NCBI GenBank assembly: GCA_002269645.1
Contig: NIVC01001330.1
Span: 248,001 to 312,000 of the forward strand
DNA: 64,000 bases
DNA from: Macrostomum lignano
Taxonomy: Eukaryota
Direction: 5' to 3'
In this document: positions 1-64,000 of the stretch, in pieces
Layout of the letters: each line of letters opens with the position of its first letter
How positions within the stretch are numbered: the first letter of the stretch is position 1
The notes under the pieces: generated by a model
The model's database searches: none
Told to the model about the DNA's origin: nothing
What the model saw: the letters and a program-made list of their open reading frames with translations, nothing else
Position numbers and translations under genes: made by a program

Positions 1-2
1 GG

Positions 3-3000
3 CCCGCCAATCTGCTAACGCCGCCGCCACCGCCGCAGCAGCAGCAGCAGCAAACTGGCGAGGAGGAGACGCTGCCGCGCAGGCAGATAAAACTGGCGCC
101 CCTGGTCATTGTACAGCAGCAGCCGCCGCAGCACATTCTGCCAGAGGTTCGCCTTCCGCCCGCAGTACCGCCGCAGCTGCCGCCGCCGCCGTCGCTGCCG
201 CCGCCGCAGTCGAGTCTCAGACAGTCGATCCGGAGCCAAGCAGCCGCATCCAAGCAGTGCCGCGGCTGCACCTGCTGCCAATGCAAGTGCCGCCTGATCC
301 GGCCCAGAGCGCAGCAACGCACGGCCGGCAAGTCGGCTTCCATGGAAGTATTGCTGGAGGAGAATCCAACTGAAGCGCACGATTTCTCCTACCTGGGCGG
401 AGCCGAGCTCACGGCTGCGATGTCCTTCGATCGGGGCGCCGCCGCTGCAGCAGCAGCCGCCAGCGGAACAGGGGGAGTCGCTGCCTCGGCTGCCAACAGG
501 GCGGGCAGCGGGGGCGTCATCATTGCCGGTGGCGGCGGGGGCGCTCCCGGGGTGCCGATCTCCTCCTCGGGCGATCTCCGCCAGTACCGGCACCAGCAGC
601 AGCGACTCGGAGCTCTGACTCGGACGCCGCGTCAGCGCAGTGTCACTGCCGAGTGCAGCTCCATCAAGCCCGGCGACCGACTGGAAGAGGACGACGCCCT
701 GATGGGTCACCGAAGGCACAGCGACACAATGATCAACGAGACTGGTGCTGGGGAGCATCATCACCACCACCATCATCATCACCACCACTGCTGCGCCAGG
801 CGGACCGAGCGCTCCTCGGACGCTTCCCGCAGTCGAAGCGGTCTGACAGACGTCGGCGCTGACTTTATGCGAGTCAACGGCGCCATCTCGGGCTTCAGGC
901 AGCTAAAGAGAGTCCAGGCGCTGTCCAGCCGAGGCTCCTCATGCGAGGAGGACAGCCGCACCAAGCAGCCGCAGCAGCAGCAGCAGCTGCAGCATCAGTC
1001 ATCAACGTCGCACCAGTCGCAGCACCTGCTGCAGCAGCAGGCATCGCAGCAGTCACAGCAGCTGCAGCCAGATCCCGATGCTGGCGCTTCGCTGATTGGC
1101 CACGCCGCTGGGAATGACTACCTGCAGGGCGACGCGACTACCGGGATGAGCCAGTCGCCCAGCCACAGCCGCAACGTTGGCTACAGACTGGGCCGGCGAC
1201 GGCAGCTGTACGAGAAGCGGAAGCGACTGTCCGACTACGCCCTGGCATTCGGCATGTTCGGCATCGTCATCATGATTATTGAGACCGAACTCACGATGGC
1301 TAAGCAGTACACCAAGGTTGGTTTTTTAGTTCATTTGTGATTGCACTTGGTCTCTTAATGCCCATTGAGGTGGGGGGGGGGGCTTGCAGCGCTGCCGTAC
1401 AGTCGACAGTCGACTCCTGTACAACAGACAACAAGGTTGTACATGGGGCTTCTTTGAATTTCTAATCGCCAAGCATGATGTACACTCACTGATGTACACT
1501 CTCTGATGTACACTCTCTGATGTACACTCTGTGATGTACACTCTCTGATGTACACTCTCTGATTTACACTCTCTGATGTACACTCTCTGATGTACACTCT
1601 CTGATGTACACTCTCTGATGTACACCCTTGAGGGTTGGCCTTTGGATGATTTGGATGAATGATGTGATTTCGAAAACACACTGGCAGTGTGTGCAGGCAG
1701 ACACTGTAACCTCTTTGTACAGTGTAGGCTCACCTTCTGACTCATAATTTTCAAAACCCACTTTGAGGCCGCGCCTTCAGTGTACATTGAGGGGCAGAGA
1801 AATTAAAAGCGATCGATCATTCTACAGAGATGGACGGCACTGCTAGCCGCAGACTGTGGTCCAAAAGTACAATAGGCCTAATTATCTTAACGGAGTTGAG
1901 TAATCCCGGCTTCACTCCGAACGTCAAGAACGCCAGAGCTATTCATGATTTATGGAACTGCCGGGCTGAGGGGTGGCAGGGGTGGGGGCCGATCGAGCTG
2001 ATGGCAGTCTGCTCGCTTTCTGGGAAAGGCGAAATGCTTAACCCTCGGATCCCCCGGGCCAATTCGCTGATTGCTTCTCCCCTTCTCTCTCTTCTCTCTC
2101 TTCTCTGGCTGTCTAACCCTCTGTCTCAATTCCGCTAAGCAGAGAAATCTGAGACTTCTCTCTGCCCGTATCAAAATAGCCCCCCACCACTAGGCAGTTC
2201 CTACGCAGCCGTGGCTGTGCAGCCGACTTTTTATCAAATTACCCAACCTCCGAGCCTCGCTTTTGCGTTCTGAGACTCACGTGCTCTGGGGGCTATCTGA
2301 CTGAGATTAGGGATTAGCGGCCACCCTATGACGGTTCGATTCCACCCTAGGAGGGACTTTACAGAGATTTACGCGTGCCACAGAAGATCCCATAGGAGCA
2401 GCACAGAGGCCTTGGGTACAGTCTTGAGTGATTTTAATACTCAATAGGGCAAATGTAATTGAATTCAAAAACGAATTTTTACTCATATTGGCTGACTTCA
2501 ATATCTTGCTTGGGAAAATTTATACAAGCCATAGGCTTTAAATTCTTCCTAAGAACCTATTCAAGGGATTTGGCACTGGTCCCAGGGCGTTATTCCAGTA
2601 TCTGAAGGACTCGTCGAGTGTCTGGCCTCGCTGAACCGACGCTCCTCTTGAACTGGTTCAAAGCAGCGGGCATCCCTGCTGCTAAATAATGCACAGCCAG
2701 CTCTGTCTGTCTGTCGCAATGATGCAGCAGGAAATGCAAAACTATAATCAGATTCCTTCGGAGCGAGAAGCGAGTTGGGAAAGAGAAGGGAGAATTTCCC
2801 AAGGGGACTGGGCTGGCTGGAGCCGCACTGCACCCCCCTCTTTTGCCCCGACATGACAGCGGCAGGAGGGGGGATGGAACTGGGAAGGATAAAGGCAGAA
2901 ATAACGAATGTTTTTTTGTAAATGAAGCAGCTTCAAGACGTCCATCGGTGGCTCGAGTCCGGGAGGCAACCCAGATAAGAGCTGCCCCACTTGATGGATG

Positions 3001-6000
3001 CGAGGGCGTCGGTCGAAACAAGGAGGTGGGGGTGGCATGAACAGCCGGCCTCCTCTTATATCTCTTCTGAATTTTTCCAATCATTTTAGGAAAAATGAGC
3101 GATGCAGTGCCAAGTGAGTCATTTGGAGATGCATGGGCAGCTGGGGAGTTGAGCAACTGGGCATTGTTTGGTGGCATGGGCTGGTTAGCTCAATAATTCA
3201 CTATTTTATATTAATGCCATCAACTATAAACGACGCTGGCTGCCCCTCTAAATTCAAAGAACTGGAACTGCTTTCTCTCTCTGAGGAAGTGGCTCCCCGC
3301 CTCTGAGAGCTCTGGAATGGGATTTAATAACATTATTCGTCATCAATGATGCATAAAGCCGACGCGCAGGCATTTTGGGATGGGGAGGGGAGAGCAGCAA
3401 AGCAAAGGCAAGAAGGCGTATGGCGATGATATTACTGAGTCACAGCCCATTATTGACTGAAGCCCCTGGATAAACACACAGAGCGGCAGAACTAACGCTT
3501 TTGAGGAGAAGCGGCAGCAGTGCGAACTCCTACTGCTCTGATTTCTGAGCTCTACTCCTCTCGGAATCCACTGCTGGGGGCTTCTATATTTAGCTGAGAA
3601 CTCGTTTGACAGGATTGCAAAGCCTGCGTGATCTCTTGATCGAATCTGGGTGCTGACAAACAGAAGTCATCGGCTTCATATAATTTATTCATATTTGACT
3701 CATTTTCTTGGTTATACAAAAATTAGCAAGGCCTCTAGGGCTGGATGGAACTCCAGAGAAAGTAACCTGAAATGTCTTTGGGGGAAATGGAAAAGTAGCA
3801 AAGAGCTATAATCATGCTCCCCCCAAGGCCTTGTGGTCATTTATTAGTGACTGAGAGTGCATTAGCCCAGAGAAAAGGCAGTCAAACAGAAGCGAAAGTC
3901 TCTAATGGGACATCCTTCTAAGCAGCCCCAAAGTCTGGTTTTCTGGGGCCAACGTAGGCCTCTTCTCATCCTCCGGAGTCCCCCGATGAACTACTAATCA
4001 CCGTCCAGCTTTTGACTGAAAGTATCCCTGGCAGAATGCAGCAAGATTCCAATCCGGTCTTTGCCTCTCCTTCATCGTAGCAAGAGATCTTTAGCGAATC
4101 TTCAGTCTCCTGAGCCTTTCAAGCCCCATCCTCCTTGATGGCGAGGCGGAAAAGGCCCTCAGCCCACGAGTGAGTATCTCTTTTAGAGACGAGAGAGAAG
4201 AAGATCCGTCTCCATATTTCCCCATGTATCAACAACCCGCAGGCGGACATCTACTCCAAGGTGCTCCGCTCGCTGATCAGCATCTCCACGGTGATTCTGG
4301 TCGGCCTGATTCTCGGCTATCACATGCTTGAGATACAGGTAAGTACTGGAGACTTTTGATAACTGCTCTTACCGTTTCAGTTTGGTATCGCGAAACTCGA
4401 TAAGCGACACCCTGAGCCCGATGTTAAAAGATAACAAAGTCGATTCCGTGTGACTAATAATAAAATTTTCAGCCCAAGAGTGTCCTGTGCTAAATATAGA
4501 AATCAAGTGCAGTAAAACGGTCCAGCTAGAGTTGAGGCAACATTCGCCAGTCTCATAGAACTCATCATCTTGTTGTTAGTCGGCAAGTCAGGAACTTGTC
4601 CAACCACTGAAAAGTGCAACTAGATTACAGATTTGGCTCCAGCAGCCCGGGCCGGCCTCATCAAATTCTGAGCGTGCGCATGAGCTACTAAGCCATCAGT
4701 TCTTGCTCTCATCACGCTGTCCTGTAGACCAGCTGTGCTCAGGCCTCTCGCTTGAGAAGTCCACATCCTGCAGTTGACAGGTCGGCAATGATGTCTCAGG
4801 ACAGCCAGACACTTGAACATGGCACAGTGAGCCGGACTCAACAGGACTCAAACTGCTCAGCTGATCCATCTGGGGTATTTATTTCTAATTGAAGCAGCTT
4901 CCCGAGAGGCTGACAGAAGCTCCTGACCTGCAGCCGTCGATATTATACGATGAGGTTTTGCAGGAGGCGGGGGGCAAGCAGATACATAAATAATAAGGAC
5001 TAGCGAGATGCTGATACAACCTCACTTCATCGCTGCAAAGGTGACGTTGAATTATTCATCACTGTCCGTAGCGCATTTTCAGTAGCGTAGCCGAAAAAAA
5101 AAATTTTGAAAAACAGGCCCCCGAGATGCCCTAGGGAAGCGCGAGGGGTGCAGATGTACATCAAGTCACGGGGGGATTCGCGCAAGGCAGACAGAGATAA
5201 GAGACCTGAGCGAAGTGCTGTCTTTCGGCCTTCACCTGACCCCATAATTGAGACACTGCTTTCAAACTGTATTTACGACAGCAACGAGGACAGAAATACC
5301 TACAGCGGGTCCGGCTATGCGCAAAGTCGGAGCAGGAAAAATCCCATCGCAGTTGAAGCCGGTTTACCGCCTTTTTATCGTTCGCCAGCGGCTGCCCCAA
5401 GCAGACTTGGCAAATGCCAACAACAAGCAATATCACTTTCTGCCTCTGGTGGAAACTTATTACTTTCTGTCTGCTTTGCCCCGAGGCACCTCAAGGGCTG
5501 GTCCGCGTTCGCTTAGCTTTTACCGCAGCTGCGGCATCCGCATTTTGCTATTCGGACTTTAATGTTTTGTCCTCCCATTAACCTGCAACTTGGAAGCCAG
5601 AAAACGTTTGCCTTACCCGTGCAAACCAGAGACGAGACGGACCACAGAGGCCTTGTCAGCAAAATTGCTTCTTACTACTACAGCTTGTATGCTCTCTTTC
5701 TTGTACCCAAGTGCAAGCTGCTTGAAGTCTACTGGGACATTCTGTATAGTATGGCTATGGAAGCAGCGAATTAACGTTTCTCTTTAAGTCTACGTCTAAA
5801 GACGGTTTTTCATCTGTGACAGACAATTACCTGTAGTACACCTGTTCGTACAGGACTCATCCTAGCTAGCTAGCGCGGCGCTCTGATGTGCCAGCGGCCC
5901 ATGCTTGATTCCAAGTGCAGTCCCAATTATTTGGGGCTAAATTGGAACCTCGGCTTGGCTCTGCTAGTGCAATTTACGCCCTTGAGGACCAGCTCCCAAA

Positions 6001-9000
6001 GCACAATAAAATAGGGCCGCTGTAAACACCTGTGTGTGTGTGTGTGTGCGTATGACTGCGTACGTATCCGCGCGCTTGTGTGCCTGCCTAGGGGAGTTGA
6101 TGGAATGGGCAGCAATGCCTCTCGCCGGTTGTGTGACAATGTCGCTTGAAGTGCGCCACGCGTGCACACACAGCCCCCATATCTAAAAAAATCCTCTGAA
6201 TTTTTATGTGTATTTGAATATCAAAGCTTCTGGGTTGCAATATTGTTATTCATACGTACTCACTGACTCCACCGCAATTTCAGCTGTTCAGCATTGACAA
6301 CTGCATAGAGGATTGGCGAATCGCTATTACGACAAGAAGATTGACGCAGATGCTGATGGAGGTCATCGTCTGCGCAATCCACCCGGTGCCCAACGATCTG
6401 ACGTTTAACTGGGAAACCTACGTGCCGCACGACAGAAAGAAAGTATCAGTATTGGTGCCCATCGACTTATTCCTGTCGCTGCCCATGTTCCTGCGGTTGT
6501 ACCTCATCTTCCGGGTGATGCTGCTGCATTCCAAGCTGTTTACAGATGCCAGCTCCAGAAGTATCGGCGCCCTGAACCGGATCTCGTTCAACACGCGATT
6601 CGTACTGAAGACGCTGATGACAATGTTCCCCGGCACTGTGCTGCTGGTCTTCATTCTGTCGCTATGGATCACCGCCAGCTGGCTTCTGCGGGCTTGCGAG
6701 AGGTTCGAATTTTTTGAGATTTTTTGTTCTTAAGCTTGGTGTCATCCTCAAAGCGGCTTGACGATTCACAGGCCTGATGCTTCGTAATTTCTCTTTTTCA
6801 AGCTCGCTACATTGCCAGCTCAATACTTTACCAGCTCGATACTTTACCAGCTCAATAGTTTACCAGCTCGATAGTTTACCAGCTCGATACTTTACCAGCT
6901 TGATACTTTACCAGCTCGATACTTTACCAGCTCGATACTTTACCAGCTTGATACTTTACCAGCTCGATACATTACCAGCTCGATACTTTACCAGCTCGAT
7001 ACTTTACCAGCTCGATACTTTACCAGCTTGATACTTTACCAGCTCGATACTTTACCAGCTCGATACTTTACCAGCTCGATACTTTACCAGCTCGATACTT
7101 TACCAGCTCGATACTTTACCAGCTCGATACTTTACCAGCTCGATACTTTACCAGCTCGATACTTTACCAGCTCGATACTTTACCAGCTCGATACTTTACC
7201 AGCTCGATAATTTACCAGCTCGATCCTCGATGTTCGAAGTTTCACATTGTCTCCAGTAGTGATTTTTTATCACGTGACTTAAGTAAAAATGGTTATCGCT
7301 TTAAAATTTCGAGCTTATGATGCTTTGAGCTTCCTAGTGGGTCGAATAGCTTGTATCATTACAGGCTCGTTAATGACATACGTTGTCTATAGTAGCTGAC
7401 AGCATTTTTGCCACAGTCCTAACTAATTAAATAAAGGTAAATCCTCACGTATTTCCCTTTTCAGCTACCACGATGCTCTACACGGAAATATACTCAACTC
7501 AATGTGGCTGATCTCCATCACCTTCCTGAGCATTGGCTACGGAGACATTGTGCCCAACACCTACTGCGGTAGGGGCATTTCCATTGCCACTGGAGTAATG
7601 GTAAGTTTGCAGAGCCGAAACCCAATCGATCCTAACGTGAAGAAAAATCAAGGTTTGATCACATGTCGCTGCTTAGGCACAAACTAACGCAAGGAAATCT
7701 TCAAGAGCTTTGCTTTAAAAAATCTGACGCACCGTACAATGCGAACGCCCTGCCGCCTTTCCGCTGTTTGCCAGGTTTCAGGCTTATGGGTTAAAAATGT
7801 CTAGATTGAGTCCAGGAAATGAATAGGGGTTGGGCAAATCGATTGATTGACTAGCTACCTCGGTTAGACAAGTTTGACTCCGAGTACGGGACTGAAAATG
7901 CTTGCCAGATCTGAAAGCTCCACAAGAGTTTAAAAATGTTTGTGATTGTTTCTGCCGGTTGAGCAGAAAAGTTTAGCAAAGGAATCAGACGGAAGCTAAA
8001 CACGTTCTTTACTGGCACTAAAACCCGTCTCCTTGTTAGTCCTTTCCGAACAAAGTTCTCAACTGGCTGTCAGCCTATTTTCTCTAAAGTTCTTGCTATA
8101 GCAACGTCACTTGGCTCAGCTCCATCACCGCCGTTACACACACAGCTGCCCTGTTTCTCCACACCTTTGTTTGTCTGGCCTATCTCGGAGGCCCAGCTGT
8201 AGAGAGCTGCTCTCCGAATGCGTTGCAAGTTTTCGAGGGCCGGGCAGCGTATAGTCTTCTTTAGTACTTGTAGGTGGGGCAACTCTGGCCGGGGCCTCGC
8301 TTTTTCTGGCAAATATTCGGCGCGAGAGAGCAAATAATCAGCTAGGAAGAGGAGAGGATAAAGATGGAAAGAGGGGATGGATGGAGAGATCTTCTGGGAA
8401 GGAGGGCTCCGCCGATGGTGCTGGGGTGTATTGGCTCAATTCTACTGTGCCTTTAACCATGCCATTTTCTCCTTCTATTTCACAGCTAGCAGGGGATCAG
8501 AAACCAACAAAGTTGGCCACACCCAAAGCCTCTCCTTTTCACCCCCCCCCCACCCTGGAATTAAGCCCTCAGCTCTAGCGATATGATAAGCCACTCCAAA
8601 CTCGACCCTTATTCAAGCTCTAGCCGCGCGGAGTCAGGCAGGGGTCGGCCATATGCATCACTTGGGTCTGGCTGATCCACTTTTCTCGAAAAAGTTCTCA
8701 CCATCGCAGGCTGGCCCACACCAGCAAAAATCTGCCTCATTGATTCCGGTGGGAAGCCGCTCCCTATATCTCCACAAAGTAGGCCAAGCAGAAAACCTGA
8801 GACATGCGTGTCAGATATGCAGGTTATTTCGTCGCTCTGTGCCCCTACTCACTCAGTTTTCCGCCTTGAAGATAAATTTCTGCTCTAGATGTCTGTCTTA
8901 AAGGCTTTCAAAACCAGGATTCACGCAAGTGCATTTTAAAAAAATCTCCAAAGTCCATCTCAGCTCTGTAACTCCCGCCAGGGATTACGACTTTCAATGG

Positions 9001-12000
9001 GAGCTCGCTTCTTCAAGCCTCAAAGTCTCTCATTCTGATAAAGCAAAAAAGCACTTCATTTCGTATGCAACCAAAAAACGTGCTAAATAGACCAACTATT
9101 GGCTGAGGAATTCTCCTCTCTATACTGCCCTTTTCACATGCCTCACTGCCTCTAATGCAGGCAATCTTCTTGAGAGGCTTAATCCCTGGAAAGAGGTGAG
9201 GCGTTGCCTAACGCTTTCAAGTGGCCCGCCCGGCTTAAGGTGGCCATGCAGGGTTAAGTCGCTCCGTTTGAAGTGGGCTCTGCTTTGCAACGGAAAATTC
9301 TAGAAAAAAGGATCAAGCCAACTCCATCAGCTGAGGATGGCCATAATTTCAAAGACAGAGGAAAAAGGGGGATTTAGAATTCTAGACTAGAAGAGGCTAC
9401 AAAGTGATTTTAGGGAGAGAATTCGATTGTCTTTGTCATTCGAGTAGCGTGGGTGGTGCAGTCGGCCTAATAACCAGCTTTGTTATTCGATTTCTGGCGG
9501 CTTGCTTGGAAAGAAGCTGCACCAGCCTCCCCGAAAGCCTCCCTCATCCCGCTGAGCCTCTCATCAAAGCGTCGGTATTATTCGCGCGAATTCCCTTTTG
9601 TGATGATGAGGGGGGGTTCTACGGTTAGAGAGCTTTGTGCAGTTGGGGGGTAACTGTTTATCCTTCAGCTATGTATAGACAGATTCCGGCATTCAAACCA
9701 GCTAAAAACGTTTGGCTCAATTGTCATTTCTACAGGGCAATTCCACTCCAAGAGGCAGTCAATGCATTAGCATGCTAGATTAGCGGTGCACAATGGCAGC
9801 TTCAGTAGGTATCAGTCTCAGTGCCCCATAGCAACGCATCCATCGTTATATCCTACTACAGCGCTATTATTTGTTTTCTCGTAGCTGATAAAAGGTTCAC
9901 GTGGCATTATCGAGTTACAGATCAGCTCAATATGTGTACCTGACTAAGCTAACTAATTGTACCTAATTATAATTGTTAGTCCTAAATAGCAATCCACTAT
10001 TTTCTGGCCACGTGCTTCTTACGTTCCAAACTATACTGTTGGTAGACAACTTGTTTCTGTCTACAGACTTCTCGTTCACACGGTATACCTGCAGGCGTAC
10101 ATATACCTTTGGGATCTTCAAGAAGATGCAACCGAGAATATTTTAATTTAAGAGCGGTTTCATGGGGCATTAATCGAACTACTCGTAGTTGAACCTAAGC
10201 GCTACATTCGTCAAGGGAATCAAGTCGAACATGCTGCTGAAGTGAGAGTGGCACTTAAGTGCTCATGTACCCACTCACGGTCGAGGGCTAAGTGCGCCTG
10301 ATTTTGGTACGGATACCTGGATTGCTAATAACCATATCGGTTACTTCGCCTGTCTCTGCTCTCTCTAGTTCTAATGGTGACTACTTTGGCTCAGAAACTT
10401 TCTCGCGAGAAAATGAATGATCGCCAAGTCCAGAGGAGCTAAAGGATTGGAGAGAGAGAGCGATAGCATCTTCTAGGGGAAACGATCTCACGGAGAGGAG
10501 AGGTCTGCGAGATTTCTCTTTGCCATCCACACGGCCTAGCTCGCACGCATGCGATGGTACTCCGGCATGCACCGATTTGAGCACAGTGTGAGCAGCCGAT
10601 CTGCCGATCAGCTTACAAAGGCGACGCTCAGGGGCGTTGGCTGGGTCTCTCATGCGTGCGGAATGGCTCGCTAAGAAGGGGGGGGCGGTGCCTCATCGGG
10701 CCAGCGCGTGTTGCAAGATGAGATGCATGAGCAGAGAGGACAGGTAGTTAAGAGCAGACACGCTTGAGACATGTTAGGACAGATGCTCTGCTCATTAAAC
10801 CGTCTCAATTTCAGGGCTCCTCGTGCACAGCTCTAGTCGTGGCCGTGTTCGCTCGCAAGTTGGAGCTCTCTCGAGCCGAGAAGCATGTGCACAACTTCAT
10901 GATGGACACGGCGCTAACCAAACGGGTGAGGGACAGGGCGATGATTGGGGCATCGATTGCAGGATTTATTCGAATTCTTATGCTTAAGCTCCTTCGCATA
11001 TAGCGAGATGAGTACTGCAACTCGGGAGCGAGTTTCATTTGTACTCGTATGGTGCCCGATAGTTTCTCATTAGATTTCCCTGAGTCGTTTCAACTTGAAT
11101 CGAATTCTAAGTAAAATTTACACAGAGTTCTCGGATGTCCTCCATTGCAGCTGCTGTACCTGTCGCAGCATACCTTAGCGAGGGAAGCAGTTATTATCGA
11201 GCTAAAGTGTCTCACGAGTCTGATATTTGAAGTCAATATTCTGTAGAAATTTGAGTCTTGAACTTGCAGTCAGCCAGCTCTCTAATTTAATTCTTGGGGA
11301 AGAATGCTTAGAGCCCTAAAGCCAACTCGCACGGGAGATATACAAAACCATATTTAGCTGAGTTGCCGTAGAGCAGGGGTGGGCAAACTCCGGCCTGCGA
11401 AGCCTCTCCATCCGGCCATCGGGTCCTTTGAAACTTCGCAATAGCAATCCGGCCCGCCCAATGCCCGCCCAATCCTTTCTCTCTACTCTCTCCTCTCCTT
11501 TCCTCTCTCTCCTCTCCTCTCTCTTCTACTCTCTCTTCTCCTTTCCTCTCTCCTCTACTTTCTCCTCTTCTTTCCTCTCTCTCCTCTCCTCTCTCTTCTA
11601 CTCTCTCTTCTCTTTTCCTCTCTCCTCTACTCTCTCCTCTCCTTTCCTCTCCTCTCCTTTCCTCTCTACTCTCTCCTCTCCTTTCCTCTCTACTCTACTC
11701 TCTCTTCTCTTTTCCTCTCTCCTCTACTCTCTCCTCTCCTTTCCTCTCTCTCCTCTCCTCTCTCTTCTACTCTCTCTTCTCTTTTCCTCTCTCCTCTACT
11801 CTCTCCTCTCCTCTCCTTTCCTCTCCTTTCCTCTCTACTCTCTCCTCTCCTTTCCTCTCTACTCTACTCTCTCTTCTCTTTTCCTCTCTCCTCTACTCTC
11901 TCCTCTCCTCTCCTCTCTCTCCTCTCCCCTCCCCGCGTCTAATCTTTTCTCCTTTTTTCCTTCACCTGTCCCTTCACCCTTTTCTACTCCCTCTCCTCTC

Positions 12001-15000
12001 TCCCTTCATCCGGCCCGCAGTCATGCTTTAGGTTCTCTTCTGGCCCTTAAAGGTAAAAAATTTGCCGACCCCTGCCGCATAGGTTTTGAATTCAGAATGC
12101 CTAATGTTTATACTCGTAGCTACGACGTCATTATGGTATGCCGCTATTTTCGCCACATCTCTTAGCTGAAGAACTCGGCAGCAAATGTGCTACGCGAGAC
12201 CTGGCTGATCTACAAATACACCAAACTGGTCAAGCGGGTCAATCCGTCTAAGGTGCGCACGCATCAGAGAAAATTTCTGCACGCAATTCACAGGTGAGTC
12301 GCATCAACATCAACAAGTATATTAGTCTGTTTGCGAGAGAACCCTGACGGACGTACGGACGTTCTTCACTTCTAAATTCAGAAGTGTGCAGACTAAATGA
12401 TTTGAGACATTGTTAAAAGTGTGTGGTTGTGGCAAAAGGGTCTACGTTGAGTGGATTTTTACTCGTAAGTGACTCGAGTGACTCGCCTCGGCACTGGTTG
12501 TGGGACGTCGCCGAAGTCGTTGCGCCAGGGTGCTCACAGCCGGCCTTCTGTGAATATTCTTCATTTTTGAAACCACTACGGATGTGTAGGACTAAAAAAA
12601 TAGCGACAAAAAGTGTTCTAAAATAGTTAGATGCAATTTCTCGCGGTATGGGTGAGCTCTTACCTACACATGTGTAAATGTGTACGGATTTAGTCTCAAA
12701 GCTAGTCTCAAAATGAGAAACCTCATTTCAGCCTGCGCAAGGTGAAGCGAGACCAACGCAAACTCATGGACAATGCCAACACGCTGGTGGACTTGGCCAA
12801 GGTGAGCCTGTCAGTCATTCTTGCTGGAAGTACTTTAAATACAAGAGAGTGGATGCATACTTTCATAAACTGTACAGCGATAAAAACTAGCTTGCGTATT
12901 TAAACCTATAGTGTTTTTATAATCCAATTCTATATATATTACAATATTCTAGAAGTGAGATGAGTAAAATGATACTAAACAATATATGCCCGTAACAATA
13001 ACCTTTGCTGAAAACACTGCGATTCTTAAATGGATGACTGCTGACTGTCTGACAGATGGCCGCATCAGCAGAATAACAAACGTACTCGGGAACAGAATTG
13101 ATTAACCAATATAAATCTATATTTTGAAAATACAACAACGCAAATTAGATTAAACAGTGATACGGCAAAACATTCGTTTGACGTAAAAGTACATCGAGAT
13201 CTGAGTCATTTAATTTATTTCCTATCTTTCCTTTGCATCGAAAAAGAGAAATAAAATATCTTTTTAAAACAGTCACTTTAATTTGTCTATGAGTCAGTTG
13301 CGGGCCAAGTTGCATTCTGTCTACAAAATGCCGTTTTACAAGTAGTGAATGCGTTTTGTTAATTTATTGTTTGCTTTCTAGAAACATGTGCTTCCAAATA
13401 AAATTACTTAATAATTTAGACTTTAATATTTGCAACAAATTTTACTTTGGCACCTCAACCAATATGAGATGCAACTTGCAATTCGTTGCACTGTTTCCTA
13501 AATCAATTTTGAACTAAAACTTTTTTTGGCATTCAACGTACCTACAAAATTTGTTCAGTTAGCTATGTACGTCACTTTTAATAATTTGCCTAATACTCCC
13601 TCAGTCCCTGCAACTGTGCTCAACACTTAAAATCAGTTTTTTGTTATTTTCATCTGACACCGCCGATAATTGTTAATAATAATTAAACTGGTTTTTGTTA
13701 CAACTTTTTTTTCAAACCAACATCCCCCTGCCGTTCTCTAGACCAATCACGACGCCCTTATTAAGCAGCCAAGGGCGTACATTTCAAAACCGCTGGCCGT
13801 GTACAGTCAGGTAGAGCCTTATCTATAGCCAACTCAAATAATCTTCTCACCTTTTCTGATTTAAATCCGATCTCGCGCACCTTATTTTAACATACAGTAG
13901 TAACAATTGAAGTCTGATTTTGCACGCGATGGTGCAGTTATAGTTATTCATGTGCGGCGCAAGTTCTCATTCTTGAGTAAGCGTAGGCAAAATATTAATA
14001 TCTGCATATAGTGCGGATATTTTGGCTCGTCTATACTGGAATGGAATATCAAATTAACAGTTTTTTTTGGTTTGTATGGTTCCATTTCAGACGTGACAAG
14101 CTATAATGAAAAATGCATGAAAAAAACGAATTTTTGTGAAGCGTAACCTTGTCAGAAGTTGAATCTAATTTTCAAAAAAATACGATAAAATACGAAAACT
14201 TATTTAGAGGCTCAATGTCTTTCTGCGTTACATGGCTCTAATGTTAAAACGATATATGTATATAGTAGGGAATGTGAGTACTAAAGTTTGGGAAACTTAA
14301 AAAATTCCATGAAAATTATACGTGTCATCATATTAATGTGATTTTTCTTAATCAGTTTAGTGTAAAATATTCTAAGAAACAAATAGAAAAAAGTTGAGAA
14401 AAACAAAAAGATTTATGTGCGTACATGTATTAGCTAATTGCAGAAAGCACAGAATGTGAGAACTTGTTTAAGACAGTAAAATTTCTCTTGCCGATGCACT
14501 TTAGGGCGAATTTTGACCTTCAAATATAACTACTTGAAAAGTTAGAATCAACTTTTGACCAGTTTTTTAACAAAATACTCATTTCTATTTTTCTCCTAGC
14601 TGCATCGAAATTCTTTACTAGCTAGTGGGAGCATTATCTGTAGCTATCATATCTGTCTTTCATTTTCCCATATTAAACCTACGGCCCGTGTTTAGCTATA
14701 CTCAACAGTTACACGCTGCTAATAAATTAGCCAATTTTGTATACACAGTAGTCTCTGTGTGTGTAGTCTCAGCTGCTCTCCTAAATGAACTACAAATTGA
14801 AACAATGCTGCAATAAACTGAGGCCTCGATCTGTTTGTCCTGACCAGAGTCACGGAACAAGAGACGAATTGACGTCGAATTTATCTTGCAACCAAGCAAA
14901 ACCAAAAAAATAGTCCACTTCACTGACTCATAGGCTCGTTAAGGTGACTGTTTTTTTCTCTTAATTTTGCCCAATTATGTTATATTTCTTGCTCTCCAGC

Positions 15001-18000
15001 TCGAGTTGATAATAGTTTACAATTTAAGAGCCGCAAATAGAACTTCTACTATAGGCATTTTATAACAAATCGCATTTTAACAAAGTCAATGGAGAGAGAG
15101 ACTATTTTTCTGGTTTCGTTTGTTAATTAATTAAGAGTCGAAATATTGACCTCACTTAGACAGCGAAAAATACCACGTACGCAAATATATAATAGTTTTA
15201 AAATACAGCTCGTATTATATGCTGCATTGCGCTTGACTGTGTGTTGGTAGTCGGGTAGCCGTACTTACAGTTAGTAGTTCCGCAACGCGCACAGACGGTG
15301 TCAAAGCTATCATCAGAACTGCTATCGAACACACAACACACATACCCGCTTGTTGTAGTTCGGAATTTTTTGTTTTTTTATTTCAGTTTTTTATTTCATT
15401 TTTTGTTAAGCTTTTTATGTGAGTAGAGTAGAAGCTAAGGTTATAAATTATGAGTCCAAACCCCGTATTTCTGCTTGACCAAAGAGAATTTTGGTTCCGC
15501 TTTGAATAATATAGCTTTTTTTATGTTGCAGTTTAAAAAAATTAATTCCGCTTCAATGTGATCAGTATTAATTATTTCAATTATTAATAATACATGTACA
15601 TGCTTCTTATTAACTATTATTACTGACATTCTATCGAACCGATTAAAATGCTTCCGTTATTTTTTAGTATATCTATTCATCCAACAATGTACATCCACTC
15701 AGCAAAGCGAAACAGCATATGCTGGCCACTCCCCCCAAAACCCTAACAATGTACATCCACTCAGCAAAGCGAAGCAGCAGATGCTGGCCACTCCCCCACA
15801 AACCCCAACAATGTACATCCACTCAGCAAGCGAAACAGCAGATACTGGCCACTCCCCCCCAAAATCCCAACAATGCATGTACATCCACTCAGCAAGCGAA
15901 GCAGCAGATGCTGGCCACTCCCCCCCAAAACCCCAACAATGTACATCCACTCAGCAAAGCGAAGCAGCAGATGCTGGCCACTCCCCCACAAACCCCAACA
16001 ATGTACATCCACTCAGCAAGCGAAACAGCAGATACTGGCCACTCCCCCCCAAAACCCCAACAATGCATGTACATCCACTCAGCAAGCGAAGCAGCAGATG
16101 CTGGCCACTCCCCCCACAAACCCCAACAATGTACATCCACTCAGCAAAGCGAAACAGCAGATGCTGGCCACCCCCCCCCACAACCACAACAATGTACATC
16201 CACTAAGCAAGCGAAGCAGCAGATGCTGGCCACTCCCCCCACAAACCCCAACAATGTACATCCACTCAGCAAAGCGAAACAGCAGATGCTGGCCACCCCC
16301 CCCCCACAACCACAACAATGTACATCCACTCAGCAAAGCGAAGCAGCAGATGCTGGCCACTCCCCCCACAAACCCCAACAATGTACATCCACTCAGCAAA
16401 GCGAAACAGCAGATGCTGGCCACTCCCCCACAAAACCCCAACAATGTACATCCACAACATGTACATTGTGGACTACAAAGCAAAACAGAAGACTTATCCA
16501 CAGTCATTAAACAAGTCGCCAAACTCTAGCCAATCATACCTATTTTAACAGCTACTGTTCTGCGCAGAACAGTTCAATTATTACAGATACTCAAACAATA
16601 ACGGCTCACACAACCCCACTGTCCCCGATCCGCAGACTCAGTCGGACATTTTCGGCACAGTGCAGGCGATGCACAATGAGCAGGACTGCCTGAGAGAGCG
16701 AATGGACAAGATTGAGGACTACCTGATGATGCTGCAGGTAAATCGATTTATGATGAGCTGTAATTGATCGTATAGAGGGTAGTCGGAGGCGTAAAATCGC
16801 GTACATCATCATCTATCAGAGATTACTCAAGAGTGTCTTAGTTCTGAGCTTCTAGCGCAGTGTCAGGGATCTGAAGCACTGTCTCGATTCCATAACTTTA
16901 TTCCTGGTTTAATTTTATCTCTCTCTCAGTAGCACAAATGGCATAAACTGCGTTTAAGCCGCCAGCCTACCAACCTGAAGACAGGGGCGCCCATCTTAAA
17001 GACAAAGGGCGCCTAACTAAGACACAGGGGCGTCAACCTAAGAGACAGGGGCGCCAACCTAAAAGACTGGGGCGCCAACCTAAGAGACAGGGGCGCCAAC
17101 CTAAGAGACAGGGGTGCCCACCTAAGAGACAGGGGCGCCAACCTAAGAGACAGGGGCGCTAACCTAAGAGACAGGGGCGCCAACCTAAAAGACAGGGGCG
17201 CCAACCTAAAAGACAGGGGCGCCAAACTAAAAGACAGGGGCACCAACCTAAAAGACAGGGGCGCCAACCTAAGAGACAGGGGTGCCCACCTAAGAGACAG
17301 GGGCGCCAATCTAAGAGACAGGCCGGGGCGCCAACCTAAAAGACAGGGGCGCCAACCTAAAAGTCAGGGGCGCCAACCTAAAAGAAAGGGGCGCCAACCT
17401 AAAAGACAGGGGCGCCAACCTAAAAGACAGGGGCGCCAACCTAAAAGACAGGGGCGCCAATCTAAGAGACAGGGGCGCCAATCTAAGAGACAGGGGCGCC
17501 AACCTAAGAGACAGGGGCGCCAACCTAAAAGACTGGGGCGCCAACCTAAAAGACTGGGGCGCTAACCTAAAAGAAAGGGGCGCTAACCTAAAAGACAGGG
17601 GCGCCAACCTAAGAGACAGGGGCGCCAACCTAAGAGACAGGGGCGCCAATCTAAGAGACAGGGGCGCCAACCTAAGAGACAGGGGCGCCAACCTAAGAGA
17701 CAGGGGCGCCAACCTAAGAGACAGGGGCGCCAATCTAAGAGACAGGGGCACAAACCTAAGAGACAGGGACGCCAGCCTAAAAGACAGGGACGCTAACCTA
17801 AAAGACAGGGGCGCCAATCTAAGAGACAGGATCGCCAACCTAAAAGACAGGGACGCTAACCTAAAAGACAGGGACGCCAACCAAAAAGACAGGGGCGCAA
17901 ATATTCACCTAGAAAAAATCTAATGAATAGTGCGCATAATTTAAGTTGAACGTTTTTTCCTCTCCTGAAAAATTCTGAATTGAAAAAAATGGATCGCGGA

Positions 18001-18932
18001 GAACTGGTCCATTAGCTGAGGCTCTTTTATCGAAGCGATGACGGCCCTATTGTGAGCAATTTAGCCGGCAACTGTCTGGAAAGTCAGTGAATGATCTCAC
18101 TGATTGCAGCTCTATTGGATTTCCTATTTGCTTTCACTCCGCCTGACAAAAGCCGAGAATCCGAAATCAGTTTAAAAAATAGAATCAAATATGCGTGCGC
18201 ATACCAAAGAGCTGGGAGATCTCACGCAGATTAATGATTCTTCGCGAATTCAAAAATATAATTAAACGGACTCTGATCTCTGATTATTGATTTCCCAAGA
18301 GGATTGCTCCAGGCGTGAGAGGGTGCTGGTCGAGGGATTTCTCCTGGGAATCAATATCGCTGTGAGGGACTTGCACAGCGGCCATTGCAAGTGGATATTT
18401 GCACTTATGAACTGATAATATTTTGGATTCATTTTTTATAAAATGGCTAATGAGTGTCGAATAGTTCTGAATGTCCTTCTATGCAACTCTTGAGACCTCT
18501 GAGCATGAGGACAATAGGTCATAAGTCAGTACAATGAGCATCAGTGAGGGTTCATGAGTCAGCACAATGAGCATCAGTGAGGGTTCATGAGTCAGCACAA
18601 TGAGCATCAGTGAGGGTTCATGAGTCAGCACAATGAGCATCAGTGAGTGTTCATAGGTCAGCACAATGAGCATGAGTCAGGGTTCATGAGTCAGGGTAAT
18701 GATAAATAACTTAAAGATTATTTCGTCCTAAACATTAAAAATCAACATGCTCATTAAAACTTTGTCAACCTTGGCATTGCAGCAACAGATGTTGAATCTG
18801 CCAAGACTTCTGAGAGACACAGCAGGCAGTTCGCAGCAGCAACAGCAGCAACAGCAACAGCAGCAGCAGCATCTACCTACTAGAAGAAACATTCTGGCCA
18901 ATGCTTCTTTCAACCAGACCATTGGCCATTAA
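3..18932 (+). CDS. KCNN: Small-conductance Ca2+-activated K+ channel (SK), 9 coding exons; N-terminus continues upstream of the window
   Basis: Exons read by hand with GT-AG ends and consistent phases: <3-1316, 4243-4338, 6284-6702, 7465-7600, 10815-10925, 12166-12293, 12732-12801, 16636-16737, 18783-18932. The translation gives SK hallmarks [23 protein letters not shown] (S1), [14 protein letters not shown] (S4), [17 protein letters not shown] (pore) and [17 protein letters not shown] / [17 protein letters not shown] (CaM-binding domain). Frame 3 is open from base 3 to the ATG at 342. Confidence 0.95.
1477..1626. repeat. 14-bp minisatellite (gatgtacactctct), ~10 copies, SK intron 1
   Basis: Direct tandem repeats visible in the sequence. 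Confidence 0.9.
5935..6180. mobile_element. Dispersed ~240-bp repeat (SINE/MITE-like), copy 1, SK intron 2
   Basis: Shares blocks aaattggaa.ctcggcttggctctgct.gtgcaat, gtgcgtatgactgcgt and gcaatgcctctc.ccggttgtg.gacaatgtcgctt with 53037-53270; class not determined. Confidence 0.6.
6815..7220. repeat. 16-bp minisatellite (tttaccagctcgatac), ~25 copies, SK intron 3
   Basis: Direct tandem repeats. Confidence 0.95.
11374..12074. mobile_element. hAT-type MITE with CT-rich interior, SK intron 5
   Basis: TIRs caggggtgggcaaa (11374) / tttgccgacccctg (12074); subterminal atccggccc motifs at both ends; flanking 8-mers ccgtagag / ccgcatag match 6/8 (decayed 8-bp TSD, the hAT size). Confidence 0.75.
15686..16460. 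repeat. ~60-bp minisatellite, ~12 copies, SK intron 7
   Basis: Unit aacaatgtacatccactcagcaaagcgaa.cagcagatgctggccactcccccc...; accounts for the overlapping repetitive ORFs. Confidence 0.9.
16975..17900. repeat. 21-bp minisatellite (aacctaagagacaggggcgcc), ~44 copies, SK intron 8
   Basis: Direct tandem repeats. Confidence 0.95.
18530..18690. repeat. 33-bp minisatellite, ~4 copies
   Basis: Unit tcatgagtcagcacaatgagcatcagtgagggt. Confidence 0.85.
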
Positions 18933-19654
18933 CTGACCAGAGAGTTAATTTTGAGTCACTGTTTAACCTCTCTGCTATTTTTAAAAGCAATGCTATTTGT
19001 TTGTCAACACAATATTGTCTTTTTCTCGGCATAGTCATTCAACTAAAGTGCATATAAAAAACAGGTTATTATTAATCATATTGCCTCTCCATCAGGTTCT
19101 ATCATTCTCGAGTACTTTTTGTACCGGGGAGCACTGCTCACAACTGGACAGGACGGAATTTAAAGTCGATAAATTGATTCATCTCAGTGTGTGACATTCC
19201 GCAACTGCACATGCTATATATAACCATGTTAAAGTGCATGCTGGTAGTAATGCTTTCACTTGTACATAGGCAGCGAGTCAGTGACCTGTGACAGTAGATT
19301 ATAGGGATAATCCATAAACGCACCCCACCACCTGTACACACCTATACCTGATTGGTTAGCTATTCAATAGTTTGTTTGCATAAAACCGATGACGCACCTG
19401 AGAGCATACATATGATGAGAGCATGAAATCTTTAATTTGGTAATGCTCTGTGGGAGCCATGTGCTTGACTCTGACTCTTATATACTGTCTTTTTATTTTA
19501 CATGAAATATACATAACTCTGTTTCATTTTTAGTCGCATGAATAAACTTGCAAAAATACACAAGACAACTCGTTACTATAAACAGCAGTTAAAATGCAGG
19601 GCTGCCGCCTTGGAAATATTGACTTTCCTTGGATCATTTGCGAAGTTGTCAACC

Positions 19655-20805
19655 ATCTGCCTCATCTGACACCCCTCTGCCCTATCTGACACCCAACTCA
19701 TGCCCTATCTGACACCCAACTCATGCCCTATCTGACACCCATCTGCCCCATCTGACACCCATCTGCCCTATCTGACACCCAACTCATGCCCTATCTGACA
19801 CCCATCTGACACCCATCTGCCCTATCTGACACCCAACTCATGCCCTATCTGACACCCATCTGCCCTATCTGACACCAAATTGCCCTATCTGACACCCAAC
19901 TCATGCCCTATCTGACACCCATCTGCCCTATCTGGCACCAAATTGCCCTATCTGACACCAAATTGCCCTATCTGACACCCATCTGCCCTATCTGACACCA
20001 AATTGCCCTATCTGACACCCATCTGCCCTATCTGACACCAAATTGCCCTATCTGACACCCATCTGCCCTATCTGACACCAAATTGCCCTGACACCCATCT
20101 GACTCATCTGACACTCAACTGCCTCATCTGACACCATCTGCCTCATCTGACTCCCAACTGCCCCATCTGACACCATCTGCCTCATCTGACACCCATCTGC
20201 CCCATCTGAGACCCAATTGCCTCATCTGACACCCATCTGCCCCATCTGACACCCATCTGCCCCATCTGACACCTAACTGCCTCACCTGACACCCATCTGC
20301 CCTATCTGACACCCATCTGCCTCATCTGACACCCATCTGCCTCATCTGACACCCATCTGCCTCATCTGACACCCATCTGCCTCATCTGACACCCATCTGC
20401 CTCATCTGACACCCATCTGCCTCATCTGACACCCATCTGCCTCATCTGACACCCATCTGCCTCATCTGACACCCATCTGCCTCATCTGACACCCATCTGC
20501 CCCATCTGACACCCATCTGCCCCATCTGACACCCATCTGCCTCATCTGACACCCATCTGCCTCATCTGACACCCATCTGCCTCATCTGACACCCATCTGC
20601 CTCATCTGACACCCATCTGCCTCATCTGACACCCATCTGCCTCATCTGACACCCATCTGCCTCATCTGACACCCATCTGCCTCATCTGACACCCATCTGC
20701 CTCATCTGACACCCATCTGCCTCATCTGACACCCATCTGCCCCATCTGACACCCATCTGCCTCATCTGACACCCATCTGCCTCATCTGACACCCATCTGC
20801 CTCAT
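19655..20805. repeat. 20-bp minisatellite (catctgacacccatctgcct), ~55 copies
   Basis: Direct tandem repeats. Confidence 0.95.
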
Positions 20806-21349
20806 CAAGAAAAAACTGTTGGTCAAGAAACAGTTTCGGCACAAAAATATCGCAGAAAAACATTGATGCTCACGGAGAACGGACAGTGGCAGAATGACTC
20901 AAGCAACAGTCGCGAGTCATTTCGCGATGCCGCAACACTTTCTGGCAAATGCATAGAAAAAATCTTTTAAAACAGCAGCAAGCATGAAAGCTTTGGCCAT
21001 CGCCAAGCGGACCCGAAAACTCGACAGAAAACCGGATTAGGGCGCTTGGCAAATCGACTATCGATTGCTCAGTCCCCAGCCTCCTTCATCTGCCGCGCCG
21101 AGCTACAGCAGTAAAGTTGTTGCTCGTTTCCATCCTCTTCCACGCAGTCTCCCTCAAGTTGAGTCCTCCAACTCAAACCAAGTTTTTGTGCTTTTCAGCC
21201 GCGAAAAAAACCGTCAATGATGTTGGAGTGGCGGCGAGAGAATTCTGCCAGAGAAAAAATAGTCAATCCACAGCTCCATCACAGAGGCGACAAAAAGCTT
21301 GAAATTGGTCGCAAATTCAATGAAAACCTTAGAAAATTTCGCTTCTATC

Positions 21350-22015
21350 CTATAGAGAGTGTACATTGGGGTCGCTTGATTTAGATTCTGTCCTATAGAG
21401 AGTGTACATTGGGGTCGCTTGATTTAGATTCTGTCCTATAGAGAGTGTACATTGGGGTCGCTTGATTTAGATTCTGTCCTATAGAGAGTGTACATTGGGG
21501 TCGCTTGATTTAGATTCTGTCCTATAGAGTGTGTACATTGGGGTCGCTTGATTTAGATTCTGTCCTATAGAGAGTGTACATTGGGGTCGCTTGATTTAGA
21601 TTCTGTCCTATAGAGAGTGTACAATGGGGTCGCTTGATTTAGATTCTGTCCTATAGAGAGTGTACATTGGGGTCGCTTGATTTAGATTCTGTCCTATAGA
21701 GAGTGTGCATTGAGGTCGCTTGATTTAGATTCTGTCCTATAGAGAGTGTGCATTGAGGTCGCTTGATTTAGATTCTGTCCAATAGAGAGTGTGCATTGAG
21801 GTCGCTTGATTTAGATTCTGTCCAATAGAGAGTGTGCATTGAGGTCGCTTGATTTAGATTCTGTCCTATAGAGAGTGTGCATTGAGGTCGCTTGATTTAG
21901 ATTCTGTCCTATAGAGAGTGTGCATTGAGGTCGCTTGATTTAGATTCTGTCCTATAGAGAGTGTGCATTGAGGTCGCTTGATTTAGATTCTGTCCTATAG
22001 AGAGTGTGCATTGGA
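21350..22015. repeat. 43-bp minisatellite, ~15 copies
   Basis: Unit tatagagagtgtacattggggtcgcttgatttagattctgtcc. Confidence 0.95.
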
Positions 22016-22869
22016 GTTGCTATGAGTATGAGCTATATTTACCTGCTATTGCTAAACCAAGTCGATACAGAAAGTCTCACGACCTGTAACACCAAATACC
22101 CTACAAGAGAAATGTTTCGGCCTTCATAAAAGCTAAAGAAGTCACGCAGTTATGGAAATCAATAAATTCTGCTTTTCCGAACCTTAAAAAACATTATGTC
22201 GTAGCAAAACAATTATTGAAAAAGAGGGCCAAAACTGATTAATATTCGTTACTTTACCAGAGTGACGAAAAAAACTCAAAATCGAAGAGGACTACCCGGA
22301 ATAGCAAGGCTGCTTTTAGTTAATCCAGAATCAACGCGGCTTCCTGCCAGCATGCTAACAGACGCGGTGCTTCAATACTGAAGAAGAAACCCAGCACGTG
22401 ACTGTTAATCAAGATCTGCAAAACCTATACGAAAGCCTTAGTGTGGATGAAGAAGAAAAACTCAATTAAAAAGAATCCACAAATTGTAGAAAATGAAACA
22501 AAAGATAAGAAATGGAGATAACAGAAACTGCTCTAAATTAAGATAGGCTACGAGCAGGTGGCACCCCTATCGCGGCGAGGGACAGGTGCGCACAGCTCTG
22601 TGTGTTTCATCAACTGCATGGACTACAGAGTTGTAGTTGTAGTTTTTTGCCGTACCGTACATGATGTGCGCAGTGGCGTCGCCTCCTGGGGGGTGGAGCA
22701 CAAAGGAGGGACATTTCCCCCAGTGAAAGCTATGGGGAGAACATGCCAATTCATATTCCCTCCCCCACGTTATGAGACGTTATGGAAATCAATATTTTTT
22801 GCTTCAGGACGCCAAAATATAGCGATTCTTCCGATAAAATGACCGCCTGAAGAGCCAAAATAATTGTCT

Positions 22870-23520
22870 ATGGCGCCAAAACGAGTGTCTGCGGCGGCAA
22901 AATGAGTGCCTGCAGTGCCAAAATGAGTGCCTGCGGTGCCAAAATGAGTGCCTGCAGTGCCAAAATGAGTGCCTGCGGTGCCAAAATGAGTGCCTGCGGA
23001 GCCAAAATGAGTGCCTGCGGAGCTAAAATGAGTGCCTGGGGCGCCAAAATGAGTCTTTATGGCGCCAAAATGAGTGCCTGCGGAGCCAAAATGAGTGCCT
23101 GCGGCGCCAAAATGAGTGCCTGCGGAGCCAAAATGAGTGCCTGCGGAGCCAAAATGAGTGCCTGCGGAGCCAAAATGAGTGCCTGCGGCGCCAAAATGAG
23201 TGCCTGGGGCGCCAAAATGAGTGCCTGCGGAGCCAAAATGAGTGCCTGCGGAGCCAAAATGAGTGCCTGCGGAGCCAAAATGAGTGCCTGCGGAGCCAAA
23301 ATGAGTGTCAGCGGAGCCAAAATTAGTGCCTCCGGCGCCAAAATGAGTTCCTGGCTGCGGCGCCAAAACGAGTGCGCCAAAATGAGTGCCTGCGGCGCCA
23401 AAATGAGTGCCTGCGACGCCAAAATGAGTGCCTGCGGAGCCAAAATGAGTTCCTGCGGAGCCAAAATTAGTTCCTGCGGAGCCAAAATTAGTTCCTGGCT
23501 GCGGCGCCAAAACGAGGGCC
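22870..23520. repeat. 21-bp minisatellite (gccaaaatgagtgcctgcgga), ~30 copies
   Basis: Direct tandem repeats; source of the spurious 7-aa-repeat ORFs. Confidence 0.95.
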
Positions 23521-24819
23521 TGCGGCTGCATGGCAAGCTGCATAGCTGGTATGGCAACTGCATGCGTACATTCAAAGGAAATCGGAAACCCGACCCGCGT
23601 CTTAATTGATCCCTTTCATCATGAAAAGGAAGTCAAACAGACGGGCACATGTAAAGAAAAGGGGGGGGATGTTTTAAATCAAGATAAGCTTCTATTGACG
23701 AGGTCTGTAACATGCCAATTTTGACATGTTTACAATTTCAATGGCTGACAGTAATGAGACGGGGGTGCAGCGCTTGTTTACCAGTGAAATATCAAAATAT
23801 AAGGTAATTACCCGTAAATCTGTAAAAGTGCAACTACAATAGTGGTAGTTTCACTCCTAACAGGGGTTAACAGCATTGATTGAAATACATGCAGATTAAT
23901 TAGGTACATTTACAGAGAGTTGGCTCCTCATAAAATATTCACCAAAAGCTCCCGTATTTGATTCCACGTACATTGATACGCTGCTCGTGTAGAGTACAGA
24001 AATCAAACGCAAGGACTACTAAAGTAGAAGGGCGCAACACTCGAAATCTATGGAAAATGTTTTGAAGGCCACTTTTCGCCAAAAAATGTACTACGGAGAT
24101 AGGAATTTTTCATCTTTTCAGCACAAAAATGGTTACTGCATTCGATAGGAGGCAGAGCCAATGTTCATTTTTAGATATGTTGTGCCTTATAGCTCTATTG
24201 ATATTCATAAAGCTTTTTGTTCAGAAAATTAGGATTCTGTGTTAATTTTTGATTCTACGTACAATTTCATATGTCCCGTGCCTAAGAACCATTTAAATTT
24301 TTATTGGTTGTAACAAATATGTGTAACAAAGATAATAAAATAGAATCATAAAACCAAAGATTCGAGCTGTGCCATTTATTATTATGATTTTTAGGTACAG
24401 GAAATTCCATTCGTGGAATATGTGAAATTATAAGACTATAAGTTTTAAAAAAGACCAATTATATTATAGCAAACTTAGTTATACTCGTATACTCGTTATG
24501 CAATTAAAAAAACGAATAGTAAGGAACCTTCAGAGCGTAGCATCAGCTGAAAGCATTCAAGCAAAAGATTAAAGCCTGCAATTTCTAGGCAAGCGTATAA
24601 TTGGAACAGTCTTCCTTATTTTCTGAGAGGATTATTAAAGGATTTTTTTGGACCAACTGAACTGGAATTGAAGCTTGCGAGCTAATGATTATAGCTGCTG
24701 TCAGAAGGTCTAAAAGAAGCCCTGTTTTGGTAAGTTAACTCCGAGTTGCCACAGAATTTCCGACGTTAGTGGCGCATGCATAGTCAAACTTCAATTGATA
24801 GATCATTGATCGAAAGCTT

Positions 24820-25655
24820 TTGGCAGTGGATGAGTAACTCCTTTGACAGTGGATGGGTGACCCCTTTGGCAGTGGATGAGTAACCTTTTTGGCAGTGGAT
24901 GAGTAACCCCTTTGACAATGGATGAGTAACCCCTTTGACAGTGGATGAGTAACCCCTTTGACAGTGGATGGGTGACCCCTTTGACAGTGGATGGGTGACC
25001 CCTTTGACAGTGGATGAGTAACCCCTTTGACAGTGGATGGGTGACCCCTTTGACAGTGGATGGGTGACCCCTTTGGCAGTGGATGAGTAACCTTTTTGGC
25101 AGTGGATGGGTGACCCCTTTGACAGTGGATGAGTAACTCCTTTGACAGTGGATGAGTAACCTTTTTAGCAGTGGATGGGTGACCCCTTTGGCAGTGGATG
25201 GGTGACCCCTTTGACAGTGGATGAGTAACCTTTTTGGCAGTGGATGGGTGACCCCTTTGACAGTGGATGAGTAACCCCTTTGACAGTGGATGAGTAACCT
25301 TTTTGGCAGTGGATGGGTGACCCCTTTGACAGTGGATGGGTGACCCCTTTGACAGTGGATGAGTAACTCCTTTGGCAGTGGATAAGTAACCTTTTTGGCA
25401 GTGGATGAGTAACCCCTTTGGCAGTGGATAAGTAACCCCTTTGACAGTGGATAAGTAACTCCTTTGGCAGTGGATGAGTAACTCCTTTGGCAGTGGATGA
25501 GTAACCCCTTTGACAGTGGATGATTACCCCTTTGACAGTGGATGATTACCCCTTTGACAGTGGATGAGTAACCCCTTTGACAGTGGATGATTACCCCTTT
25601 GACAGTGGATGATTACCCCTTCGACAGTGGATGAGTAACCCCTTTGGCAGTGGTT
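24820..25655. repeat. 23-bp minisatellite (ttgacagtggatgagtaacccct), ~35 copies
   Basis: Direct tandem repeats. Confidence 0.95.
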
Positions 25656-26204
25656 GTGAAAAAGTCCAGACAACAGCTCCAGGAAATTTCTTTGTGTAGG
25701 AAGTCCTCAAGCACTTGCATATCTAGTGCGATAGCAGCAACGGAGCATTTAGCGGTTTTTTAGGCTAAACAAATCCTTGATTCCTAGCCCATAAACAGTG
25801 AGCCAGAGTGTTATTAGCAGGAGAGCTTGCACTGCACAGACGACAAGTGGAAAAGTATTTTGGCCGCTAAAAGGAAGGAAGCTCAGCCAAGGGCCACGGC
25901 TCCAAGGTAGATTTTATGAACATTACGTATATTTTTTCACTCAAAGGCTTTCTGCTTTATGCTGAGGCCCGATTGCATCCTGGAGATGTCATTGATTTAC
26001 AACGCAAAAGCCAGGGTGCGAGAAATCAACGCCTGCCGCTGAAGGGGCCGCGACAAAAAAACACGGTCTTCTCGGCTTGGTGCTGATGTTTATGACCTCA
26101 CTTCCTTACAATAACCTGTTTATTGAGAAATTTATTGACTTGGCTAAGGGTGTGAATCAAACTGAAGGTACGAGAGGAGCGGCTCAGCGAAGGATGTTAT
26201 GCGA

Positions 26205-26237
26205 CAGAGACAGACTGAGATATATTCAGACAGGCAT

Positions 26238-26291
<54 letters not shown>

Positions 26292-26331
26292 GGACGGACA
26301 GACAGGCAGGTAGACAGAGACAGACACACAC

Positions 26332-26385
<54 letters not shown>

Positions 26386-26427
26386 GGACGGACAGGCAGG
26401 TAGACAGAGACAGACACACACACAGTC

Positions 26428-26479
<52 letters not shown>

Positions 26480-26521
26480 GGACAGACAGGCAGGTAGACA
26501 GAGAGACAGACACATACAGTC

Positions 26522-26581
<60 letters not shown>

Positions 26582-26623
26582 GGACAGACAGGCAGGTAGA
26601 CAGAGACAGACACACACACAGTC

Positions 26624-26667
<44 letters not shown>

Positions 26668-26709
26668 GGACAGACAGGCAGGTAGACAGAGAGACAGACA
26701 CATACAGTC

Positions 26710-26741
<32 letters not shown>

Positions 26742-26900
26742 GGTCGGACAGACAGGCAGGTAGACAGAGAGATAGACACACACACAGTCAGAGAGACAGA
26801 CAGACAGACGGTCGGACAGACAGGCAGGTAGACAGAGACAGACACACACACACAGTCAGACAGACAGACAGACACACAGGCAGTCAGACACAGACAAGCA
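26205..26900. repeat. (GACA)n microsatellite with higher-order interruptions
   Basis: Direct observation. Confidence 0.95.
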
Positions 26901-27282
26901 CACAGGCAAAGACAGTCGGTGAAATACCAACCCATCTCCAAAAAAAGCAGACTTCAAATTAAATAAAAAAAAATTTTAAAACTCGCATGTTGTTGTGCGA
27001 CAAAGGATCAAAACAGGGACAAAATCGAATCAATGCCAGTGAAGAAGTATAATACATAATATAATCATAATCATATATTCATAATGCCAACCTACAGAGT
27101 CAATATGAATGGCCAATTTACTAAGGAAGCAAAACGTTAATCAGGCGAACGAAAGACTTCCAATAAAAAAGATTAATAAAACTGTTTGAAAAAATGAAAT
27201 CAGAATTAGCAAATTCAAGCCTTTAAGCAGTCACGGCCCACATGTTGTCCATTGCTCATCTCTACATATAAAAATCAAAACT

Positions 27283-30200
27283 TCACCATTTAATAGCCAT
27301 AGGGTTGATGATTTCAACTCGCTCCACTTCGTGATATTCGGTGTGCAGATAGTCGGCCCGCTGCTCCGGCGTCCACTGCTGCCAGGCTGACATCAGCGGC
27401 TCCGGCTCAGACAGGGGGTTCGCGATGGAAGGCAAGGAGCTGTACACAGCGGACACCGCCTGCAGCAGCTCGGCTGGGCTGGAAGCCTCCGGATCGGCTG
27501 GCCGCAGCTGACCGCCCCCGTTCAGGCAGCCTGCGGCAGATTGGAGTGAGTTCGGGTAGTTCAGAATAGGTTCGGGTAGTTCAGGATGGGTTTGGGTAGT
27601 TCAGGATGGGTTTGGGTAGTTCAGGATCGGTTCGGGTAGTTCAGAATGGGTTTGGGTAGTTCAGAATGGCTTTGGGTAGTTCAGAATGGGTTCGGGTAGT
27701 TCAGAATGGCTTTGGGTAGTTCAGGATGGGTTTGGGTAGTTCAGGATGGGTTTGGGTAGTTCAGGATGGGTTTGGGTAGTTCAGGATGGGTTCGGGTAGT
27801 TCAGGATCGGTTCGGGTAGTTCAGAATGGGTTTGGGTAGTTCAGGATCGGTTCGGGTAGTTCAGAATGGGTTTGGGTAGTTCAGGATGGGTTCGGGTAGT
27901 TCAGGATCGGTTCGGGTAGTTCAGAATGGGTTTGGGTAGTTCAGAATGGCTTTGGGTAGTTCAGAATGGGTTCGGGTAGTTCAGAATGGGTTTGGGTAGT
28001 TCAGAATGGGTTCGGGTAGTTCAGGATGGGTTTGGGTAGTTCAGGATCGGTTCGGGTAGTTCAGGATGGGTTTGGGTAGTTCAGGATCGGTTCGGGTAGT
28101 TCAGAATGGGTTCGGGTAGTTCAGAATGGCTTTGGGTAGTTCAGAATGGGTTCGGGTAGTTCAGAATGGGTTTGGGTAGTTCAGGATCGGTTCGGGTAGT
28201 TCAGAATGGGTTTGGGTAGTTCAGAATGGCTTTGGGTAGTTCAGAATGGGTTTGGGTAGTTCAGAATGGCTTTGGGTAGTTCAGAATGGGTTCGGGTAGT
28301 TCAGGATGGGTTTGGGTAGTTCAGGATCGGTTCGGGTAGTTCAGAATGGGTTCGGGTAGTTCAGAATGGCTTTGGGTAGTTCAGAATGGGTTCGGGTAGT
28401 TCAGAATGGGTTTGGGTAGTTCAGGATCGGTTCGGGTAGTTCAGAATGGGTTTGGGTAGTTCAGAATGGCTTTGGGTAGTTCAGAATGGGTTTGGGTAGT
28501 TCAGAATGGCTTTGGGTAGTTCAGAATGGGTTCGGGTAGTTCAGGATGGGTTTGGGTAGTTCAGGATCGGTTCGGGTAGTTCAGGATGGGTTTGAGTAGT
28601 TCAGGATCGGTTCGGGTAGTTCAGAATGGGTTCGGGTAGTTCAGAATGGGTTCGGGTAGTTCAGAATGGGTTCGGGTAGTTCAGGATTGGTTTGGGTAGT
28701 TCAGAATGGGTTCGAATAGATGGGTTTAGGTTTGGGTGCGGGTGAACCAATGTTTTCAACCCGTCAATCGGCCTCTTACCTGACGGACAGGCCATAATTT
28801 CCAGGAAATCGTATTTGCACTTCTTCCGTTTAATCTGCTGCACAATATTTTGGATGTTACGAAATCCATAGGCCAGGGCAAAGCGCAACTTCTTGTCAGG
28901 ATCAGACGGGCTGGTGACCTCGATTTCCTGGATGTCCTTGTTCCTGAAAGCAGAAAAAACAATGAAAACATTTTGCAGGCACTTTTAAGAAACTGGGAAT
29001 CTCACCTGAGATTACAGAGAAACTGGGAATCTCCCCTGAGATTACAAAGAAGTTAGGAATCTCACCTGAGATTATACAGAACTGGGAATTCCCCTGAGAT
29101 TATAAAGTTAGGAATCTCATCTGAGATTATACAGAAAATGGGAATCTCTCCTAGAATTACACAGAAACTGGGAATCTCACCTGACATTACACAGAAACTA
29201 GGAATCTCACCTAAGATTATACAGAAACTGAGAATCCCATATGAAAGCTCACTCGAAAAAACAGGTACAAACAAACAATTCTCACCTGAGCGAAGTGAGC
29301 TTCAACGGCAGTTCAGGCTGGGTCCCAAGTAGTCGCTGACTGGACAACCTCAGGACGCAGTCCAGGTACCCACCGGAGCCGCCGCCATCGTGGCTGATCA
29401 GGGGGTCGCCGAAACTGCAAAGTTGATATTTGAAAATTTGAAAAAATCAGTAATTAATCTGCCCAGAATGTACACAATACCTGCCAACCTTTTCCCCCCT
29501 AATTACCCAGCCGTCAATGCACACCCTACCTGGACAACCCAACCCTCCCCCTAATTAGCCAACCAAACCTCCCCCTAGTTAGCCAGCCAACCTTCCCCCT
29601 AATTACCCAGCCGTCAATGCACACCCTACCTGGACAACCCTCCCCCTAATTAGCCAACCAACCCTCCCCCTAATTAGCCAGCCGTCAATATAGACCCTAC
29701 CTGGCCAACCAACCCCCCTAATTAGCCAGCCATCAATGTACACTCTAACTGACCAAGCCTCCCACTAATTGATCAGACGTCAATGTACACCTAGCCAACA
29801 ACCCCTAAATGTACACACCATATGGACAACGCCCCATTTACATAAGAATAAATGTTGTCTCCTGTACAATCTACAACAGGTGCGTCATAAAAAACACAAT
29901 TTCATAAATTCTTATGATGAACTAACATTACTTAAAACCCAGACAAAAACAAAGATGTCTAAAAATAAAAAAGCATGAAATTAGCACCTTCGGTTAGGGA
30001 GCACAGCGGGCTTAATTAATAACTAATGACCAGATATTTCCTTGCACAGGAAAAATCGACTTTCCAAAAAATGATATTCGGCTTCAAAAACAGCCGAGCT
30101 CGAAATGCCTAGAATTTAGCCGCTAATGAGCAGTTCAAATATGAAGTTAACTAGTGCTCAAAGTAAGACACACTCAGATTTCATGTTCAATTTTCCTCAT

Positions 30201-33200
30201 TAGCAATGCCGAGTCAATAACTGATAATTAAATTAATGAGGCGCCTCTTTGACAGTCAGTCAGCAGGGAATCAGTCTGCTCAAATGCAAACTCTACAAGG
30301 TGGAGAATATTTAGAATTCATAGCTAGCTGCAAATGTGACATATTAGCCTACTGACACTAGCAGTATGGAAATATTTAATCTGTTTTTAATTTACACCAA
30401 GTATACGCATCACATCTACCTGGATGTTCCAAACCTAGATCCAACGCCCAAGACATGAGACCCCATTCAGACCCCATACTAGAGATCCCATCCAGATCTC
30501 ATACTAGATATTCCATCTAGATCCTACAACAGAGATCCCATACTAGAGATCCCATCCAGATCCCATACTAGAGATCCCATCCAGATCTCATACTAGAGAT
30601 CCTATCCAGATCCCATCCAGATCCTACAACAGAGATCCCATCCAGATCCCATACTAGAGATCCCATCCAGATCCTATACTGGAGATCCCATCCAGATCCT
30701 ATACTGGAGATCCCATCCAGATCCCATACTAGAGATCCCATACTAGATATTCCATCCAGATCCTATACACTAGAGATCCCACCCAGATCCCACACTAGAG
30801 ACCCCACACTCACTCCATATCTAAATCCTGTCCCGCGCTGGCCCACAGCGAGTCTGAGTCGTCTCCAATGGCCACCCCGTAAGCCTCGAGCAGCGAGTCC
30901 ATCTCCAAGGTGCTGAGAACCATGTCAACGTCTCTCTCGCCATCAGCATCGGCGAAGTCGTCTCTGCTGGCCTCCAGCTTCTTGTCGAAGCAGGGCATAA
31001 CAGTGAGGTGGTACACCGAGACGGCCTGGGTGTCCCCGTCCTCCTCGCTTCGCTTCCATTTGGCCGGGAGCCACCGCTTGACCAGCGCGCCCGATACCTA
31101 TGGGGTGGAGAGCGGTTGCGCTAAGAGATCCCATCATCCCACACTCCAAACCCACAGATCCCACACTCCAAATCAACAGATCCCACACTCCAAATCCACA
31201 GATCCCACACTCCAAACCCACAGATCCCACACTCCAAACCCACAGATCCCACACTCCAAATCAACAGATCCCACACTCCAAATCCACAGATCCCACACTC
31301 CAAACCCACAGATTCCACACTCCAAAGCCAAAGATCCCACACTCCAAACCCACAGATCCTATTATCCGACACTCCAAACCCACAGATCCCACACTCCAAA
31401 CCCACAGATCCCACACTCCAAACCCACAGATCCCACACTCCAAACCCACAGATCCCGCACTCCAAGCACACAGATCCCAAACTCTAAACCCACAGATCCC
31501 ACACTCAAAACCTAAAGATCCCACACTGCATTTTCTGATCCCACACTGCATTTTCTGATCTGACACTGCATTTTCTGATCCCACACTGCATTCCCAGATC
31601 ACACACTGCATTCCCAGATCCCACACTGCATTCCCAGTTCCCACACTGCATTCCCAGTTCCCACACTGCATTCCCAGATCCCACACTCCATTCCCAGATC
31701 CCACACTGCATTCTCAAATCCCACACTACATTCCCAGATCCCACACTGCATTCCCAGATCCCACACTCCAAACCCACAGATCCTATTATCCGACACTCCA
31801 AACCCACAGATCCCACACTCCAAACCCACAGATCCCACACTCCAAACCCACAGATCCCACACTCCAAACCCACAGATCCCGCACTCCAAGCACACAGATC
31901 CCAAACTCTAAACCCACAGATCCCACACTCAAAACCTAAAGATCCCACACTGCATTTTCTGATCCCACACTGCATTTTCTGATCTGACACTGCATTTTCT
32001 GATCCCACACTGCATTCCCAGATCACACACTGCATTCCCAGATCCCACACTGCATTCCCAGTTCCCACACTGCATTCCCAGTTCCCACACTGCATTCCCA
32101 GATCCCACACTCCATTCCCAGATCCCACACTGCATTCTCAAATCCCACACTACATTCCCAGATCCCACACTGCATTCCCAGATCCCACACTCCATTCCCA
32201 GATCCCACACTCCATTCTCAGATCCCACACTCCATTCCCAGATCACACACAGCATTCACAGATCCCACACTGCATTCCCAGATCCCACACTCCATTCCCA
32301 GATTCCAAACTCCATTCTCAGATCCCACACTCCATTCCCAGGTCCCACATACTATTCCCACATCCCACACTACACATCCAGCTGATCCCATACTCCATAT
32401 AACAATTTGCCACACTAAATTACAAGCGGACATATCTTTCATTATCAGACTCCAGACTAAAGACTAAAGAAGACCAACCTGTTGCGGAGAGCGAACCCTT
32501 GACACCAGAGGCAGCAGTGCCGGGTGAGTCTTCTCAGCATAGCAGATCCAACCGGGACACGCCGAGGCCAGCATTGGCAGGCGCTTCTCAAGACCATCAT
32601 CTCCCCGCCGCTGCCACCTGTCACAGAACTCCTCAGCCATCTCAGCCAGGCACAAGCTCCTAGCAGACGAGCTGTTCAGCACAGTCCTGGCGCCGAGACG
32701 GAGTTTTAAAAATGCGGCTAGTCGGCGAAAGCATTCGGCGAAACCGCCATTGACTTGGTGACGGGCAGCCAGACTTGAGCAGGACTGAGGCGAGATGGTC
32801 ACCACCAAAGCTTTGGAAGCTGCTGGCAGGGTAGGCAGAACCGACAACAACGCTGTGTGGCTTTGTTGCTCAACCAGCACAGCCTCCGCTGAGGTCACGC
32901 AACCACTGCAGGCGAGACAATCAGCCAGGGTGATCTCAGCCTTCGGCAGCTGGTACTCCTTGCCATCCTCAGTGACCCCCGTGTACTGCCCATCCTCTCC
33001 GATGCGGATGCGGGCAGTGCGACCCACGCTCTTGTCAACTCTGACTGGCTTAATGCATTCCTGCGATGGTGGGGTTTAGTGGGTTGGTGATTTGAGATAG
33101 GAGGGCCATGGGCACCTTGGTGTATTTGAATTGACATTGTCACACAACTGACAAGAAGCATTATGACCTATTTTGCCAACTCTCATTGAGGAAGCACTCA

Positions 33201-35185
33201 TAGGCCTATATACACAAAGAAGTGTACAGTGACCCTAACTTATTGTTGGGCATATGCACTACATTGCGCCTTGGGGTTTGGCCTTTAAAATGGAGGGGGT
33301 AAGTAAAAATCACAATTCCAAAAAGTGCTTTCTAGCATAAATCCAAAATAACACAAAATCAAATACATTGATTGGCATAATTTCATTAGGGACATTTGTG
33401 TCTAGGTACTCATTGACCATCCAATTGAACTAGGAGGCTCTAATAGAAAGGTCAAAATAGATAAGTCCTATTTTAAGTAAATTAACATTTTTTCAGGGTG
33501 CATATAAGCCTAGCCAATAAGTGCTAAGAATGGTAAAATATAGTACTTAGAAATGCATGATGGTGCCAGTTAAGGATCAAACCATATGCTTTTCAAGTTG
33601 TATATTAAAGAATTCCTATAGTGCAAGATGTACCTAGAAAATGCACTTAGTAATTATCATATTAGACTTGTAAATATACTTAACTAATAAGTTATTAGAC
33701 TTAGCTCAAACTTGACATCTTGTTCAATGTTTATTAGTTTATTTCTAGTTATGTTTTATTATTAGAAATGAATTTGTACATGGATTTGAGTTTAGTAAAT
33801 AATTTCTAAAGATTACAAAAGTTGCACACATAAAGGGCCTGTCAACTTAAGCTCAAAGTAAAGCCCAAGCAACCTAGATATACAAATAATATGCTATTCT
33901 GCTTATGGTGATACCAAGAAGCTAGCTTTAAAAAATCAAACTTGGGATAGGGAATAACAATTGCAAGTGAGATAATTAGGTCTATTTTATGAGCTTTATG
34001 TGATAATATAATAAAGGAGGAAAGAGATGAGATTGTAGAGATGAGAGAGATGAAAGGAAAGATGAGAGAGTAGAGATGAGAGATGAAGGAAGAGAAAGCA
34101 GAGTGCAGAGAGATGAGAGAAGAGAATAGAAAAGAGAGAGTATAGAAGAGAGAAGAGAAGAGAGGAGTAAGGAAAGAGAGGAGTCAGAAGAAGGGAATGA
34201 AATATTTTTCTCATCTCTACAATCTCATCTCTTTCCTCTCCTTTATTATATTATCACATAAAGCTCATAAAATAGACCTAATTATCTCACTTGTAATTGT
34301 TATTCCCTATAGTATATACATTACCAGCTAGTTGCACATTCAAGTTGGGTTTGTGTATTCTGATATACAAGGGCTTTTCAATCTTCCAAATATACTATCT
34401 TTCTATATACTAAATCTTTAAATTTAAAAGAAATTTACATTATTAAGATACAAAACAACTTTTAGTAATTCTGCTTCATTTTGTTGATGAATTCTTTCAG
34501 CTTGTTTTAACTGTTGATGAATTTGACTTCCTCCAATTTCTCATATTTTAGGTCTGTTGACAAATTAGATGTTGACAAATTTGGTAAAGCGCAATATTTT
34601 GCATAGTATCCTAGCCCAGCTAACAATATCAATGCTTGCTTCAAATCCTCATTTTACATGAATGTACACTATTTTATGTTTAACTTTATCCTAACTATTA
34701 ACAAGTTTTTGTTTGAGTTTGACCTTAGATTTTAGAATATATACAAAAAAAATTCTAGGGAATGGAGTTCCCTGGGTTTAAAATCAGCGGGTTTCCATAG
34801 CTTATAGCCTTTAAACAAAATTATTATTTTATTTTTTTATAATTTGCTTTCCTTAAATTATATTAATTAGGGGGCCTAGGCCTTAATAGATCTTAGACCT
34901 AGGCAAAATTGCCTTATTCAATAGACCTTTGTTGAAAAGAATGACATTATTATTACCTGACCATACTATTATTAGAAGGACTATAAAGCCTACTAATCAG
35001 GCCTAATTGATTCATTTGAATTTTTTTAAATACCTGGTATAAAAGGTAAAATAGGCCTATTAAAGCCAATGTCATTGATTAAGCCAAGGTATATTATTCT
35101 TTATTATCATGCAACATACCTGGGAAGGTGTTATAAAATCATTTAAGTCTGTCAGTCGAACTACAGAATTCAATGAGTTACTCAT
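27283..35185 (-). CDS. CIAO3: Cytosolic Fe-S cluster assembly factor NARFL/CIAO3 (Nar1, iron-only hydrogenase-like), 6 exons
   Basis: Minus-strand exons: 35185-35120 (MSNSLNSVVRLTDLNDFITPSQ), 33060-32479 (ECIKPV...LADCLACSGCVTSAE...SACPGWICYAEK...SPQQ), 31097-30814 (YHLTVMPCFDKKLEASR), 29414-29286 (GGGSGGY), 28943-28780 (FALAYGFRNIQN...EIMACPS), 27530-27283 (GCLNGGGQL...IKW*). All are GT-AG with consistent phases. Confidence 0.95.
27545..28715. repeat. 20-bp minisatellite (ttcgggtagttcagaatggg), ~58 copies, filling NARFL intron 5
   Basis: Direct tandem repeats. Confidence 0.95.
28990..29240. repeat. ~30-bp minisatellite, ~8 copies, NARFL intron 4
   Basis: Unit aactgggaatctcacctgagattacagaga. 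Confidence 0.85.
30460..30805. repeat. agatcccat-based short tandem repeat, NARFL intron 3
   Basis: Repeats agatcccatcc / agatcccatactag. Confidence 0.85.
31125..32390. repeat. Compound 22-bp/20-bp minisatellite (cagatcccacact...) with an internal 424-bp duplication, NARFL intron 2
   Basis: Unique markers tcctattatccgac at 31357 and 31781 and acactcaaaacc at 31501 and 31925 are both offset by 424 bp. Confidence 0.9.
33950..34307. mobile_element. Fold-back MITE with ~97-bp TIRs and TA target duplication (Tc1/mariner/pogo-like), NARFL intron 1
   Basis: 33950-34046 is the reverse complement of 34209-34307 (1 mismatch, one 2-nt indel); TA on both flanks (33948-49, 34308-09); purine-rich spacer. 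Confidence 0.8.
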
Positions 35186-35790
35186 TTTACAGATAGTTTT
35201 GCTTTTGGATTCTAGTTATATTAAAATAAAATGAATATTAATTTCAAGACTGAATTTTGCTTTTCACCAGTTTATGGGGAAAAACACAATTAGAACTTAG
35301 AAGGTAAGTGCTTTCTCAAAGCTTGAAATTAGAACTCGACAGACGGGTAAAATTTTGTGATAGTAACAAAACGAATAAGTTTTTATGAGTCAGTTATCAA
35401 TAAAATTAATAGTATATTGTCTCCTTTTAAATCAATCTTGTCAAGCACGATGTCTGCTATTTAAAAAAATTATCTTTGCCGGGTTGCTGTTTTCCAAAAG
35501 AGTAAAGCTTAACAAAACGTTAGCTTAAGATGTTAAAAGAAACTATAAACAAGTTATTTCGGCAGAGCATGTATAAGTAATTAAGTTGTTTTCTTACAGT
35601 AAAAATATTAAATTTTGCTATTGGTTACAACTAGCTGTAAAGCAAAATGAGAGATTTCAACTTTTGTTTATTTAGCATTTTTGAGGAAGAGTAACTTATT
35701 TCCTTGTTCGTCAGTTAATACCTGTAGGAGTTCGTTTTATACTGTTTCAAAGTAGCTACTTTTCGTCTGCTGTGTGGATCAAATACAAAA
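35186..35790. promoter_or_regulatory. Putative bidirectional promoter region between NARFL and PCF11
   Basis: Divergent start codons at 35185 (-) and 35791 (+), 605 bp apart; promoter function is inferred. Confidence 0.55.
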
Positions 35791-38700
35791 ATGCTGGCTT
35801 CTCAAGGCATTGAGAAGGAGCAGAACTCGGCGGTCTCTGTCGACGAACTGCTGGTGGATTTCGAAAAGACTTTAATCGACACTCTGAAGGCGCCAGAAAA
35901 GAATGTGATCGGGAACCTGACCGGGATGGTGGACGGCTACCTCAGTCGTAAAGATAGCGCCGCTATCTGTCCTCGTATCTGCAAGATCATTGAGCGAAGA
36001 TTAAATGAAGTAAGTTTCTATATTTTTTTGTTTAGGCCACCAAGTGAATCAAAACTATCTTAGTTGTAGGCCTAATTCTTTTGCTCGAACTCAAACCTAT
36101 TATTGCAAAGGCGCAAATCGTTGTTACTCTGTTGTTCGTAAAGTTTTATTTCTGATTGGCATAACTGACGTTTCGGCTCTTTCTTCATGCTTCAATTCAG
36201 TGTTAAACCACAAACGATTTTAGTAGAGTTGTGTACTTTCTGACTACTTACTTTCAGTAGCAGTAGCGAGCATTTAGCACGTATTTTTGCCTAATTTTTT
36301 CTTAACCTAAGGCTAAACATCCCACTCTCTCACTAATTTCAGGTGCAAGTTAACAGGAAGCTGGCTCACCTCTACTTGATGGATTCCATTGTAAAGAACT
36401 TCAAGACCTCCCAATACCCGAAGCTGTTCGGCGCCAACCTGGTGCAGAACTTCGCCAACGTGTTTCGCAAAGGCGACGAAAAGATGCGCAAGAAATTGTT
36501 CGAGCTGCGAAAAACTTGGCCAGAGCATTTCAGCCAGTCGGTGTTGCATAGCTTGGACCTAGCGGTGCGGGAGATTGATCCCGCTTGGCCCATCCTGGCC
36601 CCTCAGCCGCCGGAGCAGCAGCAGCAGAATGGCAGCAATGTGGTTGGTGTTGCACGCAAGCGCTGCCACTCACCGGATTCTCCAGACTCCACCACCAGCC
36701 AGCAGCAGCAGCAGCAGCATGGGTTAGGCGAGTCCAGCAGTCGAAAGCGATTGTCGGTGGCCAACCCGCAGGCCGCAGCCAGCGGCGGCGGCGACTTTGT
36801 CATCGACACGGTCGGCGACCCGAAAGCGGCGGAGTCTGTTGCTACGGGAGTCCGACAGGGCAGGCACAGCCAGCCGCAGCAGCAGGCCGCTAATGATGTG
36901 GACATGCGCAGAGGCTGGAGCCAGTACAGGCGGAGGCACAGCGACCAGTTTGCTGCGGCAGCTTCTGATGTTGATATGCGCCAATTCCAGACAGTAAGTT
37001 GCACCCCAAAGCTGCGCGAGGGTGCCGTCCACCGGCTCAGGTCTGCACACACAAAGTATATCGGTACCTGCATTTTGTCTTTCTTATCCTCTAGTCAGAG
37101 CTTTAGCGTTTCCAATTCAAGTCTTGAAGTCCTCGCAAAAATTTGCATTCATTTATTTATATATTATAATTTTTACACCAAAGTCAACAAAATACAAGCA
37201 AAGCAAATGATGTGCATCTTATTGTTTGCAGATTACTGCTATTATTGTACTTTTTTTTATTTTTGACTCTAGTGAATGAAAAGAAAATACAAAAAAGCGT
37301 GTCTGATGTTCCTTACAGTTCCTACTTCCATTGTTAACCCGTAAACTGTTTGAATAACGCTTCACTTTTCATTATACTGTTCCGTGTTTCTGTTTCATAT
37401 TTGTCTGCTTGAAGAATTAAAAAAAAGCAAATTCGACTGACCAAACTGAATTAATAACTACATGTGCATGGAACAGAGGATGTGTCACTGCCAACAACGA
37501 TATTAAAAAATGCACAATAATAATAAAGCATGCAGTGACAGTGTCGGCACTCTAATTCTGTTCCACTGTTTGCCTTTGTTTTTACTTCTAAACTGTTCAG
37601 AAGAGACATTTAAATACTGTAGATATATATCAGTGTCAAAGCTATTTAGCTAAAGGATTAATGTTTTAAAGTTCAAGACTGAACTAGATAAAATTTTGTT
37701 GCTTTTTTCATTCTAATCGATTATTGTATTATATTGAATCGTTGATAATCATTTTACCTGTCTACTTACTTTGTACTGTATGCAACTGTTACTCTGAGAC
37801 ACACTGTGCTCCTAAGAAGTTCACTAACTTGTCTGAATCTCTGTTTTTTTCTATCTGTCGTTTAATCGTTAAAATGTTATTGATTTCATGGCGTTCGAAA
37901 TTGGAATCGTTCTTAAGTTTAGGATCGAGATTCGAATCTTTTACGACAATTAGTAACTTTATTATCACCGATGGGTCTCGTTCTTAGACTCCACAAAGTT
38001 AAGTCTCAATTCAGGGATTCGTCCTCAGTCTAGGTTTTATTTAGGAAACTAAAATTTAGGATTAATTTAGAACTTACCAAAAAGGCTTTGACTCATTAGA
38101 AAGATTAGGGTTTAGGAATCGCCTTTAGTGTTTCGCTCATTTAGGAAGCTAAAATTAGGTTATAAGAATCGTCTTTAGTGTTCCACTCCATAGGAAACTA
38201 AAATTAGGTTATAAGAATCGTCTTTAGTGTTCCACTCCATAGGAAACTAAAATTAGGATTTAAGAATCGCGCTTAGTGTTCCACTCCATAGGAAACTAAA
38301 ATTAGGATTTAGGAGAAATCGCCCTTAGTGTTTCATTCCATAGGAAACTAAAATTAGGATTTAGGAGAAATCGCCCTTAGTGTTTCATTCCATAGGAAAC
38401 TAAAATTAGGATTTAGGAGAAATCGCCCTTAGTGTTTCATTCATTAAGTAATTAAAATTAAAAAATTAGGAAATCAAAGACTAGGGGCGATTCCTTAGCT
38501 AGGATTTAGGAATCACCCTTAGTCTTTGACTCCTTTATAGGAAACTAAAACTAGGATTTAGGAATCTTCCTTATTTAGGAACCTCCCCTAATTATTAGGA
38601 AACTAAAATTAGGCTTTAGGAATCGCCCTCAGTCTTGAATTACTAGGAAAATAAAATTAGAAATCACTCCCTCAGTTTCGGGATGATTTGGAAACTAAAC

Positions 38701-41700
38701 ATTTAATAAAAATCTGCCCTACTTTGTTTCGAGCTGATGAAGTTTGTATCTAATTCTCTGTTTTTTTAAACTGAATGGCCATCCACTTGAGTCTTTGTCA
38801 CAAAACCGCACACTTCACACCGAAGGCCCCCAGCCCTCTCCCTTGTATCGCCGCTCACGATTTCAATCTCCCGTCAACTCTCGCGCAGGAGGCCGCCAGC
38901 GGACCGGCCGAAAGTCGAGAGATGATGGAGCAACAGGCTGCGCAAATCCGGCGGATGCTGGCGGCTGGCGGACTCAAACCCGAGATGCGTCAGCAGTTAA
39001 CTGGCTGTTTGAGAACACTCGAGGCCGAGTTCGCTGCCGCAGCCCCTGTTGCTCAACAGAAACCCTGCCAGCAATCGACTTCTTCTTCTAGCAGCAGCAG
39101 TAGTCAGATTCCTCAGCATGTTGACAGTCTGCTTGACGCCCTGCTGGGGCAACAGGCTTCTGACAGTTGCCAGCCGCTGCCGCCACCGCAATCGATGCCT
39201 CCGCCAGGCCGTCAGCACCAGCAGAGTCGCGTCCGGCCTGAGCCAGTCTTCAAAGACCTGTTTCGCTGGCGGGTCAATGTGCCCGACATGCCGGAGTTTC
39301 CTCAGATTGGCTGCGATCCGAGGCTGCTCGCTCCGCTAAGAGACCGCTTTGAGGCAACTAAAAATATCCAGATTGATGGAGAGATTCGCCAGGTGAGGGA
39401 GGAGCTAAACCTGGGCTGATGCAAATTTAAACCATATGGCTAGCGCCTTTTAAAATTTTATTTTCGAGAATAACAACACAGAGAATCTCCCCTTTGACTA
39501 CCACAAGAGTTGGATCTTTAACTACCACAAGAATCGCCTCTTTGATTACCTTAAGAATCGCTCTTAGACTACCTTAAGAATCGCCCCTAGACTACCACAA
39601 AAATCGCCCCTAGACTACCACAAGAATCGCCCTAGACTACCACAAGAATCGCCCCTAGACTACCACAAGAATCGCCCCTAGACTACCACAAGAATCGCTC
39701 CTAGACTACCTAAAGAATCGCCTTCAAACGACAAGAATCCAATCCAAGTGTCTAGCAATCGCCCATGGACTCATACTTCACAGCCCTATCCCTTGAGCTA
39801 TCCCTACACCCCATCTCACCCCTCCAGGTGGTGCTGGACCGCATCCAGCCTCTGCTCATACTGGACGAGCAGCCGCGAGCCCTTCGCTTCAAAATGCCGC
39901 CAGGCGGCAGGATTCTGCTCAGAGTGGACTCCCATCAGCCTGTTGAGCTGCGCATCAACTCCTGCACCAAGGTGCTGTTTAACCTTCGGCCGCACATGGT
40001 CTGTCTTGGCGGCCCATTTCACGAGCTCATTGTGCACGGCCGGCCGTTCAATGTGCAGTTCAACGACCCCAACCCGAAGACCATCACTCTCGGACACGGC
40101 GCCAGCGGCCAGTTCTCTGTCCGCCTACAGGCCCTGCTGTCCAATGGCCGGCCGGTCACTCCATCCTTGGACATCTGTCCGACTATTCCCAGATCTGTGC
40201 TGCGCTGGGCTACCGACGGCGCATTCGGCAGTCCGCAGCATTTGCACCTGCCGCCTTTGAATCCTGAGGTGCAGATGCAGCAGAAGGCCCAGCAGCAGCA
40301 GCAGCAACAACAGCAGGTGCCTCAGGGACCGCCGCAGCCACCGCAGCAGCCTCCGGAAGCACCTCAGCAGCCGCAGCAGAAGCCAGCAACAGTAGTGGAA
40401 CTATTCGAAAATCTGGTCAAATTTGGCATCATCAAGAAGACAGACGCTGCGAATGCTCCGGAGCCCGATCTGACCAGCTTTGAAGGCATCGACAGGCCGC
40501 TGCCAATGATCACTAAGCGTCTGTACGAGGGCTACCAGTGCCCGCAGTGCGGTCTGCGCTTCAACAGCGAAGAGGCCCCGGAGTGCCGCGATCATCTCGA
40601 CTGGCACTATCAGCGTCGCGCCGCCCTGTTCGGCGTCACCATTCGGTCTAGAAATTGGTTTCCGCACTGGACTGCCCTCGTCAAAGGCGAGGACCCCGTT
40701 GAGGCCGCCGCCGCTGCTGCCGCCGCCGCTGCAGCCGCTGCCGCCGCTGCGAAAGCCGCCGCCGCCGCGGCCAATAAAAACCGATCGGCCAAGTCTGGCG
40801 GCAGGGGGGCCGCTGCCGGTGGCTCGCTCGACTTTATGGCGAGAAAGGTGGGTTGGGAACGAGGATTAGAGAGATCGACGACTGCATTGGATTCGAGGAT
40901 TAAGGATTAGGCTTAAAGGATTAAGGATTAGGATTCAAAGATTAGGAATCAAGGATTAAGGATTGGTATTCGAGGATTAAGAATTAGGATTCGAGGATTA
41001 AGAATTAGGATTCGAGGATTAAGGATTGGGATTCGAGGATTAAGGATTGGGATTCGAGGATTAAGGATTAGGATTCGAGGATTACGGATTAGAATTCGAG
41101 GATTAAGGATTAGGATTCGAGGATTAAGGATTAGGATTCGAGGATTAAGAATTAGGATTCGAGGATTAAGAATTAGGATTCGAGGATTAATGATTGTCAT
41201 TGATTGGGATTCGAGGATTAAGGATTGGGATTCGAGGATTAAGGATTAGGATTCGAGGATTACGGATTAGAATTCGAGGATTAGGAATCGAGGATTAAGG
41301 ATTAGGATTCGAGGATTAAAGATTGGGATTTGAAGATTAAGGATTAGGATTCGAGGATTAGGAATCCAGGATTAAGTTTAGGATTTAGGAATCGAGGATC
41401 AAGGATTAAGATTCGAGGATTAGGAATCGAGGATTAAGGATAAAGATTCGAGGATTAGGAATCGAGGATTAAGGATAAAGATTCGAGGATTAGGAATCGA
41501 GGATTAAGGATTAAGATTCGAGGATTAGGAATCGAGGATCAAGGATTAAGATTCGAGGATTAGGAATCGAGGATTAAGGATAAAGATTCGAGGATTAGGA
41601 ATCGAGGATTAAGGATAAAGATTCGAGGATTAGGAATCGAGGATTAAGGATAAAGATTCGAGGATTAGGAATCGAGAATTAAGGATTGGGATTCGAGAAT

Positions 41701-42930
41701 TAATGTATTCTGGTTTGGAATCTGTCTAAAGATGCTTCAGTTATAAATGACACAGAGACTTCTTCTGTCTGGTTTTAATGGTTTATAACGGAGATTGGAT
41801 CATCTTTTAGATCTAGAGTATATAAACCAATATTGAAGAGTATTTGAAATCTGTCAGTTCCTGAACTCATTTGAGATTAGTAACAATCTGCATCAAACTA
41901 AAATGGATCTGTAATGTATCATACTCAACACCTGCAGGATCAGGCACAGCAGCACCACCACCAGCAGCACCAGCAAGTCAGTCGAGTCTCCGCCTATCCG
42001 GAGCCCGAGCGTAACGTATGCGGCGTCTGCTTCGAGACATTCGACAACCGTTGGGACGACGAGGCCGAAGACTGGATGCTGCTGGACTGCGTGCGGCTAC
42101 CCGACGGCGGGATTTATCATCCCGTGTGCGCCGAGGATGCTGGCAAGGTGCGCGTAGATGAGAATGATGACGATAATAAAGCGTCCGAGCTGCTCACCAA
42201 CCCGGCGGCCGCTCTGATGAACATCCTGCAGCACAGTCGGCCGCAGTCCTCTGCCAGCGTTGAAGCCATGGACGCTGCGGACGCTGAGAAGCCCACTGAG
42301 CTTAAGCTGGAACCTGGTGATGTCGCACCAGCTGCCTCTGAGGCTGCCGCCGAGTTCAAAGTCGAACCCCAGGATCCCGAATCTGAGGCTGATCACGGAC
42401 CGGCTGATGACGATGCTCATACACCGGTTCATGACGATGCTCATACACCGGCTGATGACGGTGGTCATAAACCGGCTGGTGACGATGCTCATACACCGGT
42501 TCATGACGATGCTCATACACCGGCTAATGACGATGCTCATACACCGGCTGATGACGATGGTCATGCACCAACTCATGACAATGCTCATACACCGGCTGAT
42601 GACGATGGTCATGCACCAACTAGTGAGGATGCTCATAAACCAACTGGTGACGATGCTCATACACCGGCTGATGACGGTAGTCATGAACCAACTGGTGACG
42701 ATGCTCATACACCGGCTGATGACGATAGTCATAAACCAACTAGTGACGATGCTCATACACCGGCTGATGACGATGGTCATACACCGGCTAATGACGATGG
42801 TCATAAATCAACTTATGTCAATGCTCATACACCGGATAATGACGATGGTCATGCACCAACTAGTGAAGATGCTCATAAACTGGCTGATGACGATGCTCAT
42901 GGACCCGGTGATCCAGACGCAAGCAATTAA
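35791..42930 (+). CDS. PCF11: Pre-mRNA cleavage complex II protein PCF11 (CID domain, two Zn fingers), 5 exons
   Basis: Exons 35791-36009, 36343-36993, 38889-39392, 39828-40847, 41938-42930 (all phase 0, GT-AG). CID motif KLAHLYLMDSIVKN...LFELRKTW...IDPAWP; ZnF1 LYEGYQCPQCGLRF...HLDWHY...SRNWF; ZnF2 CGVCFETF...WDDEAEDW...IYHPVC. Confidence 0.92.
38040..38700. repeat. Degenerate ~50-bp minisatellite, PCF11 intron 2
   Basis: Core aggaaactaaaattaggatt...aatcg..cttagtgt. Confidence 0.8.
39485..39730. repeat. 23-bp minisatellite (gcccctagactaccacaagaatc), PCF11 intron 3
   Basis: Direct tandem repeats. Confidence 0.85.
40870..41700. repeat. ggatta-based 21-bp/35-bp minisatellite, PCF11 intron 4
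   Basis: Unit gaggattaaggattaggattc. Confidence 0.9.
42403..42906 (+). repeat. Coding 24-bp repeat: 21 Asp/His-rich octapeptides (consensus xDDDAHTP) in the PCF11 last exon
   Basis: In frame within ORF 41914-42930, downstream of ZnF2. Confidence 0.85.
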
Positions 42931-44414
42931 GCCGTCAACTCTGCCTTCCGCTTGTGGCTGCAGCATCGAAATGCGTTTTAATTTGGAGATTAACACAAAC
43001 TCCTGCAAATGTTTTAAAATTCTAAAAATAGAATCGTTAATAAATCCTGCACAGCTGGTAGCTTTCATCGTATATCTTGTTTTATTTTTCAATCATACCA
43101 ACATGCTATTGATGTTAATAATAGTAGTATCACTCAGCTATCATTCACTTTGCCTTCTTCGTTTGCCTGTGTGTCAACTTGAAAAAAACAAAGATTAAAA
43201 AAGTTGCATTATTAAATCTGTGTTCTTGCTGTTGTGAAAATTTGTCCTAAATCTGACCTAATTAATAATAATAAATTAGCCTTAATGCATATAAAGCCTG
43301 CATTTGTCATGAGTAAATAATTCCTTGCTTATAAGATAAAAATCCTATTTCATATATAATACGTAGTTCATCATACTTTAGTAAATTTGCAAGCTTCTCA
43401 TTTCAAGACAAAAAGAGTTTGAGAATAAAAAATTGTTAATATTCCTGCCTTCTGTCAGCTTCTTTCTCAGACAAATTATATTCATGTTCAATAATAATTA
43501 CGGTTTTTGTTTTAAATAGATAAATTTCCAAGGAATCAGTGCTACAGGAAGCAGCACTCGTCCTTTCTAGGCTGCCCTCATTACACAGTTATTTGAATTC
43601 TGTAATTTAATTATAAAATGTTATTTAGAAATATTTTCCCGTTGTTTTGGTGACTATTTGTTTATTTAAATCTATTATTATTTTTAATCACTCGATGTTA
43701 AATAGCCAACGTGTGTCATCTGTGCGTCATGTGTAAACTATTTCGGCTGTACTCTTGGAATAGTTAATAAACTGGACAAACAAACAAAAAATGATTTCTG
43801 TGTTGTTTATTTATTATTCAATTTGCGCTAAGTAAAATGTCTTTTGAAATATCTTACCTTAAGCTTTTTTACACTTGGTGCGATTACTACTTATATTGCT
43901 ACTTAAAGTAGACAAATTAGGACACTTAAGTACATGAAATCGAAGCCAAATAATCAGTGGAATTGCAAAATCTTACAAAACAGCATGGAGTGAAGAATTT
44001 GATACAAAGGCGATTCTGTGTTCTAGTAATTAAATTCTCTCAAATTGATTAAAATGATTGTCATCCGAAGTGATTATAAGACTCGATCTATCGCATCTCA
44101 TCAATTTGAGATTCAATTATCCGTAGAAGTGGGATTTTCGTCATAGATCCATCCAAATTAGGTTTTTTTCAACCTCCCCGTGGCGACTATTTCAACTAAT
44201 TATATTCTGATTAAAAATTGCTAATTAGGATTATGATACAGCTGCACCTGTGTTTGATCAAAATTTTTATGAAGACTTAAATTTTTTCCAAACCAGAGCT
44301 ACTTGCAGTTTATTAGCCAGTTTTAATAATGATTCTATTGATGTTTGTGTACCAGCAGTATCAGATTACTGATTCCTGTTTACCATTTTATAGTAGAACA
44401 TCAAATATCCTGTC

Positions 44415-45460
<1,046 letters not shown>

Positions 45461-46444
45461 TGTCTGTCTTCTGTCTTATTGTCTTCCTTAGTGTCGACGT
45501 CTATTTTAGTGTGTCTTATAGCTTCTGTCTTTCTAAGAACCTAAAGAAGTGTCTATTTGAGCAGAAACAAAAGAAACCGTGTGTACTGCAATAATTTGTC
45601 ATTTTTTGTCTCCCACGTTATCAGTGCTCAATTATCAGTGCTCAGTGATCAGTGCTCAGTGATCCCTGGGTTTCAATTCTGGCACAAATAGATATGAGAC
45701 TGGCTGCAGGCAGATGCGATATGTATATGAAAAACAAAATAAACAGCCACTCGGACAGGGAACAGAGTTTTTTCGCCCGACCGCAGTTCTTCCTCTCCGT
45801 GTGATGCAGCTCGCAGCTTCCCAACCCGGCCTCCCCGCGCAGGCTGGGGATCAGTCACGCCAACTTTATGCTCGAGCTGCTCCCAAGCCGGCAGCCAGCA
45901 TCCGTCAGACACAGCAGGCGATGGGGGAAGGTGGTAATCCTCACCTGCCCGTGTAATTACTGCTTCTCAGAATGTCCTCGCCAACTTGGACAGGGCATGG
46001 CGATGGGATCTCAACTCTCCGATGCTTACACCTGAGCTGACCGGGCTGCAAACTGACTGGTTGAGCAGCAGGGATGGACTCGAAACATCTCCTCTCCTGG
46101 CCCAGTGCTCAGCCTCCTCTCTCTCTTTCTTTGAGCAAGTCCGATGCGATATGAGACTCGAAGAGTGGGCTGGAAGCAGTCTGCAAGTCTTGAGCCCCGG
46201 ACACGGCAGGCCTGTCAGTCCCGTTCGCCACGGCAATTCATGAACAGAGAAGTGGAAGCAATCACTGCTGATTGACTGACTGGCCGCGCACTGCAACTCG
46301 ATTAATTAGCAGGTAAAATAAAATATCTGCTGTCCTGGCCTGTGACTAGACTTATCTACTTGTACGAGCTGCACTCAACTATCAAGTCAGTCAGCGGCCC
46401 TAAACTATACAGAGCTGTTCTCCTCACCAATTTACATTGTATCT

Positions 46445-46612
46445 ACCTGTGCCTGAGCAGAAGACACTGACTCACACACAGAGTCCCCACCTGTGCCTGA
46501 GCAGAAGACACTGACTCACACACAGCACCCACCTGTGCCTGAGCAAAAGACACTGACTCACACACAGTACCCACCTGTGCCTGAGCAGAAGACACTGACT
46601 CACACACAGCCC
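46445..46612. repeat. 42-bp minisatellite, ~4 copies, probably in a 5'UTR intron of the 46630 gene
   Basis: Unit cacctgtgcctgagcagaagacactgactcacacacag...; donor-like cag|gtaaaa near 46312 and acceptor ccgcag just before the ATG at 46630. Confidence 0.75.
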
Positions 46613-46629
46613 ACCCCGCCCCGCAGCAA

Positions 46630-47418
46630 ATGGGTCACTGTCTATCAAAGCGCTGGCACCGCAGTCGAGCTCGCAGGCCGAGCTTCAATCCCGAGGAAAA
46701 ATCGGACGACAACAAAGACAGCAGCAGCTGCAGTGGTCGACACCAAGCCAAGGACGTCTCAAAGCCTCACAGCCGAGCGTCAACGCCTGGCATGTCCGAA
46801 AAATTCGATGAGCCGCCCACCGATCAGCCTCGTCGAAGGTCGATGTTGAGCAACTGCTCAGCGACCGGCGACTCGGATAAGCCAGCAGCCGAGGGCAGCT
46901 CCGGTCGTAGGGTATCTTCAGCAGTGCCGCATCGTTGCTACGTGCCGCAGGCGGACCAGCAGCTGCACCAGAGCCAGCACGCTAAGCGCTACCGCCAGAG
47001 ATCCGCGTCGACTCCGGCGGTGCCGAAGTTTAAGCCGAAGTCGGCGTCGCCCTCCTCCTCGGCTACCGGCAAGCGAAAGTCGGCCCGCGATGAGTTGTTC
47101 GGCGAGCTGCCAGAAGGCGCTTCGCCAGCCGCCCGCGAGGAGATCGAATTCCTGCAAGGCCTCGTCAAAGCCGGCCTCCTGCCCGTCAAGTCCTACAAGA
47201 AGATCTCGCTGGAGGTCCTGATGGACGACATGGCGACTTGCAGCGGAGGAGGCTCGGCACCTCCGTCCGAGCTGCCAACGCTTGACGAGGAGGAGTGCGG
47301 AGTCAGCGACGGCGGCGGAGACGGCAGGCTGTCGACCAGCTGCGCGGCAGGCGACGACAGGAAGGGCCGTCGTAGTCATGGCAACGGGAAGAAAGGTCGA
47401 AATTCCTGCGCCAACTGA
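46630..47418 (+). CDS. Hypothetical 262-aa low-complexity protein with N-terminal MGHCLSK (putative myristoylation/palmitoylation)
   Basis: Uninterrupted 789-bp GC-rich ORF with host-like codon usage; no family recognised. Confidence 0.65.
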   Translation: MGHCLSKRWHRSRARRPSFNPEEKSDDNKDSSSCSGRHQAKDVSKPHSRASTPGMSEKFDEPPTDQPRRRSMLSNCSATGDSDKPAAEGSSGRRVSSAVPHRCYVPQADQQLHQSQHAKRYRQRSASTPAVPKFKPKSASPSSSATGKRKSARDELFGELPEGASPAAREEIEFLQGLVKAGLLPVKSYKKISLEVLMDDMATCSGGGSAPPSELPTLDEEECGVSDGGGDGRLSTSCAAGDDRKGRRSHGNGKKGRNSCAN

Positions 47419-48049
47419 TGGACAGACTGGAAAGAGGGGGGATGGGATCGACCGCTGTGATTTCATAACTCAATGATGAAGTTACATGTACAAGCTACTA
47501 ATAAGAAACTCGAAAATTATTGCCTGTATCCGGTCTGTGACTGATGAATTTGCATCATTGATACAATTTCCTTATTCAATCTACGAGAAAAGGGGATACA
47601 AGAATGGAAAATAGGAAAAGCCCCTGGGAGACCCGCTACGCTCTCTCCATGCAGTGCATTGCAGGCAGTGGGCAATAGCAGAGATCCTGCTCTGCATGAT
47701 TTCGATTTGCCAAAACAAGATTTGAGCCAAAATAAGTTAATAACTATATGATCAAGTAGAAAGCACGGATTTGGGAAATTAGAAAACAGAAAGAGCCTTG
47801 TCCTTTCATGATGTGCCATGAAGGATTGAGGAAATGAAGGCAGACCTCACATCTCATGGTCTCGGGCTTTCTCTCTGAAGCCATACAATCCTATTTTACC
47901 AATATGCGGGACTTCTCATGACCTGATTGAATGAAATAGGCTTATAGCGCTAATTTTGGAGTTTCATTGGGAAACATCCGATTTTCAGTATCTGTGCATG
48001 CTTCTGCGGAATATTGCTTTGCCAGCTGTTTTGTACTTTTTCATTTAGT

Positions 48050-49195
48050 GAATAGGCGCCAAAGGAGTCAGTGATGGGGCGCCAAAGGAGTCAGTGATGG
48101 GGCGCCAAAGGTGTCAGTGATGGTGCGCCAAAGGTGTCAGTGATGGTGCGCCAAAGGTGTCAGTGATGGTGCGCCAAAGGTGTCAGTGAATAGGCGCCAA
48201 AGGAGTCAGTGATGGTGCGCCAAAGGATTCAGTGATGGTGCGCCAAAGGTGCCAGTGATGGTGCGCCAAAGGTGTCAGTGATGGTGCGCCAAAGTGTCAG
48301 TGATGGTGCGCCAAAGGTGTCAGTGATGGTGCGCCAAAGTGTCAGTGATGGTGCGCCAAAGGTGTCAGTGATAGTGCGCCAAAGGTGTCAGTGATGGTGC
48401 GCAAAAGGATTCAGTGATGGTGCGCCAAAGGAGTCAGTGATGGGGCGCCAAAGGAGTCAGTGATGGGGCGCCAAAGGAGTCAGTGATGGTGCGCCAAAGG
48501 AGTCAGTGATGGGGCGCCAAAGGAGTCAGTGAATAGGCGCCAAAGGAGTCAGTGATGGGGCGCCAAAGGTGTCAGTGATGGTGCGCCAAAGAAGTCAGTG
48601 ATGGTGCTCAAAAGGATTCAGTGATAGGGTGCCAAAGGATTCTGTGATGGGACACCAACTGAGTCAGTGATGGTGCACCAAAGGTGTCAGTGATAGTGCG
48701 CCAAAGGTGTCAGTGATAGTGCGCCAAAGGTGTCAGTGATGGTGCGCAAAAGGATTCAGTGATGGTGCGCCAAAGGAGTCAGTGATGGGGCGCCAAAGGA
48801 GTCAGTGATGGTGCGCCAAAGGAGTCAGTGATGGGGCGCCAAAGGAGTCAGTGAATAGGCGCCAAAGGAGTCAGTGATGGGGCGCCAAAGGTGTCAGTGA
48901 TGGTGCGCCAAAGAAGTCAGTGATGGTGCTCAAAAGGATTCAGTGATAGGGTGCCAAAGGATTCTGTGATGGGACACCAACTGAGTCAGTGATGGTGCAC
49001 CAAAGGAGTCAGTGATGGGGCGCCAATTGATTCAATGATGGGGCGCCAATGGAGACTCAGTGATGGGGCGCCAATGGAGACTCAGTGATGGGGCGCCAAT
49101 GGAGACTCAGTAATGGGGCACCAATGGAGACTCAGTGATGGGGCGCCAAAAAAGTCTGCGATGGGGCGCCAAAGGATTCTGTGATGGGGGCGCGA
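48050..49195. repeat. 23-bp minisatellite (gcgccaaaggagtcagtgatggt), ~48 copies
   Basis: Direct tandem repeats. Confidence 0.95.
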
Positions 49196-49959
49196 GGTGC
49201 CATATCCAATGATTTTGGAAGCTGAAAAGTTTTTCTATTTTTCTCGCATAAAAAAAACACCGTAAACAAGAATTTTCAGTCAAATCCGGTAAATTGATGG
49301 TGACGTCTTGACAATCAGAATGTGCGGCGAATTGACAAGTGTTTCTATTCCTGTTGCCATGACAACCAAGCAGACCGCTAAAAATACGATGAATAGAAAT
49401 TGGAATTCAATCAACCGCTACTAAAGACAAAACTGAGTCTGAGTTTGGCAGGAAAATTTCTGTGACAAAAAATCTGTCAGAGCCTCATCCCCAGGAATAA
49501 AAGCTCCCAGGAAGCTGCACCAGGAAGCTGGAGAAAGAGATTTCATTGTCTTTATTCAATTCAGGCCTGATGCGAGCTGCCACTGGGAGAAAATGCTTAT
49601 ATAAAATCAATGACAATATTTTTCACCTAAATTTGTGAGACGCTGGCGACCAAGAGATATTTCTGTTTCTAGAGAGACTTTCTGTCTGAACTTTGAGTCG
49701 CGATCGTAAGCTGGTGAGTTGCTTTAAGAAGATTCTAAGAAGATTAGAAACTGCGCTGCTTTTTCTATGAAAAAAATAGCTTGATTTTTTTGTATTTTAG
49801 ATCGTGGATCTTAGACTTTTAGTTCAGTTAGAGTGCAGACTGTAGCAATACATGCAGATGTGGATACTGCATATGGCTAGACAATTAAAAAAAATGACAC
49901 ACTTTAGAACAAGGTGACACTGCAAAACAATGTGAGACACTCTAAGACTGAGTGACACC

Positions 49960-50745
49960 TCTTAGAAAGGGTGACACACTTTTGGATAATGTGACACAGT
50001 CTTAGACAGGGTGACTCACTCGTAGACAGGGTGACACAGTCTTAGACAGGGTGACTCACTCGTAGACAGGGTGACACAGTCTTAGACAGGGTGACTCACT
50101 CGTAGACAGGGTGACACAGTCTTAGACAGGGTGACTCACTCTAGACAGGGTGACTCCCTCTTAGAAAGGGTGACTCACTCTTAGACAGGGTGACTCACTC
50201 TTAAACAGGGTGACACACTCTTAGAAAGGGTGACACACTCTTAGACAGGGTGACTCACTCTTAGACAGGGTGACTCCCTCGTAGACAGGGTGACTCAATC
50301 TTAGCCAGGGTGACTCACTCTTAGACAGGGTGAATCACTCTTAGACAGGGTGACTCAATCTTAGCCAGGGTGACTCACTCTTAGACAGGGTGAATCACTC
50401 TTAGACAGGGTGACTCAATCTTAGCCAGGGTGACTCACTCTTAGACATGATGACACACTCTTAGACAGGGTGACTCACTCTTAGACAGGGTGACTCACTC
50501 TTAGACAGGGTGACTCACTCTTAGACATGATGACACACTCTTAGACAGGGTGACTCACTCTTAGACAGGGTGACTCACTCTTAGACATGATGACACACTC
50601 TTAGCCAGGGTGACTCACTCTTAGACAGGGTGGCTCACTCTTAGACGGGGTGACACTCTTGGATAATGTGACACAGTCTTAGACAGAGTGACACAGTCTT
50701 AGACAGAGTGACACACTCTTAGACAGGGTGACACACTTGAAGACA
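49960..50745. repeat. 20-bp minisatellite (tgactcactcttagacaggg), ~38 copies
   Basis: Direct tandem repeats, between a donor-like site (ctg|gtgagt, 49714) and the lectin ATG. Confidence 0.95.
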
Positions 50746-50851
50746 GGGGGACATCTACACCTTGTGAACTTCAGGTGTTTTGAAATTTTGGCCTTTTGAA
50801 TCTCCTCCCCAGCCTAACAGACCTCAGCTGAGAGCTCAAACAAGCACCCAG

Positions 50852-53528
50852 ATGGCTTCGCTAGCTTTGCTCTGTTGGCAGTTGGCAATGCTTGCCGTCA
50901 CTGCCCAGAGCTCTCTTCCTATGTCAACCAGCGGTCAGTTCCTTCGCCGAGAAGTCGGCAACTGCCATCCGTGGCCGTCGGCTCTGAAGATACTGCAGGA
51001 AATCCAACAGCAACCGATGGATTGCGTGAAGCTGTGCTCTGCCGTCTCTGGCGTCAGCGTGGTCCAGGTGCAGACGCAGGTTAACGGCGGCTTCCAGTGC
51101 GAGTGCTTCACTGGTGACATCCAGTACACGGAGCCGAGAGCCGGCTGCCAGCGATGGAAGCTCACTGACTATGCCTTGACGCCTGCGGAGATGGTGAGGA
51201 AAACTGTGGGTCTGGTGGGAGGTTGTGGGTCTGGTGGGAGATTGTGAGTCTGGTGAGAGATTTGGGTCTGGTGGGGAGATTTGGGTCTGGTGGGGAGATG
51301 TGGGTCTGGTGGGGAGATTGTGGGTCTGGTGGGGAGATTGTGGGTCTGGTGCGAGATTTGGGTCTGGTGGGGAGATTGTGGGTCAGGTGGGGAGATTGTA
51401 GGTCTGGTGGGGAGATTGGGGTCTGGTGGGGAGATTGGGGGTCTGGTGGGGAGATTGGGGGTCTGGTGGGGAGATTGTGAGTCTGGTGGGGAGATTGTGG
51501 GTCTGGTGGGAGATTGTTGGTCTGGTGGGGAGATTTTGGGTCTAGTGAGGTGTTTATAGTTTCAGTGTGTGTTTATCGGTCTAGTGGGGTGTTTATGGAT
51601 CCAGTGGGGTGTTTATGGGTCTAGTGGGGTGTTTATGGATCCAGTGGGGTGTTTATGGGTCTAGTGGGGTGTTTATGGATCCAGTGGGGTGTTTATGGGT
51701 CTAATGGGGTGTTTATTGATCTAATGATCTGCTTACATGTATAGCGGATGTAGCTTACTGCAGAACCACTCAAGTAGGTAAACGCGACGGTACCTCAGAG
51801 GAGCACGGCATAGTTGCTAATTAACAGGACTGAACACAATCTCAAGTTATGTTAAATCTCTTAGGTCACGCGCATTAGTCACGCAAAAAATCCACGAAAA
51901 TATCCACCTCAGGAAAGCTGGACAAATCTCTCGCCACACTGGCATCCGGTACGGCTCAGCAATCAGCTTCTGTTTGTCGCCACTGATGCCCTCTCGAGTG
52001 CCGCGGCCGCGTCAACTGCCTGCGCTTCCGCTGTACCCGGTGCCCGCCTGCTGGCGGTGAACAGTCTGCAGGATCTGGTTAATCTGCAGGTACGGTATTG
52101 ATCTGCGTGTGGAGTTTCTCTCTGAGAGAGGGTTCCACTGGCTGTCAGAGAGAGGGTTCCACTGGCTGTCAGAGAGAGGGTTCCACTGGCTGTCAGAGAG
52201 AGGGTTCCACTGGCTGTCAGAGAGAGGGTTCCACTGGCTGTCAGAGAGAGGGTTCCACTGGCTGTCAGAGAGAGAGAGAGAGAGAGAGGGTTCCACTTGC
52301 TGTCAGAGAGAGGGTTCCACTTGCTGTCAGAGAGAGGGTTCCACTGGCTGTCAGAGAGAGGGTTCCACTAGCTGACAGAGAGAATTAAAATGCCATACAA
52401 AGGCACGAAAATATGAAAAACACTGTTGTGCTGTTTACGATACTTAAAGATAGGCTGTGGACTTCAAACAGTTATGCTGAATAAATAAGCATATCTGCCC
52501 GTCATACTACTGACAAAGTGTTTAATCAGTAGCCCAAGTAGCATCTCGAAAACTCAGGATTTCAACTCGTGTCTGATCCCTTCCAGAACTATCTCTCCCA
52601 TCGTCTGCGTGCCCTGATCCTGCTGAACGCCTCCTTCTGGATCGACAACCAGTTCAAGCCGGGTCCAGCCGGCCAGTGTCACGTGATCGGCCCAGACGGC
52701 TCTCTGAGTAGCTTGAGCAGCTGTAACGGAGCCACCCTGCATCCAGTTTGCCAGTTGGACCTCTGCTTTCCTGACAACTCATCCAGTAGCAGCGTTGCTT
52801 CAACGGGTGAACAGCTGATGGCTTTTGTCCGCAGGAACGGCTCTCTCGTCTGCCTGAGGTTCGACTTGACGCCCGAGTTTCTGGCCAGCGACTTGTGCGG
52901 AGGCAGCGCCGGGCTGGTGAAGCTGAACTCCGATCTCGCCTTCGCTCAGGTTAAGGATGCTGTGCTGGCTAATGAGAATCGTAAGTGATTGACTTCATTG
53001 TTATTTTAAACTCTTAGTTAGGCACCTGAGAGATGAGAAATTGGAATCTCGGCTTGGCTCTGCTCGTGCAATCAACTCCCTTATGGGCCAACCCCCAAGG
53101 CCCAGTGAAGTGTACATGCCTAACGATAAATAAAGTTAGGGCTGCTGTACACTCCTGTGTGAGTGTGTGCCTGTGCGTATGACTGCGTCGACGAAATGGG
53201 TGGCAATGCCTCTCACCGGTTGTGCGACAATGTCGCTTAAAGTACACCAGGGTGCACACGGGACCCCCCTACCTCGCGCACTGCAGTTCGCAACCAGTCC
53301 CTGTGGATCGCCGGTCCCTCCCTGGTGCCGCTGATCACCACCCGAACCGGCATCGGCAGCGGCTGCGTTCAGCTGCGCCTCAGCGACGACTCGGGTGCGT
53401 TCGATGCGACGTCGATCAGCTCTGCTGGCTGCAGCAGCTCCTCTGCGATGCGCGTCTGCGAGCAGACGGTGGCGACTCAACCTGATGACTCCATCCTGCC
53501 GGTTGGTTTGATTGAACTGTTTGTTTGA
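50852..53528 (+). CDS. Secreted protein: signal peptide, PAN/apple-like Cys domain, two C-type-lectin-like domains
   Basis: Exons 50852-51193, 51913-52089, 52587-52980, 53287-53528 (or 53501 if gttggt at 53502 is a donor). Hydrophobic N-terminus MASLALLCWQLAMLAVTAQS; C-x3-C...CxC module; CTLD-like motifs AxxACxxxxxGARLLAVNS, FWID...C...SC...VCQ and second LWIAG...CV...GC...VCE. Confidence 0.65.
51205..51720. repeat. Two adjacent 20-bp minisatellites (gggtctggtggggagattgt; ctagtggggtgtttatgggt), lectin intron
   Basis: Direct tandem repeats. Confidence 0.9.
52120..52382. repeat. 24-bp minisatellite (gagagagggttccactggctgtca), ~10 copies; inverted relative of the 53660-55850 array
   Basis: Direct tandem repeats; last unit is an exact reverse complement of the downstream unit. 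Confidence 0.9.
53037..53270. mobile_element. Dispersed ~240-bp repeat, copy 2 (same family and orientation as 5935-6180)
   Basis: Shared sequence blocks with 5935-6180. Confidence 0.6.
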
Positions 53529-53659
53529 ATATTCTACTGTTACTATTGATTGAATTCCTTATAAGTAGTTTTTAAAGAACTTATTTATAATAATCAACAG
53601 TCTATCATCAAACATGACAGTGCTAAGCGATTTCTCTATGTCTGCTAGTAAAACCATTC

Positions 53660-55850
<2,191 letters not shown>

Positions 55851-56118
55851 AGTAGTATAGAAAAAGACGCTTCTAGACCCAGAGCACTTTTTTAATGACC
55901 GTTTTAAGGGTCTAGAGGGGGGACACGGGGGGTAAATAAAAAAACACATCTAAACACCATTAATACATCTAATCACCCATAATCACCCCTAACAATAAAA
56001 ATCACTTCCCAACACTTCCAAACACTCCCCAACACCCCCCTCGCGTCCCCCCTCTTAAGACCTTAAAAACGGCCATTAAAATAAGGTCTGATCTGTAAGC
56101 GTCTTTTTCTATACTACT
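55851..56118. repeat. Terminal imperfect palindrome (~85-bp arms) at the Polinton left end
   Basis: agtagtatagaaaaagacgct (55851-55871) is an exact reverse complement of 56098-56118; similarity extends to ~55935 / ~56035. Confidence 0.9.
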
Positions 56119-56175
56119 ACTCTATAACCCCTTGCCCGCGCCGCAGGCGCGAAGGGTCTTTTTCTGTTACTAAAA

Positions 56176-56490
56176 ATGACCCGAGTTTACACCTTTTCTG
56201 TTAGTGATACTTTTGAGACTGTTGCTAAAAATGCAGAGATAATAAAACAACATATTTTGAATGGAATAATTGATGAAGTTTATTTAAAATATGACGACAA
56301 GCATGACCTAAAGCTTTATCCATTAGAGCTAGATGAGATGTATGATTTAGAACAAGAGGGTGAGTTAATATTTCAACTTGGAGATTATTTAAATTCGGAT
56401 GATTGGGAGGTTAGATCAACAGATTCCGAATCAACAAATAGTTCATATGAAACCAGTGATTCAGAGAATGAAAGTGAAATTTTTATGTGA
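56176..56490 (+). CDS. Polinton hypothetical acidic protein, 104 aa
   Basis: Open ORF with AAAAATG start; very Asp/Glu-rich C-terminus. Confidence 0.6.
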   Translation: MTRVYTFSVSDTFETVAKNAEIIKQHILNGIIDEVYLKYDDKHDLKLYPLELDEMYDLEQEGELIFQLGDYLNSDDWEVRSTDSESTNSSYETSDSENESEIFM

Positions 56491-56506
56491 AAAAAATATT
56501 TAAAAA

Positions 56507-56731
56507 ATGAACTATTATTCTATAACAGAAACGACGTTTATTATGAAAAATATATATAAAAAAATGAAGGTAAATTATTCCTACATCGGAAATGTTCCAA
56601 TTAATGAACTTAATGAAAATTTAAGTTTGATAACAGTTGAACAAATGTCAATAATAATATTAGTAACAATAATAGTAATAATATTGTTTTTGTTTGTAAT
56701 AAAAAATTTACTACCATGTTGTCTTAAGTAA
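56507..56731 (+). CDS. Polinton small single-pass membrane protein, 74 aa
   Basis: AAAAAATG start; hydrophobic SIIILVTIIVIILFLFVI followed by K...PCCLK. Confidence 0.55.
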   Translation: MNYYSITETTFIMKNIYKKMKVNYSYIGNVPINELNENLSLITVEQMSIIILVTIIVIILFLFVIKNLLPCCLK

Positions 56732-56741
56732 CTGTTTGAAC

Positions 56742-58349
56742 TTAGTTCGCAGACATTATCTGGTTCTCATAAAAAGAACCCAATATTTCTTCACCATCCT
56801 TATCAGCAATTATATAGGTTGTAGGATTTGTATTTAAAACTTTACTGATGGTAAATTTCTCACTTATTTTCCAATATCCTTTTCTTCCCTTTTCAAACTT
56901 ATCTTTCCATTTATAGATATAAACAGAATCACCAACCTTAAAACCTTTAGTTTTCTTTTTTTCAAAATCTCCAAAAGTAACCCTAACATTTTCAGGATTG
57001 TTATAAGCTTGTTGAGGAGTCATCTTTATCGCCGAATGATATGAATTGTTATAATCTTTCACTACCTCTGGTAATATTTTTACCCATTTTTGGTTACCAT
57101 TAAGACTAAACTGAAACCATAATTTCTTACCTAAAGTTCTATTAAATCTTTCTATTAATGCGTTTTTACTCTCTCCATAAATAGAATAAATTTTATTAAT
57201 ATACTCCCCATTCGCGTCCTTTTTCCTTTCTTGTCCTTTTTCAAAATGATACAATTTATACATGTGAGGATTGTAAAATTCTTTTCCTTCGTCAACACAC
57301 AACCTTTCACTTTTTTCTCCAAGACTTCTAAAAGCAGCAGCAACCTCCTCTCCCTTTTTGGATTTTAAAGGAACAGCCCACGCGTATCGAGTAAAACCAT
57401 CTAATATGGTTAAGATATATTTATATCCTCTTTCGTTCGGCATCGACATTAAATCAGCATACCAAATTTCATTCTTTTTGAAGTTCATGATTTTTCTATA
57501 AAATTTAGGTTTTCGATATTCTTTATGAAGAATCTTTGCCTCATCAGAACTTAACCCGCCGCCACTTAACAACAAACACTCAACACAATTATTTCCATGT
57601 TGATTATAATTAATTCCCAAACCAAATTTAACTTTAGACTGCAAGATCTTTTTAACCATCCACCTAGTTAATTTTTGACCTACCGATAATCCCTGCAAGT
57701 TATCTAATCCTTGAATCATTTTTTGATCGGCTTCATGTTTTAATCTTAATGCTTCCTCGGGTGTGTTCTTATCAGCATCTCTGTATGCTAAGTCATGATA
57801 GTATGCTAACCAATCAATTCCATTTATGGGAATTGAATCGGCTTTTGGGGTGTCATCAGGATTTAATCTCAAATCTAAGCGAGTGCCGGGTAGTTTACCC
57901 TCAATCTTTCGAAAGAGGCTGGAGCACACCTTAAGCGGCGATAATTACCGCCCATCTCCGTCTGCTCTCTGAACCTTCTCCTTATATTTAAAATACTTAG
58001 GAGCTTGGCTGCGCATTGCCACCGTGTCTTCAAGCTTTTTACCATCGAACCATAGGTTCGCGGACGAAGTCCGATTGGGAAGAGGAGTTACCTCTGTTCC
58101 TTCAAAAGATTTCTCAATTGAAGTGGTACTTGAAGCTGTATGACGGGTTTCACGCAATTTGGAGATGTCGCCACAAATAGTGACTAGCAAGGACATTGCC
58201 TTCCTCACTCAGGCCACGGGTTAACCTGTGAAGTTCATTGATGGTAGGTGTAGCTCACCCGTATACCTCCCAGTAGTAAATATTGGTGGTAAGCTTGTTA
58301 ATCCTTTTTGAACATCTAAAAATCCTCCTTCAAATACTATTTGGTTCAT
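56742..58349 (-). CDS. PLA2X (parvovirus-type phospholipase A2)-retroviral-like integrase fusion; exons 58349-58224 and 57890-56742 joined by a group I intron; 424 aa spliced
   Basis: Exon 1 gives MNQIVFEGGFLDV...GELHLPSMNFTG and exon 2 gives PGTRLDLRL...PINGIDWLAYYHDLAY...EAD (PLA2 Ca loop, HD and D). These are followed by the rve DDE core WYADL / CVDEGKEF / IERFNRT and YNNSYHSAIKMTP. Confidence 0.88.
57891..58223 (-). ncRNA. Group I self-splicing intron (IC1-like, 333 nt, no internal ORF, apparent omega-A)
   Basis: P1 exon CAGGU / GCCUG with U.G at the 5' splice site; P3 CAUCUCC(58167-61)/GGAGAUG(57959-53); P4 UGCGUG/UGCGCA; P5a with A-rich bulge; P5b GAAA tetraloop; P6a CUCCU/AGGAG; P7 G-A(bulge)-GAGCA(57969-63)/UGCUCC(57926-21); P8; J8/7 UUAAGGUG; P9 GAAA; P9.0 AG/CU. 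Removal restores NFTG|PGT in frame. Confidence 0.9.
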
Positions 58350-58833
58350 TTTTAATGTTTAAAAAACATGTTTCTATCAATTTAATAATTTCTAAATATT
58401 GGTCACCATATAAAAAATTTAAAGCAAATTCCCCAGTTAACAAGGTAACTCCATTATCAAATACTTTTTGTACGGGGTTTTTAGTAGTATTATTAATGCA
58501 AATATAATATAAATCAAATTCGGGATTAACATATTTAAATTCTAATAACTTTTGAATATTTCTAAATCGACTTGATGAATTATCTGTGTTATCAGAAGAT
58601 TTTAACTCTAACGCAACTTTTCTTTCTGTATGAATTAAATCAATTTTATTTACTTTTTCAAAACCAAAATGTTTAATAGCTAATAATTCATAAAGAGATC
58701 CAAGTCTCATTTGTATTGTTTTAATACGGTTTGCAATTATTAATTCATCTTGAAATATTTTATTTAGTATTCTGTCAGAACCAACTTTATCATAAATAGG
58801 CTTACAAAGGTGGTCTTTTATTGTTTCATCCAT
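58330..58833 (-). CDS. PD-(D/E)xK restriction-endonuclease-like protein, 167 aa
   Basis: ATAAAATG start at 58833; motif Q-x-RLG-x-LYE...IDLIHTERKVALELKS-x2-NT (D...ExK). Its stop overlaps the PLA2X ATG by 20 nt. Family assignment is by motif only. Confidence 0.6.
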   Translation of the reverse strand: MDETIKDHLCKPIYDKVGSDRILNKIFQDELIIANRIKTIQMRLGSLYELLAIKHFGFEKVNKIDLIHTERKVALELKSSDNTDNSSSRFRNIQKLLEFKYVNPEFDLYYICINNTTKNPVQKVFDNGVTLLTGEFALNFLYGDQYLEIIKLIETCFLNIKNEPNSI

Positions 58834-58861
58834 TTTATAAAAAAATAAATTTAACAATTAA

Positions 58862-59533
58862 TTAAACTCCAGTATGTCCAGCAGCTTTCGCAGCAGCTAA
58901 AACAAGTTTTCGCGGTGTTTTAAATCCATCACCAACAGCTGGTTTGTTATTTATAGAATTAACAATCCATTTATACAAGCTGGTATTTTTAACAGCTCCT
59001 CCTAACTCATCATAAAAAATTCTAGCACTTATTAATTCATCCCTAGTATATAAATCGGGGTTAAATTTTACCCTAGGGTTCGTAATAATATTAAATGCTC
59101 CGCCCAATTCTCTATATAGTTCATTTCGATCTTTAACAACGTTACCAATTCGATAATTACCACCACCTAAATCTGTCACAGCAATACTAGTTGGTGCAGG
59201 TCTCGGATATTGTTCAACTCCACCCCTAATCTCTTCACGTCTAATTTCTGCAACTCTAAATATTGCTTGATCAGTCTCATAAGCAGGCGGCTCATCCAAA
59301 ATTTCATCCTCTTTTGGCTCCGTATTTTTAGCAATTTTTTCCAGAAGATCTTTATCTGTTTTTTCTAGTTCACTAATTTTCCCAGTAATAGGATTAACAA
59401 AAGGAGCAGCAAATCTTTCACCCGCTAATTGTATTCCTAACTTTCTTTTTTGTAAATTCCTAACAAAATCAGAATATCTTTGCTTCTCTTTATAAATCGC
59501 TAACTCTCCATCAACGTCCATAAATTGACTCAT
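58862..59533 (-). CDS. Polinton hypothetical (possible virion core) protein, 223 aa
   Basis: Intact ORF with AAAAAATG start; C-terminal LAAAKAAGHTGV recalls the A-x2-AGNTG motif of Polinton core proteins. Confidence 0.6.
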   Translation of the reverse strand: MSQFMDVDGELAIYKEKQRYSDFVRNLQKRKLGIQLAGERFAAPFVNPITGKISELEKTDKDLLEKIAKNTEPKEDEILDEPPAYETDQAIFRVAEIRREEIRGGVEQYPRPAPTSIAVTDLGGGNYRIGNVVKDRNELYRELGGAFNIITNPRVKFNPDLYTRDELISARIFYDELGGAVKNTSLYKWIVNSINNKPAVGDGFKTPRKLVLAAAKAAGHTGV

Positions 59534-59567
59534 TTTTTAACATAAAAAACTTTTTTAACTTAAAAAA

Positions 59568-61090
59568 ATGGCTGAAACAAAAACTATGTGGAGTGATAAA
59601 TTTCATTTCAAAAAGCACCGACAGTATATTAATGAGGTCAGAGCAAGAGATTTAAATTATACCCTACCAACAAGTGATAATTCAAATAACTTTACTACTG
59701 GAACGGTAACTTTTGACATCGGCGCAACCAACACTATATTGGATATGAAAAATGCGTTTTTCCGCGTTAGATGGTTGTATACTAGAAATGATGGAACTGC
59801 TCTTGCAGCCGGAGATATCGCAGATCGATCCGGAATAATAATAGAAAATGATTGGTTTTATAAATGTTTTTCCCAAGCAAAACTGTTAATGGTGCTGAGG
59901 TTGAGACATCATCAAACCCCGCAGAGATTAATGGAGTTTTGAAACATTTAAATTATACTTATTTATCAAAACAAGTTGGTGATAATGTTGGGTGGATGCC
60001 GGATAAAGGTAACGGTCAAGCAGTAGTTTTCCCTAATGTACAAAACGCAGCCGGTGCAGATACTGCAGCGCTAATTGTTTACCTTAATACAAACATAGTT
60101 CCAGTTGTAACCACTATGACTAATACAAAAGATATTAATACTGGTTTTATAGATCGTCAGAATAAATTCCCAGTCGCGGTTTTAACCACAGCAACAGCAT
60201 ATGAGCAGGACTTTTCAATCTTTCCACTATTTGGGTTTTCTCACCAAATCGGGTATGGAAAGGATTAAAATTTGGGATACAGTTGCAAATATCTGGTGGA
60301 TATCAGCCTAGGATACTTTATGGAACCTCAATTTCAACCGATATAGCAGTTCGTATAGATTCAATTCAATTAGTCGTACCAACTATTGAGGTAACAGCCC
60401 CACTTTTAAAACACATCGATAATCAGTTAACGCATGATCAGGAAATATTTTATTTGAATCGTCGACATTTTATGCGAACCATTAATAATAACCAGGATTC
60501 ATTCCAGTGGCAAATACTGACATCAAAACGTCGGGTGAGATATATTTTTGTTTGGTTTAAGATAACAAATAGAAGGAGTAAAAGAGCAAATGGGATTTAT
60601 ATTGGCTTCAATCCGGTGCGCATAGCAGAACAAGCAGCCACCGCAACAGACAATGCGGCTGCAGCTATTAACGAGTTTAATGTTCAGAATATCCGCCTGC
60701 AGGTTGATGATCAATATTATCCGGTTAAAGACCCCCTAAATTTAAATATAGCAAATAATAATGTTAATGATTTTATAAAATATTATCAAGATTATGCTAA
60801 AAATGAAGCGTATGCCGTCCCTCAGTACACACACAGAGTTTCTAAACATTCATCCAGTGGTTGTTTATGATCTAACGGCACAGAAAGAAAACGTAGCCAA
60901 TATTGGACTTAATTATATGTTAGAGATTAATAAAACCGGTAATCAGGCACTTGACGCCACGTATTGTTTCTAGAGGAATATATGTCAATTGCTAAAGCTG
61001 ATGCACGATTGTTCGGGACGCACTTTAGCTCGCACTGCAAAGCATCAACACCTGTAAAAATGGTGCAGGTCTCGACCGTCGCGCTATTTA
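59568..61090 (+). pseudogene. Major capsid protein (double jelly-roll, Polinton-type), frameshifted
   Basis: Three consecutive ORF pieces (59568-59942, 59864-60268, 60283-60870+) with beta-rich motifs VTFDI...LDMKNAFFRV, RVRYIFVWF and FNVQNIRLQVDDQYYP-x2-PLNLN; 3' end approximate. Confidence 0.7.
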
Positions 61091-61105
61091 AATTATTTCT
61101 TTAAA

Positions 61106-61866
61106 ATGGTAAAGGCAAAACACGATAAGATATTCCAAATGATCCTTTTCTTTGTTTAGTAATTGGTGGTCGGGTAAAGGAAAAACACACTTGTTTATCG
61201 ATTTATTAACAACGATGGAATGCTAGACTATAATAATTTAATAATATTATACTAACAAACCTAGAATAAAATATTATGAATTTCTTAAACATGGATTAAA
61301 AAACAAATTAAAAAAAGATGTCTTGTTTAGAATGTTAAGAGCATATGAGCAATATGAGGATGATGACGAACCGCGATTTAATCTAGCAGACATTGAGGAT
61401 TTATGTAAAACAATGGCACAACAGCCAGAAAACATCACCGATCGCCCCGAAGGGTCGCGGACTTCGTCCGATCGCCCAACTGTATAGAGTATCAACCCGA
61501 TTAGCCTATGATCAAATTCCAAACATGATAAAACACTAATTATTTTTGATGATTGTATTAATGACGGTGATCAAGAATTGCAAAAGGAAATTTTGTTAGT
61601 GTGTAGAGGAGATGGAATTGGAGCTTTTTATCTTACTCAATCCTTTAGAGAATTAGAATCGATTATAAAAAAGAATGCTAGCTTGTTGTGTAATGTTTGA
61701 TTTAGATAACTATGATCTACAAAATATTCACGCTAGATTTAATCCCGGGATTGGATGCAAAACCATTTAAAAGTATGTGTAAAAAAATTTGGGATGATAG
61801 CCAATACAAACATATTTATATCAATCCGAGGTTAGAAAGGAAAAATAGAATTTAAAAAATTTGATA
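61106..61866 (+). pseudogene. A32/FtsK-like genome-packaging ATPase, frameshifted
   Basis: Walker A region LVIGGxGKGKTHL (broken by an indel), Walker B LIIFDD and YLTQS motif. Confidence 0.8.
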
Positions 61867-61940
61867 AAAGACGATGAGGAAGAAGAATGATCGTCCCATA
61901 GGTCGCGTACCTCTCGGTACGTTAATTTCCCACTATAAAA

Positions 61941-62722
61941 ATGACTACAAATTTAAATACTATAAAACACATTGGTAGATCGAACTAATTCAAAATTTAG
62001 TACAACATTACAGTTATAATGACAACCAGCGAGCAACGGATTCAATTGCGCGATCCATTACAATTGATCAAAGCCTAAGTTATCAAATAGGTTTAATACT
62101 ATTTTCGGTTTTCAACATGCCTCAATTAATTAATGCAACAAATAATCAATTTAGATATTTAAGATTCCGGAGCCAATTGGAACAACATTTAGCGCTTAAC
62201 CCAGGAGCGTATAGCTATACTGATTTGAATGCTTATATAGAAGGAGAATTAACAACTAATGGTGATTGGTAGCAGGAGCAATTGTTATAGGTGTTGATTT
62301 ACCGTCTGGCAGATTCACACTATCACTAGGATCCGGATATCAGGTTGATTTCACAATTGCAAATTCACTCAGAACCATACTTGGATTTAATTCCCGAATA
62401 GTTACCACATCAAGCACCGGTGATACAGTTGGAAATATAGAGGGTGGAGTAAATACAATTAATATAACAACCGACATATCAAACGGTGGTTATATAACAG
62501 ACGATAACGGAGTTTTGGTTCAACGTGGAATTATTTATTCAATCCCATTTCTTGCTGTTCCAATTGGAGAGAAAATGATTGTATCACCTCAAACCCAATA
62601 TATTACCCATTAAATCAATATAATGTTCAATCAATTTATATTAGGATTGTAGATGAAAGCGATAGATTAATAAGTTTTGGTGGGCATCAATAACATAATT
62701 TTTACGTATAAAACAGGTTTAA
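61941..62722 (+). pseudogene. Minor capsid protein (penton), frameshifted
   Basis: Pieces with NATNNQFRY, PGAYSY, LRTILGF, NTINITTDI, IIYSIP, ending LRIKQV*; typical Polinton penton pattern. Confidence 0.7.
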
Positions 62723-62915
62723 TCGTATGTAAAAATGGGTAATAATAATATAATTTAACTAAAAAAACAATCAGAAAAAGTTAAAAAAGCTGAAGATAAT
62801 TACGAACTAGAACTAGCAAAATTAAGGCAGTTACAAGCTGATAAAATAAGAAAGGAATTGTTAAAACCCACACCTACGAAACTAACTAAAACCAAGAGTT
62901 TTTCAGGAACATAAA

Positions 62916-63351
62916 ATGACCATGACGTGGGATGATTTTAAACAAAGATATGGAACGACACAACAAGCAATATCGAATTAACAAATTGGGCGAGGCAGTT
63001 AAAAATAAAACCATTCAGATGTGTTATGCGAGATGAGATAAAGACTTACCACAATATGGATCTTTCATTGTTAATATTGAAACAACAAAAGAAAATGGTG
63101 TTCATTGGTCAGCAGTTTATTCAAAACCAAAACTTGTTTATTTTTGATTCATACGCGCTTCCTCCGTTACAGGAAATAAAAGACAAATTTAATCATACTA
63201 AAAATCGTTTATGTGGAGATCATCACGAACAATTTCAAACTTTGATAAAAGTTATTGCGGGCAAGCGGCGTTGTATTTTTTATATCGACTTTCGAATGAA
63301 GCTCGTGTAAACCCCGAAGTATTTAAGACTATTTTAGACTCTATAAAATAG
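62916..63351 (+). pseudogene. Adenain-like cysteine protease, frameshifted
   Basis: Catalytic motifs across frames: GVHW (His), FDSYALPP (Asp) and Q...YCGQAALYFL (Cys). Confidence 0.8.
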
Positions 63352-63361
63352 ACAGTAAAAA

Positions 63362-64000
63362 ATGTTATTTTCTGGAACACCCTCATGGAACGGAACAACA
63401 AGTAGTCTGGTGGTGGCACATCTGGGGAATAAGTGTTACATTTGGAGATAATCGATATATTAATGAAGATGAAGGTTATAAAAAAAGTGAAGTTGATACT
63501 AAACTAAATTTAAAAAGAAACGTTGCAGATTCCTATACTAAAACTCAAATAGATGATTCACTAAATCTGAAACGGAACGTAGCCGATTCCTATACCAAAA
63601 CCGAAGTTGATAATTCATTAAATTTAAAACGCAATACAGCCGATTCTTATACCAAAACGAGAGTTGATAATTCATTAAATTTAAAACGCAATAACGATTC
63701 TCTTATACCAAAACCGAAGTTGATAATTCATTAAATTTGAAACGGAACGTAGCCGATTCTTTATACCAAAAACCGAAGTTGATAATGGATTAAATTTAAA
63801 AAGAGATGTAACTGATTCTTATTTCGAACTGATTCTGATTCACGTTATGTTCAAACCCCGCAAACGCGGAAACCTAGATATGAGCAACAACCGAATTATA
63901 AATGTTTCAATTACAACTAGTGATTCAGTGGTTGATAGAACTATGTCGATAATCAAAGTTGCCACTCGTTGGTAATATTAATATGAATAATTTTAAATTA
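63362..64000 (+). pseudogene. Fibre/spike-like protein with 57-bp (19-aa) coiled-coil repeats, frameshifted, partial
   Basis: ~6 repeats of YTKTEVDNSLNLKRNVADS (63480-63830) followed by LDMSNNRIINV. Confidence 0.55.

Follow-up and report, generated by a model that had tools for sequence, protein, structure and literature searches.

A terminal adenosine segregating with guanosine in a group I intron family of Polinton-like elements of Macrostomum lignano

Introduction

A terminal adenosine in place of the terminal guanosine (omega-G) is in itself a known, if rare, exception among group I introns. In bacteria, Raghavan et al. (2007) reportedly described a 23S rRNA intron of Coxiella burnetii without omega-G, said to be Cbu.L1917 and to splice more slowly; it resembles the intron treated here as a natural group I intron without the terminal G, differs in residing in bacterial rRNA, and to our knowledge has no population of A- and G-ending sister copies. 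The hexacoral mitochondrial intron ND5-717 lacks the terminal G and is described as having its exons joined exactly with more than 70% left unspliced (PMC6545197). The initial annotation of our locus had named the scleractinian ND5-717 as a precedent for a terminal A, and such a precedent exists, although its range is wider and also takes in mushroom corals (PMC6545197) and a sea anemone (PMC8146996), for which it has been suggested that the A prevents 3'-site hydrolysis and the formation of circles. ND5-717 shares with our intron a natural terminal A and a place in a protein-coding gene, but is mitochondrial, vertically inherited and reported as A without G alleles. The intron described below is nuclear, IC1-like and ORF-less, and lies in a mobile element in which A and G alleles segregate.

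Introns of the Rfam family RF00028 are also described from Polinton-type elements integrated in nuclear genomes, namely the protist Polinton-like viruses of Rhodomonas, Paulinella and Desmodesmus, where they measure 309-376 nt and occupy a gene other than ours; the text consulted does not mention their terminal base, and the supplementary tables may list the ends (PMC12220804). A review of 2013 placed all nuclear group I introns known at the time in rDNA (PMC3679873). In our literature search, with subscription papers outside its scope, Polinton-type group I introns were reported in protist Polinton-like viruses only, none in animal Polintons (including the text consulted of PMC10748475 and PMC8502044), and no A/G polymorphism at the terminal base of a group I intron came to light.

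The host gene and its Polinton-like element

The window is the whole stretch of 64,000 nt of Macrostomum lignano DNA that was analysed, and all positions refer to it. The stretch from 55851 to 64000 belongs to a Polinton-like element that continues past the window and has the traits of Polintons and alpha-adintoviruses: an rve integrase together with the PLA2X gene (PLA2X is described in PMC8502044), an AGTAGT terminus, and varied host flanks. The region from 54000 to 55850 is a host minisatellite with a 17-nt unit alternating with CT runs, and host exons at 6218-6730 and 36337-42927 match an SK potassium channel and PCF11-like CID and zinc-finger domains. The intron interrupts the PLA2X-integrase gene (Table 1), whose second exon matches PF00665 (E 1.6e-7, 31.9 bits, just below the cut-off) and PF08398 (E 0.008, below the cut-off) in Pfam. 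It sits in a Gly-Pro codon pair that imposes the word GGNCC on alleles without the intron. In 30 of 112 copies the intron gene is preceded by an Eco47II-like ORF. Further into the element, broken ORF pieces at 59559-63310, which by their motifs we tentatively label capsid-, ATPase- and protease-like, have no Pfam match, and the exons of the PLA2X-integrase gene are open by contrast; the fragmented frames may reflect either real decay or long-read indels.

Table 1. Features of the intron-bearing gene and of the element around it (positions in the window).
Feature	Position	Strand	Remarks
End of Polinton-like element	55851..56121	.	starts AGTAGT; adjoins host minisatellite
Exon 2, PLA2X-integrase gene	56742..57890	-	382 codons; PLA2-like domain (PGTRL...AYYHD) in frame with rve integrase
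Group I intron, IC1-like	57891..58223	-	333 nt, without ORF; in-frame stop at its start
Last intron base (omega)	57891..57891	-	A; from sequence and intron-less alleles
P9.0 3' strand	57892..57893	-	CU before omega; pairs with A57920/G57919
P9 hairpin	57899..57918	-	GAAA loop; fold -8.4 kcal/mol including P9.0
P9.0 5' strand	57919..57920	-	AG right after P7; A57920/G57919 pair with U57892/C57893
J8/7 and P7 3' strand	57921..57930	-	UGCUCC; C311 equivalent is 57922
J6/7 and P7 5' strand	57963..57970	-	AGAGAGCA; G264 equivalent is 57967
P4-P5-P5abc region	58015..58152	-	A-rich bulge, GAAA L5b, 30-nt double-hairpin insert (fold)
P1 helix	58210..58228	-	exon U58224 pairs with G58214; fold -7.2 kcal/mol
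Exon 1, PLA2X-integrase gene	58224..58349	-	42 codons from Met; ends ...HLPSMNFTG
Upstream ORF, weak Eco47II-type restriction endonuclease match	58330..58857	-	PF09553, E 5e-4, below cut-off

Intron structure and position of the splice sites

The Rfam covariance model RF00028 matches the minus strand from 58233 to 57900 with 61.1 bits (E 4.8e-13; gathering score 50). The U.G pair expected at the 5' splice site is present in P1 (U58224.G58214), the P1 loop from G58215 to C58220 offers the guide for P10, and the P3-P8 core is complete; the lower pairs of P7 read GAGCA/UGCUC, unlike the common GACUA/UAGUC type. A P5abc extension, an A-rich bulge and a GNRA L5b are marks of subgroup IC1, and the intron has all of them by its fold; a P9.1/P9.2 extension and the common P7 are absent, with only a short P9, and we term the intron IC1-like without assigning it to IC1. 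The terminal guanosine, a near-universal trait of the group, is absent at 57891 and present in 29 of 114 sister copies; its absence makes the intron less canonical, not less a group I intron, because the A-ending ND5-717 is retained as group I in PMC8146996.

Read on the minus strand (with the caret for the cut), the 5' junction is ...UUCACAGGU^UAACCCGUGGCCUG and the 3' junction ...GAGGGUAAACUA^CCCGGC..., exon 2 running from 57890. A search of the genome with a pattern for the unbroken loop gave 22 intron-less alleles, 19 from a sister lineage and three close kin; the latter read ...[FY]AG^PGTRL, and over the part compared two of them do not differ. From the reading of these three close alleles the 5' site falls after 58224 and the 3' site before 57890, and the cut cannot slide because intron and exons have no common end letters. 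We compared six candidate 3' ends, A57891 and its five nearest G's: only A57891 combines both P9.0 pairs, four of five P10 pairs and the length given by the intron-less alleles, a frameshift results from four of the five G's, and the fifth, G57900, falls within the P9 stem and would lengthen the protein by three residues. The initial annotation, which had put the 3' site before CCC GGC with A57891 as the last intron base, is thus borne out by the intron-less alleles, which fix the junction; the two P9.0 pairs by which it had independently placed omega at this A are both present, as is the P7 guanosine-binding pair (G57967-C57922) that it had called intact. This is a group I intron with a terminal A at an unambiguous 3' junction.

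Introns of the family fall into length classes of about 303 and about 333 nt, and about 29 of 112 copies owe a longer intron to a 30-nt double-hairpin insert (about 58045-58075 in the window). One hairpin of the insert recurs at 61458, in the ATPase-like region, which suggests that both represent a small mobile palindrome. The final 17 codons of the intron in the window are open and in frame with exon 2.

Census of the terminal base

Ten loci were dropped before the count (four duplicates, one chance match and five viral loci), and among the 114 remaining copies of the intron family in this one genome omega is A in 85, G in 29, and C or U in none. Counted by distinct haplotypes, A is found in 70 of 94. 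Flanks were checked for 14 A copies, and the element end was found in 13, which gave 11 different insertion flanks; some of the copy counts are therefore assembly duplicates (two pairs among these 13). Identical A copies occupy different insertion sites, and at least 12 sites, the window included, carry A. Contigs of two public runs from two other studies (X9 and X10) span the omega site and carry A as well, since all their listed differences fall elsewhere. Pairs of A and G copies with otherwise identical intron bodies occur for two of the 76 bodies. The terminal A is thus no artefact but an inherited allele, carried by most members of this group I intron family in Polinton-like elements. Sister copies had been proposed as a check in the initial annotation, a G in them to count against omega-A; both bases are found there, and because the site is polymorphic the G copies do not refute the A.

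Some copies have ends of other interest. Eleven G copies (L023, L026, L035, L037, L043, L044, L046-L048, L055 and L092) end in CAG, like a spliceosomal acceptor, and one (L073) ends in ATG, in frame with exon 2. Two truncated copies (L066 and L079) retain only the 3' half of the intron, one joined to another gene of the element and one to unrelated DNA. Spliceosomal removal was rejected on inspection of the sequences: A copies have no terminal AG, and use of the closest GT donor in the 11 CAG copies would shift the frame. The base at omega is not linked to the upstream endonuclease-like gene (A in 25 of 30 copies with it and in 57 of 80 without; p=0.23), nor does avoidance of a DNA word overlapping omega account for it, the tested words around either allele occurring elsewhere in the element.

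Ancestral base and related introns

A sister intron family occupies the same insertion site in a sister Polinton lineage, and its 25 copies (29 pattern matches less four that are not introns) all end in CUG. It has the insertion site, P9 and the P9.0 CU in common with the window family, and differs by a common-type P7, an internal endonuclease-like ORF, a weak P10 and the invariable G. Its introns (L229-L238) measure 836-894 nt.

Outside relatives with the P7 variant GAGAGCA/UGCUCC are mostly introns of giant-virus RNA polymerase genes. Among 15 metagenome loci with this P7, some of them near-duplicates and most with the upstream exon outside the locus, ten could be read from the downstream frame, nine ending in G and one in A; two further viral loci (L054 and L176) end in G. 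The exception (L245) is a giant-virus RNA polymerase intron with an apparent terminal A, read from the downstream frame only, whose same-site relatives end in G. The giant-virus introns at the NADFDGD site of RNA polymerase (L052, L054 and L240-L253) are like ours in the P7 variant and a similar core, and unlike it in their host gene and in usually carrying an endonuclease ORF. Since the same-site sister family ends in G throughout, and most giant-virus relatives with the same P7 do so too, G is probably the ancestral terminal base.

A protein search of viral contigs for the PLA2X-integrase gene gave one weak match. Five loci retrieved by 16-mer matches have no Rfam match at E 0.01, and three did match a family profile. 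In one viral contig (L145, 416-1653, minus strand) five group I introns follow one another with only 12-25 nt from one Rfam match to the next, and in another (L178, 507-1644, minus strand) three type II hammerhead ribozymes are spaced at about 500 nt.

P7, P9.0, P9 and P10 in A and G copies

The guanosine pocket is the same whichever base ends the intron: among the 85 A and 29 G copies, the motif of J6/7 and the P7 5' strand is intact in 84 and 29, and that of J8/7 and the P7 3' strand in 83 and 28, respectively. A P7 remodelled for adenosine is thereby ruled out, and the variant P7 is no adaptation to A, because the outside relatives that have it mostly end in G.

P9.0 behaves differently. 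Its CU is kept in all 85 A copies vs 16 of the 29 G copies and, on distinct local haplotypes, in 28 of 28 with A vs 9 of 16 with G (p=3e-4), a contrast that amounts to about three mutation events, which G, as the older allele, had longer to gather. The breaks are of three kinds, all of them with G, and both exons are open in 9 of the 13 broken copies. In P9, all variants common to at least two A copies keep the pairing. Base +3 of exon 2 pairs with the P10 guide in 76 of 85 A vs 2 of 29 G copies; this link of A with C at +3 may be plain linkage over 3 nt. In-register P10 helices have 3-5 Watson-Crick pairs in the window family vs 1-3 in the sister family (10 of its 25 copies). Within the window family, A and G do not differ significantly in P10 when distinct haplotypes are counted (p=0.15), and the commonest A haplotype has a weaker best-register P10 duplex (-3.3 kcal/mol) than the commonest G haplotype (-7.5 kcal/mol).

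Selection on the exons, recombination and RNA

Both exons are open in 47 of 81 A vs 15 of 28 G copies (p=0.83; five copies left out as truncated or short). In intact A copies exon 1 has a pN/pS of 0.17, the PLA2 part one of 0.06 and the integrase part one of 0.16, and by this measure the exons of A copies are under purifying selection. Codon alleles found with A only, in at least two copies and in comparison with 12 G copies, comprise 16 synonymous and 2 nonsynonymous changes, and synonymous changes prevail even in codons 1-30 (5 vs 1). An unspliced transcript meets a stop codon immediately past exon 1. The suggestion in the initial annotation of a functional omega-A ribozyme gains indirect support from the selection on the exons and from the conservation of P9 and P9.0.

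Linkage in the intron family decays over a distance of 10-30 nt, and sooner near omega; the exons of A copies may therefore have come under the observed selection while they stood beside G or intron-less alleles. A tree of the copies requires 15 changes at omega, at least 10 of them forced, which owing to the heavy recombination are unreadable as 15 mutations; the same recombination leaves room for the rescue of A copies by G copies. None of the 24 public runs listed is recorded as RNA. Contigs of four of the 20 runs that contain the sequence, guessed to be RNA and possibly DNA, have no joint across the intron and are evidence neither way.

How the A copies may splice

On balance we favour, with reasonable though far from full confidence, a reading in which A copies are spliced correctly: P9.0 and P10 would position the site, and the second step would probably be slower. 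The 5' site would be set by P1, and in the first step free guanosine would be bound by the unchanged P7 pocket. In the second step this pocket would bind the A poorly, and the 3' site would be placed mainly by the two P9.0 pairs together with P10, formed by the P1 loop and exon 2; ligation would then be accurate yet slower with a terminal A. According to PMC6155759, P9.0 and P10 define the 3' site. With a P10 longer than in the all-G sister family, the ancestral G could have relaxed to A, and the two alleles would now segregate over freely recombining backgrounds. It speaks against this reading that the P7 pocket of A copies has no change towards adenosine. An unlikely extension is that A is not just tolerated but favoured, having become the majority since P9.0 and P10 took over the choice of the 3' site, either by lowering the output of PLA2X-integrase or by blocking 3'-site hydrolysis and circles; if so, the last intron base would act as a heritable A/G switch that tunes an endogenous virus-like element and that host RNA editing might read.

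It is unlikely that A copies splice little or not at all, the intron still serving to break GGNCC in the DNA, with the protein supplied in trans by elements with G or without an intron and the exons refreshed by recombination. The intron-less junction is indeed GGNCC, a word that occurs neither in the 8,150 nt of the element inside the window nor in what was scanned of 112 of 112 copies; recombination is intense, and alongside the 29 G copies among 114 the same genome has 22 matches to intron-less alleles, three of them close kin. Nearly dead A copies are hard to reconcile, however, with their being no more broken than G copies, with the dominance of synonymous changes, codons 1-30 included (5 vs 1), and with the pairing of P9.0 and P9, which matters to RNA only, lies no more than 30 nt from the A and is kept with it. 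That A copies need the help of the host, through a protein cofactor or through A-to-I editing that turns the terminal A into a G-like base for P7, is improbable. The RNA would be made in an animal nucleus, with the A between two short helices, and a review heading describes the hexacoral ND5-717 as obligatory and host-factor-dependent (PMC3679873). The intron core is nevertheless complete and conserved, and as to editing, genomic G alleles would mimic it in mixed reads. A two-pair helix is, besides, a poor substrate for RNA editing.

Very improbable, too, is the use of a nearby G as the 3' site in A copies, most plausibly of G57900, which preserves the frame, adds Gly-Lys-Leu and lets the intron end in G; G57886, for its part, would have three P10 pairs. 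G57900, however, has neither P9.0 nor a Watson-Crick P10 pair and is part of the conserved P9 stem, and its use would add three residues to a GPG loop that is unbroken in the intron-less alleles, while the other four G's shift the frame and the G sisters end at exactly the homologous base. The alternative held out in the initial annotation, a base-call error or a mutation private to the window copy, could draw on the frequent single-base indels in the assembly's sister copies and on some duplicated loci; it is almost certainly wrong, refuted by the census, in which A recurs in 85 of 114 copies and 70 of 94 haplotypes, at 12 or more insertion sites and in contigs of two other studies.

Implications

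Textbooks treat the terminal G as a rule of group I splicing; the published exceptions that we found are single fixed cases. What is new here is a majority A allele that segregates with G in a nuclear animal element, together with an apparent compensation signal at P9.0 and with the all-G sister family as a control. One genome holds more than 100 copies with A and G segregating, a sister family with G throughout, and a P9.0 that is lost only where G is present; because these coexist, the shares of omega-G, P9.0 and P10 in the choice of the 3' site are testable with natural alleles. The pattern of selection would also add to the evidence for a working group I ribozyme in a protein-coding transcript of an animal nucleus.

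Follow-up and report, generated by a model that had tools for sequence, protein, structure and literature searches.

The window (the whole stretch of DNA analyzed here, 64,000 nt of the Macrostomum lignano assembly GCA_002269645.1, contig NIVC01001330.1) ends within a Polinton (adintovirus-like) element that extends from its terminus to the window end, the contig itself ending 221 nt further on (table 1). Sister copies of this Polinton encode pPolB and a Pox_A32 packaging ATPase. The gene of interest within the element codes for a fusion of a phospholipase A2 domain with an rve integrase and is split by a group I intron; immediately upstream lies a slot of exchangeable content, occupied in the window by a free-standing gene for a PD-(D/E)xK nuclease. 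Among the host genes in the window is an intron-split SK channel gene, as would be expected of animal DNA.

Table 1. Features of the Polinton element at the nuclease–intron locus (positions are those of the window).
Feature	Position	Strand	Basis or remark
Polinton (adintovirus-like) element	55851..64000	.	AGTAGT terminus to window end; sister copies with pPolB
Conserved gene, 223 aa	58862..59533	-	ORF list; left border of exchangeable nuclease slot
Nuclease, free-standing, 167 aa, PD-(D/E)xK, Eco47II/EcoO109I type, predicted homodimer	58330..58833	-	
Exon 1, phospholipase A2-integrase gene, 42 codons, last codon Gly (GGT)	58224..58349	-	
Group I intron, ORF-less, 333 nt, IC1-like	57891..58223	-	Rfam RF00028
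Exon 2, first codon Pro; remaining phospholipase A2 domain and rve integrase	56742..57890	-	PF08398, PF00665

This layout agrees with an earlier note on the same DNA, which had described an intact 167-aa ORF with a D...ExK motif ending about 105 nt from the 5′ splice site, overlapping the start codon of the phospholipase gene and followed by an intron without an endonuclease. The ORF is present and intact; the phospholipase gene begins (ATG at 58349) within its final 20 nt, and its stop codon lies 106 nt from the 5′ splice site. The longest frame within the intron is 83 aa and spans the ribozyme core, and the P2.1 loop, where relatives of the intron carry a nuclease gene, is predicted by folding to be a 5-nt hairpin loop.

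The window intron scores 61.1 bits against the RF00028 covariance model of Rfam (gathering score 50; E 6.4e-14), and its boundaries are set by three intron-less copies of the gene (L064, L103, and L121), in which exon 1 and exon 2 abut with a gap of 0. From the sequence and the Rfam alignment, P1 contains a U-G pair at the 5′ splice site in which the exon-terminal U faces a guide G, and P7 retains the G-C pair of the guanosine site, with neighbouring positions compensated relative to the intron of a second Polinton subfamily (L155); the IC1-like subgroup was called by eye. The 3′ terminal base of the window intron is A, not omega-G. Among subfamily-A introns, to which that of the window belongs, the terminal base is A in 76 of 104 scored and G in the other 28 of 104, and it is G in all 22 subfamily-B introns measured (22/22). 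The window intron is hence a variant of the RF00028 class that is noncanonical at the terminal omega-G, and exon ligation in vivo without a terminal G has been described for the ND5-717 intron (PMC6545197).

Two other placements of the boundaries were considered and rejected. A 3′ splice site 9 nt upstream, which would end the intron on G and add three codons, uses a G that belongs to the P9 stem and is also contradicted by the intron-less copies and by the G-ending subfamily-B introns, which align to the A. Moving the 5′ splice site to the far side of the nuclease, so that the gene would fall within a larger intron, conflicts with the conservation of exon 1 and with its joining to exon 2 in intron-less copies. 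Two different intron types share this one insertion site, the second of which (L023, L105) was undetected by Rfam. No carrier is on record as RNA, and contigs from 4 of the 20 carrier runs contained no joint skipping the intron; these may be DNA and are therefore silent on splicing.

The 167-aa protein is predicted to be a restriction-type PD-(D/E)xK nuclease. Its structural model (pLDDT 89) matches EcoO109I as the sole chain with a Z score of at least 8 among 48,161 representative chains (Z 9.7, rmsd 3.6, 165 residues aligned), and the Foldseek comparison that the earlier note had proposed recovered a nuclease fold, with four chains at E ≤ 0.001 (EcoO109I twice, AvaII, and DdmD). Searching the sequences of the PDB with a profile returned nothing significant. 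I-Ssp6803I, a tetramer with a long target that belongs to a cyanobacterial intron, is absent from the fold matches listed, both by Foldseek and in the set at Z of at least 8, which leaves room for such a likeness. The Pfam family RE_Eco47II (PF09553) matches the protein at E 3.8e-4 with 20.6 bits, which is under the cut-off of 25.9; among its homologues (30 of the 150 listed were scanned), 27 of 30 match Eco47II at E ≤ 0.01, many of them passing the Pfam cut-off. One of these is fused to a C5 methylase whose best plasmid matches are loci that combine a methylase with an Eco47II-type gene. A scan of ORFs from both halves of subfamily A and part of subfamily B, small ORFs aside, detected no methylase. 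EcoO109I recognizes RGGNCCY, and AvaII recognizes GGWCC. Eco47II homologues cleave GGNCC (PMC10305163), and PMC2441816 goes no further than listing the enzyme families.

Residues D65, E76, and K78 are conserved in at least 90% of an alignment of 48 sequences, and these predicted catalytic residues fall at strands 66–68 and 73–80 of the model; no Pro precedes the catalytic Asp. The ORF is intact in 26 of the 37 free-standing copies, each of these 26 with D65/E76/K78 retained, and broken in the other 11. The ratio pN/pS is 0.15–0.23 against eight divergent variants, which places the nuclease under purifying selection; against four near-identical variants it is 0.48, 0.97, or undefined, values that are based on three to five changes. 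Homodimer prediction gave a score of 0.48 against 0.00 for the best control, with contacts agreeing at 91% or more and pLDDT of at least 82, and the mark for a dimer is one that 21 of 30 solved pairs and 0 of 23 single chains attain. The nuclease is thus likely a homodimer by this modelling, although the score may reflect likeness to dimers that have already been solved.

The same nuclease family also occurs inside the intron. In the second Polinton subfamily of the same genome (subfamily B), the intron that L155 carries at this site is 880 nt long, and its P2.1 loop encodes a nuclease 66% identical to that of the window, and a metagenome contig (L161) has the same layout, with the nuclease in the P2.1 loop of an intron at the same site; an ORF occupies this loop in L155, L222–L243, and L161 and is absent from the window intron. 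When 40 of 158 candidates were scored, the inside-intron form gave 43 matches at about 39 places in the M. lignano genome. Among 25 such stretches that were fetched, the intron is 836–895 nt long in 22 and has an ORF of 228–250 aa in 15; 23 of 25 split subfamily-B genes are on the nuclease match list, and about 20 copies of this subfamily are intron-less. Additionally, several database homologues continue C-terminally into translated intron core (seven were flagged, and P0003 was added by eye). A metagenome scan yielded a single locus from 15 matches, and scans of IMG/VR turned up neither a nuclease relative (201 pattern matches, 0 confirmed) nor one of exon 2, so that outside this genome the evidence on co-occurrence comes from L161 and the protein tails. 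As the same nuclease family lies in the same intron at the same site, the protein belongs to the intron's own nuclease family, and it is probably the homing nuclease of the neighbouring intron.

A tree of 40 rows with Eco47II-like outgroups bears on the direction of the move between the two layouts. The nine free-standing proteins form a clade (support 100/100) nested within a 96/93 clade that includes L155 and P0001–3, and the sister group of the latter (L161, P0004, P0006, and P0008) is mostly intron-borne. This topology favours exit of the gene from the intron. Forcing the intron-borne rows into one clade was not rejected by the AU test (p 0.066; 10 rows, two of them of unknown context), and a second constraint, which set the nine rows of known or tail-inferred context against the free-standing and outgroup rows, gave an AU p of 0.037. 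The free-standing layout probably arose by a move from the P2.1 loop to the upstream slot; the collaborative-homing model proposes the opposite move, from free to intronic (PMC3984707).

The intron lies between Gly and Pro codons that always spell GGNCC when joined, from which it follows that this word should be missing elsewhere in the element, and its loss was predicted before any counting. Indeed, the window element has no GGNCC against 10.5 expected in 8,150 nt (0 of 200 shuffles reach this), the strongest depletion among 32 palindromes, and 29 intron-bearing subfamily-A stretches (255 kb) together contain one against about 281 expected. The three intron-less copies have four GGNCC sites, three of which are the insertion site. 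In four of four elements, no other of 136 gapped words is as strongly depleted as GGNCC, and the Gly-Pro dipeptide was seen three times against 128. The polymerase half is also clear, with 0–1 GGNCC inside the terminus in five of five stretches (the GGNCC sites of L218 fall outside the element terminus). GGNCC is present at every one of the 21 intron-less junctions that could be read, spelled GGC-CC in 19 (L064 and L148 among them) and GGT-CC in 2 (including L103), the junction being unreadable in 4 of 10 extra intron-less or fragmentary subfamily-B stretches. With GGWCC specificity, the 19 GGC-CC junctions would escape cutting, which would account for their persistence. GGWCC carries most of the depletion signal (0 against 9–11 expected in subfamily A and 0 against 4–7 in subfamily B), with GGSCC at 0 against 3–4 in subfamily A, and the cut site is likely GGNCC or its subset GGWCC, as judged from these word counts. 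Since the copies are related, the counts are worth about one test per subfamily.

Some avoidance of the word extends beyond these elements. Four unrelated Polinton families have GGNCC at an observed-to-expected ratio of 0.32–0.68, not zero (15 stretches, codon shuffling), these control families being richer in GC (46–56% vs. 32–38%), and host DNA has 77 against 154 expected, a ratio of about 0.5. On these ratios, a fair expectation for one whole subfamily-A element is roughly half of that given by shuffling and remains far from zero. GGWCC is low in family C (2 against 10.5, 1 against 8.9, and 3 against 8.9), in whose stretches the nuclease and the intron were not found. The word CCNGG is also low in subfamily A; it was discarded as a candidate target, as it is not depleted in subfamily B and is not split by the intron.

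The occupancy of the upstream slot was scored across related Polintons at 147 distinct places, after removal of 13 duplicate loci (150 of 511 candidates scored, plus a further search; L134 was counted as intron-bearing by blastn, and L147 is truncated). All 37 subfamily-A nuclease copies adjoin an intron, as do 88 of 91 copies of an HNH-like gene that occupies the same slot elsewhere, the slot being otherwise filled or partial in six places. The HNH-like gene has no Pfam match, and its label comes from a motif seen by eye and from HNH clusters that appear in the Atlas only at 0.87–0.89, which we treat as a lead. It adjoins the intron in 88 of the 125 intron-bearing copies that have either gene. 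Intron-less copies number 0 of 37 with the nuclease and 3 of 91 with the HNH-like gene, which does not amount to a significant difference (p 0.36). Nor does the slot gene depend on intron class, as each of three classes is found beside either gene in similar proportions (p 0.25). In L023 and L024, a nuclease 98–99% identical to that of the window stands beside a different intron. It follows that this gene is dispensable in cis for the intron and has moved without it. The earlier note had suggested that nuclease and intron spread together and that co-occurrence across relatives would bear on this: all 37 free-standing copies adjoin an intron, and the nuclease family is tied to this very intron and its site by its position inside it in subfamily B and L161, but the two do not appear to travel as a unit, and the intron is found as readily beside another gene. 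The strongest evidence against tight linkage of the two as a homing unit is this independent assortment, a pattern to be expected when the intron approaches fixation.

The fold, the catalytic residues, the signature of selection, the loss of GGNCC, the junction site, the lack of a methylase in the ORFs scanned, and the intron-borne relatives are the basis of a reading that we consider reasonably probable: the protein would be a restriction-type nuclease, likely a homodimer that cuts GGNCC or GGWCC, and the intron would split the sole site that the element has kept, likely immunizing the element and likely being copied into intron-less rivals that have been cut. The specificity, cutting, splicing, and homing of the nuclease–intron pair are here inferred from sequence. 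We envisage that the dimer cuts GG-N-CC and that the element has recoded every GGNCC except that at the Gly-Pro of the phospholipase loop, which the intron would hide in DNA and which would be restored only in RNA. An intron-less but otherwise cleared rival would then be cut once, at the insertion site, and the break would be repaired from an intron-bearing copy, either co-infecting or resident. The gene would have left the P2.1 loop for the upstream slot, where it would now trade places with the HNH-like gene, the free-standing nuclease acting in trans among elements nearly all of which have the intron. Once a genome of 15–20 kb has lost the word elsewhere, 5 bp are enough for a unique site, and a restriction enzyme would therefore act as a homing endonuclease. 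Protection of the cut site by the intron, which the earlier note cited for the psbA intron, would here have a reason at the sequence level, namely that the intron splits the only GGNCC retained. Further considerations count against this reading: a 5-bp cutter would damage host chromosomes, and a long target is a stated hallmark of homing endonucleases (PMC3943268). A bolder formulation, which we advance tentatively as possible rather than probable, is that a 5-bp enzyme homes as the virus has erased its word bar one obligatory Gly-Pro, that a ribozyme intron and not a methylase provides the immunity, and that the gene left the intron, with both stages preserved in one genome and the direction the reverse of that in textbooks.

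The same observations can be read without homing, as a weapon and its shield: the nuclease would attack rival viruses or the DNA of the host at GGNCC, and the intron, as a substitute for a methylase, would be kept solely for self-protection, spreading as unprotected genomes are destroyed and not by repair copying. The independent assortment of slot and intron fits such an arrangement, as does avoidance of the site by HNH-carrying copies and by family C, which would be expected of bystanders of a general cutter; there is also precedent in the restriction enzymes of chloroviruses, which act on host DNA, and of marseilleviruses, for which action against co-infecting viruses has been proposed (PMC7253447). 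We nevertheless consider it unlikely, given that a gene inside the intron, as in subfamily B and the metagenome contig, is the layout of a mobile intron, that a site-cleared rival cut once exactly at the insertion site is a homing substrate, and that two different intron types occupy the same site. The earlier note had itself offered an ordinary restriction-like accessory gene as the alternative to homing; this alternative is partly borne out, in that a 5-bp site of restriction type seems indicated rather than a long site of the I-Ssp6803I type, and it merges with the homing reading instead of competing with it.

Were the protein instead a conventional long-site homing endonuclease of restriction-enzyme descent, with GGNCC lost through another agent such as the restriction system of a helper giant virus or base composition, the problem of host toxicity would disappear, and the intron-encoded layout of the relatives, the long targets of known PD-(D/E)xK homing enzymes (PMC3943268), and the partial depletion of GGNCC or GGWCC in host DNA and family C would all be accommodated. 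This requires a coincidence, however, between a fold and a Pfam family that point to GG-N-CC, a most depleted word that is GGNCC, and an intron that splits GGNCC, and the model is a single compact 167-aa domain without a separate DNA-binding module; we rate it as quite improbable. That the gene is a chance neighbour functionally unconnected with the intron, an accessory or decaying occupant of a hypervariable slot, seems very improbable: the slot does accept HNH-like and other genes and 11 of the 37 nuclease copies are broken, yet relatives of the nuclease reside within this intron elsewhere, the gene is under purifying selection, and the sites coincide.

Whichever reading applies, the pair combines traits of known systems. 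The closest in arrangement is that of F-CphI and the psbA intron in cyanophage S-PM2, a free-standing nuclease beside an ORF-less intron (PMC6083498, PMC3984707). F-CphI is an Endo VII-type enzyme (PMC6083498), whereas the window protein has a PD-(D/E)xK restriction-type fold, and the likeness is therefore limited to the arrangement. The system described here further differs in residing in a eukaryotic virus-like element of an animal genome, in its predicted 5-bp site with element-wide avoidance, and in the presence of both free and intron-encoded layouts in one genome, with a tree that favours the opposite direction. With the type II enzymes of the Eco47II family (PF09553), EcoO109I, and AvaII, it shares the fold, the catalytic motif, and the predicted dimer; homologues are fused to or lie beside C5 methylases, whereas the window element has no methylase in the ORFs scanned and is apparently protected by site loss and the intron. 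The window protein is about 100 aa shorter than EcoO109I and falls under the PF09553 cut-off. From sequence, then, the pair resembles F-CphI/psbA in layout and a type II enzyme in fold, and we claim membership in neither class. What it shares with I-Ssp6803I is the pairing of a PD-(D/E)xK protein with a group I intron (PMC3943268).

Among eukaryotic viruses, chloroviruses and marseilleviruses likewise carry prokaryote-type restriction enzymes, with a cognate methylase and no protecting intron in the systems as described, unlike the window element (PMC7253447). Polinton-like viruses of protists have RF00028 introns of 309–376 nt in a Polinton-like protein gene, reported in the account given there only from Paulinella, Desmodesmus, and Rhodomonas and with no nuclease assigned (PMC12220804); in the present case an animal is the host, and the intron has a probable partner nuclease. 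Collaborative homing has only been raised as a possibility for Polinton-like viruses in the relevant passages of PMC11296320 and 10.64898/2026.10.13.758929, and the corresponding passages of PMC8502044 and PMC10748475 report no such intron. Our literature search, which left subscription journals aside, found no report of this nuclease–intron system, and supplements (PMC12220804 tables S11–S12; PMC8502044 fig. S1) could list such elements.

Nuclear group I introns have been described as confined to the rDNA of microbial eukaryotes (PMC3679873), and those reported here are placed in a protein gene within animal chromosomes, beyond microbial rDNA. If the preferred reading is true, this would be a case of eukaryotic collaborative homing in which free-standing and intron-encoded forms occur at one site in one genome, and as both forms are present there, the proposed route between them is directly testable; the tree suggests that this route can run backwards. 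It would also break the rule of long sites for homing endonucleases, since specificity would come from the clearing of the genome and not from the enzyme, and would amount to restriction without modification, with a ribozyme as the immunity.

The slot with the 223-aa gene on one side and the phospholipase gene on the other, filled in the window by the PD-(D/E)xK nuclease, is more commonly occupied by a zinc-ribbon/HNH-like gene of 189–209 aa (91 places, including L027-L030, L064 and L190), which exists in several diverged versions; the exchange is bounded by the start codon and the common last codons. The neighboring gene fuses a phospholipase A2 domain to an rve integrase in a single ORF and thereby differs from PLA2X as described in PMC8502044, where a C-terminal protein-X-like domain stands in place of the integrase.

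Features and their coordinates
Feature	Location	Detail
SK potassium channel gene	window 3-6733	intron-split; PF03530
Iron-hydrogenase-like gene	window 32464-33075	PF02906
Inverted recurrence at element terminus	window 55851-56121	
Phospholipase A2-rve integrase fusion	window 56742-58349; L190:7775-9046; L193:1369-2724	single ORF, 424-452 aa
Window intron end	57891	
Zinc-ribbon/HNH-like slot gene	L190:7225-7791	
Split capsid-side genes	window 59568-63975	

Two intron types share one insertion site in the phospholipase-integrase gene. At 24 places (L023-L026, L092, L098, L105-L113 and others) a second intron of ~325 nt, missed by Rfam in scans of L023 and L105, occupies the site of the first; its core differs from that of the first type and is IE-like as judged by eye, the P5 extension is common to both, and the exon 2 behind it opens with different residues and is without GGNCC, the predicted nuclease site, there. 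Among 104 scored introns of subfamily A, to which the window element belongs, the terminal nucleotide is A in 76 and G in 28, with the near-identical recent copies among those ending in A instead of G, and compensated changes lie beside the guanosine site in P7; all 22 measured introns of subfamily B, the sister subfamily with the nuclease inside the intron, end in G. In the subfamily-B-like copy L258, the intron is present without a nuclease, its P6 region holds a tandem array of ~22-nt units and its 3' core is absent.

The host genes in the window, for an SK potassium channel and an iron-hydrogenase-like protein, fit an animal host. The window element has inserted into a tandem satellite that is interspersed with CT runs. 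At its terminus, the outermost ~20 nt reappear inverted ~250 nt further in, a recurrence from which the end could fold back, and its capsid-side genes are broken into several frames relative to sister copies (e.g., a 490-aa ORF in L168), reflecting decay or assembly errors.

Word depletion extends beyond GGNCC in subfamily A. In an unrelated GC-rich Polinton family of the same genome (L202, L205, L206), GGWCC is depleted (observed/expected 2/10.5, 1/8.9 and 3/8.9, respectively) and GGSCC is not, possibly through bystander avoidance. Within subfamily A (L168-L192, L217-L221), CCNGG and Pro-Gly are depleted approximately two- to threefold, a depletion absent from subfamily B; a second specificity may be at work.

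Follow-up and report, generated by a model that had tools for sequence, protein, structure and literature searches.

We analyzed a 64-kb stretch of DNA (64,000 nucleotides; hereafter the window), in which an AT-rich, virus-like element (about 33% G+C) occupies positions 56119..64000, with its left end near 56.1 kb beside a 1.3-kb satellite and a foldback, and its other end beyond the window. On the minus strand, the element carries a gene encoding a phospholipase A2-type domain (PLA2, PF08398) fused to an rve integrase, and this gene is interrupted by a 333-nt insert at 58223..57891. Exon 1 (58224..58349) comprises 42 codons from an ATG at 58349 and ends in NFTG; it aligns with the N-terminal part of uninterrupted homologues (for example P0001, the P numbers denoting proteins retrieved in our searches; 69% identity, E 2e-14), its last residue corresponding to the Gly just before their Pro-Gly-Thr. 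Exon 2 (56742..57890) starts with PGTRL and encodes the rest of the PLA2 domain, with an HD motif 31 residues after the junction, followed by the rve integrase core, and is open to its stop codon. The rve match (PF00665, E 1.6e-7) scores 31.9 bits, 0.7 below the Pfam cut-off, but homologues carry precomputed PF00665 matches and a rescanned homologue, P0002, scores 38.9 bits, above the cut-off. Exon 2 alone matches PF08398 at 16.9 bits against a gathering score of 23.9 (E 0.0079), covering only profile positions 21-72 because the intron cuts the domain, whereas the uninterrupted P0001 scores 33 bits over positions 2-66; the HD motif and both halves of the calcium loop are present at the locus. 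A search with exon 2 returned 1178 homologues, on contigs from 1 kb to 13 Mb, in which PLA2 and rve are likewise fused.

The remainder of the element appears decayed, so this copy may be inactive. A putative capsid gene (59568..60973, plus strand) lies in four overlapping reading frames, implying at least three frame changes, and its identity is only hinted at by a sub-threshold match to a double jelly-roll-like domain (PF21738, E 0.045); an A32-type packaging ATPase is likewise suggested only by a sub-threshold match (PF04665, E 0.017). A search with the largest open piece of the putative capsid gene found no relatives, although the length limits applied would have excluded full-length ones, and PDB sequence searches of two element ORFs returned nothing useful. 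The 61-64 kb region has only short frames, whereas two ORFs neighboring the PLA2-integrase gene are fully open. No polymerase, protease or confirmed capsid gene lies in the window, and the 8 kb of the element inside it, which include only one of its ends, contain no protein-primed PolB, adenain-type protease or terminal inverted repeats.

Predicted ribozyme fold and intron boundaries

A covariance-model search placed the insert within the Rfam group I intron family (RF00028, Intron_gpI), with a match at 58233..57900 on the minus strand that spans the full model (positions 1-253) at 61.1 bits against a gathering score of 50, with E 4.8e-13 for the whole window and 6.2e-14 for the element alone. 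It is the only Rfam match above threshold in the 64 kb, and a permissive Rfam scan of the element revealed no second ribozyme. The insert is richer in G+C than the flanking exons (46.8% against 36-37%) and begins with an in-frame UAA. Its MFE z-score is -2.99, and 0 of 100 shuffled sequences fold as well.

We next modeled the helices by hand and checked them base by base, yielding 104 base pairs, of which 102 are standard. The P1 hairpin (58210..58228; 7/7 pairs) joins the last five exon bases and first two intron bases to an internal guide at 58216..58210, with a U58224.G58214 wobble at the 5′ splice site and a loop at 58221..58217. P2 (58209..58202 / 58193..58186; 8/8) and P2.1 (58184..58180 / 58174..58170; 5/5) follow within 58170..58209. 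The P4-P5-P6 domain (57973..58156) includes P4 (6/6), P5 (5/5), P6, P6a and P6b, and an extended P5 region (58135..58028) in which P5a (7/7) and a 5-bp extension are followed by an AAAAG bulge (58039..58035), with four hairpins, one of them bearing a GAAA loop (58113..58110). The catalytic core (57922..57967) consists of P7 (57967..57963 / 57926..57922; 5/5), the P3 3′ strand (57959..57953), which pairs with 58167..58161 (7/7), P8 (57952..57937; 6/6) and J8/7. Within P7, G57967-C57922 aligns with the conserved G...C of the model, and pairing is maintained through two double changes relative to the Rfam consensus. At the 3′ end (57891..57921), J7/9 (57921..57919) leads into P9 (57918..57899; 6/8, with a GAAA loop), an 8-nt tail and P9.0 (A57920-U57892 and G57919-C57893; 2/2), while the first bases of exon 2 (57885..57890) can pair with the guide loop (58215..58220) to form P10 at 4 of 6 positions, with one internal mismatch.

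These boundaries imply that the intron ends in A57891 rather than in the near-universal G. Of 19 positions scanned as the 3′ boundary, this is the only one that combines P9.0 (2/2), P10 (4/6) and the right frame, and the nearest G residues (57898-57900) lack P9.0, have weak P10 support, and give a wrong frame or extra residues. Shifting the 5′ site by one base loses the U.G wobble or the encoded residues. Spliceosomal removal was also ruled out, as the GT at the 5′ side and the AG dinucleotides near the 3′ side give out-of-frame or stop-containing joins when examined by hand. A terminal guanosine is not strictly defining for group I introns, since accepted members such as the sea-anemone ND5-717 intron end in A and are nevertheless spliced in vivo (PMC8146996).

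Distribution of the intron among relatives

To ask whether removal of the insert restores an uninterrupted gene, a point that had been set beforehand as a possible refutation, we searched the two exons separately, without a joined query. In 72 of 73 homologues matched by both exons, the two matches abut with 0 residues between them, indicating that the junction of NFTG with PGTRL is the ancestral uninterrupted sequence. The 31-residue spacing from the junction to the HD motif is shared by 79 of 81 homologues.

Protein-level comparisons further indicate that the intron is optional. P0002 and P0026 begin with the same read-through of the intron's 3′ end (11 of 12 residues identical, against about 62% in the adjoining exon), whereas P0022 and P0056 begin with a start codon immediately before Pro-Gly-Thr. 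The uninterrupted alleles P0133 and P0136 are 88% and 96% identical to the interrupted P0002 and P0022, respectively, with alignments starting exactly at the junction, so that interrupted and uninterrupted alleles occur among close relatives in two clades. A region-limited protein search for other gene calls starting in the intron read-through had only four candidates and was uninformative.

The 333-nt intron contains only a chance 87-codon frame with no nuclease match. Among five hits to this frame in a library of representative proteins, however, the P0124 cluster (7 members) is an endonuclease VII/HNH-type protein (phrog_1035, E 1.5e-17) whose last ~40 residues are 67% identical to the intron's open frame across P2.1 to the P5 extension, revealing a related intron that carries a nuclease gene. 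Three of the other hits (P0121-P0123) are repeat-rich proteins matched in 5-9 stretches and were disregarded, as was the uninspected P0125. No similar intron was found in 50,697 phage records.

Discussion

Collectively, our results identify a bona fide group I intron of a mobile, optional intron family, positioned exactly between the Gly and Pro codons of the calcium-binding loop of a parvovirus-type PLA2 domain fused to the rve integrase of a Maverick/Polinton-type element, which is integrated in, or at least assembled into, a metazoan-type chromosome. We assign this reading as a whole a probability of about 0.8. The ribozyme fold and its bounds, the interrupted gene, the ancestral uninterrupted junction, the presence/absence polymorphism among close relatives and the existence of a nuclease-bearing relative of the intron all rest directly on the analyses above, whereas transcription, self-splicing with guanosine addition, and spread by homing are inferred. 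In the inferred mechanism, the gene would be transcribed with the intron, and unspliced RNA could give only a 42-residue peptide because the intron opens with UAA. The ribozyme would bind free guanosine at the G-C pair of P7 and cut after U58224, which P1 presents as a U.G wobble, whereupon P9.0 and P10 would bring the boundary after A57891 into place and exon ligation would yield the uninterrupted loop and an in-frame PLA2-integrase. Spread is inferred to occur by homing into this highly conserved site, driven by nuclease-bearing relatives, with this copy having lost the nuclease gene or never having had it. Because the terminal base is A while the guanosine-binding pair of P7 is the usual G-C, canonical second-step chemistry is not expected to be efficient, and the second step in this copy is expected to be slow, factor-dependent or absent. 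A group I intron at these bounds is nearly certain, an optional and mobile lineage spliced in its carriers is likely, and correct splicing of this very copy in vivo, for which there is no RNA evidence, is somewhat less likely than not.

The preliminary description of this locus, which reported a complete group I core with these coordinates and anatomy inside a protein gene, was accurate as an observation, although it overlooked the terminal A. Its interpretation was only partly borne out. The group I identity, the bounds, the PLA2-integrase gene of a Polinton-type element and the restored calcium-loop sequence are supported. It also described the layout as typical of nuclear IC1 introns; P2, P2.1 and a P5 extension with an A-rich bulge fit IC1, but the P5 domain is a four-hairpin junction rather than a plain P5abc, as judged without subgroup-specific models. 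The label "adintovirus" is imprecise, because the adintovirus PLA2 gene is described as PLA2 fused to a pX-like C-terminal domain (PLA2X) and separate from the integrase (PMC8502044), whereas here PLA2 is fused to rve in one reading frame. Its suggestion that no such intron was known from a Polinton or a metazoan nuclear protein gene is partly right: RF00028 introns were reported in Polinton-like viruses of protists in 2025 (PMC12220804), but we found no report for animal Maverick/Polintons or for metazoan nuclear protein genes (see also PMC3679873).

Several alternatives remain to be weighed. The most substantial, though we regard it as unlikely, is that the intron is real but not correctly removed from this copy, leaving the PLA2-integrase frame a relic from which only a 42-residue peptide, or nothing, is made. 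The terminal A with an unchanged guanosine site, the presence of G before exon 2 in another clade (P0022 and P0056 start with an NTG codon), the putative capsid gene in four frames and the short frames at 61-64 kb are consistent with this view, but the ribozyme shows no other sign of decay, both exons and two neighboring ORFs are fully open, and a terminal A is compatible with in vivo splicing elsewhere (PMC8146996). Splicing after G57900, the canonical G right behind P9, would remain in frame and add three residues (GKL) inside the calcium loop. The Rfam alignment ends on its conserved final G at this position, 9 nt upstream of A57891, with high posterior probability, the 9-nt tail is in frame without a stop, and P0002 and P0026 keep an equivalent 3-codon tail. 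We nevertheless consider this site improbable, since it has no P9.0 (0/2) and only 2/6 of P10, none of the 72 homologues has extra residues at the junction, the spacing to the HD motif would be 34 instead of 31, and G57900 can be sequestered in an extended P9.

The proposal in the preliminary description that the intron acts as a regulatory gate, making PLA2 and integrase expression depend on ribozyme splicing, has no support and is very unlikely. Unspliced RNA indeed cannot encode the protein and the intron's 3′ end is more conserved than the adjoining exon, but the latter is explained by ribozyme structure alone, and near-identical elements without the intron (P0133, P0136), a nuclease-bearing relative and an almost invariant insertion motif are typical of selfish homing introns. 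It is also improbable that the AT-rich block is an assembly chimera or contaminant, for example a Polinton-like virus of a protist joined to host DNA through the satellite repeat. The junction does lie directly beside the satellite and foldback, only one end of the element is in the window, and the closest relatives are on short ENA/Logan contigs of unknown origin. However, the same protein family sits on contigs of 0.4-13 Mb and is therefore endogenous in large eukaryotic genomes, a phospholipase domain is described as common in animal-centred group 2 Maverick-Polintons (10.64898/2026.06.19.733378), and the decayed state fits an old insertion. That the insert is a chance resemblance or an unrelated insertion is all but excluded by the full-model match, the exact restoration of a conserved motif and the same insert in diverged relatives, with nothing in its favor beyond the lack of RNA data.

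Among known systems, the group I introns of protist Polinton-like viruses (Rhodomonas lacustris, Paulinella micropora and Desmodesmus armatus; PMC12220804) belong to the same Rfam family, are similar in size (309-376 bp, against 333 nt here), lack a nuclease ORF and interrupt a protein gene of a small Polinton-type dsDNA element integrated in a eukaryotic genome, but they lie in a ~50-residue unannotated gene next to the capsid gene, whereas here the host flank is metazoan-type, the gene is the PLA2-integrase and the terminal base is A. Nuclear rDNA introns (Tetrahymena-type IC1 and IE; PMC3679873) share the overall P1-P10 architecture, with P2, P2.1, an extended P5 domain with an A-rich bulge, GAAA loops and a G-C guanosine site in P7, but interrupt rRNA genes rather than a protein-coding gene of a virus-like element. 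The hexacoral ND5-717 intron (PMC8146996, PMC6545197) is likewise a group I intron in an animal that ends in A, but is mitochondrial, obligatory and vertically inherited, with a giant P8 insertion carrying genes, whereas the present intron is small, optional and in nuclear or viral DNA. Mobile group I introns with HNH or other homing endonucleases in protein genes of phages and giant viruses (Bonocora and Shub 2009 and Stoddard 2014, as cited in PMC11296320) similarly insert in highly conserved coding motifs, show presence/absence polymorphism between near-identical alleles, and occur in nuclease-bearing and nuclease-less versions, but the carrier here is a Maverick/Polinton-type element.

These findings have practical consequences, as gene callers split or truncate the PLA2-integrase gene at this site (P0002, P0022, P0026 and P0056 all start in or just after the intron), so that catalogues of these elements under-annotate the PLA2 domain. 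The terminal A with an unchanged guanosine site also provides a second natural case with which to ask how the 3′ splice site is chosen. More tentatively, a family of mobile group I introns, some with an endonuclease VII/HNH-type homing nuclease, may circulate among Maverick/Polinton-type viruses of animals and be spliced from their mRNAs in the metazoan nucleus; these would be the first nuclear group I introns in protein-coding genes of animals, including a natural variant that ligates after a terminal A. Group I introns in eukaryotic nuclei are known only from the rDNA of protists and fungi (PMC3679873), and in animals only from the mitochondria of a few early-branching phyla (PMC8146996). 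A structurally intact one inside a protein gene of a virus-like element in an animal-type chromosome, with intron-less sister alleles and a nuclease-bearing relative, would extend the range of these ribozymes to animal DNA viruses and their endogenous copies, and would imply ribozyme splicing of a messenger RNA in a metazoan nucleus.

A group I intron model matches the insert over its full length

We first tested whether the insert is a group I intron by scanning the window against Rfam. The Intron_gpI model (RF00028) matched positions 58233..57900 on the minus strand over its whole length, scoring 61.1 bits against a gathering score of 50 (E 4.8e-13). This was the only Rfam match above threshold in the 64 kb, and a permissive scan of the surrounding element revealed no second ribozyme. 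The insert, as bounded in the preliminary description (58223..57891), is 333 nt long, opens with an in-frame UAA, and has 46.8% G+C, in contrast to 36-37% in the flanking exons. Its thermodynamic fold was better than those of all 100 shuffled sequences (z = -2.99).

Every helix named in the preliminary description was then checked base by base. P1 formed 7/7 pairs, with U58224.G58214 at the 5′ splice site, followed by P2 (8/8), P2.1 (5/5), P3 (7/7), P4 (6/6) and P5 (5/5). P5a formed 7/7 pairs plus a 5-bp extension followed by an AAAAG bulge, and four hairpins follow in the P5 extension, one of them capped by GAAA. P6, P6a and P6b were present, as were P7 (5/5), P8 (6/6) and P9 (6/8, with a GAAA loop), for a total of 104 pairs, 102 of them standard. 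Relative to the Rfam consensus, P7 retains pairing through two double changes, and G57967-C57922 aligns with the conserved G...C of the model. The observation that this insert folds as a group I intron is confirmed.

The intron interrupts the calcium-binding loop of a PLA2-integrase gene

The downstream ORF (56742..57929) carries an rve integrase core (E 1.6e-7) and a partial parvovirus-type PLA2 match that covers profile positions 21-72 only, while exon 1 comprises 42 codons from ATG 58349. The two exons were searched separately throughout. Exon 2 alone returned 1178 homologues, most of them 380-470 residues long with PF08398 and PF00665, on contigs ranging from 1 kb to 13 Mb. Of the 73 homologues matched by both exons, 72 showed direct abutment of the end of the exon 1 match and the start of the exon 2 match, with no residue between them. 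The distance from the junction to the catalytic HD motif is 31 residues in 79 of 81 uninterrupted homologues and likewise 31 in the window; because the search pattern required the residues at -1, +1 and +3, only the spacing and the other columns constitute independent evidence. The closest relative, P0001 (71% identical), is uninterrupted and reaches the Pfam threshold for PF08398 over profile positions 2-66, indicating that the intron cuts the PLA2 domain inside its calcium-binding loop, between a Gly and a Pro codon.

The predicted 3′ boundary falls after a terminal A

The boundary given in the preliminary description makes A57891 the last intron base, whereas nearly all group I introns end in G. 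We therefore scanned 19 candidate positions and found that only 57891 combines a two-pair P9.0 (A57920-U57892, G57919-C57893), a P10 with 4 of 6 positions paired against the guide loop, and the correct frame. The three G residues just behind P9 (57898-57900) have no P9.0 and at most 2 of 6 P10 positions paired. G57900 is nevertheless where the final conserved G of the Rfam model aligns, and ligation there would also be in frame, but it would add three residues that no homologue has; we consider this alternative unlikely. A terminal A with in vivo splicing is documented for the ND5-717 intron of a sea anemone, whose authors suggest that the A suppresses 3′ hydrolysis and circularisation (PMC8146996). 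Because the guanosine-site pair here is still G-C, an efficient canonical second step is not expected.

Relatives share the intron, and it is optional

Protein-level comparison indicated that the intron is present in related genes. P0002 and P0026, homologues about 60% identical to the exon 2 of the window, begin with the same read-through of the last 39 nt of the intron, in which 11 of 12 residues are identical, compared to about 62% for the adjoining exon. P0022 and P0056, from another clade, begin with a start codon immediately before Pro-Gly-Thr; in them the sequence diverges at the same junction, and the base before exon 2 is G. These automatic gene calls start inside or right after the intron, and in interrupted alleles the first exon and half of the PLA2 loop are therefore missing from public protein sets. 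The cluster of P0002 also contains the uninterrupted P0133 (88% identical), and that of P0022 the uninterrupted P0136 (96% identical), with the alignment starting exactly at the junction in both pairs. This presence/absence pattern at one conserved site is what mobile introns show.

A relative of the intron carries a nuclease gene

The intron happens to contain an 87-codon open frame, which we searched as a protein against 1.84 billion representatives. Besides three repeat-rich proteins that we take to be unrelated, and one further hit set aside uninspected, the search returned P0124, a protein whose last ~40 residues are 67% identical to the intron frame across P2.1, P3, P4, P5 and into the peripheral hairpins, of which it lacks about two in the P5 extension. 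The body of P0124 and of its six cluster mates (P0126-P0131) is an endonuclease VII/HNH-type protein (phrog_1035, E 1.5e-17), encoded on contigs of 4.8-42 kb. A close relative of this ribozyme, a sister intron in an unknown host gene, therefore carries a homing-type nuclease gene that reads into the core.

Genomic context of the interrupted gene

The host flank encodes the first coding part of an SK-type calcium-activated potassium channel (342-1337, plus strand; PF03530 E 8.7e-13; SK2 structures E 1e-15) and a Pcf11-like protein with a CID domain and a C-terminal zinc finger in large open exons (36343-42927, plus strand). This is a metazoan-type chromosome, and nothing suggests that it is human. 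Several 2-kb blocks (16001-18000, 30001-32000, 44001-46000 and 54001-56000) have extreme strand skews (AT skew +0.42 or -0.48, GC skew -0.45 or -0.38), presumably reflecting long simple repeats. The AT-rich element starts near 56.1 kb and runs off the window. It is directly abutted by a 1.3-kb host satellite (54500-55850), in which a 24-nt unit is repeated about 56 times, interspersed with long (CT)n runs. Exactly between satellite and element lies a ~268-bp foldback (55851-56118; arms 55851-55877 / 56092-56118, 93% complementary; inner arms 55914-55932 / 56037-56055, 89%), with a far sub-threshold miRNA-precursor-like Rfam match (RF04210, 33 bits against 135). This foldback could be the terminal structure of the element or a separate small inverted-repeat insertion.

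Within the element, the PLA2-integrase exons and two upstream ORFs are open. A 175-residue ORF just upstream of exon 1 (58330-58857, minus strand) overlaps its start and has a weak Eco47II restriction-endonuclease-like match (PF09553, E 4.9e-4, below the Pfam cut-off), raising the possibility of a nuclease accessory gene. The putative capsid gene lies in four overlapping frames, which means at least three frame changes, and capsid and packaging-ATPase identities are only sub-threshold hints. In the decayed part of the element, a 57-nt unit repeated about 5.5 times (63489-63801, plus strand) encodes 19-residue repeats that match phrog_5004 (E 1.2e-10, three stretches) and, weakly, a tail-fibre family, and looks like a piece of a fibre-type gene. 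A phospholipase domain is described as common in animal-centred group 2 Maverick-Polintons (10.64898/2026.06.19.733378). The adintovirus PLA2 gene, by contrast, is described as PLA2 fused to a pX-like domain (PMC8502044), so the label "adintovirus" used in the preliminary description is not precise for a PLA2-rve fusion.

Discussion

Group I introns matching RF00028 were reported in 2025 in Polinton-like viruses of three protist groups and described there as restricted to those groups (PMC12220804), and a 2013 review states that all known nuclear group I introns are in rDNA (PMC3679873). Literature searches for group I introns together with Polinton, Maverick, adintovirus or nuclear protein-coding genes found no report in animal elements, although most subscription journals fell outside their coverage, so this absence is not proof. 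The intron itself is of an established type; what is unreported is its setting.

The interpretation offered in the preliminary description was only partly supported: the identity of the intron and its bounds held, but its proposed role as a regulatory gate is not needed, as near-identical elements lack the intron and conservation of its 3′ end follows from ribozyme structure. Spliceosomal removal cannot restore the frame. That this copy is a relic that is not spliced remains a real possibility, though less likely than not, and an assembly chimera is unlikely. The modelled fold, the interrupted gene, the presence/absence pattern and the nuclease-bearing relative are shown by sequence comparison, whereas splicing activity, use of the terminal A and spread by homing are inferred.

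Together, these results are best explained by an ordinary selfish group I intron that homes into an almost invariant coding motif. In this view, the intron must be spliced out for the PLA2-integrase to be made, and is represented in this window by a nuclease-less copy with a terminal A.
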